From positions 6,838,232 to 6,902,231 of the forward strand of contig OZ316896.1 in NCBI GenBank assembly GCA_973895155.1: DNA of 64,000 bases. Reading direction: 5' to 3'. The position numbers and the translations under genes are program-made. This document shows positions 1 through 64,000 of this stretch, piece by piece. Source of the DNA: Marsupella aquatica. Lineage: Eukaryota; Plantae; Marchantiophyta. Numbering within the stretch: position 1 is the first letter of the stretch; every line of letters begins with the position of its first letter. Under the pieces are notes generated by a model. It had not been told where the DNA came from. It saw nothing but the letters and a program-made list of their open reading frames with translations, and did not search any database.

Positions 1-360
1 CAGATCCATACTTGTTCATTTTTAAATAAGAAATTTTTGTGAAGGCTCTTGCTGCTGCCCCATCTTCTTTGTATTTCTCTAAAAATGCAGCTTTTGTCTT
101 TGTCCAGTCATTTTTATCTAAAAATCGATGATGCCACTTTTGTGCTCCTTTCTTCATAAGTCCTCCAAAAATGCTTGCCTTCTCAGCGTCTTGGCTATGT
201 CCATTTGAAATTGCAGTAGCTTCAAACTCCTTTAAGTAGGTCTCTGCATCCTCTTTAGATGTCCCTTTGAAGGTGTCATAGCGAATATTATTCCGGGCCA
301 TGTTGATCAAATGAGTAGGAAGAAATAAACTAGGCTGTGAAGGAGTGGCATTGAGATTCA
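1..360 (-). CDS. Gag-like ORF, N-terminal part (runs off the window edge)
   Basis: Identical to 5067-5427, the 5' part of the 284-aa ORF. Confidence 0.75.
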
Positions 361-780
361 ATCAGGTGGAGGAATCTTTTAGGTGCAGATGAGGCTCCTT
401 GTTTCTTCTTCCAAATTGGTTGACTATTCTCACTCAGATATCCCTTATCTTGACTACCTGTGTCTTTTTTATAATTTGAATAGAGACCGCCTTAAGCTCT
501 CCCATAATTTTTGTTTAACTCTCATCAGTCCAAATGAGGGAGAATTGGGTGAGCTCTAAGTGTGGTGCTAGTGTCACGGAAAACACTAACATTGTCTCTC
601 ATTTCTTGATCTGGTGTAACATCTCTGATCAATCTTCCTGCAAGTCTAACTGGAAGTGCAAAAGCATTTCAATCGGATGGTGTTAGTTTATTCGTGGTAG
701 CCATGGTCAAGGTTCACAGGATTGTTGACTCAAGGTAGCTCTCTCCTCATGAATTCAGGAAAATGGGACTTTGCAATTTG

Positions 781-1021
781 CTGAAGATTTGAATAGTCAT
801 ATTGGTTAACTCTTTGGAGCTCTGAAGGGTCGTCATCTCGTAGCTTTCTTTGTCAGAGACTGAAGGAATGCGCTCTGCACATTTGTATCAGTCTGAAGAT
901 TTGAATAGTTATATTGGTTAACTCTTTGGAGCTCTGAAGGGTCGTCATCTCGTAGCTTTCTTTGTCAGAGACTGAAGGAATGCGCTCTGCACATTTGTAT
1001 CAGTCTGAAGATTTGAATAGT
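781..1021. repeat. 112-bp direct tandem duplication inside the array unit (also at ~5848, ~10915, ~15982)
   Basis: ctgaagatttgaatagt starts at 781, 893 and 1005. Confidence 0.9.
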
Positions 1022-2613
1022 TGCTGATTTTTCTTCGCGTCGTGACTTCCAATTTCGCTTCCCTTTGTCAGTCATTCCTCATTCTGAAAGACATTTCTTT
1101 TGGAGGAGAGTTGGTGCGGGTGCATTCTTGGAGATCCTTGGTTTACAAGAGGCAGCTTCAATGGTCGCACCGTTCCGTCATTTCTCAAATCCACGCCCTT
1201 TCAAGTTTGCTCGATCCATGGCTTGTATGCCCCTTTGTTGACACTTCTCTGCATATGGTGTCCGCAAGCGTTGTGTCGTTTCATCGAGTTCTCGGCGAGG
1301 TGCGTCTCTTCCGTGTGTCCCGTCAACTTGTAACCCTTCAACTAGTAAACACTTAACTTGTAAACTCGTAAAGTCATAATCGTCACGACGCTTACCCGTA
1401 ACTCGTAAGGGTTAACCCGCAATGCCTTATCCCCTCGTATCTCGGCGAGTCCTTAGTAGCAAAGTACCCTTTCCACTTCAGATTTCTCACTGCTTTAGCT
1501 AACCTACTTTATCTGTGCCTCCGATTTTGTCTTTGCATCAATGTACTAGCTAAGTCTTGTATAGAAATCACTATATATTCCTCTCTTGTAATTCTTCCAT
1601 TTAGCCTTAATATAACCAAATGTAGATTTACTCGTTCCCACCAAGTAATAGATAGCCAATTATGAACTCCATACTACATCTCACACTTAACACCAAAGTT
1701 TGCGCATATCTATTGTGCAAGATGGCATAAGATATTCTAAAAAAAATAAAATCTCCAACTATTTATCTATGGCTTTTGCCGCCTAATTTTCCTAACAGTC
1801 TATCAAATTGGTTGCACTTTTATCTAAGTCGACTTCTCATAATGTAAGAAGTTCATACTCTTCCTATACTATAGATTTAATTGACCAAAGTGAACTGTCT
1901 CTTAATTTCCTATCTTTCTTCTCTACAATTATGGTAAGTTAAAGTCTACCAGCTCTCTTGATTTAATTAAATCAGACTTAATCCCTCCTCTAAAAGTAGC
2001 TTCTTCCTACCACAACTTAGGAAGTCATGCTATAATTAAAGTCCTCCTAACAATCATATGGAGACTTTACTCAATCTCCTTTCTTAATTCCAAAGCATTG
2101 CTTTTTAAGCACTTTTAAGCCTCTTCTTCTTAGCCTTCATTTTTCTCCTTCCTCTCATAACAAGGAGAACTCCTTCTCGAATTACCTCTGCAAATGCAGC
2201 TGGTGCATCTGTGAAAGTGTAAGGTCGAGCTTCCAAAACTTGAATTGACCATTCTTCATATGTATCCATAAGGAATATTTCTTTCTGTAATTTCTCAATC
2301 AATTCAATTCTGAAATTTGACATCCACTGCCTGCATATCATATTACCCCTTCTCCAAGAGATAAACAATGAAGTCTTGAGAAAGATGTCCTTTCTATAAG
2401 AGGAATGGCCTTCCCTCCTATATCCATTCATCTTTCTCCCTTGGTTATAATAGAGTTAAAATCAGAGTAGAGATAACTTCCTCCTAAATGGAATTGGCCT
2501 AACTCCACTTACAATGGTTACTCTCTTTCTCCCTGGCCTGAAAATCTCTCTTAAAATCCAAGGCTTCTAATTTGGTCATTCACTGCCTAATGTCAAACCA
2601 TTCCTGAATCTGT

Positions 2614-2631
2614 TCCCCGGCAGCGGCGCCA
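2614..2631 (-). promoter_or_regulatory. Primer-binding site complementary to the plant tRNA-Asp 3' end (Athila-type PBS); copies at 7681-7698 and 12748-12765
   Basis: The minus strand reads TGGCGCCGCTGCCGGGGA, matching the Athila PBS TGGCGCCGTTGCCGGGGA with one mismatch, 9 bp from a CA LTR end. Confidence 0.85.
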
Positions 2632-2640
2632 AAAATCTCA

Positions 2641-4483
2641 TGTAGTTTGCCATAGAGAACCAAAAATCACATTTTAAAGTCTCCAAACTCGGTATTCGTT
2701 CCCTTTAAGAACAAGATGGGGTTGGTTTGATGTAATAAACTAAAAACAAAGCTTTAAGCTCTTGTGTCACACATAGTAATCAATCTTGACTACTTTAATC
2801 AGGTACTTTGAAGATCGCTCCACAGCGGTGAATAGTTTTTGATGATAACTCAACATCAGATAACCTTCAATTAAGCAAAAGATTGCAATTAACAAAACAC
2901 AAGGAAAAATCTCTCAGAGTATGCTTAAGGGAGTCTGGAATAGACCAAGGTTACTCCTTAGACATAAGTAATAATGTAATGACTTTAAAGGAATCCAAAT
3001 CCACACGGCTTTTCAGATCTAAACTGCATACTAGAGTATCCTTTTAAAATGCTGGCAACATGTCTTGACCTTTCTTCCTAAGTGATACTTAGTCAAGATC
3101 TAAAAGGATAAATACTTCAGCATTTAGATGGTACTAAGCAACATGAAGGTGAAAACATCATTTCCAATGCAACTTAAACTCAATGAGTTAACTCTAAGAA
3201 CTTGTGAGATTACAATGTGTCACCAAAGCGGAATCTGACATTATAATTCACGAGATTCATAACTGAGGTTTTACTTCAAGTATTTGGGTTCCAAAATACA
3301 AGAAGGAGGTAAGTCTCTCCAAATGTTAAACCTGATCTCGAACTCATAGATTCATGATCAACTAGTTTAACACAAGGGAGAGGCAAAACTGCAAAACTTA
3401 ACCATCTCTCTACACTAGGGGAAGAGGTATAAATAGTGATGAACTACAGAATAAGAGGTCACAGGGTCGAAGAGACATGCCTCTTCATACCCCTCAAAAT
3501 TTTAAAATGGCGATTCAGTAAGTGAAAAGCCGGAAAAATGGCTAAGTATGAACTCTTAAACTCTTAAAAACTTAAACTCTTAAAAACGTAAAAACTTAAA
3601 CTCTTAAACTCTTAATTTCGGTATACTAAAAATTGAGTAGATTCAACTATTTTTAACTTTCTACTCCTGGTTCGGAAAACTCTGAAATTTTTCCAGTAGG
3701 GTTTCCTAGGTACAGACTACAGCCTAAAGAAGTATGACAGCTTCTAAAGCTCTACAACACATTTAGAAAAATTGGTAAAAGTACTATACTTTTCAATACT
3801 AGCTAAAAAGATAGTCTCCTTCAAGCTTGTTGTCGAATATCATCGGGTTCGAGCAGCTCCACGTAGGTGACAGTCCGATTCTGTGTTACCTCCATCAGCT
3901 CAGTCTGACGTGGTGATCCTCGAGAGTAGGGTAGGCACCTTAGTTGTCTCTCAGGATACATCAAAGGCATTCGCTTCATCAAATAACAGGAATCTATACG
4001 AAGAGCTTCTCTGTATATCCCTAGTACATCATAGTTGTTGCAGGTGGCAGCATACACTTGAGGATAGTGATGCAGAAACTCATCACTATTCATCATCCTG
4101 GAATAGAAGGGTCGAAGTCTCCATTTGACATCTCTGAAATACCGGTTGAAGCTGGGCAGAGTTTGAGAGGTAAGGTGGAAGAGAAGTCAGTAATGAGCGC
4201 CTATGTCTTGCATTCCTTCCCTTTCAAGGTGAGCTCTTCATCCGTTGTGGAGTCCCGTTGAACTAGTTGTAAGATGTCACGATCACAGAGTCGCCAAATC
4301 TTAAGGTGTAACTCGTAAAGCAGTGAACTAGTAAACTCGTAAACTGAGTTTACTCGTAACTTAGGAACTTAGTAACTTTGAATGCTGTTTTAGTTACAGT
4401 TAGCAATAATTGCAGTCTAAACACCGTAAAAAATTTAAAAATTTTCAGTTTCTTCATGCTTTTGGAATTACCCACTACTTACA
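2641..4483 (-). mobile_element. Putative LTR, copy 1 (~1843 bp)
   Basis: TGTAGT...ACTTACA termini. PBS on one side; PPT-like TTGAGGAGAGGGCTA (minus strand, 4498-4484) abuts the TG on the other. TATA-like CTATTTATA near 3436-3428. The outer boundary is inferred, and an alternative PPT/TG lies near 3477. Confidence 0.6.
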
Positions 4484-4572
4484 TAGCCCTCTCCTCAAGC
4501 GGCGCCGTGCCCTCACAAGCCTTTCTGAAGTCTTCCACCAGAACTAAATCGCCTTTGAAATGCACATTGGTT

Positions 4573-5427
4573 TCAATTGTGTATTAAGTTTGATACTTGA
4601 CTGGACAATTTGTCAAGCAACTTGTATACTTGCTTAACTTTTGGTGAAATTGTGGAAATATCTGGTACTTGCTTCTTTTTCTTGGTTTTTGCTTTTTCAA
4701 ATTCAGAGCTAGAGCTGGTTTCATCATTTGAAGAACTAGGTGTTGTCCTTTTAGTGTTCTCTTCACTGCTGTTGTCACTCCCCTCGTCTGACATGGATTC
4801 TGATTCAGAATTGAGTTTCTTTTTCTTTTTCTTCTTAATATATTTCTTGAGCTCTTTTTTCAATCTTTTCTTTCCAGACACTTCTGAATCAACATATTTC
4901 TGTGCTGCAGCTAAAGCTTCTCCATATGTGGTTCCACCTTCTCTTCTCACATATCTTGCAATTCTAGATGGCAGTCCATTTATGAACCAATCTCTGACTG
5001 TTGATTTTGATGTAGCCGGGTTGTATTTGTCAACTAACTCTTCCAGCTTATCTGCATATTTCCGAACAGATCCATACTTGTTCATTTTTAAATAAGAAAT
5101 TTTTGTGAAGGCTCTTGCTGCTGCCCCATCTTCTTTGTATTTCTCTAAAAATGCAGCTTTTGTCTTTGTCCAGTCATTTTTATCTAAAAATCGATGATGC
5201 CACTTTTGTGCTCCTTTCTTCATAAGTCCTCCAAAAATGCTTGCCTTCTCAGCGTCTTGGCTATGTCCATTTGAAATTGCAGTAGCTTCAAACTCCTTTA
5301 AGTAGGTCTCTGCATCCTCTTTAGATGTCCCTTTGAAGGTGTCATAGCGAATATTATTCCGGGCCATGTTGATCAAATGAGTAGGAAGAAATAAACTAGG
5401 CTGTGAAGGAGTGGCATTGAGATTCAA
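4573..5427 (-). CDS. Ty3/gypsy Gag-like protein (284 aa), copy 1
   Basis: Gag capsid pattern FKGTSKEDAETYLKEFE...MKKGAQKW...W.KTKAAFLEKY...SVRKYADKL...WFINGLP, followed by a K/S/E-rich tail. No pol follows. Confidence 0.8.
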   Translation of the reverse strand: MNLNATPSQPSLFLPTHLINMARNNIRYDTFKGTSKEDAETYLKEFEATAISNGHSQDAEKASIFGGLMKKGAQKWHHRFLDKNDWTKTKAAFLEKYKEDGAAARAFTKISYLKMNKYGSVRKYADKLEELVDKYNPATSKSTVRDWFINGLPSRIARYVRREGGTTYGEALAAAQKYVDSEVSGKKRLKKELKKYIKKKKKKKLNSESESMSDEGSDNSSEENTKRTTPSSSNDETSSSSEFEKAKTKKKKQVPDISTISPKVKQVYKLLDKLSSQVSNLIHN

Positions 5428-7707
5428 TCAGGTGGAGGAATCTTTTAGGTGCAGATGAGGCTCCTTGTTTCTTCTTCCAAATTGGTTGACTATTCTCACT
5501 CAGATATCCCTTATCTTGACTACCTGTGTCTTTTTTATAATTTGAATAGAGACCGCCTTAAGCTCTCCCATAATTTTTGTTTAACTCTCATCAGTCCAAA
5601 TGAGGGAGAATTGGGGTGAGCTCTAAGTGTGGTGCTAGTGTCACGGAAAACACTAACATTGTCTCTCATTTCTTGATCTGGTGTAACATCTCTGATCAAT
5701 CTTCCTGCAAGTCTAACTGGAAGTGCAAAAGCATTTCAATCGGATGGTGTTAGTTTATTCGTGGTAGCCATGGTCAAGGTTCACAGGATTGTTGACTCAA
5801 GGTAGCTCTCTCCTCATGAATTCAGGAAAATGGGACTTTGCAATTTGCTGAAGATTTGAATAGTCATATTGGTTAACTCTTTGGAGCTCTGAAGGGTCGT
5901 CATCTCGTAGCTTTCTTTGTCAGAGACTGAAGGAATGCGCTCTGCACATTTGTATCAGTCTGAAGATTTGAATAGTTATATTGGTTAACTCTTTGGAGCT
6001 CTGAAGGGTCGTCATCTCGTAGCTTTCTTTGTCAGAGACTGAAGGAATGCGCTCTGCACATTTGTATCAGTCTGAAGATTTGAATAGTTGCTGATTTTTC
6101 TTCGCGTCGTGACTTCCAATTTCGCTTCCCTTTGTCAGTCATTCCTCATTCTGAAAGACATTTCTTTTGGAGGAGAGTTGGTGCGGGTGCATTCTTGGAG
6201 ATCCTTGGTTTACAAGAGGCAGCTTCAATGGTCGCACCGTTCCGTCATTTCTCAAATCCACGCCCTTTCAAGTTTGCTCGATCCATGGCTTGTATGCCCC
6301 TTTGTTGACACTTCTCTGCATATGGTGTCCGCAAGCGTTGTGTCGTTTCATCGAGTTCTCGGCGAGGTGCGTCTCTTCCGTGTGTCCCGTCAACTTGTAA
6401 CCCTTCAACTAGTAAACACTTAACTTGTAAACTCGTAAAGTCATAATCGTCACGACGCTTACCCGTAACTCGTAAGGGTTAACCCGCAATGCCTTATCCC
6501 CTCGTATCTCGGCGAGTCCTTAGTAGCAAAGTACCCTTTCCACTTCAGATTTCTCACTGCTTTAGCTAACCTACTTTATCTGTGCCTCCGATTTTGTCTT
6601 TGCATCAATGTACTAGCTAAGTCTTGTATAGAAATCACTATATATTCCTCTCTTGTAATTCTTCCATTTAGCCTTAATATAACCAAATGTAGATTTACTC
6701 GTTCCCACCAAGTAATAGATAGCCAATTATGAACTCCATACTACATCTCACACTTAACACCAAAGTTTGCGCATATCTATTGTGCAAGATGGCATAAGAT
6801 ATTCTAAAAAAAATAAAATCTCCAACTATTTATCTATGGCTTTTGCCGCCTAATTTTCCTAACAGTCTATCAAATTGGTTGCACTTTTATCTAAGTCGAC
6901 TTCTCATAATGTAAGAAGTTCATACTCTTCCTATACTATAGATTTAATTGACCAAAGTGAACTGTCTCTTAATTTCCTATCTTTCTTCTCTACAATTATG
7001 GTAAGTTAAAGTCTACCAGCTCTCTTGATTTAATTAAATCAGACTTAATCCCTCCTCTAAAAGTAGCTTCTTCCTACCACAACTTAGGAAGTCATGCTAT
7101 AATTAAAGTCCTCCTAACAATCATATGGAGACTTTACTCAATCTCCTTTCTTAATTCCAAAGCATTGCTTTTTAAGCACTTTTAAGCCTCTTCTTCTTAG
7201 CCTTCATTTTTCTCCTTCCTCTCATAACAAGGAGAACTCCTTCTCGAATTACCTCTGCAAATGCAGCTGGTGCATCTGTGAAAGTGTAAGGTCGAGCTTC
7301 CAAAACTTGAATTGACCATTCTTCATATGTATCCATAAGGAATATTTCTTTCTGTAATTTCTCAATCAATTCAATTCTGAAATTTGACATCCACTGCCTG
7401 CATATCATATTACCCCTTCTCCAAGAGATAAACAATGAAGTCTTGAGAAAGATGTCCTTTCTATAAGAGGAATGGCCTTCCCTCCTATATCCATTCATCT
7501 TTCTCCCTTGGTTATAATAGAGTTAAAATCAGAGTAGAGATAACTTCCTCCTAAATGGAATTGGCCTAACTCCACTTACAATGGTTACTCTCTTTCTCCC
7601 TGGCCTGAAAATCTCTCTTAAAATCCAAGGCTTCTAATTTGGTCATTCACTGCCTAATGTCAAACCATTCCTGAATCTGTTCCCCGGCAGCGGCGCCAAA
7701 AATCTCA

Positions 7708-9550
7708 TGTAGTTTGCCATAGAGAACCAAAAATCACATTTTAAAGTCTCCAAACTCGGTATTCGTTCCCTTTAAGAACAAGATGGGGTTGGTTTGATGT
7801 AATAAACTAAAAACAAAGCTTTAAGCTCTTGTGTCACACATAGTAATCAATCTTGACTACTTTAATCAGGTACTTTGAAGATCGCTCCACAGCGGTGAGT
7901 AGTTTTTGATGATAACTCAACATCAGATAACCTTCAATTAAGCAAAAGATTGCAATTAACAAAACACAAGGAAAAATCTCTCAGAGTATGCTTAAGGGAG
8001 TCTGGAATAGACCAAGGTTACTCCTTAGACATAAGTAATAATGTAATGACTTTAAAGGAATCCAAATCCACACGGCTTTTCAGATCTAAACTGCATACTA
8101 GAGTATCCTTTTAAAATGCTGGCAACATGTCTTGACCTTTCTTCCTAAGTGATACTTAGTCAAGATCTAAAAGGATAAATACTTCAGCATTTAGATGGTA
8201 CTAAGCAACATGAAGGTGAAAACATCATTTCCAATGCAACTTAAACTCAATGAGTTAACTCTAAGAACTTGTGAGATTACAATGTGTCACCAAAGCGGAA
8301 TCTGACATTATAATTCACGAGATTCATAACTGAGGTTTTACTTCAAGTATTTGGGTTCCAAAATACAAGAAGGAGGTAAGTCTCTCCAAATGTTAAACCT
8401 GATCTCGAACTCATAGATTCATGATCAACTAGTTTAACACAAGGGAGAGGCAAAACTGCAAAACTTAACCATCTCTCTACACTAGGGGAAGAGGTATAAA
8501 TAGTGATGAACTACAGAATAAGAGGTCACAGGGTCGAAGAGACATGCCTCTTCATACCCCTCAAAATTTTAAAATGGCGATTCAGTAAGTGAAAAGCCGG
8601 AAAAATGGCTAAGTATGAACTCTTAAACTCTTAAAAACTTAAACTCTTAAAAACGTAAAAACTTAAACTCTTAAACTCTTAATTTCGGTATACTAAAAAT
8701 TGAGTAGATTCAACTATTTTTAACTTTCTACTCCTGGTTCGGAAAACTCTGAAATTTTTCCAGTAGGGTTTCCTAGGTACAGACTACAGCCTAAAGAAGT
8801 ATGACAGCTTCTAAAGCTCTACAACACATTTAGAAAAATTGGTAAAAGTACTATACTTTTCAATACTAGCTAAAAAGATAGTCTCCTTCAAGCTTGTTGT
8901 CGAATATCATCGGGTTCGAGCAGCTCCACGTAGGTGACAGTCCGATTCTGTGTTACCTCCATCAGCTCAGTCTGACGTGGTGATCCTCGAGAGTAGGGTA
9001 GGCACCTTAGTTGTCTCTCAGGATACATCAAAGGCATTCGCTTCATCAAATAACAGGAATCTATACGAAGAGCTTCTCTGTATATCCCTAGTACATCATA
9101 GTTGTTGCAGGTGGCAGCATACACTTGAGGATAGTGATGCAGAAACTCATCACTATTCATCATCCTGGAATAGAAGGGTCGAAGTCTCCATTTGACATCT
9201 CTGAAATACCGGTTGAAGCTGGGCAGAGTTTGAGAGGTAAGGTGGAAGAGAAGTCAGTAATGAGCGCCTATGTCTTGCATTCCTTCCCTTTCAAGGTGAG
9301 CTCTTCATCCGTTGTGGAGTCCCGTTGAACTAGTTGTAAGATGTCACGATCACAGAGTCGCCAAATCTTAAGGTGTAACTCGTAAAGCAGTGAACTAGTA
9401 AACTCGTAAACTGAGTTTACTCGTAACTTAGGAACTTAGTAACTTTGAATGCTGTTTTAGTTACAGTTAGCAATAATTGCAGTCTAAACACCGTAAAAAA
9501 TTTAAAAATTTTCAGTTTCTTCATGCTTTTGGAATTACCCACTACTTACA
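7708..9550 (-). mobile_element. Putative LTR, copy 2
   Basis: Same sequence as 2641-4483, offset +5067. Confidence 0.6.
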
Positions 9551-9639
9551 TAGCCCTCTCCTCAAGCGGCGCCGTGCCCTCACAAGCCTTTCTGAAGTCT
9601 TCCACCAGAACTAAATCGCCTTTGAAATGCACATTGGTT

Positions 9640-10494
9640 TCAATTGTGTATTAAGTTTGATACTTGACTGGACAATTTGTCAAGCAACTTGTATACTTGC
9701 TTAACTTTTGGTGAAATTGTGGAAATATCTGGTACTTGCTTCTTTTTCTTGGTTTTTGCTTTTTCAAATTCAGAGCTAGAGCTGGTTTCATCATTTGAAG
9801 AACTAGGTGTTGTCCTTTTAGTGTTCTCTTCACTGCTGTTGTCACTCCCCTCGTCTGACATGGATTCTGATTCAGAATTGAGTTTCTTTTTCTTTTTCTT
9901 CTTAATATATTTCTTGAGCTCTTTTTTCAATCTTTTCTTTCCAGACACTTCTGAATCAACATATTTCTGTGCTGCAGCTAAAGCTTCTCCATATGTGGTT
10001 CCACCTTCTCTTCTCACATATCTTGCAATTCTAGATGGCAGTCCATTTATGAACCAATCTCTGACTGTTGATTTTGATGTAGCCGGGTTGTATTTGTCAA
10101 CTAACTCTTCCAGCTTATCTGCATATTTCCGAACAGATCCATACTTGTTCATTTTTAAATAAGAAATTTTTGTGAAGGCTCTTGCTGCTGCCCCATCTTC
10201 TTTGTATTTCTCTAAAAATGCAGCTTTTGTCTTTGTCCAGTCATTTTTATCTAAAAATCGATGATGCCACTTTTGTGCTCCTTTCTTCATAAGTCCTCCA
10301 AAAATGCTTGCCTTCTCAGCGTCTTGGCTATGTCCATTTGAAATTGCAGTAGCTTCAAACTCCTTTAAGTAGGTCTCTGCATCCTCTTTAGATGTCCCTT
10401 TGAAGGTGTCATAGCGAATATTATTCCGGGCCATGTTGATCAAATGAGTAGGAAGAAATAAACTAGGCTGTGAAGGAGTGGCATTGAGATTCAA
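9640..10494 (-). CDS. Gag-like protein, copy 2
   Basis: Translation identical to 4573-5427. Confidence 0.8.
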   Translation of the reverse strand: MNLNATPSQPSLFLPTHLINMARNNIRYDTFKGTSKEDAETYLKEFEATAISNGHSQDAEKASIFGGLMKKGAQKWHHRFLDKNDWTKTKAAFLEKYKEDGAAARAFTKISYLKMNKYGSVRKYADKLEELVDKYNPATSKSTVRDWFINGLPSRIARYVRREGGTTYGEALAAAQKYVDSEVSGKKRLKKELKKYIKKKKKKKLNSESESMSDEGSDNSSEENTKRTTPSSSNDETSSSSEFEKAKTKKKKQVPDISTISPKVKQVYKLLDKLSSQVSNLIHN

Positions 10495-12774
10495 TCAGGT
10501 GGAGGAATCTTTTAGGTGCAGATGAGGCTCCTTGTTTCTTCTTCCAAATTGGTTGACTATTCTCACTCAGATATCCCTTATCTTGACTACCTGTGTCTTT
10601 TTTATAATTTGAATAGAGACCGCCTTAAGCTCTCCCATAATTTTTGTTTAACTCTCATCAGTCCAAATGAGGGAGAATTGGGGTGAGCTCTAAGTGTGGT
10701 GCTAGTGTCACGGAAAACACTAACATTGTCTCTCATTTCTTGATCTGGTGTAACATCTCTGATCAATCTTCCTGCAAGTCTAACTGGAAGTGCAAAAGCA
10801 TTTCAATCGGATGGTGTTAGTTTATTCGTGGTAGCCATGGTCAAGGTTCACAGGATTGTTGACTCAAGGTAGCTCTCTCCTCATGAATTCAGGAAAATGG
10901 GACTTTGCAATTTGCTGAAGATTTGAATAGTCATATTGGTTAACTCTTTGGAGCTCTGAAGGGTCGTCATCTCGTAGCTTTCTTTGTCAGAGACTGAAGG
11001 AATGCGCTCTGCACATTTGTATCAGTCTGAAGATTTGAATAGTTATATTGGTTAACTCTTTGGAGCTCTGAAGGGTCGTCATCTCGTAGCTTTCTTTGTC
11101 AGAGACTGAAGGAATGCGCTCTGCACATTTGTATCAGTCTGAAGATTTGAATAGTTGCTGATTTTTCTTCGCGTCGTGACTTCCAATTTCGCTTCCCTTT
11201 GTCAGTCATTCCTCATTCTGAAAGACATTTCTTTTGGAGGAGAGTTGGTGCGGGTGCATTCTTGGAGATCCTTGGTTTACAAGAGGCAGCTTCAATGGTC
11301 GCACCGTTCCGTCATTTCTCAAATCCACGCCCTTTCAAGTTTGCTCGATCCATGGCTTGTATGCCCCTTTGTTGACACTTCTCTGCATATGGTGTCCGCA
11401 AGCGTTGTGTCGTTTCATCGAGTTCTCGGCGAGGTGCGTCTCTTCCGTGTGTCCCGTCAACTTGTAACCCTTCAACTAGTAAACACTTAACTTGTAAACT
11501 CGTAAAGTCATAATCGTCACGACGCTTACCCGTAACTCGTAAGGGTTAACCCGCAATGCCTTATCCCCTCGTATCTCGGCGAGTCCTTAGTAGCAAAGTA
11601 CCCTTTCCACTTCAGATTTCTCACTGCTTTAGCTAACCTACTTTATCTGTGCCTCCGATTTTGTCTTTGCATCAATGTACTAGCTAAGTCTTGTATAGAA
11701 ATCACTATATATTCCTCTCTTGTAATTCTTCCATTTAGCCTTAATATAACCAAATGTAGATTTACTCGTTCCCACCAAGTAATAGATAGCCAATTATGAA
11801 CTCCATACTACATCTCACACTTAACACCAAAGTTTGCGCATATCTATTGTGCAAGATGGCATAAGATATTCTAAAAAAAATAAAATCTCCAACTATTTAT
11901 CTATGGCTTTTGCCGCCTAATTTTCCTAACAGTCTATCAAATTGGTTGCACTTTTATCTAAGTCGACTTCTCATAATGTAAGAAGTTCATACTCTTCCTA
12001 TACTATAGATTTAATTGACCAAAGTGAACTGTCTCTTAATTTCCTATCTTTCTTCTCTACAATTATGGTAAGTTAAAGTCTACCAGCTCTCTTGATTTAA
12101 TTAAATCAGACTTAATCCCTCCTCTAAAAGTAGCTTCTTCCTACCACAACTTAGGAAGTCATGCTATAATTAAAGTCCTCCTAACAATCATATGGAGACT
12201 TTACTCAATCTCCTTTCTTAATTCCAAAGCATTGCTTTTTAAGCACTTTTAAGCCTCTTCTTCTTAGCCTTCATTTTTCTCCTTCCTCTCATAACAAGGA
12301 GAACTCCTTCTCGAATTACCTCTGCAAATGCAGCTGGTGCATCTGTGAAAGTGTAAGGTCGAGCTTCCAAAACTTGAATTGACCATTCTTCATATGTATC
12401 CATAAGGAATATTTCTTTCTGTAATTTCTCAATCAATTCAATTCTGAAATTTGACATCCACTGCCTGCATATCATATTACCCCTTCTCCAAGAGATAAAC
12501 AATGAAGTCTTGAGAAAGATGTCCTTTCTATAAGAGGAATGGCCTTCCCTCCTATATCCATTCATCTTTCTCCCTTGGTTATAATAGAGTTAAAATCAGA
12601 GTAGAGATAACTTCCTCCTAAATGGAATTGGCCTAACTCCACTTACAATGGTTACTCTCTTTCTCCCTGGCCTGAAAATCTCTCTTAAAATCCAAGGCTT
12701 CTAATTTGGTCATTCACTGCCTAATGTCAAACCATTCCTGAATCTGTTCCCCGGCAGCGGCGCCAAAAATCTCA

Positions 12775-14617
12775 TGTAGTTTGCCATAGAGAACCAAAAA
12801 TCACATTTTAAAGTCTCCAAACTCGGTATTCGTTCCCTTTAAGAACAAGATGGGGTTGGTTTGATGTAATAAACTAAAAACAAAGCTTTAAGCTCTTGTG
12901 TCACACATAGTAATCAATCTTGACTACTTTAATCAGGTACTTTGAAGATCGCTCCACAGCGGTGAGTAGTTTTTGATGATAACTCAACATCAGATAACCT
13001 TCAATTAAGCAAAAGATTGCAATTAACAAAACACAAGGAAAAATCTCTCAGAGTATGCTTAAGGGAGTCTGGAATAGACCAAGGTTACTCCTTAGACATA
13101 AGTAATAATGTAATGACTTTAAAGGAATCCAAATCCACACGGCTTTTCAGATCTAAACTGCATACTAGAGTATCCTTTTAAAATGCTGGCAACATGTCTT
13201 GACCTTTCTTCCTAAGTGATACTTAGTCAAGATCTAAAAGGATAAATACTTCAGCATTTAGACGGTACTAAGCAACATGAAGGTGAAAACATCATTTCCA
13301 ATGCAACTTAAACTCAATGAGTTAACTCTAAGAACTTGTGAGATTACAATGTGTCACCAAAGCGGAATCTGACATTATAATTCACGAGATTCATAACTGA
13401 GGTTTTACTTCAAGTATTTGGGTTCCAAAATACAAGAAGGAGGTAAGTCTCTCCAAATGTTAAACCTGATCTCGAACTCATAGATTCATGATCAACTAGT
13501 TTAACACAAGGGAGAGGCAAAACTGCAAAACTTAACCATCTCTCTACACTAGGGGAAGAGGTATAAATAGTGATGAACTACAGAATAAGAGGTCACAGGG
13601 TCGAAGAGACATGCCTCTTCATACCCCTCAAAATTTTAAAATGGCGATTCAGTAAGTGAAAAGCCGGAAAAATGGCTAAGTATGAACTCTTAAACTCTTA
13701 AAAACTTAAACTCTTAAAAACGTAAAAACTTAAACTCTTAAACTCTTAATTTCGGTATACTAAAAATTGAGTAGATTCAACTATTTTTAACTTTCTACTC
13801 CTGGTTCGGAAAACTCTGAAATTTTTCCAGTAGGGTTTCCTAGGTACAGACTACAGCCTAAAGAAGTATGACAGCTTCTAAAGCTCTACAACACATTTAG
13901 AAAAATTGGTAAAAGTACTATACTTTTCAATACTAGCTAAAAAGATAGTCTCCTTCAAGCTTGTTGTCGAATATCATCGGGTTCGAGCAGCTCCACGTAG
14001 GTGACAGTCCGATTCTGTGTTACCTCCATCAGCTCAGTCTGACGTGGTGATCCTCGAGAGTAGGGTAGGCACCTTAGTTGTCTCTCAGGATACATCAAAG
14101 GCATTCGCTTCATCAAATAACAGGAATCTATACGAAGAGCTTCTCTGTATATCCCTAGTACATCATAGTTGTTGCAGGTGGCAGCATACACTTGAGGATA
14201 GTGATGCAGAAACTCATCACTATTCATCATCCTGGAATAGAAGGGTCGAAGTCTCCATTTGACATCTCTGAAATACCGGTTGAAGCTGGGCAGAGTTTGA
14301 GAGGTAAGGTGGAAGAGAAGTCAGTAATGAGCGCCTATGTCTTGCATTCCTTCCCTTTCAAGGTGAGCTCTTCATCCGTTGTGGAGTCCCGTTGAACTAG
14401 TTGTAAGATGTCACGATCACAGAGTCGCCAAATCTTAAGGTGTAACTCGTAAAGCAGTGAACTAGTAAACTCGTAAACTGAGTTTACTCGTAACTTAGGA
14501 ACTTAGTAACTTTGAATGCTGTTTTAGTTACAGTTAGCAATAATTGCAGTCTAAACACCGTAAAAAATTTAAAAATTTTCAGTTTCTTCATGCTTTTGGA
14601 ATTACCCACTACTTACA
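12775..14617 (-). mobile_element. Putative LTR, copy 3
   Basis: Same sequence, offset +10134. Confidence 0.6.
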
Positions 14618-14706
14618 TAGCCCTCTCCTCAAGCGGCGCCGTGCCCTCACAAGCCTTTCTGAAGTCTTCCACCAGAACTAAATCGCCTTTGAAATGCACA
14701 TTGGTT

Positions 14707-15561
14707 TCAATTGTGTATTAAGTTTGATACTTGACTGGACAATTTGTCAAGCAACTTGTATACTTGCTTAACTTTTGGTGAAATTGTGGAAATATCTGGT
14801 ACTTGCTTCTTTTTCTTGGTTTTTGCTTTTTCAAATTCAGAGCTAGAGCTGGTTTCATCATTTGAAGAACTAGGTGTTGTCCTTTTAGTGTTCTCTTCAC
14901 TGCTGTTGTCACTCCCCTCGTCTGACATGGATTCTGATTCAGAATTGAGTTTCTTTTTCTTTTTCTTCTTAATATATTTCTTGAGCTCTTTTTTCAATCT
15001 TTTCTTTCCAGACACTTCTGAATCAACATATTTCTGTGCTGCAGCTAAAGCTTCTCCATATGTGGTTCCACCTTCTCTTCTCACATATCTTGCAATTCTA
15101 GATGGCAGTCCATTTATGAACCAATCTCTGACTGTTGATTTTGATGTAGCCGGGTTGTATTTGTCAACTAACTCTTCCAGCTTATCTGCATATTTCCGAA
15201 CAGATCCATACTTGTTCATTTTTAAATAAGAAATTTTTGTGAAGGCTCTTGCTGCTGCCCCATCTTCTTTGTATTTCTCTAAAAATGCAGCTTTTGTCTT
15301 TGTCCAGTCATTTTTATCTAAAAATCGATGATGCCACTTTTGTGCTCCTTTCTTCATAAGTCCTCCAAAAATGCTTGCCTTCTCAGCGTCTTGGCTATGT
15401 CCATTTGAAATTGCAGTAGCTTCAAACTCCTTTAAGTAGGTCTCTGCATCCTCTTTAGATGTCCCTTTGAAGGTGTCATAGCGAATATTATTCCGGGCCA
15501 TGTTGATCAAATGAGTAGGAAGAAATAAACTAGGCTGTGAAGGAGTGGCATTGAGATTCAA
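14707..15561 (-). CDS. Gag-like protein, copy 3
   Basis: Translation identical to 4573-5427. Confidence 0.8.
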   Translation of the reverse strand: MNLNATPSQPSLFLPTHLINMARNNIRYDTFKGTSKEDAETYLKEFEATAISNGHSQDAEKASIFGGLMKKGAQKWHHRFLDKNDWTKTKAAFLEKYKEDGAAARAFTKISYLKMNKYGSVRKYADKLEELVDKYNPATSKSTVRDWFINGLPSRIARYVRREGGTTYGEALAAAQKYVDSEVSGKKRLKKELKKYIKKKKKKKLNSESESMSDEGSDNSSEENTKRTTPSSSNDETSSSSEFEKAKTKKKKQVPDISTISPKVKQVYKLLDKLSSQVSNLIHN

Positions 15562-16130
15562 TCAGGTGGAGGAATCTTTTAGGTGCAGATGAGGCTCCTT
15601 GTTTCTTCTTCCAAATTGGTTGACTATTCTCACTCAGATATCCCTTATCTTGACTACCTGTGTCTTTTTTATAATTTGAATAGAGACCGCCTTAAGCTCT
15701 CCCATAATTTTTGTTTAACTCTCATCAGTCCAAATGAGGGAGAATTGGGGTGAGCTCTAAGTGTGGTGCTAGTGTCACGGAAAACACTAACATTGTCTCT
15801 CATTTCTTGATCTGGTGTAACATCTCTGATCAATCTTCCTGCAAGTCTAACTGGAAGTGCAAAAGCATTTCAATCGGATGGTGTTAGTTTATTCGTGGTA
15901 GCCATGGTCAAGGTTCACAGGATTGTTGACTCAAGGTAGCTCTCTCCTCATGAATTCAGGAAAATGGGACTTTGCAATTTGCTGAAGATTTGAATAGTCA
16001 TATTGGTTAACTCTTTGGAGCTCTGAAGGGTCGTCATCTCGTAGCTTTCTTTGTCAGAGACTGAAGGAATGCGCTCTGCACATTTGTATCAGTCTGAAGA
16101 TTTGAATAGTTATATTGGTTAACTCTTTGG

Positions 16131-16752
16131 GCAACGGTGGGAGTTGGCTGGTGCCTCAAGTTCTTTCACTCTGGAAACTTGGAGAAACATACAGGTTCCA
16201 AATGTCCAGACTTCCCACAAAAGTCACAGTAGAACTCATCCGGAGGGACATCACATTCATTAGCCTTATGATCCGGATCCCCACAGTAATTGCAAGAAGG
16301 GACAAGCATAGGTGCAGAATGGGCATGCTTAACTTGTTGGGGTTGCACCATTGACCTACCAGATGCCGGGGTAGGAACGAAAGGCCTGGTTCGTGGCCCA
16401 CGACGTGAGTGACTGGCCTGGTAATGAGCATGGGCAAGCTCAAGCTTCTCTGCAATGTTGTACACTTGAAGAAGATTGTAAGAATCCCCATGTTGTACAA
16501 AGACCTGATGTAGCACCTGCAAATGGAGCAAAGGGTTACTCTCAAGCGCATCAAGATAACGATTTGCAGCCTCTTGGTCTGTGATGCTTTTGGTATCCTC
16601 CTTCAACTTGAGCAATCGTTGGTACATCATCTTCAACGTTTCATCCTTTTGCCGCATGAATGTAGCAAGCTGCATTATCTTCTCTGAGCTCTTCACTGGA
16701 AATTCCTGTTCAAGAATTTGAAAGAACTCATCCACTGGATCAAGATACACTG
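16131..16752 (-). pseudogene. C-terminal half of a second Ty3-like Gag with two CCHC zinc knuckles
   Basis: CNYCGDPDHKANEC and CDFCGKSGHLEPVC; Q.KDET.K.MY.R major-homology-like motif. Joins the 20771+ segment when the insert is removed. Confidence 0.85.
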
Positions 16753-19700
16753 TGTGACGCCGCCGGTACGGCGGTTAATGAGTGATTCAGTCTAACTGCG
16801 CTCGGCACGCGCGTTAGGTGGGTCTTAGGCCGCTATTATTAGCATAACGACAGTATTTAGGTAATCATTAGGGGTAGGACATCATTAGGCAATAAGGGGG
16901 ACTTCAGGTTCGGGCTGGCGGCGGGTCGCTATTCGCACACCCGGGTTACGAGCGTGGAAGGGCCCCTCCCTCGGGTCCGTATAACGAACTTAAGGAAGCG
17001 GCCACTGACGCACGCTGACTCAGACCGGCAGAGTGGCCGATACACCACAAGCGTGAGCGGTTCAGCCTATGGGCGTCGAGGAGACGTCGGGGATCGACAA
17101 GCCCTCAAAGTATAAAAGGGGAGCCAACCCTTTGTAGTGCACCAGTCCATCAGTCCGCGCGCCAGCTTCGACCCCAGCTCTCCCGTTCTCTCTAGGTCGC
17201 CACTACTATCTCCTCTGAATGTCGCACACGATCCTCTCCAGCTCGGCCATTCAATTCTGGACGCAGTTCCTATCTACCGAAAGGCACTTGGCCGATTCAT
17301 TGAAACACGCCAACCCGCGCCGATACGAAATCGAACGAGAGAGCCATCCGCCTAGCAGGACGACACCACTACGTCCTTAACTTTGACTACCCGTCTTAGA
17401 GCGAGCTTTACCGACCAGCAGAGGTATCTGGGTACTTCTTCAACGGAGACAAATATATCGGGTTCTGGGAAGCATTGCTTTGGCTTCCGGACGAGGTCTT
17501 CAACATCCCGGGTACAATCGACCTGCAGCGACATCACTTCGACCACATCCCTGCCCGGGTTCGGGCTGTCATTAACGGCGAGTCCAGTACCAACCGTTCG
17601 ACAAGGGCGTCCGCACTCGCTTCGGAGAACTTCTACCAACACCTGCAGAGCTTCATGGGAACTCGGCCATCAACCAACATGACCAACTCAGCCGTGCCCG
17701 TACCCGTACCCGTGCCCATGCAACCCCAGCCTCAACCTCAGGCTCAGCTTCAGCTTCAGCCTCAGCCGCAGCCTAGCCAAACCCCACCACCTATCACCCA
17801 GCCAGCACAGGTACGCTCCGTCATCAACGTTGTGGATCTTAGCGATGATGATGAGGCTACCCCACCCTTGACCAGGCGGCCCAGAGGAACAAGCGCTCGG
17901 GGGGCCGATACTATATCGTCCCCACCCCCTGCTCTGACCCCAGGAGCGGCCCCAGCAGACAACATGGTGACCGTGGCCGCCCCGGGCCCGTTACCAACGG
18001 CAGTGGCCCTCCCCAGGCCCGATCGGGAGGATGGGGAAGTATCACCTTCCATGAGTCAGTCACGGGGAAAGAAGAGGAAGGAATCCGCCACTGCATCCGG
18101 GTTACCGTTGGCCACGGTAGCCGTAGCCAAGGTGACGATGCACCGCATGGGGGAAAACGTTCACAGCAACATCCTCCATCCCAAGCATGCGGTGTACCTG
18201 AAGACTCAGGGATTTGAGCACCTCGCCTCTCTCCCCTAGAACACTTGCAGGTACTACGGGGAGGACATGATAGAATTCGTCAAGAATTATGACGACGTAC
18301 GTCAACAGACTCGGCTGCGGGGAAGGAATATGTCCCTCACAGAAGAACGGCTCAAGATGATCTTCGGGTTACCCGAAGGTGACCATCGAGTCGAATCACG
18401 GGCTCCCGGGGGCAAGGGGGCCAAGTACCAATCTTCAAGTTTTCCCTCAGAGGGAGCAGTAGACAACGGGTTCGTGATGAGGACCTGCCTCATGCCCGAG
18501 ATAGCTGAGCGGCTGGAGTTCCAAAGGTACGCTCTCCACATGATGGAACCCCGGGGGGAGATCCCCGCCGCCCAGGTTATCCAGGTCGAGAACTATCGAC
18601 CTAGGAAATGGGCGTCGTACTTCGCTAAGAAATTCCATGAAGAGATGGAGCGGCGAAGGAAGACGCTGTACATTGGTGGGAAGGCGTATTTCGCTAGCCA
18701 CATCGAAATCATTCTTGAGTGGTACGCCCAGTTTGATCGACGAACCCTTCCCCGCATCAACGTTACAAAGCTGGTCCCAGCTAGGTGGGTTTTTCCGGCA
18801 TTGGAGAGACGGCCCCAACCCGAGGCCCGAAGTCCAGTGGACACGCCAGCTTCACCCACCCCACCTCCACAAATAGATGTAATCGTAACCGAGGAGGCGC
18901 CGGAGGGGTCGGTCGTCGCAACCGTTGATGCGACCCAACTAGCCGGGCTAAGTACAGAAGTTGGTACGGCAGAGGTCTTACCCGAACCCGGGTCTCCCAA
19001 GGACCCACTGATGGCAATTCCAGAGAACCGGACATTGCTGCAGGAGGACACTCCAGCCCCTTCCAACGTTATGTCCCCAGGGCTGGACGTCACTGCCCCG
19101 GCCCCTGCGCGTGTTGACGTCTGCCCGTGCCCAAATCCGGACAGGCACAACTTGGACCACCCGGAACTCTTCGTACAGGGTACGTTTCTGAACGGGCTTC
19201 TGGGAGATTTCTCTCATCAAATTGCCCGGGATACCGGGGAGTTCATGGCCCGGAAGGTAGCCTGTTTCTTCAATCAGGAGTTGGTTGCCGCAGTAAAGGC
19301 AGGTTGGGCCCAGTCGGAGGCCTTTCAGAGGATAGAGCGGTACCGGGTGGAGTCCGTGTACCTAAAGAATGAAGTGGCGGCTCAAGAGGCTGAGCTTCTG
19401 CAACTACGACCCAAGGTTGCAGCCGCCGATGAGTTGTTAGCAAAGGCGCACACTCTTACCGCCCTAGCCGAACAGGCCAAAGCTGGGAACGAGGCCGAGA
19501 TTACACGACTCCGGACCCAGATTGACAGTTTGAAGAAACAAGCTGTCACCTGGCAGAAAGACCTGGAGGAGGCCGAGGAGCGAGCCCAGCGGGACACGGC
19601 GGAGATAGCCACGCTGCAGGCCGAGATAGCGCGGCTCCAAACCGAGGCCGAGAAGCAGGATCAGCTGGCGGCTAAACTGACGAGCGACGCCCAGCAGCTG

Positions 19701-20765
19701 GAGGAGGCATGTCAGGAGGCAGTAGAGGAGACGGACGCGGCGAGGCGAGAGAACGAATCTCTACTGGACCAGGTCCAGCTCCTCAAAGCGGACAATGATA
19801 GGCTTTGAAGGCAGCGGGATGGCCGTTCCCATTCGGGCGGCTCTGGCAAGCGTGCCAGGCATTAGCGGCGGAGTAGGAATAGATTAGGATTAGGATTGGC
19901 TTAGTCAGGCTCTTGGGACAGGCACTTGCCTTAGGTACAGTAGCGCTGCCCTGCTGTCCAGCCTGCGTAGATTAGGATCTTCTAATAAGACACAGCCGTT
20001 TTCCGGCCTGACTGTCAGCTTAGTTAGAACCTTAGTCAGCGAATCTTTGGCGAGAGGACACCCCATCCCTCGGCTCTTAGTATTTAGTGCACCCCTCGGT
20101 AGAGGCGGGGGGGGGGGTTTTTAGTTTCAGAGTCAGACATCCGCGGGATATGCGGGGAGTCCCGACCTCTGGGAATGAAAGAGTACCAAGGGGAGGGGGT
20201 AGGACTAAGCTCATCGGGCGAGTGCGGAGCCGGGCTCCGTTGTAGTGTGCACCCTCGGCCTTGAACCTGTTCGTTCCAGGGCTGTCGGGTCAACTAAGTG
20301 TACGCATATGTTCCCTTTGTAGTAAAATCCTTTCCCATCATCTTCCTTCGTGTAAATCGAGATTGTATGCATGTGTGCGCATATGTGTGTGGGTTTCTCG
20401 TATATGGGTGGCAGCGCGAGGCCAAACGCACTACCCGAGATGTGCACAGGGTGCAGCCTGCGGGTAAGTGGTTGCGAGCACGGGTTGGGGACCTGTATCA
20501 TCGAATCCGGATCGAAGGCGGACAACACGAAGGCTTAGAAGCCCTTAAGCCGGGGTCGATCCTGCTATCGACTAAGGTACGTTCCGGCGGCGGAACACAA
20601 ACCATACCTAGGAGGTGTCCGTATTTAGCAGTAGGCGCACTTAGCGCTAGTTTACGAGAATAAGGTGCATTACGTGCTTCCCTTCCTGCCCGAACCCTCA
20701 GATTTACGAGGGATGTGCCCGTCTAAGCTGAAGTCTGAGTTAAGGCCGAAGCCTACGACGTGACA
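16753..20765 (+). mobile_element. 4013-bp solo-LTR-like insertion carrying a long protein-coding frame
   Basis: Ends TGTGACG...CGTGACA. Flanked by an exact 5-bp TSD CACTG (16748-16752 and 20766-20770). GC-rich relative to flanks, TATAAAAG at 17111, no internal direct LTR pair seen. Confidence 0.85.
17475..19808 (+). pseudogene. Plant-transposon accessory protein (PMD/Transposase_28/32-like core plus C-terminal coiled coil), with one in-frame TAG at 18237-18239
   Basis: ORFs 17475-18239 and 18267-19808 are in the same frame (27-nt gap). Core GFEHLASLP*...MIEFVKNYD...RLRGRNMSLTEERLKMIFGLPEG; the last ~150 aa are heptad-rich. Confidence 0.7.
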
Positions 20766-20770
20766 CACTG

Positions 20771-21494
20771 GTGTATCAATAGTGGGAGAGATGCCTATAG
20801 TAGCTAGAGCAAGCTCAACTGGACTCAATACCACTGTAGTGGGTGCTGGCGAAGGTGCACTACTAGATGAAGAAGCGATAGCAGCAGCATGCGCTGCGAT
20901 GGCAACTTGTAGTGTTGTCTGGTGGGCACCAGCTATGGCAGCAGCGTAAGCAGGATTTGGGGTTTGAGTGACACCCAATAACCGCCTCGAGTGCTTCTGG
21001 TACACGTCCAATGCCTCATGGTGCACATACCTTGCCAATTGTTTGAATGCATAGGCAACAGTGTAGTGGCTCAAGTACTTGAGCTCCAACTCATACACAA
21101 CTGTGTAAAATGCTGCTTTGAATTCCTATAGAGAAATGGTGCTAGGCCGACCACTAAACTTCCCGATTTTGCTGGATGCTCTGCTAGCCTCCATCCCGTA
21201 TACTGGTGGAATTGTTGATGTCGACAGCGGAGCTAGGAATGTGCTGGTCGGAGCTGAAAGAGGCGTGTACAGGCCTGATTGTGGTTGAATAGACGATTGA
21301 GGAACTTGATATGATGTAGTTGTTGGAATCACCTGATGTGAGCTTCTCGCCCCGACAGATCCAGAAGAAGTATTCTGGGTGTGTCTCCTTCTAAATGATC
21401 TAGATGATTTGAGAGGGATAGTCTCTAATGGGCGTGGGTCACTTTGGAGATGGTTTGGCCGCCATGGATCCCTGTTAGAGTCACCTGAGCTCAT
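20771..21494 (-). pseudogene. N-terminal half of the interrupted Ty3-like Gag
   Basis: ORFs 21126-21494 and 20670-21098 (KIGKFSGRPSTISL*EF...AFKQLARYVHHEALDVY) lead up to the TSD. Confidence 0.7.
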
Positions 21495-21496
21495 GC

Positions 21497-22090
21497 TGAT
21501 GTGACATGCTCAAAGAGATCAATCAGTCTTCCTCTAAACCTCAAAATAGAGACCAAATCCCTAAATCTGCATGAAGGTGTTCCAACTCTTCAACACATAT
21601 CTCTCTTGGTAATAGATAACGATATGTGAGATAATCATGAGGAGATGAAGCACTCACAGACGCTCCTAATGAGCCCTACATGCCCCAAGTCGTTGACGCA
21701 AACAGTAGAGATCAAAGTCGGAAATTTGCAAAATTGTCCCCAAATTGCATTTTGGTGAAGTCAAAATGTCGGCGACTATATCTCACTTGATAAAGCTTCG
21801 TTTTTGGAGTTCGTTATATTGATCTTGCACACCTCAATGAGAGCTTTCCAACCATGCTAAAAGCTCCTACTCTTGTCAAACGGTTTCAGAAGAGTTACGA
21901 CCAGAATAGATCGCGGATGTGCTCAAAATGGCATTTTGAGAACTAACGATAACTTGAAAGTTTGTGTTCGACCTGTCCTTGTACAAGTCGACTCCCTCTA
22001 TTCATGACCGTCTTTCACCTTCAGTGAACTCTACAATTATCACTCAAAACCAAATCTGATTGATGAAGCAATCACCAGATTGCCACATCG
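21497..22090 (-). mobile_element. Putative 5' LTR (~594 bp) of the interrupted gag element
   Basis: Inverted termini TGATGTGACA...TGCCACATCG. The gag ATG lies 3 bp inside. Confidence 0.5.
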
Positions 22091-22713
22091 GCGGATGTAA
22101 TCCCGTCAAGATAGTTCTTCTTGAGTAATACGTATGTAGCATGTAGAGTGAGTAGTACATAAGAAAACCAGCAGCATGCCATGATGTGGTGGGAGCAACT
22201 AAAGAGTCATAGCCAATCCTCAAATGTGTGGAGGTGCCATGGAGTGTGCTGCCATATCCAAGTGCTTGCAATGCTAAAGTTAAGACTCAAGAAGACCTGA
22301 AGTGAATGTGCAATGAGCAATCTAAGTATGTTGGCTCTGGCGTGCTCCTAGCAAAGACTATTTGCTTCAAGAACAACCAGAGTTTGCTACAAGAACATTG
22401 CCCAAAGTGCTACTAAGAGGAGAATGCTTGCTTAGAGAACACCAAGCATATCTATTATAGCTTGCATATATGGCCTCTAAATGATGAACCTAAACTACCA
22501 TAATATCCTAGCAGGCGTGCACAGGGCATGGTGATGGGCGATGATAACCATGCATTCTTGCACGACACCTCGCACTGATCTATATGTTGCCCCCATAACC
22601 TTTGAGTTTCATGCAACAAAACTCTGAATAAGCCATCACCACTGAACGTTGGATAAACCACCACTGAACGTTGGATAAACCATCACAAAAAAACCTTGTC
22701 ACCTCCCAGACAT

Positions 22714-23069
22714 GCTCTGATATCGATTGTTGAGCAAAGATGACATTCACAATGACAAGCCAATGAACCATCCAGTGCACAAGTAGTTGACACAAAGAGA
22801 TACGTGGTTTGCCTCACCTTGAGGCTACATCCACGTGAACACACAAAATTTATTGCACTCTAGGCCCATTGTCCACACTAAGTCTTTGCAATACAAAATC
22901 TCCCTATCTCTCAACTGGCTCTATAACAATGAGCCCGAGTTCCTTTTATCAAAACAAACATTGTTTGGGATATGGTGTGCAGCCTAGTTAACCTAACCCA
23001 GTCTACAACTAAGATAAACCCTAACTGCTATTATAGTTGTAACCCTAGACTAAGAGTAAATGTCTAACA
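22714..23069 (-). mobile_element. Short LTR (22728-23069, 342 bp) with an adjacent degenerate tRNA-Met PBS
   Basis: TGTTGAG...CTAACA termini; gctctgatatcg resembles gctctgatacca; reverse-complement homologous to the solo LTR at 60083-60620. Confidence 0.7.
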
Positions 23070-24594
23070 TTAAACAATCCAAATAGCGTTCCTCCACGTC
23101 TATATAATATGATTCAAAATGATTTTAATGAGGAGAAAGACATATTTGTCGTGTAAATCATTTGATAAACGCTAAATATATGGATGCCTCCCCATCCCCT
23201 GCAATGTTCTTAGGCTTCAGACACCCTAAAATGTAAGAAAAAATATTTGTTTCAACCCCTATAAAGTTGAGATTTGGTTAGAAAGACTCTAATATTCTTA
23301 TAAGTTTCAAAATTTAATTAAAAAAACCCTATTGTTCTTCTGCAAAAATCTTAAGACCCTTTAAACCAATAAAATGACCCTATTCTTCGTCGCATGTGAT
23401 GTGTCATTTTTGTGGAAGTGAAACCCCCAAGGATAAGCGCGTAAGTGACATAAGTGTGGTCTTGTTTTTGGTGTCGATGCGGGAGAAACCTTCTTCTTGT
23501 TTGATTGCAAAAGGAGGGGAGCTACATCTCTTTCAATCTTAGATGTATCAACGATTGAAACATGAAGAGATCATGGTTACCTTGTTGTAGTTTATAACGC
23601 AACTTGCTTGATGTTTGAGAAGATTGTATTGGCGATATTTTGTGTGAGCTTGACATGCAAGTCTCAATGGGATGTTGAGAGGGAAAGGGGAGGTAGAGGA
23701 AGTCCACAACACAGATGTACCTGATACTTGAGCTAGAGCAAATGCCTTCTTGGGTTGGTACTAGACGAAGAGTTGTTGTCGATCTAAAAGCGATTACGAC
23801 ACAGAAGATTGGAGGTTGCCAGTAGAGTTGGAGAACAACTCCTAGTGCAACAATAAGTGGCTCAATGTAATGAGCCCATCCATCTAGATGAAGAATTGGA
23901 AGGAGACGAACTGCGAAGAGGAGGGGAGCCTTTTTGTGGCTGTGCAACCTGAGCTTGTGAGGAGTCCAAGCGCTAAGCTCATTGCACTGTCACCAATGGC
24001 ACAAAGGCCCGTATTGCTTCCAATAGCGCAAAGGCTAATCCCACCTATGGCCGCTGCTCATCCGTGTTCAGTGCGTACCTTTCAAGGATGAAATTCAGTG
24101 TTAGAAGGGAATGAGTTAACTAATCTTAATTAGTGGTTGTTGATACCTTTTTCCCCTTTGAAATCCTCCTGGATTGTTTAATTAGATTCTGTGGTGCAGT
24201 TAACTGATGGAATGCTCAGGGGCTGGTGTGTGAATATCCTGGCTTTACAGTACAGTCTGGCGTGTCTAAGTGCACCCTCCGTAAGTGCATTTTGTGTTAA
24301 GTGCAGCCTGACTCTTTCTTCCTCAAAAGATGAGCATCTTAATGAGTTCATGCAACAAAAATGCACCATTTCTAACTGCAAACTGACCCTCAGTAAATCA
24401 CGATGATAAGAGCTAAACGTGGGTAAGTACAGAATTGCATGAGGATAAGTAACGCCTTTGTAGATAAGTGCAAGAGATGTCTATACAGAGTATTTTCTTT
24501 GCACTAAATAATCCATCATATATGCTCCAGTACCAACCGTCCCTTGCAGTTTTCATTTGTGATTGCAAGAGCCAGTAAGTTTGTAATTATGGTC

Positions 24595-24667
24595 TACTGA
24601 AAACCGTGCATAAGTGCACGAAAAGGTCTTCTTTTGAAGTCCATGCACTTATGTACGGTTGACTGTA
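24595..24667. mobile_element. Small pogo/Tc1-type MITE-like inverted repeat
   Basis: tactgaaaaccgtgcataagtgca ... tgcacttatgtacggttgactgta: imperfect ~24-bp inverted arms bounded by TA. Confidence 0.5.
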
Positions 24668-24983
24668 AAGCACGTTTTGCATTTAAGGACGGTGCACTTA
24701 AGTTTAGTTCACTGAACATTCTCGAATAGCACCCAACCTCGAAATGACGTCTTTGGGCTCATACAACGAGAGCATTATGGCCTCCCATTCCGGGCAGGCA
24801 GTTGCCCAAGTCCGCATGGCTGGGAAGTGGAACGATCGTAGAAGAGCGCATTGTTTGCGAATTCGAAGCCCAATCAGTGGGTGGGTTTGTCTACGAGGTG
24901 GAAGCTTTTTATTATTCTTAGGTTTCTTGGAACCTAGTAGTGGTGGGTTTTGTTGCGCTTTTGGAGCATAGTGGGTTTCACGT

Positions 24984-25157
24984 GCGCTTCGGAAGGTCGC
25001 GACACCCTCGTTGGAATGCCCGGTGTGGGAGCACGGCGTCGTCAACCCCATAGACGAAGCGCAGATTGCCTTGCGCTTCGGAAGGTCGCGGCACCCTCGT
25101 TAGAATGCCCGGTGTGGGAGCACGACGTCGTCAACCCCATAGACGAAACGCAGATTG
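24984..25157. repeat. 89-bp tandem duplication upstream of IWS1
   Basis: gcgcttcggaaggtcgcg... starts at 24984 and 25073. Confidence 0.9.
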
Positions 25158-25353
25158 ACTCATTGTAGCTGGAATTTTAGTCTCAAGGGAGATCAGTCTG
25201 TCTATCCCTACTGTCCTTCGTTACTACTGTGTCTGTTCCCAGAAGCGCCCCATATTGAAGAGTGTTGATCCCGGTCCGAAGCATTGAACAAGAAGTAAAT
25301 TCGAAGTAGTCTTTATTGACGGGGTGGCGAGTGCCCTGAATTCGTCAACCACA

Positions 25354-28300
25354 ATGTATACGGATGTCGACGACGAGGGTGAGCCTACGTATGATCCAGA
25401 CCAGCTGTCTGCAGAGGGCGCCGCAGAAGCAGAATCAGAAGGGGAATGGGAGGACGTGCCGTCTGCATCACAAACTTCTCGTGATAGTTCCGACAAGTAC
25501 TCGAAGACGAAGCCTAGGAAACGACTTGTGAGGAAAAGTGTCGCGGAGGATTCTCCTGAACCTTATGAGCAAGGAGAGGAACAAAGCCGACACTCAAAAA
25601 GGAAGAGCAAAGACTCAGACGAAATGGAGGGGCGGAAGAAGTCTCGGAAAGCAAGAGATGGATTAGAAGGGAGAGAGAGGGATGGGAGAGGGGAAGACAG
25701 TAAAAAGGGGAAGGTGGTATCGAAACTTGCGAAGCTGGCACGAAACGGTGGTGGGAGCAGGAGCGACAGAGCTGGGGGAAGTGAACGTTTTTCAAGGATT
25801 AGGGATCGCAGGGAAGAGAAGTCCCCTTGGGAGGATCCTGATGCTGCCCAGGATTCCGAGGTCGGTTGCACATTCCTTTTAGCGTGACTACGTCCACATG
25901 TAGATATACTTTGTTTCAGCTGCACAGTTGTCGATCCATTTAAAGGATTACTAGTCTTTGGCTTCATGATCTTGATATACAAATGTATTCTTATGGGTTG
26001 CGGTTAGGTTTTATGGTGGTGCTAGTTCGCTGCGTTCCCTGCTTTATGAATTGTTTTCCTTTGAACTAGCGCACTTGGAGGAGAGGCATATTACCTTCAC
26101 CGTATGAGGCGGAGCTAGATTCGTCAAAGTTGTTGTCTGCAAAGACCTTCGGTCGTAATTCCTTTTAAAAATTTAGGCAATCGCATTGAATCAGCAGAGC
26201 GAACTCTCGCCAGAAGATGACCATGTAAGCAATTTTAGGGATGCAAGAGTTGGCAACGTGGGAACCTTGTCACTTATCTTTACCCAATCGGCTCTTAAGG
26301 ATTTTGACTGCATGGCACTAGGAATTCCTCCATCGCTGCACTAAGGGTGGTATGATGCTAACCAGGAGGACAAAGAGGTCGACCCAACCCCAGACGACGA
26401 TAATTTTATCGATGATAGAGGTGTAGAACGGTACAGTGATGATGAAGGTGGATATGCTGCAGCATCCCCTAGTCATGCTCCTGAGGTATGTTAATCCGAA
26501 ACGCGGAGTCATGGATGCAGATTGTGCCCAAGCTGGACCCAGTACGAATTGGTCCAGGTCCCGTGACCATTATACTAACTGAAACTCTCATAGGAATCCC
26601 CAGTTGCGTCGGGAAACATTTGGATGATAATCGCATGTGGAAGAGCATGAACTTTGACTCCTCCTCACAAAAATTCGTGCAACTACATTCCTATTCCAGA
26701 CAGAGGTCAAGTCAGGTAGTAGACATTGCAGTTCGTCAGTGCTGCGTACTTGTTACTTTCCAAATTTAGAGGTTGGGACTGTCGCTTGTTCCTGTCTCAT
26801 AGATGAATCTCAAGTTTGCAAGAGCTCTTGTTGGCATTGTGGTTGTATGCCTGAGACCGCACAAGCATTAATAGTCTTTTCTAATGGAACTTTGCACAGC
26901 AACATCTCTCTCATCTTTGTGTAATTTGTGGTGAAACTGTCATGAATCAGAAAGAAATACAAAGGTCAGTTTGTCTTTCACCTTTGCTCAAAAGCAATAG
27001 GCCGAAAGGAGGGACACGGGACTTGTTGGAATTGGGTTTCATCTGCCTCATTCCTCGACCTCCTATCCTTGGTTGTCCATGGTCGACAACTATACTTCCG
27101 GCGTATCTCCTATAAACATTAACTTTAAGCTTTTTATTTATCTAGGCCGAAGAAGGTGAGGAGGACGAGGCGGATGAGATCAACAAGTTCTTCAAATCGA
27201 ACAAGAAAAAGATCTCAAATGAACGCACGTCAGAGGAGATAGCAATGTTTGTCGAACAGTTTATGGCCAAACTCGATGTCGCAGCAGAAGCTGATGCAGA
27301 TCTCAACCGAGCTTCAAAGCCAGCTATCGAAAAACTGAAGATGTTGCCTGAGCTGCTACATGTGCTGGAAAAGTATGAGTTCTGTCGTTTACTACGTGAC
27401 AAACCGTTGAGGGCTGATGGAATGTGACGGCATTGGGTCATTGCGCTGAACGTTATTGGCTTATTTACTTGCAGAATCAGATGTCTCATGTCTCGGTCTG
27501 TGCAGGCGGCAGCTGCAACAAGAATTTTTGGATCGAGGTGTTCTCTCTTCATTAAAGAATTGGCTTGAGCCACTGCCCGATGGATCACTTCCAAACATGA
27601 ATATCCGTTCTGCACTGTTGAAGCTCTTGACTGATGTAAGAGTCTATAATGTTTGTATCAACATTGTTCCGCAAGTATCTTAGATCTTATTTATCATTCC
27701 AAGCTCTTAATGGGGCTATTTCTCGTTTTGGACCCTGATATTACAAAAGCTTGATTGAGCAAGTTACTATGTATCACAAGGTGGATCAGCATTTTCGTCT
27801 GAAATTCTGAGCTTGTCGCATCTCAAAATGTAAATGCCATTTGTTTTTAGGATTCAGCTTTTGTAATATCAATCTACTCTATTTGAAGACGATGAAGTGG
27901 GGGAAAGAGATATTAGTTGGTGGAGCCACTGGGAGATTTATCCCTCAAATTCTCTGTACTTTCATGTGATTCCGTTATCTGTAAATTTGCAGCTACCCAT
28001 TGACGTGGAGGTCTTTGAGAGACGTGAGCAACTAAAGAAGAGCGGTCTTGGAAAGGTTATTGTCAACACACTGACTCAGAACTTTAATTCTTGTCTGGAC
28101 TTGGTCAGAGTTCTAATTTTGTAGAACGAAACATTCATCCTTTGCTTCTTCTTGGTGTTCTTTGTCGCTGTCAGGCCCTGTGTGGAGACAAGCGGTTGTG
28201 TTGTGAGAGTTTCAAAAAACAATGGTGACCGTTTTCAAACTTCACTAAAAAAATTAATTATATTTTGTAAGCTGATCCTGATCTATATTTGCAGGTGGTG

Positions 28301-29928
28301 ATGTTCTTGTCAAGGCTGTCAGAAGAGACGCCTGTGAACAAAAAGCTTGCACGAGATTTGGTGGATAAATGGGTATGTCTCCGTCTTTAACGACACCTAT
28401 ATCATTGACACTAGGTGACTCGTAAAGATTTTTGCATCTCGTGTTTTTGTTTGCTCCTCACAGATAAAAGATCAATAGTAAGTAGGTTCAAAATACGTTT
28501 GCAAGGGTCTCACACACACTTAGCATTGGTCTTACATTCCGTTTTCTGGTGATGTTGACAAGAATATCTGTTGTGTGATCTGGAATTTATGGGTGTTCAT
28601 ACGCCATGGCCATCTTTTCTGGTACAAACAGAGTCGTCCCATATTTCAAAAGAGCACACGATATGAGGACCTCAGACAATATGATGACGAGAGGCCTCCA
28701 CCACGCCGAATGCCTGTCAAGAAGTGAGTATTTATTTTGGACGAAGGATATTTGTATCGGTTCCTGGGATACACCAAGTACACAATTAGTGTAGGTCCAT
28801 ATCTTATTTATAAGTACCTCCTACCAAGTTCCTAGATTGGTTGAACTGACAATTTAGCGGACTCAAATCTAGTAGTTTAAATTATTGGCTTGTTGATTGT
28901 CGTGGAGCAGGCCTGTTCCCAAACCTCGTGTGGAGGAGTCTAGAGGAGGGGATGAATTGGAATTAGAGCTTGATCCGGAGTAAGATATTTCAGGTTTCTC
29001 AACCCTTTCAAGTTCATATAGGATGCTGAGAGTCTTTTTGCTGAAATATTGATAGTGATTGAGGATCAGAAATGTCTGCTTTACTTCCAGAAAATATGAA
29101 CTTATTTGAAGAGAACTTTCAGCAATCTAATTAATTGGAAACAGCACTAAAGTCTCATTGGGCCAAATCCTTGCGTCTTCTTTCATATTTCCTCGTACGG
29201 CATACCTACTCGTCCTTCTGAAGAATTCTAAGGATTGGTTCTGACGTCTCTCGTCATTCAGTGGATAGGAAATTCCATGAAGAAATTTGCCTGGTACGTC
29301 ATCCGTCACTGGAACCTTATTAGCAAGTACGTTATCGTTATCTAAATGATCATGCTTGTTTATAGAAGGGAGCTCAAGCCTGGTGACGCAGGATATCGAT
29401 ATCATGCGTCGAGACCTCAAGCTCTTCCGTTGGACTTCGTCATTAGGCCTGCTTCTAAAGTGGATGCAGATAGTGTCCGAGCTCATGCAAAGCAGCAGCG
29501 TATGGAGGAGAAGAGGAGTAAGGTAAAATGAGTCAAATTTGATAGTTTTGAGAAGAAGTCACTGCCACAATTATATTTTGTGGTGGAGTAATAGACCTGC
29601 AATCGTTTTAGATCAAATGTGATCTTTCACTTCTTGGAAAACCTTGATGGTCAGCTCCGGGTTTTACTTAAAGTAAAGGCGAATTTGTGGGATTGAATTG
29701 ATTCAGAAGCTGGCTGTTTTTTAGTCAAGGGAAACAAAAATCTTCAACTCTTGCAATGTTGTTGACTATGGAATCCATCGAAGAGTTGGTTTGTTTTTAT
29801 TAATAATTTATATTCTCTGTTGAATGCAGATGAACAAGAAGCTACAGCAATTAAGAACACCAAAGAAGAAAAACCTTCAAGCAGCACGACTGAGTGTTGA
29901 AGGTAGGGGCCTAATGAAATTTTTCTGA
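25354..29928 (+). CDS. IWS1: IWS1/SPN1 transcription elongation factor. Coding exons 25354-25860, 26366-26485, 27146-27372, 27506-27635, 27993-28055, 28295-28372, 28632-28723, 28911-28979, 29366-29522, 29830-29928
   Basis: GT-AG introns join in frame. Motifs: DDDNFIDD, AEEGEEDE, KPAIEKLKMLP, QQEFLDRGVLSSLKNWLEPLPDGSLPNMNIR, EQLKKSGLGKVVMFL, LVDKWSRPIF, C-terminal LSVEGRG. Confidence 0.95.
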
Positions 29929-31959
29929 CAGTTTTTGGTGCATCGACTGTACTACGGTGTCGAAAACAAAGTATGGCCGGATCTGAATGTAACCCTCAAT
30001 AAATCACCTGAGCACAGTGGAATCGGGTCTTGTGCAGTTTGTTTTTATGCTTGAGATTACAAGATAGAAGTCTGAGACACTCTCCATACGATATATGAGC
30101 TGTTATAAGAGGATAGACAAATTCAGTCTGGGGAAATTAGTTTTCTCATGATGTTTCACAGTAGAAACTGAGGAAGGCAGCATGGGTCTGTCGTTGATAC
30201 GTGCCAGACTTTATTCGCAATCTTTTGGATGTTTGGGAGATAGTAAACTGAAGCTGGTTTGGCATTCTAGCCATCAGGAATTAGCTGTGGACTTCCTTTA
30301 ACACAACATATACTCGAGAGTTTGTGAGAACTCGGATGATGGTTCTCTACGGAAGTTATTTGATTGTGTTCCTCGTGGGACGACACAAACGTGTACTTAA
30401 GTAATCTAGCCAGGGCTGATACAAAGTCTTCAAAGTTGGACTTCTGGGGTAGTGCAAGACACATATTAGGCACCCCAGGGAGTTCTTCTAGCGATCTTGC
30501 ACTTAGAGAGAGTGTACTATACGAGCAATGGCCATTGGCCTTCATTGTCAGGGGATCCCCTTGAGTGTCACTACACTTCTAATGAAACCAACTTTATCCA
30601 GACCTCGTGATTGTATTCGGGAGATTATGAAAGTGCTAAACCCTAATGGAACTTGCTTCGGTAGTGACGAACAGTCAATCAATGCCGTGGAATGTCGTCA
30701 ATTTTGTGAAAGTAATTGACTTTCGAACCAGTATGTAGTTGGTAACTTATGCACAAATGCAAGATTGTAGTTTCTTTTGTAGAAACTTGCAATTATCCAG
30801 TTTGAGGTTGAAGTTACTTAGGGAATGTGCAAGGAGTACAATAAATGGATGGCAGATCGAAAGTGAATACTCAATCGAGCAATCTCAACCATACAAGGAA
30901 TATGGTAGGCCATATCCAAGATGGGGATGAAGATTTTTATTGAATTGGATGCCATTGTCCGGGGAACCGTTAATGGCGGTATGAAAAACTAATTTCTTAC
31001 ATATTTTAGGGACTTTCTTACTTTTGTTTATTCTCATGTGTATCAGTTTTCTTATTGTGTTTCAATCTGTGTTAAGAGGTTCTACTTAGTATTGTATTTC
31101 CTCCCGTACTTTAGCTTCTCTAAACTAACAAATTTCTCTTTTCAATCATTCTATTCTTAGTTCAACTACAGCACGACTACTCCTCTCTTTTCCTTGGGTC
31201 GATCAGTAGAATCTTGAAACCTGGCCAGGGCACCTTCTAAACCTGGCCAGGGCACCTTCTTATTACAGACACAGTACACTGAGACCCCCTGGAAAATCTG
31301 CTCTAGAACAGATTTGCTTGCAAGTTGCTTGCTCTTGCCCATGGTTGCTCTTTGTTCGGCTGCTCCTGCAAAATACTCCAACTCGTATGCTGAACAAAAC
31401 AACAAAAAAGGGCTCTTACGGCACCAATCTGAGTAGTTGGGGAGTTATTAATTACGCCAAACTTTAACTAGAGATGTATACATAGTAGCAAATTCTCTGC
31501 AAAATGCTCATGCAGAGGTGTTTACAAAAGACAACAAAACAAAAAATAAGAGTTAATAACAAAAAATGTGTTTTACAAAAGACAATAAAACAGGAAATAG
31601 GAGTTAATAACAAAAATTGGTAACAGGAAAAAAAACTAATAACAGGAAAATGATTGGAAATTTATTTTTAAAAAAATTTCAAATTTTCAAAAAAAATAAA
31701 TTTAAATCTACTGTTGTCCTGGCTACTGTCGCTACTGTCGTCGAAGCATTACATCGAGCTCCTGGTTGATCACAATGAGCATACATTTGCCACTCGGATC
31801 TGGATCGAGGTATCCCCGTTCTCTCTCATATGTTTTTCACTTGCAGTTTGGTATTCTCTCAGGTATTCGTTGTCATTTGCTTTCTTGTTTGTCAACATAA
31901 GTAGACTTTTCGTAAGATTGAAAGTAATGTGATCGCATTTGTTTTTGTTTCAGGGAGAA

Positions 31960-32388
31960 ATGGCACGGAACGAGGGTGGAGCTGCTCCTAAATGGATTCA
32001 AGAAGTTCGGCGATATAACGCCGAAACTGACGGTCCACTGGATTCACCGCCAAGGTCCACCGAATCAAAGAGACTCAGAGTACTGTCGACGAAGCAAAGA
32101 GGAGTACATCTCCTTCCAGTAGCAAGGCTCCCGTCGTGTCTAAGGACTCCAAGGTGGCCGCACCTTGTAAGGAGACATTGACGAAGGCGGTCTCCCAAAC
32201 ACCACTGTCTTCTCGCACAAAAGCCCCTGTCTGTAAGGGGGTATTAGAGAAGCGCAAGAGAGAAGAGGAGTCATACTGGAGGGACCGCGAGATCCACAAC
32301 TATTAGACGGAAAACATCCTCGGTTCATCCAACTATGATACAGTCTCCGACTCTGACTCCGACGCGTACAAGGCAGCGCACCCTTGAA
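31960..32388 (+). pseudogene. Decayed small accessory ORF of unknown function inside the MULE-like element
   Basis: ATG just after a pyrimidine-rich splice acceptor (ttcag near 31953). Coding-like sequence with a frameshift and an internal TAG. Confidence 0.3.
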
Positions 32389-32925
32389 TAGAAAACAATA
32401 ACCGTAGTCCATCTTGTAGGAGCATAGACATTTTGTATACTGAGTCTATTTCCTGGACTTGGGATCCGCAAGGTCATGTCGAACAGAGTTATATGAGAGA
32501 ACATCTTTGTTCATTTTGAAATTACAGCTTGAGAAGATTTCCGATTGCAATATTTGGACTTGTCCTATTATTGCTAGCGACATCGCTAGTAAAACTATAC
32601 ATGACTACGATGATTTGTTTTCTCGCATGTATATCCAAAAACCAATTGCAATACATGAGTTATTGAACTCTACGTTATGTAGAACTTTGTCGAAAAGGAA
32701 CCGTTTACCAAAAACCTAATACTTTACTTCACATGTTTAATGCCAGCGACCTCGCTAGCAAAATAAACACTAATGCCGATACGTATCGAATAGTACTAGA
32801 CCCTCGCTAACATTGCATACACAATATAATTAGTGAGGTGGAGGACCTTCCTCTGTTCTGAAAACCGAAAGGCGACAAAATTAGGGACGCTGAAACGTTC
32901 ACCTCAACGGATAATAGAGATTAAG

Positions 32926-35900
32926 TCAACTACACTGCAACGAAATCAAACTCCTCACTTCAGCAACAGTCAGAATTGGCTGCTTCAGAAGATCGTCTCT
33001 ATCTAGATTCAGTGAAAACTTGTTTAAGTACACCCACAGGAGGTGTTTACAAGACTTGTAGGGTCTTCCTCTCGTGTGTCTCTTGTAGAAGTCATCACAT
33101 GAGCAAGAAGGAAAGCAACACACTTGGACCCGGTACTCGTGTGCAATTTTAGAATCTGTCTCGTGAGTGACGATAAGATATTGCCATCCCCACCCATTTC
33201 CGAGGCATATCTTCTCACTTCCAATGACTCTCATATGTTCGTCAGTCGTAGATCGAATGAGTTTGAGAAGCTCCGGGGTGTTCTGGAAACGTTGACAAAC
33301 GCCTTTCCCATTCCGGGTCTTGAATCTACGGTTTTGAAACCCAATGTCAACTCTTTCTGGGAAGGAGTTCACATCAATTCGGAGGTCAACACGATTTGGA
33401 GAGGAGAATGACCCGATTGGTGCTGGATCAGAGTATGATAATCCTCTGATTTTAATCCCATTTTGAAGAAGAAAGTCAATCTCTGTTGGAGTCAGCCTGG
33501 TCCCACGCTTGACCTGCAATGCCTCAGGTGGTTCCGGAAGTTGGGCAAGAGTCCTTTTGCCACCTGTTTTATGGCACCTATTATTCGGACAAAAGTACAG
33601 AAGCTGACGATGTGGAGATGACAACCTCAATCCGTGAATGGCAACACCAACCACTCCAGCGCAGAATGCCTTCATTCCAATTTCTTTGATGAGATTCTTG
33701 CACTCATCTTTTCCAAACACACTTTGGTCCACTTGTCCGTTGCAAACAGGTCCACTCCCTTTTCCACTCCGCCTCAAGTGCCAGGTCCCATACGTCACAT
33801 CAACCTCTTCAACAAAAGGGATCCTTCAGGGTGCATCCCGAATTTCATCCCGATTATTTTGAGGCTGTGGTATTTCTCCAACGTAGTTCGGGTCCTGTGT
33901 TGCATCTCCATGGCTTAGTTCTTCACCATCATCTGATATATTTATAACTTCACGAGGAAGAGGAGGTCTATGGCAAGTGGGATTGTCTTCATCGTCAGGA
34001 AAGTCTGGAGGTCCACCAATATCAGAAGCACCGCTGAAGTTACCAAATTCTGTGTAAAGATTTCTTCTTTTCAAACTAGACAGCGACGCCATTGTGCGCA
34101 ATATCTTATCATGTCGATGAGAATTGTTTTCATGAATAGAAGCAGAAGCACTACCCTTCCTTTTTCCTGACGTTGTTCTAAGATCTCCATGTAAAGGCAC
34201 AGTTCTATACTCATATTTTCCAGAGGATTCAAATAGTAGATTGGATGCCTTCTCATAGGCATCCAAAGACCCCATTGTATCTGCATTTCTTAAGGCCAGC
34301 TCAAATATTGTAGGACCATTCCCATGAAGACACCCTTCCAAGTATGCAGTGAACGTTGCAATTTGTCCAACTGCTCGATTCTGGTCAACTTCACAGGCTT
34401 CCATCAAACCAATTTTCTTCTTCGGCTGGCAGGAACGCATTGATGCGTGAGCAGATTCAGCTCCTGCACAGTTTGGCATCAGAGCAGACTCCTTCACAGT
34501 TTGCGTCTGAAAAATGAACAGAGTTAACACTTGTATTCACTAGCAATATGTCTATTTTGAGGCAGTCTCATGTTTCAATCTGTGACCAAAATACCTTTAC
34601 GAAAAGAAGTTTTATGGCTAGCGATCTCGCTAGCTTAAACGCATCACAAAGAGTGGACCGTTACTTACCACCCGAATAAAGTTACCCCATTGTCTCCACC
34701 GCACAACCCACCATGAAATCCACCCTTGTAGTGATTAAGCTTGGAAGGGTGACAATTCCCTTCTTTCCACCATTTTTGAATGTCGTCGGCTATACGATAT
34801 GCTTTGACGTATGTTGGAGCAATTCTTAACTTCTCCCACATCTTATAGTGCTCCGCATGACATCCCTCTTTGATCCCCTCCAAAGTGTGTCTTTTGAGGG
34901 ATTGAGAGAAATGGAAAGCATCACTATGCTCTTTCAGAGGATTCTGACACCCCCAAAAAGTACCCTTCGCATAGCAATCCAGCCAGCCTCCACATTGTCT
35001 GTTATGAATCCTCCAATAATGGGATTATGGACTCCATTCTCGGATGCGACATCTACCATTAACCTCCACGCAGTTTCAAGCGACTCTGTGTCTTTGGCTC
35101 TCAACTCGCAAGTGAAAATTGTACACAGAGCGCGGTAATTATGGTCATACACGTGTGCACTAAAGGTCAACCATCCAGTAGTGATACGATGCATCACGTC
35201 AAAAATCACCCAAGAACCTTCCAATACCCCTCCAGACTCCATGCTCCTCAAAATTTCCACACCCGATCTAGGACCATTTGTACTCATTTTGAATACATGC
35301 GCTCGATCATTTATGTTTTCTTGACCAGGAAATAGGCACCTTTGCACGAAAGGGAAATTATTACATGATTGCATTTCATGAAGTGAGTCAAGTTCTCCTT
35401 TTTAGGATTATTCACACTCCGAAGAATAGCTTGGAACTTTGGAGCGGTGGAAACCACTCCGATCAAACTCCAAATTTCTTGTTGTTCTTCTCTCAACAAC
35501 TGAGCCGATGATTTTGGATGCAATAGGGAGACTAGGTTCCCAATTGACTGGTTTCTCAGACGTGCAGGAGTTGAGACTGGATTCAAAACCTGACATTCAT
35601 TCCATTGATTTCCTCTCCTAAATTGTGCAAGTTCACTTGCTCCACTGATATTGAGAAAAGCGTCATAGGCACTCATCCAATACACTGTGGTCATGCTATC
35701 CCCAGTCCTTTGAATCAAATTTGTTGCTAACCCTTCGGGTTTGGAACCACCTCCTGACTTCACCGAACCACAAGACGTGTCTTGCCTTATACTCTTTGGA
35801 GATATTTCAATGACCTCGGGAGCTCTATTTTTGGAAGGCGTCCCAAGATCAATCACATGAGTTTGATGAACGGGAGCTAAATCCACCGGTTCCAGAATGA

Positions 35901-36189
35901 CATCAGGAAAACCATCTTTACTGGACAGAACCTCGACACAAGATCCAACCTTCAATGTCCAGACCTTGTCGGAAGTACTACTGTCCTCTCTCAACTCGTG
36001 ACTATGTGGCCCATTTTGAGAATACAACTCAAACAACTTCATGATGAGGTCATCTTTTGGAATTCCAAAATGAGTTACAAGGAATGACTCTGTCACCCTC
36101 ACCTCTGACGAACTAGGGGAACTTGGGAGTACCACCACGTCTCCCGTGATTCTACGCTCCAAAACCACCTTGGAATTCATCGACATCAT
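32926..36189 (-). pseudogene. MULE-type DDE transposase with C-terminal SWIM zinc finger (frameshifted, intron-containing)
   Basis: WVIFDVMHR...GWLTFSAHVYD...L.TIF.CE...GFITDNVEAGW, then an AFH (CxxH-like) motif. C-terminal PSCSCDDFYK...SCKHLLWV fits the SWIM CxC-xn-CxH pattern. Intron near 34505-34668. Confidence 0.8.
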
Positions 36190-36869
36190 CTCTTCTCAGG
36201 ATACAAAAATACAACGACTATGTTTTGAATCGTCCATATGACTCTTATTTGCAGGACCCAAATTTTGTTCATCCCAACGGAAACAACAAACCGACCAAAT
36301 TGTCAGTCAATTCCCGTTGATTCGACCATTATTTTGTCTTTTACTCAACATATAGGGACGTGTCACATGCTAGCGATCTCGCTAGCTTGGTTTTGCTAGT
36401 TTTTTGACAAACAAACCGTTGATTTCACCTCTTTTTAAGGATATTTGTGTCATTGCGTTTATGCCAGCAATCTCGCTAGCCAAAAAGTCAATCTAATTTT
36501 GACAAAGTTTACCGTTAGGATTCCGTTGGGAATAGTCAATGGGTACCATAATGTCAACGGTATAAATTACAGCGGACACCTAGAGCATTTTGTATGGATA
36601 CGATTATCCCAATCGTGAAGGTTGTTCTTCAGGTTTTCCAAAAAGTACAACTAGTGGTCCTTGCCAGGAGATTTCTGCTATTCCTTCCATCGTACTGTCC
36701 ATCGTTGTCAGTATTCACTATTGTAACTCTGTAAGGCTCTGTTGGGAGTTCGGAACAGTTTGTACTGCTATCCTAATTCTTTGAAAGGAGGTGTTGTGTG
36801 GACATTTTTCACGTGTGCAACTGCTGCAGTCTCCAGACACGAGCACTCTTCTCCAAAGGGTTTTATTTC

Positions 36870-38744
36870 ATGGAGTCATCGTTGTCTCCAGAGAGTATTT
36901 CTTCGAGAGGATCATTTCAGTCGAGGGAGTCGACAAGGAGAGAAACTAGGTCCACATCGAACAAGAAAGTGCTTGCAGCGGGATTGAAGACTCCAAGGTG
37001 GCCCAAGATGGTGACATCGGTAGATGTAGTTGCTCCTGTGTTTGATCCAAGCGCTTCGGAACCTTACACGGTTGTCATAAACCGTCATCTTCACTCGTTC
37101 GGAGTGAATGAGTTCGGATTTGCATTGGCTCCCCCCCTGAATTCCTCTCTGTCGGATGAGGAACATGTAGATTGTCTGGTCTCTGCAGAAGGATTCCACT
37201 ACGATAGACACATTGAAGTCCGAGTTCAAAACGCAGGGTTACATCAAAGATGCGCCTTGGTTTTACGTTTAGATGACAAACAAGGAAGGAGAAATCCAGA
37301 TGTGTACCAATGCCATCCGCAAAACTTGGGATGATATTTGGGTGTTGTAGAACGAGGAGTTTGAGCGCAAATGTGATTCTCATGTTTCTTTCTAGATCCT
37401 CAAGGACAAAATGTTCTGTGTTTTTGATGGAAACCACCGATTGTATTCGTGGAGCCAACTGGCGGAGGAGCATTCGGATGATATTAAGTACCATCCTCAA
37501 GTTGTCTGCAAGATCTTTAAGGGTGAAAAGAACTCTTTTGTTCAGATCGAGTCAGCAATGCATGCATTGAACAGGTGCAACTTCTCAGGATAATATAGTT
37601 CTGAAATTCCTTTTTTACCATGTCACTTTCAGCTAGCGATCTCGCTAACACAAGGAATGTTGTGGCAGGTTAACTCAATGTCATGTAGAGAATTCCTGGG
37701 TTTTGGAGGCTGAACGCGTCCAGAAGATTCTGAACAACGACTTATCCGTTTACAAAGATATCATCGACGCTGAGAATTACAAACTTTTCCAGTAAAAGAT
37801 GGCCAACGTGCGGAAGGCGACATGGTATTTTAAGAACATGACGTTGGATGCCTAAAGACCCAACTTATGTTCCATTGACGTCTTCGGAAGATGCAAGACA
37901 TAAGTCAATGTTGAGTGTTTGTTACCCTAAGACTGACCCCTGTCTAGCAGCGGCTGTTGCTAGATCAAAAAGGCTTTCAATTGGGTTCATGCAAGCCGTG
38001 ATGGAATTCCTCACAAAGCCCAAAGACATAGTCCTTGACTGGATTGTGTGACGGGAGCTCGTTTTCTGCCGGAGAATTCTCCGGGAGGTTTGTTGTCGGT
38101 GTTGAGGACAGGGACATTCTCCATTCTTGTGCTCAAAAAACTTTAAATAGTGTTCTTGCGAGGCACTCGAGCAAGGCAATGCAGATTAAGGATCAGGCAG
38201 CCAAGAGTAATCAAGACGCTGGGTCGGATGATGAGTTCACGATTCCTGGAGATGAACAGGTTGGGCCTTCAAGCGAGAAAGACAAATTTGACCTTGAGTA
38301 AAGTACTTGGCCTCTTCTGATGTCAGACTCCCTATTTGGTTTCTTTTGTTTTCTTCATTTTGTTGCTCTTCGTCAACTGATGCCGGTGGTTGCGTCAGTG
38401 ATAGGAGGGTGGATTGGTTTTCTAAGGAGAGATTTTGTCTTCGGAAGGAAGTCCAGGAATCCATTGTGGTTACTCTTGAGAAGCCTTTTACTCTTCCATG
38501 CTATGCTGAGACATCGGCGAGGTAGGTTGATGAAGCTCCTGTGGTCTTGACTTCGGAGGCGAAAGGACTTCGATCCATGAGAGGTGCTCGAAGATATCTA
38601 GATTGTTCAAGGTTTATCGACAATGAGGCGGGGACAGTCCGTCAGTATTTAGATGAGTCTGCCGAGTCCACGGAGAGGGAGACCAGTAGCGATCCTAGTA
38701 GTAGTGACATATCTGATGAATCAGAGGATGAAGTGTATGACTGA
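36870..38744 (+). pseudogene. ParB/Srx-like domain plus N4/N6 DNA amino-methyltransferase-like C-terminus (decayed, intron-containing)
   Basis: Manual translation from ~37180 gives LKSEFKTQGYIKDAPWFYV*...WDDIWVL*NEEFERKC...ILKDKMFCVFDGNHRLYSW...HPQV...AMHALN, then an intron at ~37575-37668. 37848-38301 gives FMQAVMEFLTKPKDIVLDW(fs)DGSSFSAGEFSGRFVVGVE, resembling the beta-class motif S.PGD.VLDPF.GSGTT..AA...GR..IG.E. Confidence 0.7.
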
Positions 38745-39129
38745 ACAAGTAGGAGCAAGTAGGACTGGATGTACTGGTTGAAGTTGACTCTTACAGTTTT
38801 TCTGTGTTAAAGTTGTTGGCTATCCACACTTTCAATGTAAAGAGGTTCCATATTATGATGGAAGTTTCTAGTTTTGGTGATCTTTTTTAGATGAGTAAAA
38901 TGTGTGTGCCTCAAGTATGCAATACATATGACAATCATGCATGATTTTTCATTGTCATATTCTTTTCATTATTGTAAGAGGTGGAAAACTGAGAATTTTT
39001 TGGCATTGTTTTCATGGAATGTGCGAGAAATTCATCCGCCAAAATGCCTCGCTAACAATGTTGCCTCGCTAGCAAAATCTCCTGTTTCCTTGCACCGTAC
39101 AATTCCTCCTTTGGGGCCTTCCTGATCTG

Positions 39130-39800
39130 CAGCTGCTCTTCATTGGGGGAAGGAGGTGTCCAGGTGGGTTGTCCACTAGCAATGCCACTTTCTTCTGGGT
39201 CATTGCCTTCATGTAATGCATGTAACACCCAATCCTGCAAGACATCAACTTTCATCCACGAACAAGAATTAGAATACCAAGTAATGCCAAAATTGTTCGG
39301 TTTTTAACTCTGAGTTTAGGTTCAGGGTTTAGGCTTTTGGGGGGCCTTGGAGAACTTAGACTTGTCAATTATCAGAGGTGGGAGCTCCGTCCTGCCATCC
39401 ATGTTTACACACAGTCCCACCATAGCCTTCTCCACTTTAAGGTCCTTAGAATTGCAAGGGAAGCTTCCTGCGCAGTGAGGAACCATTTGTACAGTACTTC
39501 CTCCACGGCCGGTCATTGGCAGTAACGTTAGAAAGCAGAGCAATTGATTTCTTCACGACCCTACAAATGACGGCTGCATGTAACCTGCACTCCACCTTAG
39601 AGTCTGCTGACACTGTCTTGTGTATTGAGGACGAGATTTGGACACTTCCCAGCTCGGTTCAGCAGCAACCAAGAATCCAACATCATGACTTAATATTTGC
39701 ATATTAGAACCATCCGTTGTGCTGTAGGATACTGCATGGAAAATCTTTCAAGTTAGAGCGACATCTTCCAATGCCTTCTCTATAAGCACTCACACCTTTT
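39130..39800 (-). pseudogene. pogo/Tigger-like (DDE_1) transposase remnant
   Basis: Fragments LCVNMDGRTELPPLIIDKSK, ITWYSNSCSWMKVDVLQDWV and an LEKAL HTH-like stretch. Confidence 0.6.
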
Positions 39801-40147
39801 CTTCCAGCTCTAAGTCAATTGGGTAGTTTCTCGTGCCTCGAATGTTTATTTGTTGGGATTTTGTAGCTGAATATTGTCAGTGGCGGCAACGTACAAGTAG
39901 TACGGCAAGTGCACTGATAGCAAAGTGAGACACTGTTGGTTGAGACAAGCAATCCAAGAAACGTCAAGTTCAGGTCCGGAAAGGACAAAGAAAACACAAA
40001 TTTGGTTTCATGTGCAGATGGGTTTAATTCGCACACTCTCTTTGCACAAAATCTTTGCCCTGAGAAATCTCTTGAATTTTTTGATGCTCAGGCGCCCACA
40101 TGCCAATTGTTACGTGGGTGGTTTAGAGTTTATGGTTAAGCTTTTAG

Positions 40148-40329
40148 AAGATTTGAAGGGAAAGGGGAGTTTGAAAGCATAAGGGTATGGTGGATAAGGA
40201 GATTTGGGAAGTAATTGAGAGTAAAGAGGGCGAGTGCCAAAGATTTGAAGGGAAAGGGGAGTTTGAAAGCGGAAGGGTATGGTGGATAAGGAGATTTGGG
40301 AAGTAATTGAGAGTAAAGAGGGCGAGTGC
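40148..40329. repeat. ~92-bp tandem duplication
   Basis: aagatttgaagggaaaggggagtttgaaagc occurs twice. Confidence 0.85.
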
Positions 40330-40379
40330 TTGGCAGGAGGAAAAATGAGTAAAAATGAATGACAATGTGGAGGCGGAGA

Positions 40380-43300
40380 TCGAGCAGCAGAGGAATTGTT
40401 TTTACGTAGAGGATTGAATCAAGTGTTGAAAAGCAAAGGGCGACGAGTTAAGAGGATTTTTGAGTATGTTTGGCAGGAGAGAGACGAGGAGAGAGACTGA
40501 ATACTTAGCACAGGGAAATTGAAAGCCTGACACAAGGAGATTGCTTGGCAGGAGAGAATTGGGTGTGCTTGGCGGAAGGAGATCAAGTGCTGGTAAGCAG
40601 AGGACTATGATGATAAGAGAACCTTGGTGGAGTCTTGAGAGTTGGTGATCAAATTGCTGCAAAGAGCGAAGGGTGGTACTTGTAGAGAGGTATTGCGGTG
40701 GTCGAGATAGAAGATCGAGAGTTCCAGGCAGAGAGGTTGTTGAAGTGTTGTTGGAGGAAGGTTGGAGATTCAAGAGACGGGGATTAAATTGCTGCAAGGA
40801 TCTAAAAGGGCAATGACAGTTTCAGTTGACATGAGAAAATTGTTAAGAAGCAGAAGGCGATGAAGTTTTCTTTAGAAGGCGTTGTTGGAATTCAGGGGTG
40901 AAGAGAAAAGTGGCTGCCAATGAATGGATGCTAATGAACAACAGTGCTAGGCAGAGAGCCAAAGATGATGGTGACTCAGGAGGAATTTGACTAATTGAAA
41001 TGAGGATTAAATTTGGGAAAAACTTTGATGAAGCCGTAAATGAAGAGAGCCCAAGAGTATAAACTAACATAAGAGCAATAACTTTGAAAGTGGAAAAATG
41101 GAGAAGAATGACAGGTGATAGTAATGAGGAAAAAGATTTTGATTGGGAGATAATTAAAAGTTTCCAACTTGAGTTATGGCTTGATATTAGGGGTATTTGT
41201 TTACTGTTTAGACAACCTGGGCAGGAGAATAAGCCGATTAAGATTGGATTCTTTTATGAATGGATTCCAGTGTTTGGAAACATATTTGAAAAAAGAGTGA
41301 TTTGTTGCCCAGGATAACTAGATTGAGTCTAGAAGAGCAAAATAAATTTAAAGTAGAAGTGATATGAAGCGGAGGTTTTTTGTGGTGGAATTGGCAAATA
41401 GTGCCTAAGAAGAAGAGTGAGTAAGAAGAAATGCAGAAAGAGAAAAAGACAAGTGAGGATGAAAGGGAAGCTCGAAGTTGGATAAGGCTTTGCAGCGAGT
41501 GCCAAGGCGAGACGATTGACAACTGAACCTGACCTGACGACTTGACCTGAACCAAAATAGAAACCCTAGTTGAGGAAAGGTCAACACAAGAGTTGATTAG
41601 TAGACTTCAAAAATGTTGTAAACCCTAAACTCATAAAGGTTATTATAAATGAAGAGTATTTTGATACTTTTGATTGTAACAAAGATGTATTGTGAATAGA
41701 GTGCCTGGTCTTCAAAACAAGAAAACTTGCGAATGATGTGGAATCCTTAAGAATGAAACCAAATAAATGTTAATGATATTAAAAAAAGGAGTGTTGATAT
41801 TCTAAATGAGTAGATGTTAAATGAAAAACTGAAATTTTCTAATCAAAGCATCTATCATTTAAGAAAATTAGTTCGTGGACCCCTTGAACTCCTGAAAGTC
41901 CACCTTCCCATTACCGTCCGCATAGACTCCCTTGATCATCTGTTGACACTTCTTATAACTATGTCCTTCTTTCATGTCCAGGCTCTTCAACACCGTCTGC
42001 ACATAGACAAGGCCCTTATTGAACCCTACTAAGCTTGCTTCTCTTTTGTTCGCTCGTGCCTCATGCGTTGGACAATCTAACAGTAGTGAGAGGCATCACC
42101 AAGTTAGGAACTGCAATGATGATGCCATGGAAAGGAGTGCTGAGTGATCCAACATAGAATCATGTCCACTTCTTCCTTCGTGGTAGCAAAAGGTCGAGAA
42201 AATTGTCACGATTATTTTGTCATCAGATCAACTTGCCGAGAGAGAGTTAGTTATTATTCAATTGAAAACATAATTCAGAATGCGGGTGGGCAGCGGTTAC
42301 TCAGGGTAAAAAACACGGAAGGTGGGCCTCCTACTAATTGAACAGTCTGTTAGCTAGGGTAAATAAAATGGTTATTTTTCAAACATTTTTACATCAAGGT
42401 TTACAGCATGGCATCCTCAATTTTACCAAAATCCTGCCACAAACACGAACGGTGAAGTAATTTTATTTTGTAAACCAATCCATACCTGTTTGGAGCGTGT
42501 CATGATGATGTGGCGCACTGTGGAGTCTCAAATTTTGGAAGGGACCTCTAGTGGGGTCCGTAAACAATCTTATCAAGACTCGTTAAGAAACAAAAAAAAG
42601 GGTAGAAAGAATATTGTTAGTTTAAAACTTTAACCAAAAGGAAAATTTAACTTTAAGTGGAGTCTTTTACTGAGATTTGAGACAATAACAAGGGAATTGA
42701 TGTGAGTTAATGTTAAATGTAAACTGAGTTCCTAAAAGTTATAAAGGTCATCTTTTCACCGCTTTAAACGGTATTCGGACACCATGGGCTAGGATCATGC
42801 CAGAGTTTTTGCATAGCCCTTTGTTCAAGTGCAAATCAAAGCTTTGTTGGGTCTGTTGGCCATTCATATTCAGGAAAGTCCCATACATCTTGCTAAGAGA
42901 AATCAATTGCAGGGGATTGGAGGCAATGAGAATTGAAGACAATGGGGATTGGGGGCGATGGTGAAGAGGCGTTGAGAGGAAGAATTTCTTTAGAAGAATG
43001 TGCAGGGTGCGGAAGGCAATTATAGTTTTCAGGAAATCCTTAGCTGCATCAAAATTCTGTATTGTGGTGTGTAGTAGTTGTGAAGATTTTCTTATGTGAA
43101 GGAGACCTGATAGCCATGAGCATAGGTGGCATAGGAGCTTTCGGTTGAAGAGGGGAAATGACAGTAGTTGGAGAGCTTGGACATACTCAAGACAAATGAA
43201 CTGTTGTGGGGAACAAGAAATTTGAGGAAGAGTGAGGTTGGATTGTGTTGTGGGATTTGGGAGCAATGGAATTACAGCCAAATTGAAGAAGGGAGAAGTA

Positions 43301-43750
43301 ATTCCTGATGGCGCTTGGCGTGTGCTGTGGTGTTTGAGTAAGTACTAATCAAGGAACGACAAGCAGTTGAGCACTTGATGTGTGTTGGGAGACTGCCAAG
43401 GAATTGGGGAAATAGGAAATGAAAGGCAATGGAAGATTTAGGAGCAATGTTTGGTGATGACTGAGTAGAAAGGGCAGCAGGCTGATGTGGGATTTCAATT
43501 CAAGAAGACAAACTCTGAGAGTCAATTGGGAGGAAATTAAGCACCAGCATTGATACAATACAGAAGTCGGGGCACAAGGGGAATTTTGCCATGATCGGAA
43601 TAGAGGTTGACTCAATAAGGAGCGTCACATAAAGGTGTTGGGCTGAGGACAAAAATGAAAAGTAACAATAAGTGATGGTGGGGAATGATTTGGGAATTCA
43701 GGAAAATAAGTTCCTGTCCCGGTTCTTGTTCAAATCAAACCACTCGTTAA
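40380..43750 (-). mobile_element. Highly degenerate LINE-like remnants in two blocks (~40380-41600 and ~42750-43750)
   Basis: Strong strand asymmetry and an SRL(D/N)...S(D)H-like endonuclease trace near 41330-41170. No intact ORF. Confidence 0.3.
41872..42010 (-). pseudogene. Calmodulin-like (CML) C-terminal EF-hand fragment
   Basis: Minus-strand translation VQTVLKSLDMKEGHSYKKCQQMIKGVYADGNGKVDFQEFKG matches the last EF-hand of plant CMLs. Confidence 0.65.
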
Positions 43751-44140
43751 TTTCTGCCCTTGAAATTGAAGCACAGACTCAATCTTTATTAATTTCCAAA
43801 CCATAGTGAAGTTCACAAAGCTTTGCCCAAAGGCAAGTCATTGTTGAGAATGCACTATGCTCAACAAAAATACTCTATTGAAACTTGTAACTAATTTTAG
43901 CTAGAGATCTAGCTTGGACCTGGAACTCCTCTTTGGTAAGGACATGATTGTCTCTTAGAAAGATGCTTTAATTTCTTCTGAAGCATGTCCAATTCATGTT
44001 GCTCTGCCTTTTGGCTTGTTCTCCTGATGTTACAATTCTGTCAACTCAGCATTCCTCTGGCTATCTGCCATAGAGAATGAGAATATTTGATTAGGAACCC
44101 CCACCTGCTCACGCAAGACTGTAAGAGAGGCTGATCCTGT

Positions 44141-44244
44141 TTTCTCCATACTATTTGCCATCTTTTGTAGTGCATATGCTGCCCAACTTTGCATTTCTCC
44201 ATACTATTTGCCATCTTTTGTAGTGCATCTGCTGCCCAACTTTG
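44141..44244. repeat. 53-bp tandem duplication
   Basis: tttctccatactatttgccatcttttgtagtgcat at 44141 and 44194. Confidence 0.85.
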
Positions 44245-44299
44245 AATTTCTTGGCGTGTCTTCCTAGGCTTCTGCTCTTCAATAATCTTCTTGCCTACA

Positions 44300-44810
44300 T
44301 ATTGAGAGCCACCACCACCAGCTGCTGAAAGAGCATCACCTGAAGCTGGAGGCCCTTTCTCCTTCTAGTCATCTCTCAGCTGGATCATACCTCTCCATTG
44401 ATGCCCATCACTAGCTAGAATTTCATCAAGCGCATCCTCAGGTTGCACAACTATTCTCTCAGCATCCTTTGGATCACTCGCCCCTGTTGTCTCATAATTG
44501 ATAATTATTTTCTCTCAAAGCCTCCTGCATTTGTCACTGTGAGGGTCTCTCACTCTCAGGTGGGGGAAAAATCCCCTCTGCCATGCAAGACCTCTCCAAT
44601 GTCCTTCACGTAATCTTTGTACACCTTGTGCCAGACCTTGGTTGAAACCTTTCCCGTCTTCCCCTTGCAGTACTGTGGAAAATGTGTGAGATAGCTAGCT
44701 TTCAACGCTGCTATCATTTGAGAATCAAGGAGCCCCTTCTCCTTTTGATCCCCACCTCCAGGTTGACCGCCATTTTCTTTCTGTGTCATGCTGGGAGGTT
44801 GACTGTTCAC
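44300..44810 (-). pseudogene. Possible Myb/SANT-like (Harbinger ORF2-type) remnant
   Basis: MIAALKASY...KVWHKVYKDY followed by a degenerate C-K-x-F...Y...TG pattern. Confidence 0.3.
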
Positions 44811-45955
44811 GTAGCTTTCTCCAGCAGAGCTTTGGTCAGAACTTCAACAAATTGATATCGGGGCAGGACATGGAGTTGTGCCAAGCTCAGGTGCCTCTTC
44901 AGAAATCATCAAGCCCTCTCTGTTCTCTCCGGCTCACCGTTCCCACCCGGTCTGGTGCAGCGCAGCCCTTGTCATCATAACACTACACTCTTTACAAGTC
45001 TAGGCTTGAACGGCTAAGAGTAGGCTGTTTTGCTGCCTACCGTAACTCCTATTTTTAAGTTGTGAGAACACTTTATGGACAATTCCCAAACACTCTTTTT
45101 AGGCTATGTGCTGCACGTTCGGCTGAAACTTTCCAGACAACTTTAATGACAGGTAAGGTAGGGAAAGAAGTGGATGGACCAAATCTAACTTGTGACACTA
45201 TTACTGAAATATTTCAAACTTCAAAAGAACAAGGGGCTCCCAACTGGGAGACATGGTCCTAAAGAGCCAAAAGGCCAGGTAAAACAAGCAGAGTGAGCAC
45301 AACAGGACTGACCAGGAATCAAATAACCCAAAACCCTACCTCTTGGCAAACTGAAGAGCCTAGTAGAGCTCTCAGGCAAACTGCATAGGGGGTCCAGCGA
45401 AGGGATCTGTCTGGAAACTAATTATCAAAGGTTAGATCAAATAACCACAATGGGTAGTGGGTAAGCTAGAGGGACACTAATGTCTTGTGAAGGAGCTAAA
45501 TGCTGATGTGTATGGTACTGCTTACCACTACTTAACCTAAACTTTTGATTGCTCATTTATTTGCATTGTACTTTTTTGTTTTGCAAGCTCCTTTGACTTT
45601 TATGGTCCCAGAGCTTATAGTACATTACCATTACCATTATCACTGCCTTTTGGAAAACCAAGAGTGTTGTGCGAGCTGAGCTGTTCCTACTGAAGATTGA
45701 CAATACATATTAAATTGTTAACTAAACATATTCAACATACTTTCCAATATTTACATTTACATTTTTTCTTGGTATCTGATACCATTGCAACAGGAGCGTT
45801 GCCTATTGGTGAAAATGGATGACACATATGTTTCGTTGCCACTCCCCCATTATGCAGCTCAATAAGGGGTTGGCGTTGTAGGAGTGTGTTGCCTGTTGCT
45901 CCCCCATATGCTATCTGTTGATGACCAACAGATCACACATGTATGTTGCCACTCC

Positions 45956-46090
45956 CACAGTATGGGGTGTAGCGTAGTTCATTTTCTTTGAAAGGAACAA
46001 GACCAAACTAACATTCACAGTCTTGGTTGCCACATTCACAGTATGGGGTGTAGCATAGTTCATTTCCTTTGAAAGGAACAAGACCAAACT
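45956..46090. repeat. ~81-bp tandem duplication
   Basis: cacagtatggggtgtagc...gaaaggaacaagaccaaact occurs twice. Confidence 0.8.
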
Positions 46091-46583
46091 CAAAATAAGT
46101 GTCTTTAGGAGCAAAAGATAGAAGACTTACTTGCCCTGCCCATATATTTTGCAACTAAAATGCCACAAAACTGAGACGAGATGTAGTGAATCCATTATAG
46201 AATTAACCTAGATCAAAGAATTGAGTCTGGGAACAAAATGTCCTTATCTCTCCTTTTGATTGCAAACAGAAGTCTAGGAACGTGTTTTTTTTTGGTAACC
46301 TCAGTCAGCACTGGTCATTCGCAGGGATCACAGAGGTAGCTGAGATCACAGAGGTAGCCGAGAGTCAGTGCCCTTCCCTGTACCATTCACTGTGAAAAAC
46401 AGTCTACCAGCTTCCCCGGAAAAGAGCCTGGGTGCTATATTCAAACCCAGCGCAGGGAATGAAAGGGGTCGTGCAAGCTTGAGCTCGAAAAGGGGCATAC
46501 ATTTGTGAGGATGCTCCCATCTCAATTTTGATTTGGCAAGATACAATTGACTCAGGAGTGTAATTGTGTCCTAAGAGCATCTC

Positions 46584-46773
46584 TGTGCTCTGACCCTGTT
46601 TGATGCACCGAAGAAATTAGATATTAAATACCATACTATCCTCAATACACCTGGTCCCAGGCTCGTTCACAATGCTGTGCTCTGACCCTGCTGGATGCAC
46701 CGAAGAAATTGGATATTAAACCCCATACCCTAACCATCCTCAATACACCTGGTCCCAGTCTCGTTCACAATGC
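46584..46773. repeat. ~92-bp tandem duplication
   Basis: tgtgctctgaccctg...gatgcaccgaagaaatt...ctcgttcacaatgc occurs twice. Confidence 0.8.
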
Positions 46774-48225
46774 CTCGTACAACGCTTGTCCAAGCAGTGA
46801 CGGAACATACACTTCTTCCCCAAGTTGGCACTTTTCCGGATTTTAGATCACTAGACCCACTGATGCTTTTGGGTAAACGGTAGGCTAGTGTACCAAGACG
46901 GTGACTCAATCCCCGAGTAAAGATTTAAAACAACGAGGGGTCGGAAGTCAGTTATCGAGCCCATGCATATCTTGCCAATTTGGAACTAACTCTACCAACA
47001 GAGTTTTGATTTGTGGGAGTTTTGTGATTGGCCCGGGCTTTCAGGAGATGTGACGTGAGGATGGGTTCCCTTAAAGACAGTTCAGAACGGTCACTCAATA
47101 TCATTGTGAAGTACATTTGGAAGCCCTTAACTTGCAATGAACCTCGGCCAAAATATGGTTTCGGAAAGAAAGGAAAAGGGTTTCCCGACTGTCTCAATTG
47201 ACGCTCGTGAGCACAATAAATCTACAATATTGCTTTGCAACAAAAGTCCTCAGATGACGATGTTCACAACCAATCCTACGCTTTTCAATTATATCAGAGC
47301 GGCACTCCCCGATGCACCAAGTTAAGCGACTTGCAGCGCTATTCACATGATGAACTCACTGGAGAACCACCCAACGGAATATAATACAGGTAGTTATCAT
47401 ACTGGTGGAACTCCCCGAAACAGTCCAGAAGGACATAGCACTCCTACATACCACAAAGAAGCTGCCTTCCTGAACTCGACTATAGTATTGGCCCGCATCC
47501 AGCCTCAAGTAGACTCACGTATTATCGACAACTCAGCATAAGACTACACAAGTCTTGCACATCCTCGTACAACAAGCTAAAGAAAATCTGAGTAATCTAC
47601 GGGATATCTAGATCATAGCAGACAAAATAGACTCAATTCCACACAAGGTTACATTGAAGCATCTGCAGGAGCTGAACTCGGTTGAGTTCAGCGACGTTAC
47701 CCAGAAAGTAGGAGAACGTGAGTATACCACTGACGATTGACGCTCCGAGTCAATGGTATAACCAAAGCAGACGAGTATTTAGCGCTCAGCAACATGTCGT
47801 AAGCTAGGTGGAGCAAAAGTAGTTTCCACCTAGTAGAAAGGAGTACATACCAATCATGGGCTCCGAACTCAAGTTTGCAAAAGAAACAGTACACACCGAA
47901 CAGAAACAGCCTTCGAATTGAGGTGCATGACACCTGACGTGCATTCAATCCTACAGCACTACTACCCTTCTCTGTACCGTAGCGAAAACAAATGAACTAC
48001 ACTGCATTCAAAAACTGCTGTCAAATCTACGGTCAAGAGTTTGAAACTAAGCCAAGCCCTACTTTCCAGGATCGGAATCATGACACTCAACTCATGACTT
48101 ACAGTTGATAAAATTGCCGGGAGCAGGCAGAGTAGACACTGCAGGCAGGATAACAGGCACATCTCCTTATCACCCAGAGGACCTTTGCTCGCATTGAAGT
48201 CGACAAGAAGACTGTCGCCATCCAA

Positions 48226-49332
48226 TCACTCAAATGGGGCTGGCTTCCTCAACAATAGCAGGTGCATTGGAGTGAAGATACCCGTCTCTCCCCCTTTGGT
48301 CAGAAAAGCAGCCGTTTTGAATAACATCTCATGCACATCGACTACACCCTGCGGTGCAATGCCTAAAAAGGTCAAAAAGGCAATGACCAAATGGTTTCTG
48401 TACCATGCTATCCGTCCCATTTTCAAACGTTTCCACCAAGGGGCTGCAGGCGGAAGGGCCAAATCCAGATTTTCTAGAACCTGGAATCCAACATCCTTGG
48501 CGATCTCCTCAATCTGTACGTAACTCCTCAATCCGGGAAGTGCATTCCCAATTTCAATGCCGTGTATGATTTCCAAATGATCCTTGCTTTCTGACTTGTA
48601 CTTCGGAGTTGTCACCCATTCGTACGTCACGTAGAGCTGGCCTGGTTTCAAAACCCGGTAGATCTCTTCGTAGACTTCCTTTAAGGCTGGAGCGTGGCAA
48701 GTAGCTTCAATGGAATACACTGCATCGAAACTGTTGTCCGGGAAAGGCATGTGCAAGAAGTCGCCGCAAACTACCTCACAGAGATGATCGAGACCTGCTT
48801 TCTTGTTGTGACTACGAGCCCGTGCAACCTGATAGTCATTGATCGTTATTCCGACAATATGACTTCCAGAGTGGGTTGCGATGGCTCGCATTGGCCCTCC
48901 CACGCCGCATCCAGCATCCAAAACCTTCAAGTCAGGTTTCAGCTTCAGCAGATTAGACACTTTCACTTCGTGTAATCTAGTGGCCTCCTTATGAGACTTA
49001 CCTAGAACATCAGGAGAGAAGTGAAAGCTTTGTCCCCACCCCCACTCGTATATGTCCGTGACAAGATTGTAAAATGTATCCACGAGTTTGGGGACGCTAT
49101 CCTTCTCCTCAATCTGTTTGGGCTTCTCAAAAAACGTAGCGTACTCCTTGTAGTTGTCGGCCACCTCCGCCCGATCGAGCGAACCTCCACCAAGTTCCAC
49201 GGCCCGCTTCCCCTGCCTTTCTGCTGGAACGGCAAACACAACGTAGTACAACACCATCGCGACAAGCCCGGTCAATCCAACAGCTCCCCAGGTGAACCAT
49301 TGTGAACTTCCAGTCGTTGCCAGTAACTCCAT
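48226..49332 (-). CDS. SMT2: Sterol C24-methyltransferase 2 (24-methylenesterol C-methyltransferase), intronless, 368 aa
   Basis: YNLVTDIYEWGWGQSFHF, VLDAGCGVGGPMRAIA, YSIEATCHAP, GIEIGNALPGLR, WWKRLKMGRIAWYRNH, GIFTPMH; N-terminal membrane anchor. Confidence 0.95.
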   Translation of the reverse strand: MELLATTGSSQWFTWGAVGLTGLVAMVLYYVVFAVPAERQGKRAVELGGGSLDRAEVADNYKEYATFFEKPKQIEEKDSVPKLVDTFYNLVTDIYEWGWGQSFHFSPDVLGKSHKEATRLHEVKVSNLLKLKPDLKVLDAGCGVGGPMRAIATHSGSHIVGITINDYQVARARSHNKKAGLDHLCEVVCGDFLHMPFPDNSFDAVYSIEATCHAPALKEVYEEIYRVLKPGQLYVTYEWVTTPKYKSESKDHLEIIHGIEIGNALPGLRSYVQIEEIAKDVGFQVLENLDLALPPAAPWWKRLKMGRIAWYRNHLVIAFLTFLGIAPQGVVDVHEMLFKTAAFLTKGGETGIFTPMHLLLLRKPAPFE

Positions 49333-50440
49333 ACCCTCCCCTTCCTCCTCTATGCACTCAGCGACCCGTATGCCTGCCTCTTCTCACAATGACAACCTCG
49401 GAACTAACCTGATCCAAACTGCCTGGGTCTCGTTGTGCCTTCGTATTCACTTCGAGCGCACAGTTGTGCAGCGCTACTCCCAATTCCCGTGCTTACGGCA
49501 CTCCGGCACGCTTGTTAACACTACTCTCTTCACATATTACGAGGGGTCGTCTTACTGCCGATGTGCTATTAGGAAACGCCAGCCCGAAAGAATCCGTCTG
49601 TGCGTGCTCCCATCAAAGGCGCCGCAGCTGACTACCGTAGCCTGCCAGCCAGCCGGCCCGGACCGCCCGCCTTTCACTCTCGCAGGTCGCCCTGCCCCGG
49701 ATCCAGACACCGACTGTACAAGCCCCAATCGATAGGCAACCAGAGCCTAGGCTGCTCGCAAAGAAGGAAAGATTGACGAGAATCACCTCTATTAAATAAG
49801 TGCAACCTCCATAAGGGAGACAAGGTCTTTTAGTGCAACTTTAGGGCTTTGCAAGATTCGACCTACAGAAACATGAAAAACATGGAGTGAGATATAACTG
49901 CAATACCTCTATAAGTGCTAAGGTCCCGTTTATGCATATTTGCACTTAATAATACCAGGCAACACTCACGAATTGAGAAAACTTTGTGACACTGCCTCAT
50001 TTTTTGTCTTGTAGTGATATGTAATTCATCTAATTTATTTATGGCAAGAGAAGAGAATAGAATCTAAAGCACATGCCAAGAAAATAATATCTGTTGCGAG
50101 TGAGATAATACACAACACCATAAGTACACATGCAAAGAAAAGCATATAATGACCAGGAAAGTACAAAGTTAATGAAGAACTGTGCACATAAAATTAAGAT
50201 TTTCACTTGCTTCTAGTTAACTAAGAACTGTGCACATAAAATACATATTTTCACTTCTAGGTAATGACAATCACGTCAATTAATCCGTGGACCCCCAAAT
50301 TCATCCAAAGAATGTGTACGTGTGTGATGAAGCAAAATTGTTTTATTTTGAGCAAATAAAAGAAAGAGGTAAATGTTTTGTTTATGCAAAATATTTTTTT
50401 GATATAATATTTGATCCACCTAACAGTGCCTAAGTCCCTT

Positions 50441-51110
50441 CTAGTTGGCATTGTATTTGTGCTTCAAAGAAGCGCCCACTGTCGAGGTCTCATCCCTGTT
50501 CTGAGCGGGGACATCGGTGATCAGGCCTTCCTCGCTGCTCCTCTGCAGATGGTTGATCAGCGTTTGCGCATTGTCTTTAGTCAAGTTGACCAGCATGTCG
50601 ATTGACATCTTGAAGTCGTGCCTCGGCCTTGTCACCTGGGTCAGGCGCGCTCCCTTGGTATGCTGAATGTATTTGTGTGTCGCCTCCTTCTTGGTCAGCT
50701 GGTCCTCATCGAAAGGTACTGCCATGTACCTGAGCACCTCTTTTTGCACTCCTGTGTTACAATTTGAGGTTGAGTTAGTACGTTATTGTTCTTGAATGTT
50801 GTGAGAGGTTTGAGTGGGAGTCTGATCTTGTTACCTGTTGCTGGTCTCTTGTTGTAGAGTTCCTTGAAATCTTCAAAGAATTTCTTGCGGTTGTCAATCA
50901 ATTTTGACATGTTTCTCCTACTGATGTTGGAGTCCCATTCCGAGGCCTTGATTCCCATATCGTCTGCGTACTTGATCTGCTTGGTTGTGGAGACGTTTAT
51001 CTCAAGATTGTGGTCCCCTGTAGGCAGCTCACGCATGATCAATCGCGCCAGCTTGACTGCCGTCATGGGCTGTAGTGAAACACCGACAAACTGTTAGTTG
51101 GTGTTAGTAT
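50441..51110 (-). pseudogene. Unknown coding segment downstream of the PIF1 fragment
   Basis: Overlapping ORFs 50695-51066 and 50441-50749 with coding-like codon bias and CTAAC...AG acceptor-like sites near 51094 and 50752. Confidence 0.35.
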
Positions 51111-51379
51111 TACGTTAGTTCTTGTCAATTTCTTTAGATATGTTTTTCCTCATGAATTTAATAGTGGTGAAGAGATTGGGAGATGGATTGTAGTGGTGTT
51201 ACCGTCGTGATGTTTGTCTTGGCGGCTGGTGCGGTCGTCTCAATGTGCGCCGGCTCCTGTGGATGTGCCTGGGATGACTTCCTAGCCTTGCTCTGTTTGC
51301 TGGTCGACATCTGCTTCACCGTGAACGGGTAAATCTTGGGATAAGCAAAACACTTTGAAGTCAGACGGCCTGAGATTTC

Positions 51380-51937
51380 CAACATGCGCATGAATGACCT
51401 GTTTGTGACTCTACTCAACATGACGTAGACTATCCGGGTTGCAAATGCATTACTTATGTCCAACACGACCTTGTTGGCTACCATGCATCCTTGGCTTTTG
51501 TGTCCGGTAATTGCATACCCGAGCATCAAAGGGAACGTGGATTTCCTATAGGTCTCAAGTCTTGAGAGAAATTTGTTTTCATGCACTGTGCGGTTCACTT
51601 TGATGAGGCAGTGGTTGGAAGCCAGGCGGACAGAAATAGTCTTTTTGCCATTGGCGTTGGTGGTGATGTCCTCAATGACTCCGCCGTTGCTGTTGACTGC
51701 ATGTTGGGCAAGGTTGATGTTGTGTGTGAGAATCACCTTGCATCCGATTGCCATGGTTGAGAGTGTATGGAAGTCGGAATCTTGGATCCAAGCTTTCGTT
51801 GAATCATTGAATGGGGTGTTTGTGAGGATGGGGATGTCTACAATGTCCTGCGGTGCAAAGTACCTTTGTAGGGCCAGGTTGTTGTAGTTGTTGACGGAGT
51901 CTCTATGAGTGCATATGATGGTCGTAGAGGCGTCCAT
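51380..51937 (-). pseudogene. PIF1-family SF1B helicase C-terminal fragment (Helitron-type)
   Basis: IICTHRDSVNNYN, GCKVILTHNIN...VNSNGGVI, FPLMLGYAITGHKSQG (motif V), YVMLSRV (motif VI). Confidence 0.85.
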
Positions 51938-52956
51938 GAAGTCTAGCCCACCAACTAAAATACAATGACTGAGTACAAACTGACTTTCTACTACAAATAT
52001 AAGTTTACTTACTATTTTATTTTATGTGTGTTAATGTCATGTTTCTATATTGATGATATAATAAATTGATTCCATAGTAGGGTCATTACCTTTTCACTTG
52101 TTCCTCTTGTTAGTTTAGTTTCCATATTGTTTTTGCTTTAATTATTATGTTTTTCATATAAGCAATAAAACAAAGTCATGGCAGAGTAGGTTTGGTGTTT
52201 AGTAGAAAATGACTTTCTACTACAAATATAAGTTTACTTATTATTTTATTGTCTGTATGTTAATGTTGTAGGGTCATTAGTATTTCATTTTTTCTTCTTG
52301 TTAGTTTACTTACTTTTAGTGTTGTTTGTGCTTTAATTACATTTTTTATATATGCAATGAAACAAACTCATGGCAAAGTAGTTTTAAAGTCTTAGCATGA
52401 TGTCTTGGTTTACAATATTTTTAAGATTGATTTACAACTATTTTGAAGTCAAGTCACATTTATAACACATGATTGTACTATGAGATTGTAATTCAACTAT
52501 TTGTTGTTGTTAGACTATTGTTATATTAACGCTTCTTTTTAGCAGTTTTTAAGAGAGTTGAGTTGTATAGAATAAACATACTTGTATCACTGAACAACAA
52601 TAAATGTGGCTCATATTGCAGTTTCCCTTCCAAAGTGTTGATGTGTTGTAATCCACCTATCAAGGTAAGAGATAATGGATTGACACTCATAGTAGTTAGA
52701 ACTTTGATCTATATAGTAGTTCTTGAAAACTCCATTTCAACAAATCCATCATCAAGCTAATTAATCAGTGTACCTGCCTAATAGAGGATGACTTCATTTT
52801 TGCAATCTTTCACTAGTGCCCTGAATTCTATAAAGCAATCCTCTGATTCACTTGCACTTCGAGATGTTTTGAGTATTAGTATTAGTTCCCATATTTGAAC
52901 ATAAATGTCGCCTCCCCGCCCCTCCCTTTGCCTCCCCTCCCTTTGCCCGCCCAATC

Positions 52957-52993
52957 CTTTCCTTTCCTTTCCTTTCCTTTCCTTTCCTTTCCT
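52957..52993. repeat. (CTTTC)n microsatellite
   Basis: About seven pentamer copies are directly visible. Confidence 0.9.
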
Positions 52994-53977
52994 TTTGTTG
53001 CTTCTTGATTCCTTTGGTTTCCTCTCGCTTCTATTTGCTTCTACACGAGTTGTTCACTCCACTCACTAGTCAGCAGAGCGGGAGGGGCCAACCGGGACAG
53101 CATTGGCTCATCATCAATCACCAGCTTACAACGTTGAACGGTTGAAAGCAAAGTGCCGCCGCATTAGATTTGAGGACGCTCGGCGTGAATTCAGTTGGAC
53201 CCAAATTATGTGCAGCCAATCCAAGGATCTACCTGCCATTTGCTTTGCCCAACAACGCTCTCACTTGCCCATTTTGCGCTGCTCCATTTTCTTGCACGAG
53301 CACGACACGAGGCAAAGAAAGAAGAATAGGGAGGGCGGACAGAAAGATTCTTATCATTAGCTAGGTTGGAGTAGTGGACAAACAAAGGCAATTGATTTGA
53401 TTTTGTTGGCAGTGTCGCATTTGCTGTGGTGCTTCTGCTTTTGCTTGTGCGCTCCCAGTGCAATGCGGCAACAGGCTAGCAGAGTCTGACACCCTTTGCT
53501 CACGTGCTGTGATTTGGGGTGGAGGGAGGAAAGAGAGACGGGATGGGGGATCTCATCGGCTGTTCGGGTGGAGGGGGAGGCAAAGTGAGAGTTGTGTGTT
53601 CATTTCACTTGTTGAGCCTGGAGGAGTTGTTTTGATTCAAAGACACGGAGGGACAAATCCCCGTGGCATTTTACTGATGACAAAAGACACTGAATTTCCA
53701 TTCTTTCTGATACCCAAAGACAATAATTCTAATTCTATTTATTTCTGCCCATTAAAATTGCATAGTGATTTTCCGTCCATATCCTGTGGAACTTTAAAGC
53801 TTGACAAATAAAATTATGATCAACAAGTATTCAAGGTCACACCGCTATGACTGTGAACCGTGACAGCATAAACATCTTTGATTATGTGGTCTATAAGCCT
53901 CTTTTGCAGTTTCCAGACTCATTCCATCTACCTCACCATTTGACATGATATGAATGTGAAGAGAGTAGTGTAAATTC

Positions 53978-54601
53978 CTAAAGACTCCTCAACTTCTCTG
54001 TCTTCACCCCCTGGTAGTTCTTCTTCAACCTCTTGAAGAACTCTGTAACTAAGCTGAACGAAGGTGGAGCGCTAGTGCCTCCACTAGTGCCTCCACTAGT
54101 ACCAACACCACCCTGAGTGATAGACACATAGGCTGGAGACCAATGTTGTCTCCATGCCTCAATCTCAATAGCATGATCTTTCCGGAACTCATAATAATCA
54201 TCCATGGGAGGCCCCTCCAAGTGCTGAAACAACCCCTTCCATGCCAAGAAAGGTGCAAATAATGTGGCGTTACGCAACATTTGCATATCACACCATGTAT
54301 CGAACTCCTGAATGAAGTCCTCCAACTCCATGGTGCCCACTGCCCCTGAGTAACGTCGTGGGTTCATGGCCCCGTACATCCCGTCCATATCCCAAATCAA
54401 TGGGGCTGCTATACTGGACAATACAACTGAAGACTTGATGTCTGGAACACCCTCGTCCACATCCTCATCAACTAACGGTAGTGGAAAAGGTAGCCGATAC
54501 CTCAATCCACTCCGTGTAAAACCACCAGTGTCAGCACCAAGGTCCCCAACAGGACCACCAAACTGCTCCGTGATGACAAGCCGCAACAGCACCACCACCA
54601 A
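53978..54601 (-). pseudogene. Truncated Ty3-like Gag N-terminal region
   Basis: RRYSGAVGTMELEDFIQEFDTWC...LFQHLEGPPMDDY...VTEFFKRLKKNYQGVKTEKL. Architecture resembles the split gag at 16.1-21.5 kb. Confidence 0.7.
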
Positions 54602-54669
54602 ATCACCACCACTAATTAACCAAGTAACATCGATGTCGTCATATTACTCTAGCCCTAATAGCTACATGG

Positions 54670-56322
54670 GTGTGGGCAACCTAACGTTTTTTTGTTCTTT
54701 TCCAGGTTTGCAACTTAAGCCTGGATGTCTTTTGTCAAGTTGAATTCAATGGGAAGATCCCAAAAGACCCAAAGTATGTCCCTCTGGCAAGGTCTGAAGA
54801 TGCATCACATAAGACAATGTTGAGTCTTTGTTATCCAAAAAGGGATACCAGGGCAGAGTTGGCTTTTTCAGGTTCTTGTCGGTTGTATGTTGGATTCATG
54901 TAGGCTGTTATGGAGCTTCTCAGAAAGCCTAGAGACATTGTGCTTGATTGGAATATTGGAGATGGTAGTTCATTTTCAGCCGGAGAACTCTCTAGGAGGT
55001 TTGTTGTTGGGGTCAAGGACAGGGATGTTCTCCATGGTGCTGCGGAGAAGGCATTGAAGAGAGACACAAGAAAATTGAAGACCTCACTGAAACATTGGAG
55101 GACTTTGATTCAGATGATGAATTTTCTCTTGCAGGATCAAAGAGTGGAAAAAACAAAGATGGAGCCTCTAATGTTCCTGATGCAAATGATGAATTTGACC
55201 TGGAGTAATGTACTTATTCTCTCGCTTATACCAGATCCCTTTGCTTCAATCAATTGGCTGGTGAAGCTTGCTATTGTCTTTTGATTGGATATTTCATTCA
55301 TAATGCTCTGATTGTTTTCTTGATTTAAGAGATACTCGTGTTGACTGGTTTTCTAAAGAGAGATTTTGGCTTCGAAGGAAGATTGAAGAATCTTCCATTG
55401 TTTCTCCTTTGAAGATGTTTACTCTGCCTTGCATATGCAGAGAAGTCGGCAATTCAGTCGGATAATGCTTTTGTAGTCACTTGGGAAGGCAAAGGTCATA
55501 GGTCACATCGTGGCGCCAGACAAAATTTATATTGCTTGCCTTTTGTTGATGATGAGGCATGACTTGTTAAGCAATATGTTGATGAGTCTGCTGAGTCAAC
55601 TAATCGGGATCTCAGCAGTGACCAGAGCAATACTAGTAGTAGGAATGATATAGTGTCGGATGAAAGTCATTCAAGTGACTTCTGATTTTCTGAGGGAATA
55701 GAAGGATATCCCTGCACTGTTTACTCAAACTTACTGTCAGTTTTGACAAAGTATTGGAGGCAGTACATTTTTTGGAAATGACTGTAAAACGGGTTTGAAA
55801 TCTGAGTTCATTCATTCACTATGCCTTTTCATATCCGCCTGGTGTTTTACTAGCTTGTGTATATTCAAAGTCAAAGTTAAATTCTAAGCTCCACGACGAC
55901 CCAATGAGTCAAGGGAGCTGTGGCAAAAAAGCCAAATACAAAGCAAAGAAATGAGTCAAATGCTCATGTGAGGATCTCTACATCCTCACTAATAACAAAC
56001 TAAGGACCTTAAGAGTCACTAATGTGTAATGTTCGTTTCCTATCCACTGCCATGATATACAATCCAAGTTGCTTTGGTGGCAACCTAAATAGATTATGCA
56101 GATCAGAAACAAGGATTTGATGTGCTATTCGAACCTCCTCATACCGTCTGCATGCTATGAATACATGATTGAAGGCTAGTGACCTCGCTGGACATTTCTG
56201 TTGTAGAAATCTCATTGTCCTCCCAATCTGCCACTCTGACCATTAGTTTTACCTTGCTAGCAAACATTAACCTCGCTGTCAATTTCTCATGTTTCCTCGC
56301 ACCATACAAAACCCCCTCTTGG
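54670..56322 (+). mobile_element. Second, diverged partial copy of the MULE-associated MTase gene end and right terminus
   Basis: IPKDPKYVPLARSEDASHKTMLSLCYPK...FM*AVMELLRKPRDIVLDWNIGDGSSFSAGELSRRFVVGVKDRD aligns with 37848-38120. The downstream DWFSKERF and QY.DESAEST blocks and the terminal gtttcct.gcacc.tacaa are conserved. Confidence 0.8.
55866..56062 (-). mobile_element. ~205-bp SINE-like retroposon, copy 1
   Basis: Reverse complement of the copies at 57953 and 60356. Confidence 0.65.
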
Positions 56323-56399
56323 ACATGCTCATCAGTGACAAGGTTGTGAATACTAATGTCCTGCATAAGATGTCTCACAAGTGCCTACAATTGTTCCCA

Positions 56400-58233
56400 A
56401 TGACAGGACTTCAGTCCCCACTAGTTTGCCATTGTTGATAATAGGGCTGCTGCGGTATGGGTGGAGGGTCACATTCCTAAGGTGGTCATGCTGGATACTC
56501 AAGCTCAGCCTGTGATTCTTGGAATTCAATTTGCCAAATAGTTGGGGCTAGTTGACTCCAAATTGCAAAAATCAGCATGGTACATCCGGACAGCAAGTAG
56601 CACCATGGAGGAGGTACTAGGTGAAGAGCTAGGTGAGAGTGCTCAATTGCTCACTCCCTCTTTCAATGAAGGTAAAGATCAAGAATTCCAATTCCAGGTC
56701 AGATGTCTGGTCACCAATGCCACCAGCTATGATGTGCTCTTTGACCAAGAGGCTTTATTCCCGCCAAGGCTTCTCTGTTGCAGGTTCTGGAGCTGGTTTG
56801 AATGATCCCTGGTCAGCACTCTTCCTACTGGGCCTAGGCTCTTTACCTTGGTGTTGGTTATGTCATTGAGAGCACATACTCTTGATTTGACCAGTGGAAG
56901 AACATCCAAGAGGATTTTCTTCTAGTCCAACACTATCTCGGTCTACCGTTCTTGATTGATGCAGCCCAATGTGGGTCTTATGCGCACCGTTTGTGGAATT
57001 TCTAGACCAATAAATTGCACCGGTTAGCTGACTACAGTTGGCTCTAAAACATATGGTCAGGAACCCTACATTATAGGTGGACCAGATATGGATGCTAATA
57101 GCTCTTGTTAGCCAGTCACTCGGCAAGAGAGAGCACCTTGGTACCCTGCTAACACCATTGGGGAGCCAAGAGGTGCTTGGCCTGCCTTTGTTTCATTTCC
57201 TGATGCCCATGCCTTCCAAGGGCATCGACCAGGGCTGGTCTACCATCACACTTTGGATACATGGGATGAGCCAGAGGAACGAGAGCAAGTTTCCAAATTG
57301 ACACTACTGGTCATGTTAAAGTGACTAGGCTGGAGAGACATTATCGTCTTGGCAGAGTCATGGATCTTAGTGCTTTGACATGGCTTTTGGTTACCAGTAT
57401 TCTTTTGCAAATGCATATTGTTCCTACTATGGTTGACCCGGCCTTTAGCCTTCATGAAGTTCTTACTTGGCACCCCGATGAAGTACATTTACCCCTCCAC
57501 TCTATGTTTCACTCCTAGTGTTGGGGGGAGAGGTACCCTGTAATGTGACTGAAATTTCAAAATCAGAGCATGGCATGGACCTGATCACACCTGGCAAAGA
57601 GGCAAGCACATAAGGTTCTTCTAGTACACCCACTAGCTCTACACCATGCGTTGCAAATTTCCAATTTGTGATGGATGATTACTTGAGTAAGAAGCAACGA
57701 GATCAGGTACTGAATTTGCTGTCAAGCTATGATGATGAGAGCCCTGGGCAAGTTCAAGGTGATGCAATTCTCCATTGAGCTGACCAACAAGAGACCTATT
57801 TATCAGCGGAGACACCGGTTGAGCAAGCATGAGTGACAGTTGGTAAATGAGAGATGCAAAGAGCTTTATGAAGTAGGTTTGATCCAGCCCTCCAACTCTG
57901 ACTTTGCAGTAGCTATAATGATGCCAGCAATGAAAGATTCTAGTGGGCTCGGGTATATCATGGCAATGGATAGGAAATGATGTGATAGCATTAAATACAC
58001 ATTAGTGACTCTTAGGGTCCTTAGTTTGTTATTAGTGAGGACGTAGAGATCTTCACATGAGCATTTGACTCATACCTTTGCTTTGTATTTGGCTTTTTTT
58101 TGCCACAGCTCCCTTGACTCATTGGGTCCTCGTGGAGCTTAGAATTTGACTTTGACTTTGACTTTGGCTATGGACAGAGAAGAGGATGTGCAGGGACTAT
58201 AGGCCACTCAATCTGGTCACACCTCAAGACAGG
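56400..58233 (+). pseudogene. Degenerate Ty3/gypsy pol (protease and start of reverse transcriptase)
   Basis: VMLDTQAQPVILG (protease), PIYQRRHRLSKHE*QLV...GLIQPSNSDFA, and WTEKRMCRDYRPLNLVTPQDR (RT domain 2). Interrupted by the SINE-like copy and cut at 58233. Confidence 0.85.
57953..58166 (+). mobile_element. ~205-bp SINE-like retroposon, copy 2, with (TTTGAC)n tail
   Basis: Splits the RT codons DSSG|LWTEK; ends ttagaatttgactttgactttgactttg. Confidence 0.7.
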
Positions 58234-60082
58234 TGTGATGCCTAGCCAAGAATCACTAGGCCGTGTAAAAGGTAACCCGGGTGGTATACAATAAAACCAC
58301 TAGTATAAGGGGGAGAAAAACAAGGAAACCATAAACAACTAAGGGTATACATGGAACCCAAGCCGAGGCCGGGAGTAAGAGGAGTAACGGCCTCTAAGGG
58401 TCGCGATTAGGGTTAGGGCACATTAATGCTGATGGCTGCCGGTAATCAATAACCAAGGCAACCAGAGCAGGCCGGAGGGGGGCAAGGCAAGGTCACCCAA
58501 GAGTGGCGGCTCACATTCGCACCTTGATCAAGCAAAGTGCAAGCAGAAACCAACGACTGTCAGCTGCAAGGAGAACACGGGGGCATAAGCAGCTACTAAG
58601 CAATGACAGAGGAGGGAATGAGCAACATCAATCAAGCGGCACATTTCTGGGGATGCTTGTTCAAACGGGCAAGTGAGTACGTTGGGACCTACGAGGAGGA
58701 AGAATAAAAAAAGCAACCCGTGAGCGACAGGAGCTTGCTCGGTTGTGGGAATTGCAGAAGTCGACCTTTTTAGGAGGAGAGTTCATCAAGGCTGAATTCT
58801 TGTGGACACCTACTGCCGATGAGCTTGACGATCTTCTAATTCAAGACAACAGAATTGTCAGCATCCGACAGACCATCAACAATTGCAACGACAAACATTG
58901 GAACTTGAAGGGTTGCACGACAGCGTGGACAAAAGCAACAGTGTTGGGAGAATCATCAGGATTGGCTGAAATGAAGAGAAAGATGGCCAACAACAAAGAA
59001 AACACACCAGCCAAGAGGACGAGGTTGGCAATATCAAGAAGGCCGGCCAAACAAGGGAGCCAGAGAGAGGAGGGAGCCAAGGAACCAGAAGTCAACCCAG
59101 TCAATGCCGTCCCTACCCAAGATGACACCTGGAAGCGCTAGGGCTTCATGGCCGGATCAGGCTTGAAGGATTTTGTTAGATTGTCGTGGCTGAAGCCGGA
59201 GGTGCCAGAGTCAGACTTACTGGAATGCATGGGATCATGGGACCACAAGTCCAGCTCAACCAAGATCTATGGGAGGGACTTCTATCTCACCTCCAATGTA
59301 ATTGCCAAAGTATTTGGCTTGTCGGTGGGCAACAAGGCTAAGGTAGAAACTTGGAAGAACCTGTTGGACAAGGAGTTTAGATTGTTCCCCGGGCCATCAA
59401 CAAAGAATGGCTTCTTCTGCAACACCTGCACCAACCCGCATATTGGAGAAATGATAGATTTCTTACGGGTGACAATGCATTGCAACTTGCCGAGGCCAGA
59501 GATTGGCAAAGCACACGTTTATCTGGCAGAGAGGCTAGACCCAAGTCGGGACTACAACGGGTACCTCCTCAACCAACTAAGGAAGATACTGAAGGAGGAA
59601 TAGCAGGTGATCAGCCAAGGGAGCGTGTCCAGGCTTGGTTATCACATGCCGTTGTTGTGCCGGTATGCCCGGAGTTGAATCTTTGTGCCAATCTTTCCCC
59701 TGCAGGCAAGAGCACCAGAAGAGGAGTCGGAGCCGAGGCCGGCAACAAAGAAGCCCGACCCGCCCGACAGCCCCATGATAGCTCAGATCTTTCGGCAGAC
59801 GCCGGAACCCAAACCGATGCAACAACCGGCCATATAGAGCCTTCTACAGATACTAAAGAAGGAGAAGGCGGCATTAGCACCAGAGGCAGCGGTAGCAAGC
59901 ACCACAAGAACAACAAGAGGAGAACCCACGGCCGGGGCCGTGAAGAGAAGCAGGCCAGAAAATGAGCCGGGAGTGAGGAGGTATGTAGGAGACTCCAGTT
60001 CAGAATCCGAGGGACATGGACCCAGGGTTCCCAGTCCTGAGAAGGAAAGCAAAGGCCGAGTGAGCCGGAAGAGCAAGCTGCA

Positions 60083-60620
60083 TGTTAGGTATTTACTCAA
60101 GGTCTAGGGTTACGACATGTAACCGTAATTAGACTAACCCTCGGAGACGTGGTTAGGTTAACTAGGATGCACACTATATGCCAAGCGGTGTTTGCTTGGA
60201 TAAGTGGAACTTAGGCTCATTGTTATGGAGCCACTTGAGAGATGAGGAGAGCTTACATTGTGGAGACTTGGTATGGCCGACGGGCTTAGAGTTCAGTAAA
60301 GCTTTCTTATGTGTTCCCGTGGATGTAGCCTCAAGGAGGTGAACCACGTATCTCTTGTGTCATGGCAGTGGATGGGAAACGATGTGATAGCATTACACAT
60401 TAGTGACTCTTAAAGTCCTTAGTTTGTTATTAGTGAGGATGTAGAGATCCTCACATGAGCATTTGACTCATTTCTTTGCTTTGTATTTGGCTTTTTTTCC
60501 ACAGCTCCCTTGACTCATTGGGTCGTCGTGGAGCTTAGAATTTGACTTTGACTTTGACTAACTACTTGCGCATTGGATGTGTCATGTGCTTACCATTATG
60601 AGTGTCGTCTATGCTCAACA
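60083..60620 (+). mobile_element. Solo LTR (TGTTAG...TCAACA) with near-perfect TSD CTGCA/CCGCA; carries SINE-like copy 3
   Basis: Homologous to the reverse complement of 22728-23069; lengths agree once the ~205-bp insert is removed. Confidence 0.8.
60356..60559 (+). mobile_element. ~205-bp SINE-like retroposon, copy 3
   Basis: Same 5' start (tcatggcagtggat) and (TTTGAC)n tail as the other copies; absent from the 22.7-kb LTR homolog. Confidence 0.7.
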
Positions 60621-63350
60621 CCGCACGCATGCATAGTCCCCGGCAGGATGCCGGGTTTGCGGCTAGTCCTAGAGAGGATCCGCAGGCACCAGGACGCCCA
60701 AAAGTCAGGGAGCACGTGGAGGAATACCACAAGGACTTGGGTTACGGGTCGGATCACTCGGTTCTAGGGGTGCGGACTTGTGGCTGTTTTATCCCCACAC
60801 TTCCAAAAGTGGTGCGTGGGGATCCACAACACCAAAAGAGCCCGGAGTCTCCCCCACCGGACATACCTCCTCCAATTTACGATGAGAGACAATAGGCCAA
60901 TCATGAGTTGCAGCAGCGATTCAGTGACCTAGAGGAAGCAACCCTGGCCAAGGAGAAGGATTTGCCAAGTGGAGGACGACCGGAGGACATTCGACGTCTT
61001 GCAGGGACTCAAGCTGGGCCTTTGCCCACGTTTGATGAAATACGGAGGGCAGCATGGGAACGAAGGCCGTGTTGGGAGATGCCGACATCTCCTAACCACT
61101 CCACCTATGCACGTTCCAGAGCCCTGGAATATGGGAGGATGTGCGGACTACTTGCCCTCAACATCTTTGGGGTAGAATTGGAGATGGGGCCTTTTGTCCA
61201 CAAAGAGATGTTGGAGAAAAGCCGGTTGGAGGACGCACTGGCCTTGGCGAGGATGAAGAAGGAGGAAGTCATCCGAGGGCTTAGAGAGAAGGAAGCCAAG
61301 GGCGGAGATTTAAAGGCGGCCAAGCAGGCCCTGGACGAGCTACAAATTAGGAAGCATCAGATAAGCATCATGTAGGGGCAATTGGCCCAGACCAAGGAGG
61401 ATTTGGCCGAAGCCCTCAAGGAGAAGGAGAAGTGGAAGCATGAGCTGAAGAAGACAGAGGCAGCTCACATAACTGCCTGCAACAAAGCCATGATCGAGGC
61501 CCAGAGGAAGGAGAGGGCACTAAAGGATGAGATCAAAGAATGCCGCAAGGCCCTCCATCAGAAAAAAGGCAAACTTGATGAGACCTACAAGGGCATCGAC
61601 AAGCTAAAGGAAGACCTTGAGAACCTGGTGGCCAACTTTCAAGCCGAGCTGCGTAAGAAGGATGACACGCTCAATCAAACCTACAAGAAGATGAATAAGA
61701 TCGATTTTGATGTCGTCCATGAGCTCAACGCGGAGCTGAAAGCAACCCAGGAGGAGAGGGCGGCCTTACAAAAGGAGTTGGATGAGAGCATGGCGGAGTT
61801 GGAGCAAGCTTGTGGGGATTTAGACTAGACCCCCTGGTGGAATTGGAGGACGCCGCCCATAAAATAGAAAATTTGTAGAGGCGGGCGGATAACTAAACTG
61901 AGTGGTTGAAGAAGCAGCCTGAGGAGGTAAATCGGCTGGCCGCAACAAGTGGACCCCCAGTGGTGGCAACCGGTGTTCGGGGACCAGTTTAAAGTGGTGT
62001 TAAAAATGAACTTTTTATGCTTTTAGGGACTTGGTCATAACATTGTATTTTTATAGGTTGGTTCAATTTCTCTTAACTCTATTCAGTTTTTAAATATCAA
62101 ATTACACTAAGTCATTCTTATTTAAAACACTAAGCCATCACTTTTGTTCATTTACAATTATTGTATTCATGATCACGCTCATACATAACTTTCAACTAAC
62201 TTCAACGCATCATTTTCATCTCCACAACAACTAAGCATTTTCACCTCAACAACATCTCATCATTTCCATCACAACAAAGTAGTCCAAACTCATCATTTAT
62301 TTCTTTTATTCTCAAAAAAAGAAGCTTTGGTTCAGGTTTACAAAATGTTTATTCGGTTGCTCATCCTCTAACTCAGGTCTCCATACTAAACTTAGTTCAG
62401 GTCAACAGGTCAGGTCGCGGTCTCGGTCTTGAACTCATCTATGGTTTCTCCTAGGCACTTCGAACACAACTTCAGTCTCCGGCGAGCGTCCTTCATGTCC
62501 TTGTTTTTCTTGCATTCTTCCTCTTGTCCTTTCTTCCTCCTCTCCTCAAGCTTCCAGTCCCACAACAAAAAAAACCTATGGCCGGTAACCTCAAGTCCCA
62601 TGGCAACGGATAGTCCCTAACTTGAAAATAGTTTCAACTATCGGATTCCACTCGTCGAATGAATGTAAGTCAATCAATCTACAATCTCCCTTAAAACTCC
62701 GTAACTTTAGATGCAAAAATCTGCAAGTAATCCACACTTCCAACTGAAATCTCTTAACCAATCTCATAAAAAAAATCACTTCTTCTTGCTCTTCTAGTGC
62801 TAGAATTCTCCTTCTTTCAAGATTCTTCTAGGTTCTGGTCGTTCCTAAAAAAAAGAAATTAAACCAGCTTGCTCCACTCAGTTTTGGGTCAGCTTCCCTT
62901 TTATTCATCTTTCATTCAGGAGTTTGAGTTTTGTTCTCTCTTTTTGTTAAAAGAATCTGTTTTTGGCTGCTCAAGGGGAACCCTTTTACTCGGGAAGCTG
63001 CTATATAGGTGCTATATGGTGAATCCAACTCTCATGTTTGTCTTATTCATATTTGTGTATCATGAATTTTTATTTGAATGTACCTGAACAAGGGGCATCC
63101 TTTGTATCACATAGACTTTTAATTCATTTTTGGACCCCTTTAAATTTTTGGTATCAAAATCCTATAGTATTTTGAATTTATTTTGGCAACCCCCTTAATT
63201 TTTAAACTTTGTTAAGTCCTAGAGAGAAACTAAGGGCTTCACTTTCTACGCTTTTAAGTATACTCATGAGTGAGAGGAACTATTCTAAGTAATGTCAGCA
63301 CATCCTGTCTTAAGCTCCCCTTGTGGCTTTCTTTCCTAAGTTTATGGTTT

Positions 63351-63560
63351 TTATTGAAATAAGAGTCATTAATAAGACACATTGAAATATGTGCACCAGT
63401 AGTAGCATCTTTGTGTCATAAAATTGTACTTTGCATTGGTCACTATGTGCTTTTATTGAAATAAGAGTCATTAATAAGACACATTGAAATATGTGCACCA
63501 GTCGTAGCATCTTTGTGTCATAAAATTGTACTTTGCATTGGTCACTATGTGCTTTTATTG
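63351..63560. repeat. 102-bp tandem duplication
   Basis: ttattg... starts at 63351, 63453 and 63555. Confidence 0.9.
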
Positions 63561-64000
63561 CATATGCTTTATTTATATTATTTGATTTCATTCACATTTA
63601 ATATGTATTCTAGTCTTACTCTCTAATTTTGTTCACTTAGTATCACTACCAGACAAAAAGTAAAGCTTGTTTAGGGTGAGCATGCTATACTATATCTGGA
63701 ATTGCTTTTCAGAGTCAAATCCTAACAATAACCCTTAAATGCCTCCATCCTCTGCTTCTGCTGAACAGGTTTTCCTCAACCACCTCGAAATTGCGTGCAA
63801 CTTTTCCTATTTCACTTTCTTTCCAATGAGCTTTTGTACTCAGTCTTGGATCCATGTCTGCCTGCTCTCAACTCCGAATTCAGCCTCTTTACCATTATGC
63901 CTCTAATACTCTAAGTCCCTTGACTTCAATTCTTATCCAAGGGAGATTACTGCTTGAACTCTGTCACCTGAAAATCTCCACAACAGCTCTTCTTCATTTA

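Follow-up and report, generated by a model that had tools for sequence, protein, structure and literature searches.

What is the 4013-bp segment that splits a gag-like frame in the DNA analysed here, and how did the gene inside it come to lie there? The window, i.e., the whole stretch of DNA that was analysed, comprises 64,000 nucleotides. In the first-pass annotation, the segment had been described as a solo-LTR-like insert with TG...CA ends and an exact 5-bp target-site duplication. The insert and its duplication were located as follows.

16753..20765, plus strand: insert of 4013 bp, TGTGACG...CGTGACA, G+C-rich, with high CpG, single copy in the window
16748..16752, unstranded: left target-site duplication, CACTG
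20766..20770, unstranded: right target-site duplication, CACTG

Both features of the ends were confirmed. The terminal bases of the insert are inverted-complementary at six of seven positions (TGTGACG/TGTCACG). The host gag-like frame is split into two pieces by the insert, and when the empty site was rebuilt by removing the insert and one CACTG, a single open frame of 313 codons was regained on the minus strand. The 4013-bp segment is thus a genuine insertion, and its target site was duplicated. A 5-bp duplication together with TG/CA ends is the signature of an LTR integrase. It should be noted that an alternative reading gives a 6-bp duplication (ACACTG) and ends of the form TG...AC. The restored host frame contains two CX2CX4HX4C knuckles, and its E-value with Pfam zf-CCHC is 0.0011, just short of the cut-off; no significant similarity was seen between it and either of the two further gag-like frames in the window.

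The G+C content was 0.53–0.58 within the insert versus about 0.40 alongside. The CpG observed/expected ratio was 0.87 in the insert versus 0.49 and 0.63 in the flanks, which argues for a young insert. A blastn search of the window with the insert returned the self-match only, contig scans found no relatives of it among metagenome and viral contigs, and Rfam gave zero matches on the window.

The gene carried by the insert was delimited by comparison with intact relatives.

17219..19865, plus strand: accessory gene, now a pseudogene, from ATG 17219 to TAG 19863–19865, about 880 codons ancestrally
19320..19805, plus strand: C-terminal coiled-coil region, with sub-threshold matches to Pfam coiled-coil families only (residues 360–522); the same type of tail is present in relatives

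The gene is real. Its frame extends over 522 aa, or 802 when one stop is allowed, while the maxima in 500 Markov simulations were 413 and 494; G+C at the three codon positions was 0.65/0.45/0.65. The annotation had reported one long frame broken only by a TAG at a Trp position. The frame is indeed beyond chance, and TAG 18237–18239 falls in an alignment column where 19 relatives have a residue, which is Trp in 15 of them, but this is not the only lesion. Compared with intact relatives, there is also a frame change somewhere between 17338 and 17403, a TAG at 17397–17399 and a TGA at 19806–19808, the latter located 5′ of a conserved C-terminal tail (RDGRS..GKRAR). The proposed length of about 780 aa has to be corrected as well: since the start judged from the intact relatives (ATG 17219) lies in a frame other than that of the long frame, and the conserved tail continues beyond TGA 19806, the ancestral gene had about 880 codons. 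Judged from its reading frame, the insert's copy is dead, with at least four disabling lesions, and would give a truncated product at most.

Signals of the U3-R-U5 type were scanned in the insert, and TATAAA (17111), TATATG (20401) and AATAAG (16891, 19984 and 20659) were found. Two of them bracket the gene.

17111..17116, plus strand: TATAAA, the sole one in the insert, 108 nt 5′ of the ATG
19984..19989, plus strand: AATAAG, a candidate poly(A) signal by its position only, 119 nt past the ancestral stop

The TATA box reported at 17111 was therefore found again, ahead of the gene. Transcription of the gene would start from this box and end near AATAAG 19984.

An exhaustive search of 1.84 billion representatives gave 30 relatives of the protein at E ≤ 1e-3, 10 of them at E ≤ 1e-10, and all named relatives belong to the liverwort Calypogeia fissa. 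Intact relatives are known at 787 and 906 aa. The full-length relative P0039 (906 aa) was aligned over 739 columns with an E-value of 2.6e-80, reading through two stops. The named relatives, such as CAM6086213, CAM6101870 and CAM6082161, come from one chromosome-scale liverwort assembly and form at least seven clusters, several of them with many near-identical fragments; such a distribution points to a repeat family rather than to one host gene. A word-indexed protein search found nothing with the single protein and only two already-known proteins with the alignment of relatives. When it was restricted to proteins of 1587–4530 aa, no relative was found, which is weak evidence against a polyprotein-fused form.

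None of the relatives scanned matched any Pfam family. For PMD (PF10536), Transposase_28 (PF04195) and DUF1985, there were zero matches at E ≤ 10 with the insert protein, P0039, P0044, P0034 and P0007, and none at E ≤ 0.01 with 20 further relatives. A protein-atlas search ranked Streptophyta TRP28 clusters first, with a score of 0.77 that serves as a lead only.

The structure prediction of the core, which had been recommended in the first-pass annotation, was carried out for the following region.

18132..18773, plus strand: core domain of about 210 residues, pLDDT >90, VANC21-like predicted fold

With a 33-row alignment as input, the core model reached a pLDDT of 85.8 and a pTM of 0.77, while AlphaFold from the single sequence gave a pLDDT of 31. 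The model matched VANC21 (9lnk_A) with an rmsd of 4.1 Å over 203 aligned residues (model residues 1–214) and a Z of 8.3, a value within the range common for models without a clear match, yet 6 units above the next row. The runner-up chain had a Z of 2.3, and only 5 of 48,161 chains reached Z ≥ 2. Foldseek also placed VANC21 first (9lnj_A), with a weak E-value of 0.17 and a probability of 0.80. Searches with the relatives' profile against PDB sequences and against a viral structure library returned noise only. Based on these models, the core of the protein is predicted to share its fold with VANC21, its one clear structural match. The label PMD/Transposase_28-like, given to the protein in the annotation, is consequently retained at the fold level only, by way of VANC21, and has no counterpart at the level of Pfam profiles.

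A conserved Trp and the stretch L-T/S-x-x-x-L-x-x-I-F-G-L-P may resemble the start of PMD, as judged by eye. In two reports, the VANC domain is described as structurally like the PMD (PMD-C) of MAIN/MAIL1 (PMC13547354; bioRxiv 10.1101/2024.09.27.615353). It is this published VANC–PMD likeness, and not a direct fold comparison, that would tie the core to PMD.

A second, diverged copy of the same arrangement was found in the window.

58234..62000, plus strand: copy 2, diverged and decayed, beginning with TGTGATGCC; 3′ end not found, probably truncated

The first nine bases of copy 2, TGTGATGCC, are identical at eight of nine positions to those of the insert, TGTGACGCC, and its start coincides with the exact break point of a plus-strand Ty3-type RT motif (MCRDYRPLNLVTPQDR). 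The homologous core occupies 59142–59774 and the coiled-coil tail reaches 61828, with an interruption by a 200-bp repeat at 60360–60560. A 3′ end at CA 62405, followed by ACAGG, was considered and taken as chance, because the RT frame was not restored. In both copies, the gene starts about 380–470 nt from the terminal 9-mer. The DNA of the two families is greatly diverged and their proteins share 25% identity, while the place and orientation of the gene are the same. Since copy 2 pairs the terminal 9-mer with a homologous gene of like orientation, ends and gene travel together. It is worth noting that the insert and copy 2 each stand alone in the window.

A 5′ intron was also considered. Copy 2 contains a stretch of 101 nt with consensus-like GT...AG borders, by which the ATG exon is linked in frame; however, the intact relatives are collinear across this stretch and leave no room for an intron. 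The idea that a retained intron marks the gene as antisense to the element RNA was dropped with it. A likeness between the N-termini of the insert and copy 2, seen by eye, was not significant, since 277 and 188 of 2000 shuffled sequences attained its score. The N-terminus of the insert's protein is nevertheless supported by the relatives.

These data bear on the possibility that the long frame derives from a host gene, captured or in decay, whose presence in the repeat is accidental and of no use to the element. LTR elements are known to capture genes (PMC7264820), and a pseudogene with at least four lesions, such as the insert copy, would be in line with decay. However, two families with only 25% protein identity keep the place and orientation of the gene relative to the terminal 9-mer, the liverwort relatives show the repeat-family pattern described above, and the nearest fold is that of a transposon accessory protein. 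We therefore regard a host-gene origin of this kind as highly improbable.

What kind of element, then, carries the gene? The insert frames of at least 80 aa had zero Pfam family matches, so the statement that gag and pol are missing was borne out, and neither a DDE nor an integrase domain was found by the Pfam search. No internal LTR pair was present either, as the annotation had noted. Short terminal direct repeats of the TRIM/LARD-like type, named there beforehand as evidence against its reading, were looked for, and no direct repeat inside the duplication-flanked insert joined both ends. Local alignment of 16753–17218 with 19865–20765 gave a score of 22, which is at chance level (20.8 ± 2.3 in simulations, reached in 98 of 300). 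Inspection by eye revealed no PBS-like or PPT-plus-TG junction inside the insert.

The most likely identity of the insert, based on the above results, is a solo LTR from a giant-LTR retrotransposon of Ty3 type in a liverwort-like plant. We hold this reading with moderate confidence, the term LTR being drawn from the end features and from priors. The 4-kb unit would be an LTR that was left single when the two LTRs of a complete element recombined. In plant non-chromovirus elements, recorded LTR lengths reach about 5 kb (PMC6317226), and the size of a 4-kb solo LTR is therefore unremarkable in itself. If transcription indeed runs from the TATA box to AATAAG 19984, every LTR, solo ones included, would be a self-contained cassette of promoter, gene and terminator.

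The solitary position of both copies in the window counts against a solo LTR, and in the DNA covered neither a paired copy nor a PBS, PPT or full-length element was seen. The position of the gene counts against it as well. According to the part of PMC6317226 consulted, extra ORFs of plant LTR retrotransposons are placed 5′ or 3′ of the polyprotein, and the phrases "in the LTR" and "within the LTR" are absent from the survey PMC7264820. An 880-codon gene inside an LTR is thus not among the extra-ORF positions listed in the text of these two sources that was consulted.

The same literature is compatible with an internally deleted full element, in which a short stretch of the 5′ LTR, the interior region with the extra ORF and the end of the 3′ LTR were brought together by an illegitimate deletion, so that the gene was never inside an LTR. 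Extra ORFs of the plant Ty3 elements covered in the surveyed passages sit in the interior (cf. Ogre ORF1 and the Retand TRP28 ORFs), in the antisense ORFs of Retand, matches of coiled-coil type (Smc, Mis12, TolA) accompany an uncharacterised domain (PMC11963269), a layout similar to that of the insert protein, and the outer ends and the duplication would be kept. However, the retained part of the 5′ LTR should recur at the 3′ end, whereas the two ends align at chance level only, and the junctions sought by eye were not seen. In addition, copy 2 has the same layout, which would mean that an identical deletion occurred twice or was inherited. An internal deletion therefore seems unlikely.

Another possibility is that the insert represents a separate, non-autonomous class of LTR-less elements, moved in trans by a retroelement integrase, as the TG/CA ends would allow, or by a DDE transposase of the Ginger/GingerRoot kind. 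The solitary position of both copies in the window is compatible with such a class, and so is the following pair of sequences, for which 0.02 matches are expected per window.

16753..16770, plus strand: 18-nt 5′ terminus, its first 9 nt being TGTGACGCC; contains a 6-bp GC hairpin
20580..20597, minus strand: inverted copy of the 18-nt 5′ terminus, lying 168 nt in from the 3′ end, with 3 mismatches

Furthermore, the duplication read as 6 bp has the length known for GingerRoot, and GingerRoot elements, whose ends are TA or TG...CA, are known from both bryophytes and lycophytes (PMC6839031). They are defined by terminal inverted repeats of 100–150 bp, a duplication of 6 bp (or 4 bp) and, in autonomous copies, an integrase-like DDE transposase (PMC6839031). 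The insert, in contrast, has only 7 inverted terminal bases, its inverted 18-nt copy is not terminal, and it lacks a DDE or integrase domain. Since terminal repeats, PBS and PPT were not found, ordinary reverse transcription cannot rebuild the ends, and an LTR-less class would need a new mechanism. We consider this origin quite improbable.

A solo LTR that carries a gene may be compared with several known systems. In the mouse mammary tumour virus (MMTV), sag lies in the U3 of the retroviral LTR; it has about 320 codons and is unrelated to the insert gene. The likeness would hold if the insert is an LTR, a whole accessory gene then being placed inside the repeat. LARDs are giant-LTR elements. 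The LTRs of LARDs and other giant-LTR elements are described as non-coding, unlike the insert. In plants, no example of a coding LTR is given in the consulted text of the surveys PMC6317226 and PMC7264820. Ogre ORF1 lies between the 5′ LTR and gag, whereas the insert gene lies inside a TG/CA-bounded 4-kb unit. The antisense TRP28 ORFs of Retand may also be compared with the insert gene. They belong to Ty3/Tat-type elements as additional ORFs, DNA binding is predicted for their products, and coiled-coil-type regions are often attached (PMC11963269). However, TRP28 (PF04195) is reported from flowering plants only and its profile is not matched by the insert protein, and the Retand LTRs measure 315–1194 bp, with the ORF in the interior between pol and the 3′ LTR (PMC11963269).

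VANC21 is the DUF1985 protein of the Arabidopsis Mutator-like transposon VANDAL21/Hiun (PDB 9lnj/9lnk), i.e., a transposon-borne accessory protein, as is the product of the insert gene. The two proteins have no sequence-level similarity, and VANC sits in a MULE, whereas the insert has LTR-type ends and a 5-bp duplication. VANC is called dicot-specific in the part of PMC13547354 consulted, while the relatives of the insert protein are from a liverwort. VANC also has a coiled-coil helix through which it is predicted to associate with itself (PMC13547354). The YAGTATTAY motifs bound by VANC21 lie in non-coding parts of VANDAL21, and the protein strips DNA methylation from its own family (PMC5735166). 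Most occurrences of PMD are associated with transposons, and 57% of Ogre elements carry it as an extra ORF (PMC6317226); it is described as widespread in angiosperms (PMC7156037).

Based on the predicted fold and the published work on VANC and PMD proteins, we suggest the following function. By analogy, an intact protein would bind to short sequence motifs in non-coding DNA of the family that encodes it. Its coiled coil would serve for assembly, and its effect would be to oppose, in trans, the silencing of that family. As for candidate motifs, GATTAGGAT occurs three times in the non-coding parts of the insert (some 9-mer reaches this count in 7 of 500 simulations) and CCCTCGG four times (some 7-mer does so in 35 of 500). 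This enrichment of short motifs is only suggestive. TTAGG was rejected as a target motif: it occurs nine times, but some 5-mer reaches this count in 118 of 1000 simulations, so it is not enriched.

Taken further, the solo-LTR reading allows a tentative proposal, which we put forward as a possibility while regarding it as doubtful. A liverwort retroelement lineage may carry, inside its 4-kb terminal repeat, a promoter–gene–terminator cassette for an anti-silencing factor with a VANC/PMD fold, so that each solo LTR would be a working source that keeps the family unsilenced in trans. Such a lineage would parallel, among retrotransposons, the VANDAL–VANC system and would have arisen outside flowering plants. 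For plant transposons, the literature consulted describes sequence-specific anti-silencing proteins from VANDAL DNA transposons, in Arabidopsis and related species. If the insert is an LTR, the gene would be present twice per provirus and once per solo LTR.

The presence of a predicted VANC-type fold in an unannotated liverwort-like protein family, on a unit with retroelement-type ends, would push this fold back to the bryophytes. According to the models, this suggests that very different transposons have recruited DNA-binding modules of one kind. Should the carrier be an LTR, the position of the gene would be new for plants, and a solo LTR would be a free-standing gene, beyond a leftover promoter. 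The intact members of 787 and 906 aa provide concrete proteins for tests of DNA binding, DNA methylation and Polycomb marks.

The insert, referred to as copy 1, sits in a minus-strand frame that we call gag-like. Its position relative to the other features of the window is as follows.

1-16130: tandem array of a 5066/5067-bp unit (3.2 copies, at least 99.9% identity)
16753-20765: insert, 4013 bp
17111: TATAAA of the insert
17219-19865, plus strand: ancestral gene of the insert
18132-18773, plus strand: core of the encoded protein, a domain of ~210 residues
32926-36195, minus strand: three long frames in a run, with a CxCxxF...CKH motif that we take by eye to be SWIM-like
48226-49383, minus strand: single-exon sterol C-methyltransferase gene (Methyltransf_11 and Sterol_MT_C; nearest atlas clusters Streptophyta, score 0.99), with repeats all round
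51158-52021, minus strand: presumably the C-terminal part of a Helitron/Pif1-type helicase, judged by eye (AITGHKSQG...VMLSRV)
58234-62000, plus strand: copy 2, a diverged and decayed relative of the insert

The frames in 32926-36195 and 51158-52021 had no Pfam match at E ≤ 0.001.

The insert starts with TGTGACG and ends with CGTGACA, which are inverted-complementary at 6/7 terminal bases, and CACTG directly abuts it on both sides. When the insert and one CACTG were taken out, two minus-strand frames fused into a single open frame of 313 aa, which bears out the TG...CA ends and the exact duplication restoring a host gag described in the first-pass annotation. An alternative reading gives a 6-bp duplication (ACACTG) and TG...AC ends; the canonical reading is 5 bp with TG/CA. 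The label gag-like seems fair for the host frame, because it carries two CX2CX4HX4C zinc knuckles and a Pfam zf-CCHC score (E 0.0011) slightly under the cut-off; Retrotrans_gag did not match it. The tandem array ends 36 bp from this frame, and each of its units contains a 284-aa minus-strand ORF matching Retrotrans_gag (E 5e-6). Possible origins of the array are LTR-interior-LTR concatenation of a gag-only element, recent amplification and an artefact of assembly.

LTR integrases are recognised by TG/CA ends together with a 5-bp duplication, and when the two LTRs of a complete element recombine, what remains is a single unit flanked by the duplication and free of internal repeats. Within the window, blastn found only the self-match of the insert, and none of the nine small direct families reported by the repeat finder joins its two ends. 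Local alignment of the 5′ (466 bp) and 3′ (901 bp) non-coding parts scored 22 direct and 21 inverted, against 20.8 ± 2.3 in simulations, and these scores were equalled in 98/300 and 148/300 runs, respectively. Since this is the simulation level, the insert is without short LTRs of its own and is therefore not TRIM-, LARD- or TR-GAG-like. The first-pass annotation had likewise seen no internal LTR pair, and the terminal direct repeats of a TRIM/LARD-like element, which it had named as evidence to the contrary, were not found. Its statement that gag and pol are absent also holds for frames of at least 80 aa, none of which matched gag, protease, RT, RNase H, integrase or transposase families. The insert has a G+C content of 0.53-0.58 versus ~0.40 in the surroundings and an observed/expected CpG of 0.87 versus 0.49 and 0.63 in the flanks. 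These values fit a recent arrival among older, CpG-depleted repeats.

Based on the TG/CA ends, the 5-bp duplication, the lack of internal repeats and the LTRs of up to ~5 kb recorded for plant non-chromovirus Ty3 elements (in portions of PMC6317226), we consider a solo LTR the most likely reading, with a little better than an even chance. Its main rival, a deletion within a full element that placed an interior extra ORF beside the ends, is rather unlikely, as the two ends share no sequence and copy 2 is laid out alike.

The plus-strand frame 17400-19808 is open over 279 and 522 codons with a single TAG between them, while none of 500 Markov simulations of the insert exceeded 413 codons, or 494 when one stop was allowed; the three codon positions have G+C contents of 0.65, 0.45 and 0.65. 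When 1.84 billion representative proteins were searched exhaustively with HMMER, with residues 1-360 after TAG 18237 as the query, 30 relatives were obtained at E ≤ 1e-3, including 10 at E ≤ 1e-10 (best 1.3e-29, 49% identity). Source records were examined for 20 of the 30 representatives: seven, entitled "unnamed protein product [Calypogeia fissa]", belong to a leafy liverwort, ten derive from Logan assemblies only, one from an SRA-derived set, and two are "hypothetical protein" records from several sources. No relatives turned up in the metagenome and viral contigs that were scanned. Intact cluster members include P0039 (906 aa) and P0044 (787 aa). Together with the sterol C-methyltransferase gene at 48226-49383, these relatives mark the window as land-plant DNA, probably of a liverwort. 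P0039 aligned with the insert over 739 columns (31% identity, E 2.6e-80), crossing both TAG 18237 and TGA 19806. The claim that TAG replaces Trp was correct: the column is Trp in 15 of the 19 alignment rows with a residue there, and LP*NTCRY in the insert corresponds to LPWNTCRY in P0039. Downstream of TGA 19806, the frame resumes with RDGRS...GKRAR, like the P0039 tail, up to the stop TAG 19863-19865. At the 5′ side, an "FW" motif in the frame of ATG 17219 is matched by 4/5 relatives, and the main frame is matched only from 17403. The distance between these points is 26-32 residues in relatives and 65-86 nt in the insert; the change of frame over this collinear stretch is therefore a lesion, and an intron is ruled out. 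The same stretch also holds TAG 17397 (main frame) and TAA 17378 (ATG frame).

Since relatives align both before the main frame and past TGA 19806, the ancestral gene must have extended from 17219 to 19865 (~880 codons). With at least four disabling lesions, the copy in the insert is dead, and not, as first proposed, a ~780-aa frame broken only by one TAG. The sole TATAAA of the insert lies 108 nt 5′ of ATG 17219, and AATAAG lies 119 nt 3′ of the ancestral stop. Together with the gene, these signals suggest a transcription unit that is complete in itself.

Pfam assigned no family to the two long frames at E ≤ 1 (apart from coiled-coil families below threshold over residues 360-522), to the core at E ≤ 10, to the 20 relatives at E ≤ 0.01 or to four full-length relatives at E ≤ 10; PMD, Transposase_28 and DUF1985 matched neither the insert protein nor the relatives scanned. 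The protein atlas gave Transposase_28 clusters (score 0.77), which is a lead only. An AlphaFold2 model of the core (33-row alignment) reached a mean pLDDT of 85.8 and a pTM of 0.77, with residues 1-210 mostly >90. Among 48,161 representative PDB chains, the best match was VANC21 with its target DNA (9lnk_A, Z 8.3, rmsd 4.1 Å, 203 aligned residues across model residues 1-214); the second-best chain had Z 2.3, and only five chains had Z ≥ 2. Foldseek independently ranked VANC21 first, although weakly (9lnj_A, E 0.17, probability 0.80, TM 0.44). Neither a library of viral structures nor a comparison of the profile with PDB sequences added anything on the core.

According to portions of PMC5735166, VANC21 is an accessory protein of the Arabidopsis VANDAL21 transposon that binds YAGTATTAY motifs in VANDAL21 non-coding regions and strips DNA methylation from its own family. 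The VANC domain, which has a coiled-coil helix, is described as similar in structure to the plant mobile domain of MAIN/MAIL1 (parts of PMC13547354 and bioRxiv 10.1101/2024.09.27.615353). The predicted core shares the VANC21 fold, and the insert protein has a coiled-coil region. Thus, the initial guess of a PMD/Transposase_28-like protein was right at the level of fold and failed at the level of sequence, where Pfam gave no match. The insert gene is a member of a protein family with a VANC21-like fold that is centred on liverworts and lacks annotation.

The core of copy 2 was found by tblastn at 59214-59774 (25% identical, E 4e-12), followed by frame breaks, a 200-bp repeat insertion and coiled-coil frames to 61828. 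Just upstream, a plus-strand Ty3-type RT motif (MCRDYRPLNLVTPQDR) breaks off at 58233 and is followed directly by TGTGATGCC; the start of copy 1 is TGTGACGCC. TGTGAYGCC, a pattern built from these two sites, occurs in the window only at the two starts. In both copies, the gene lies 380-470 nt from this terminal 9-mer and has the same orientation. Two families without detectable DNA similarity to each other thus keep both end and gene. The 3′ end of copy 2 was not found in the window, and the RT does not resume there. A ~200-bp repeat is present in three copies (55862-56060, 57953-58163 and 60360-60560; 89-94% identical, one inverted); one splits the RT and another splits copy 2, so it was active later than both. 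In addition, 60082-60362 (280 bp) resembles 22788-23070 inverted (76%).

Each copy is solitary in the window, which fits a unit that has no LTRs and is mobilised by an integrase or a Ginger-type transposase. Furthermore, the first 18 nt of the insert (16753-16770) recur inverted at 20580-20597 with 3 mismatches, at a distance of 168 nt from the 3′ end, although only 0.02 such matches would be expected per window; each site forms a small 6-bp GC hairpin. Nevertheless, such a unit is improbable, more so than an internal deletion: the insert lacks the 100-150-bp inverted repeats given for GingerRoot in part of PMC6839031, and for a retroelement the copying of the ends would require a new mechanism.

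We suggest the following scheme for an intact copy. Transcription would start from its own TATA box, and the ~880-aa product would enter the nucleus by means of basic stretches (RGKKRK and GKRAR, both present in the insert protein) and assemble via the coiled coil. The VANC/PMD-like core would then bind the family's own non-coding parts at short motifs and thereby keep the family without silencing marks. In the non-coding parts of the insert, GATTAGGAT occurs three times (some 9-mer equals that in 7/500 simulations), CCCTCGG four times (35/500) and TTAGG nine times (118/1000); as support for candidate binding motifs, these counts are only suggestive. The stretch directly 3′ of the TATA box, 17128-17146 (CCCTTTGTAGTGCACC), has an exact 11-mer in common with 20313-20323, and its TAGTGCACC portion occurs twice more in the 3′ non-coding region (20084-20098 and 20240-20260), adjoining CCCTCGG. 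These recurrences could be repeated binding or start-site motifs, their counts alone being not significant.

If the insert is an LTR, the position of the gene inside it would be new for plants, because the review PMC7264820 and the survey PMC6317226, in the portions concerned, place the extra ORFs of plant LTR elements in the interior, and neither these portions nor a term search of the whole review text mentions one inside an LTR. Transposon-encoded PMD proteins have been proposed as possible opponents of Polycomb silencing (part of bioRxiv 10.1101/2024.09.27.615353). We rate the insert protein as a transposon accessory protein of the VANC/PMD fold, on a new kind of carrier and in a new plant lineage.
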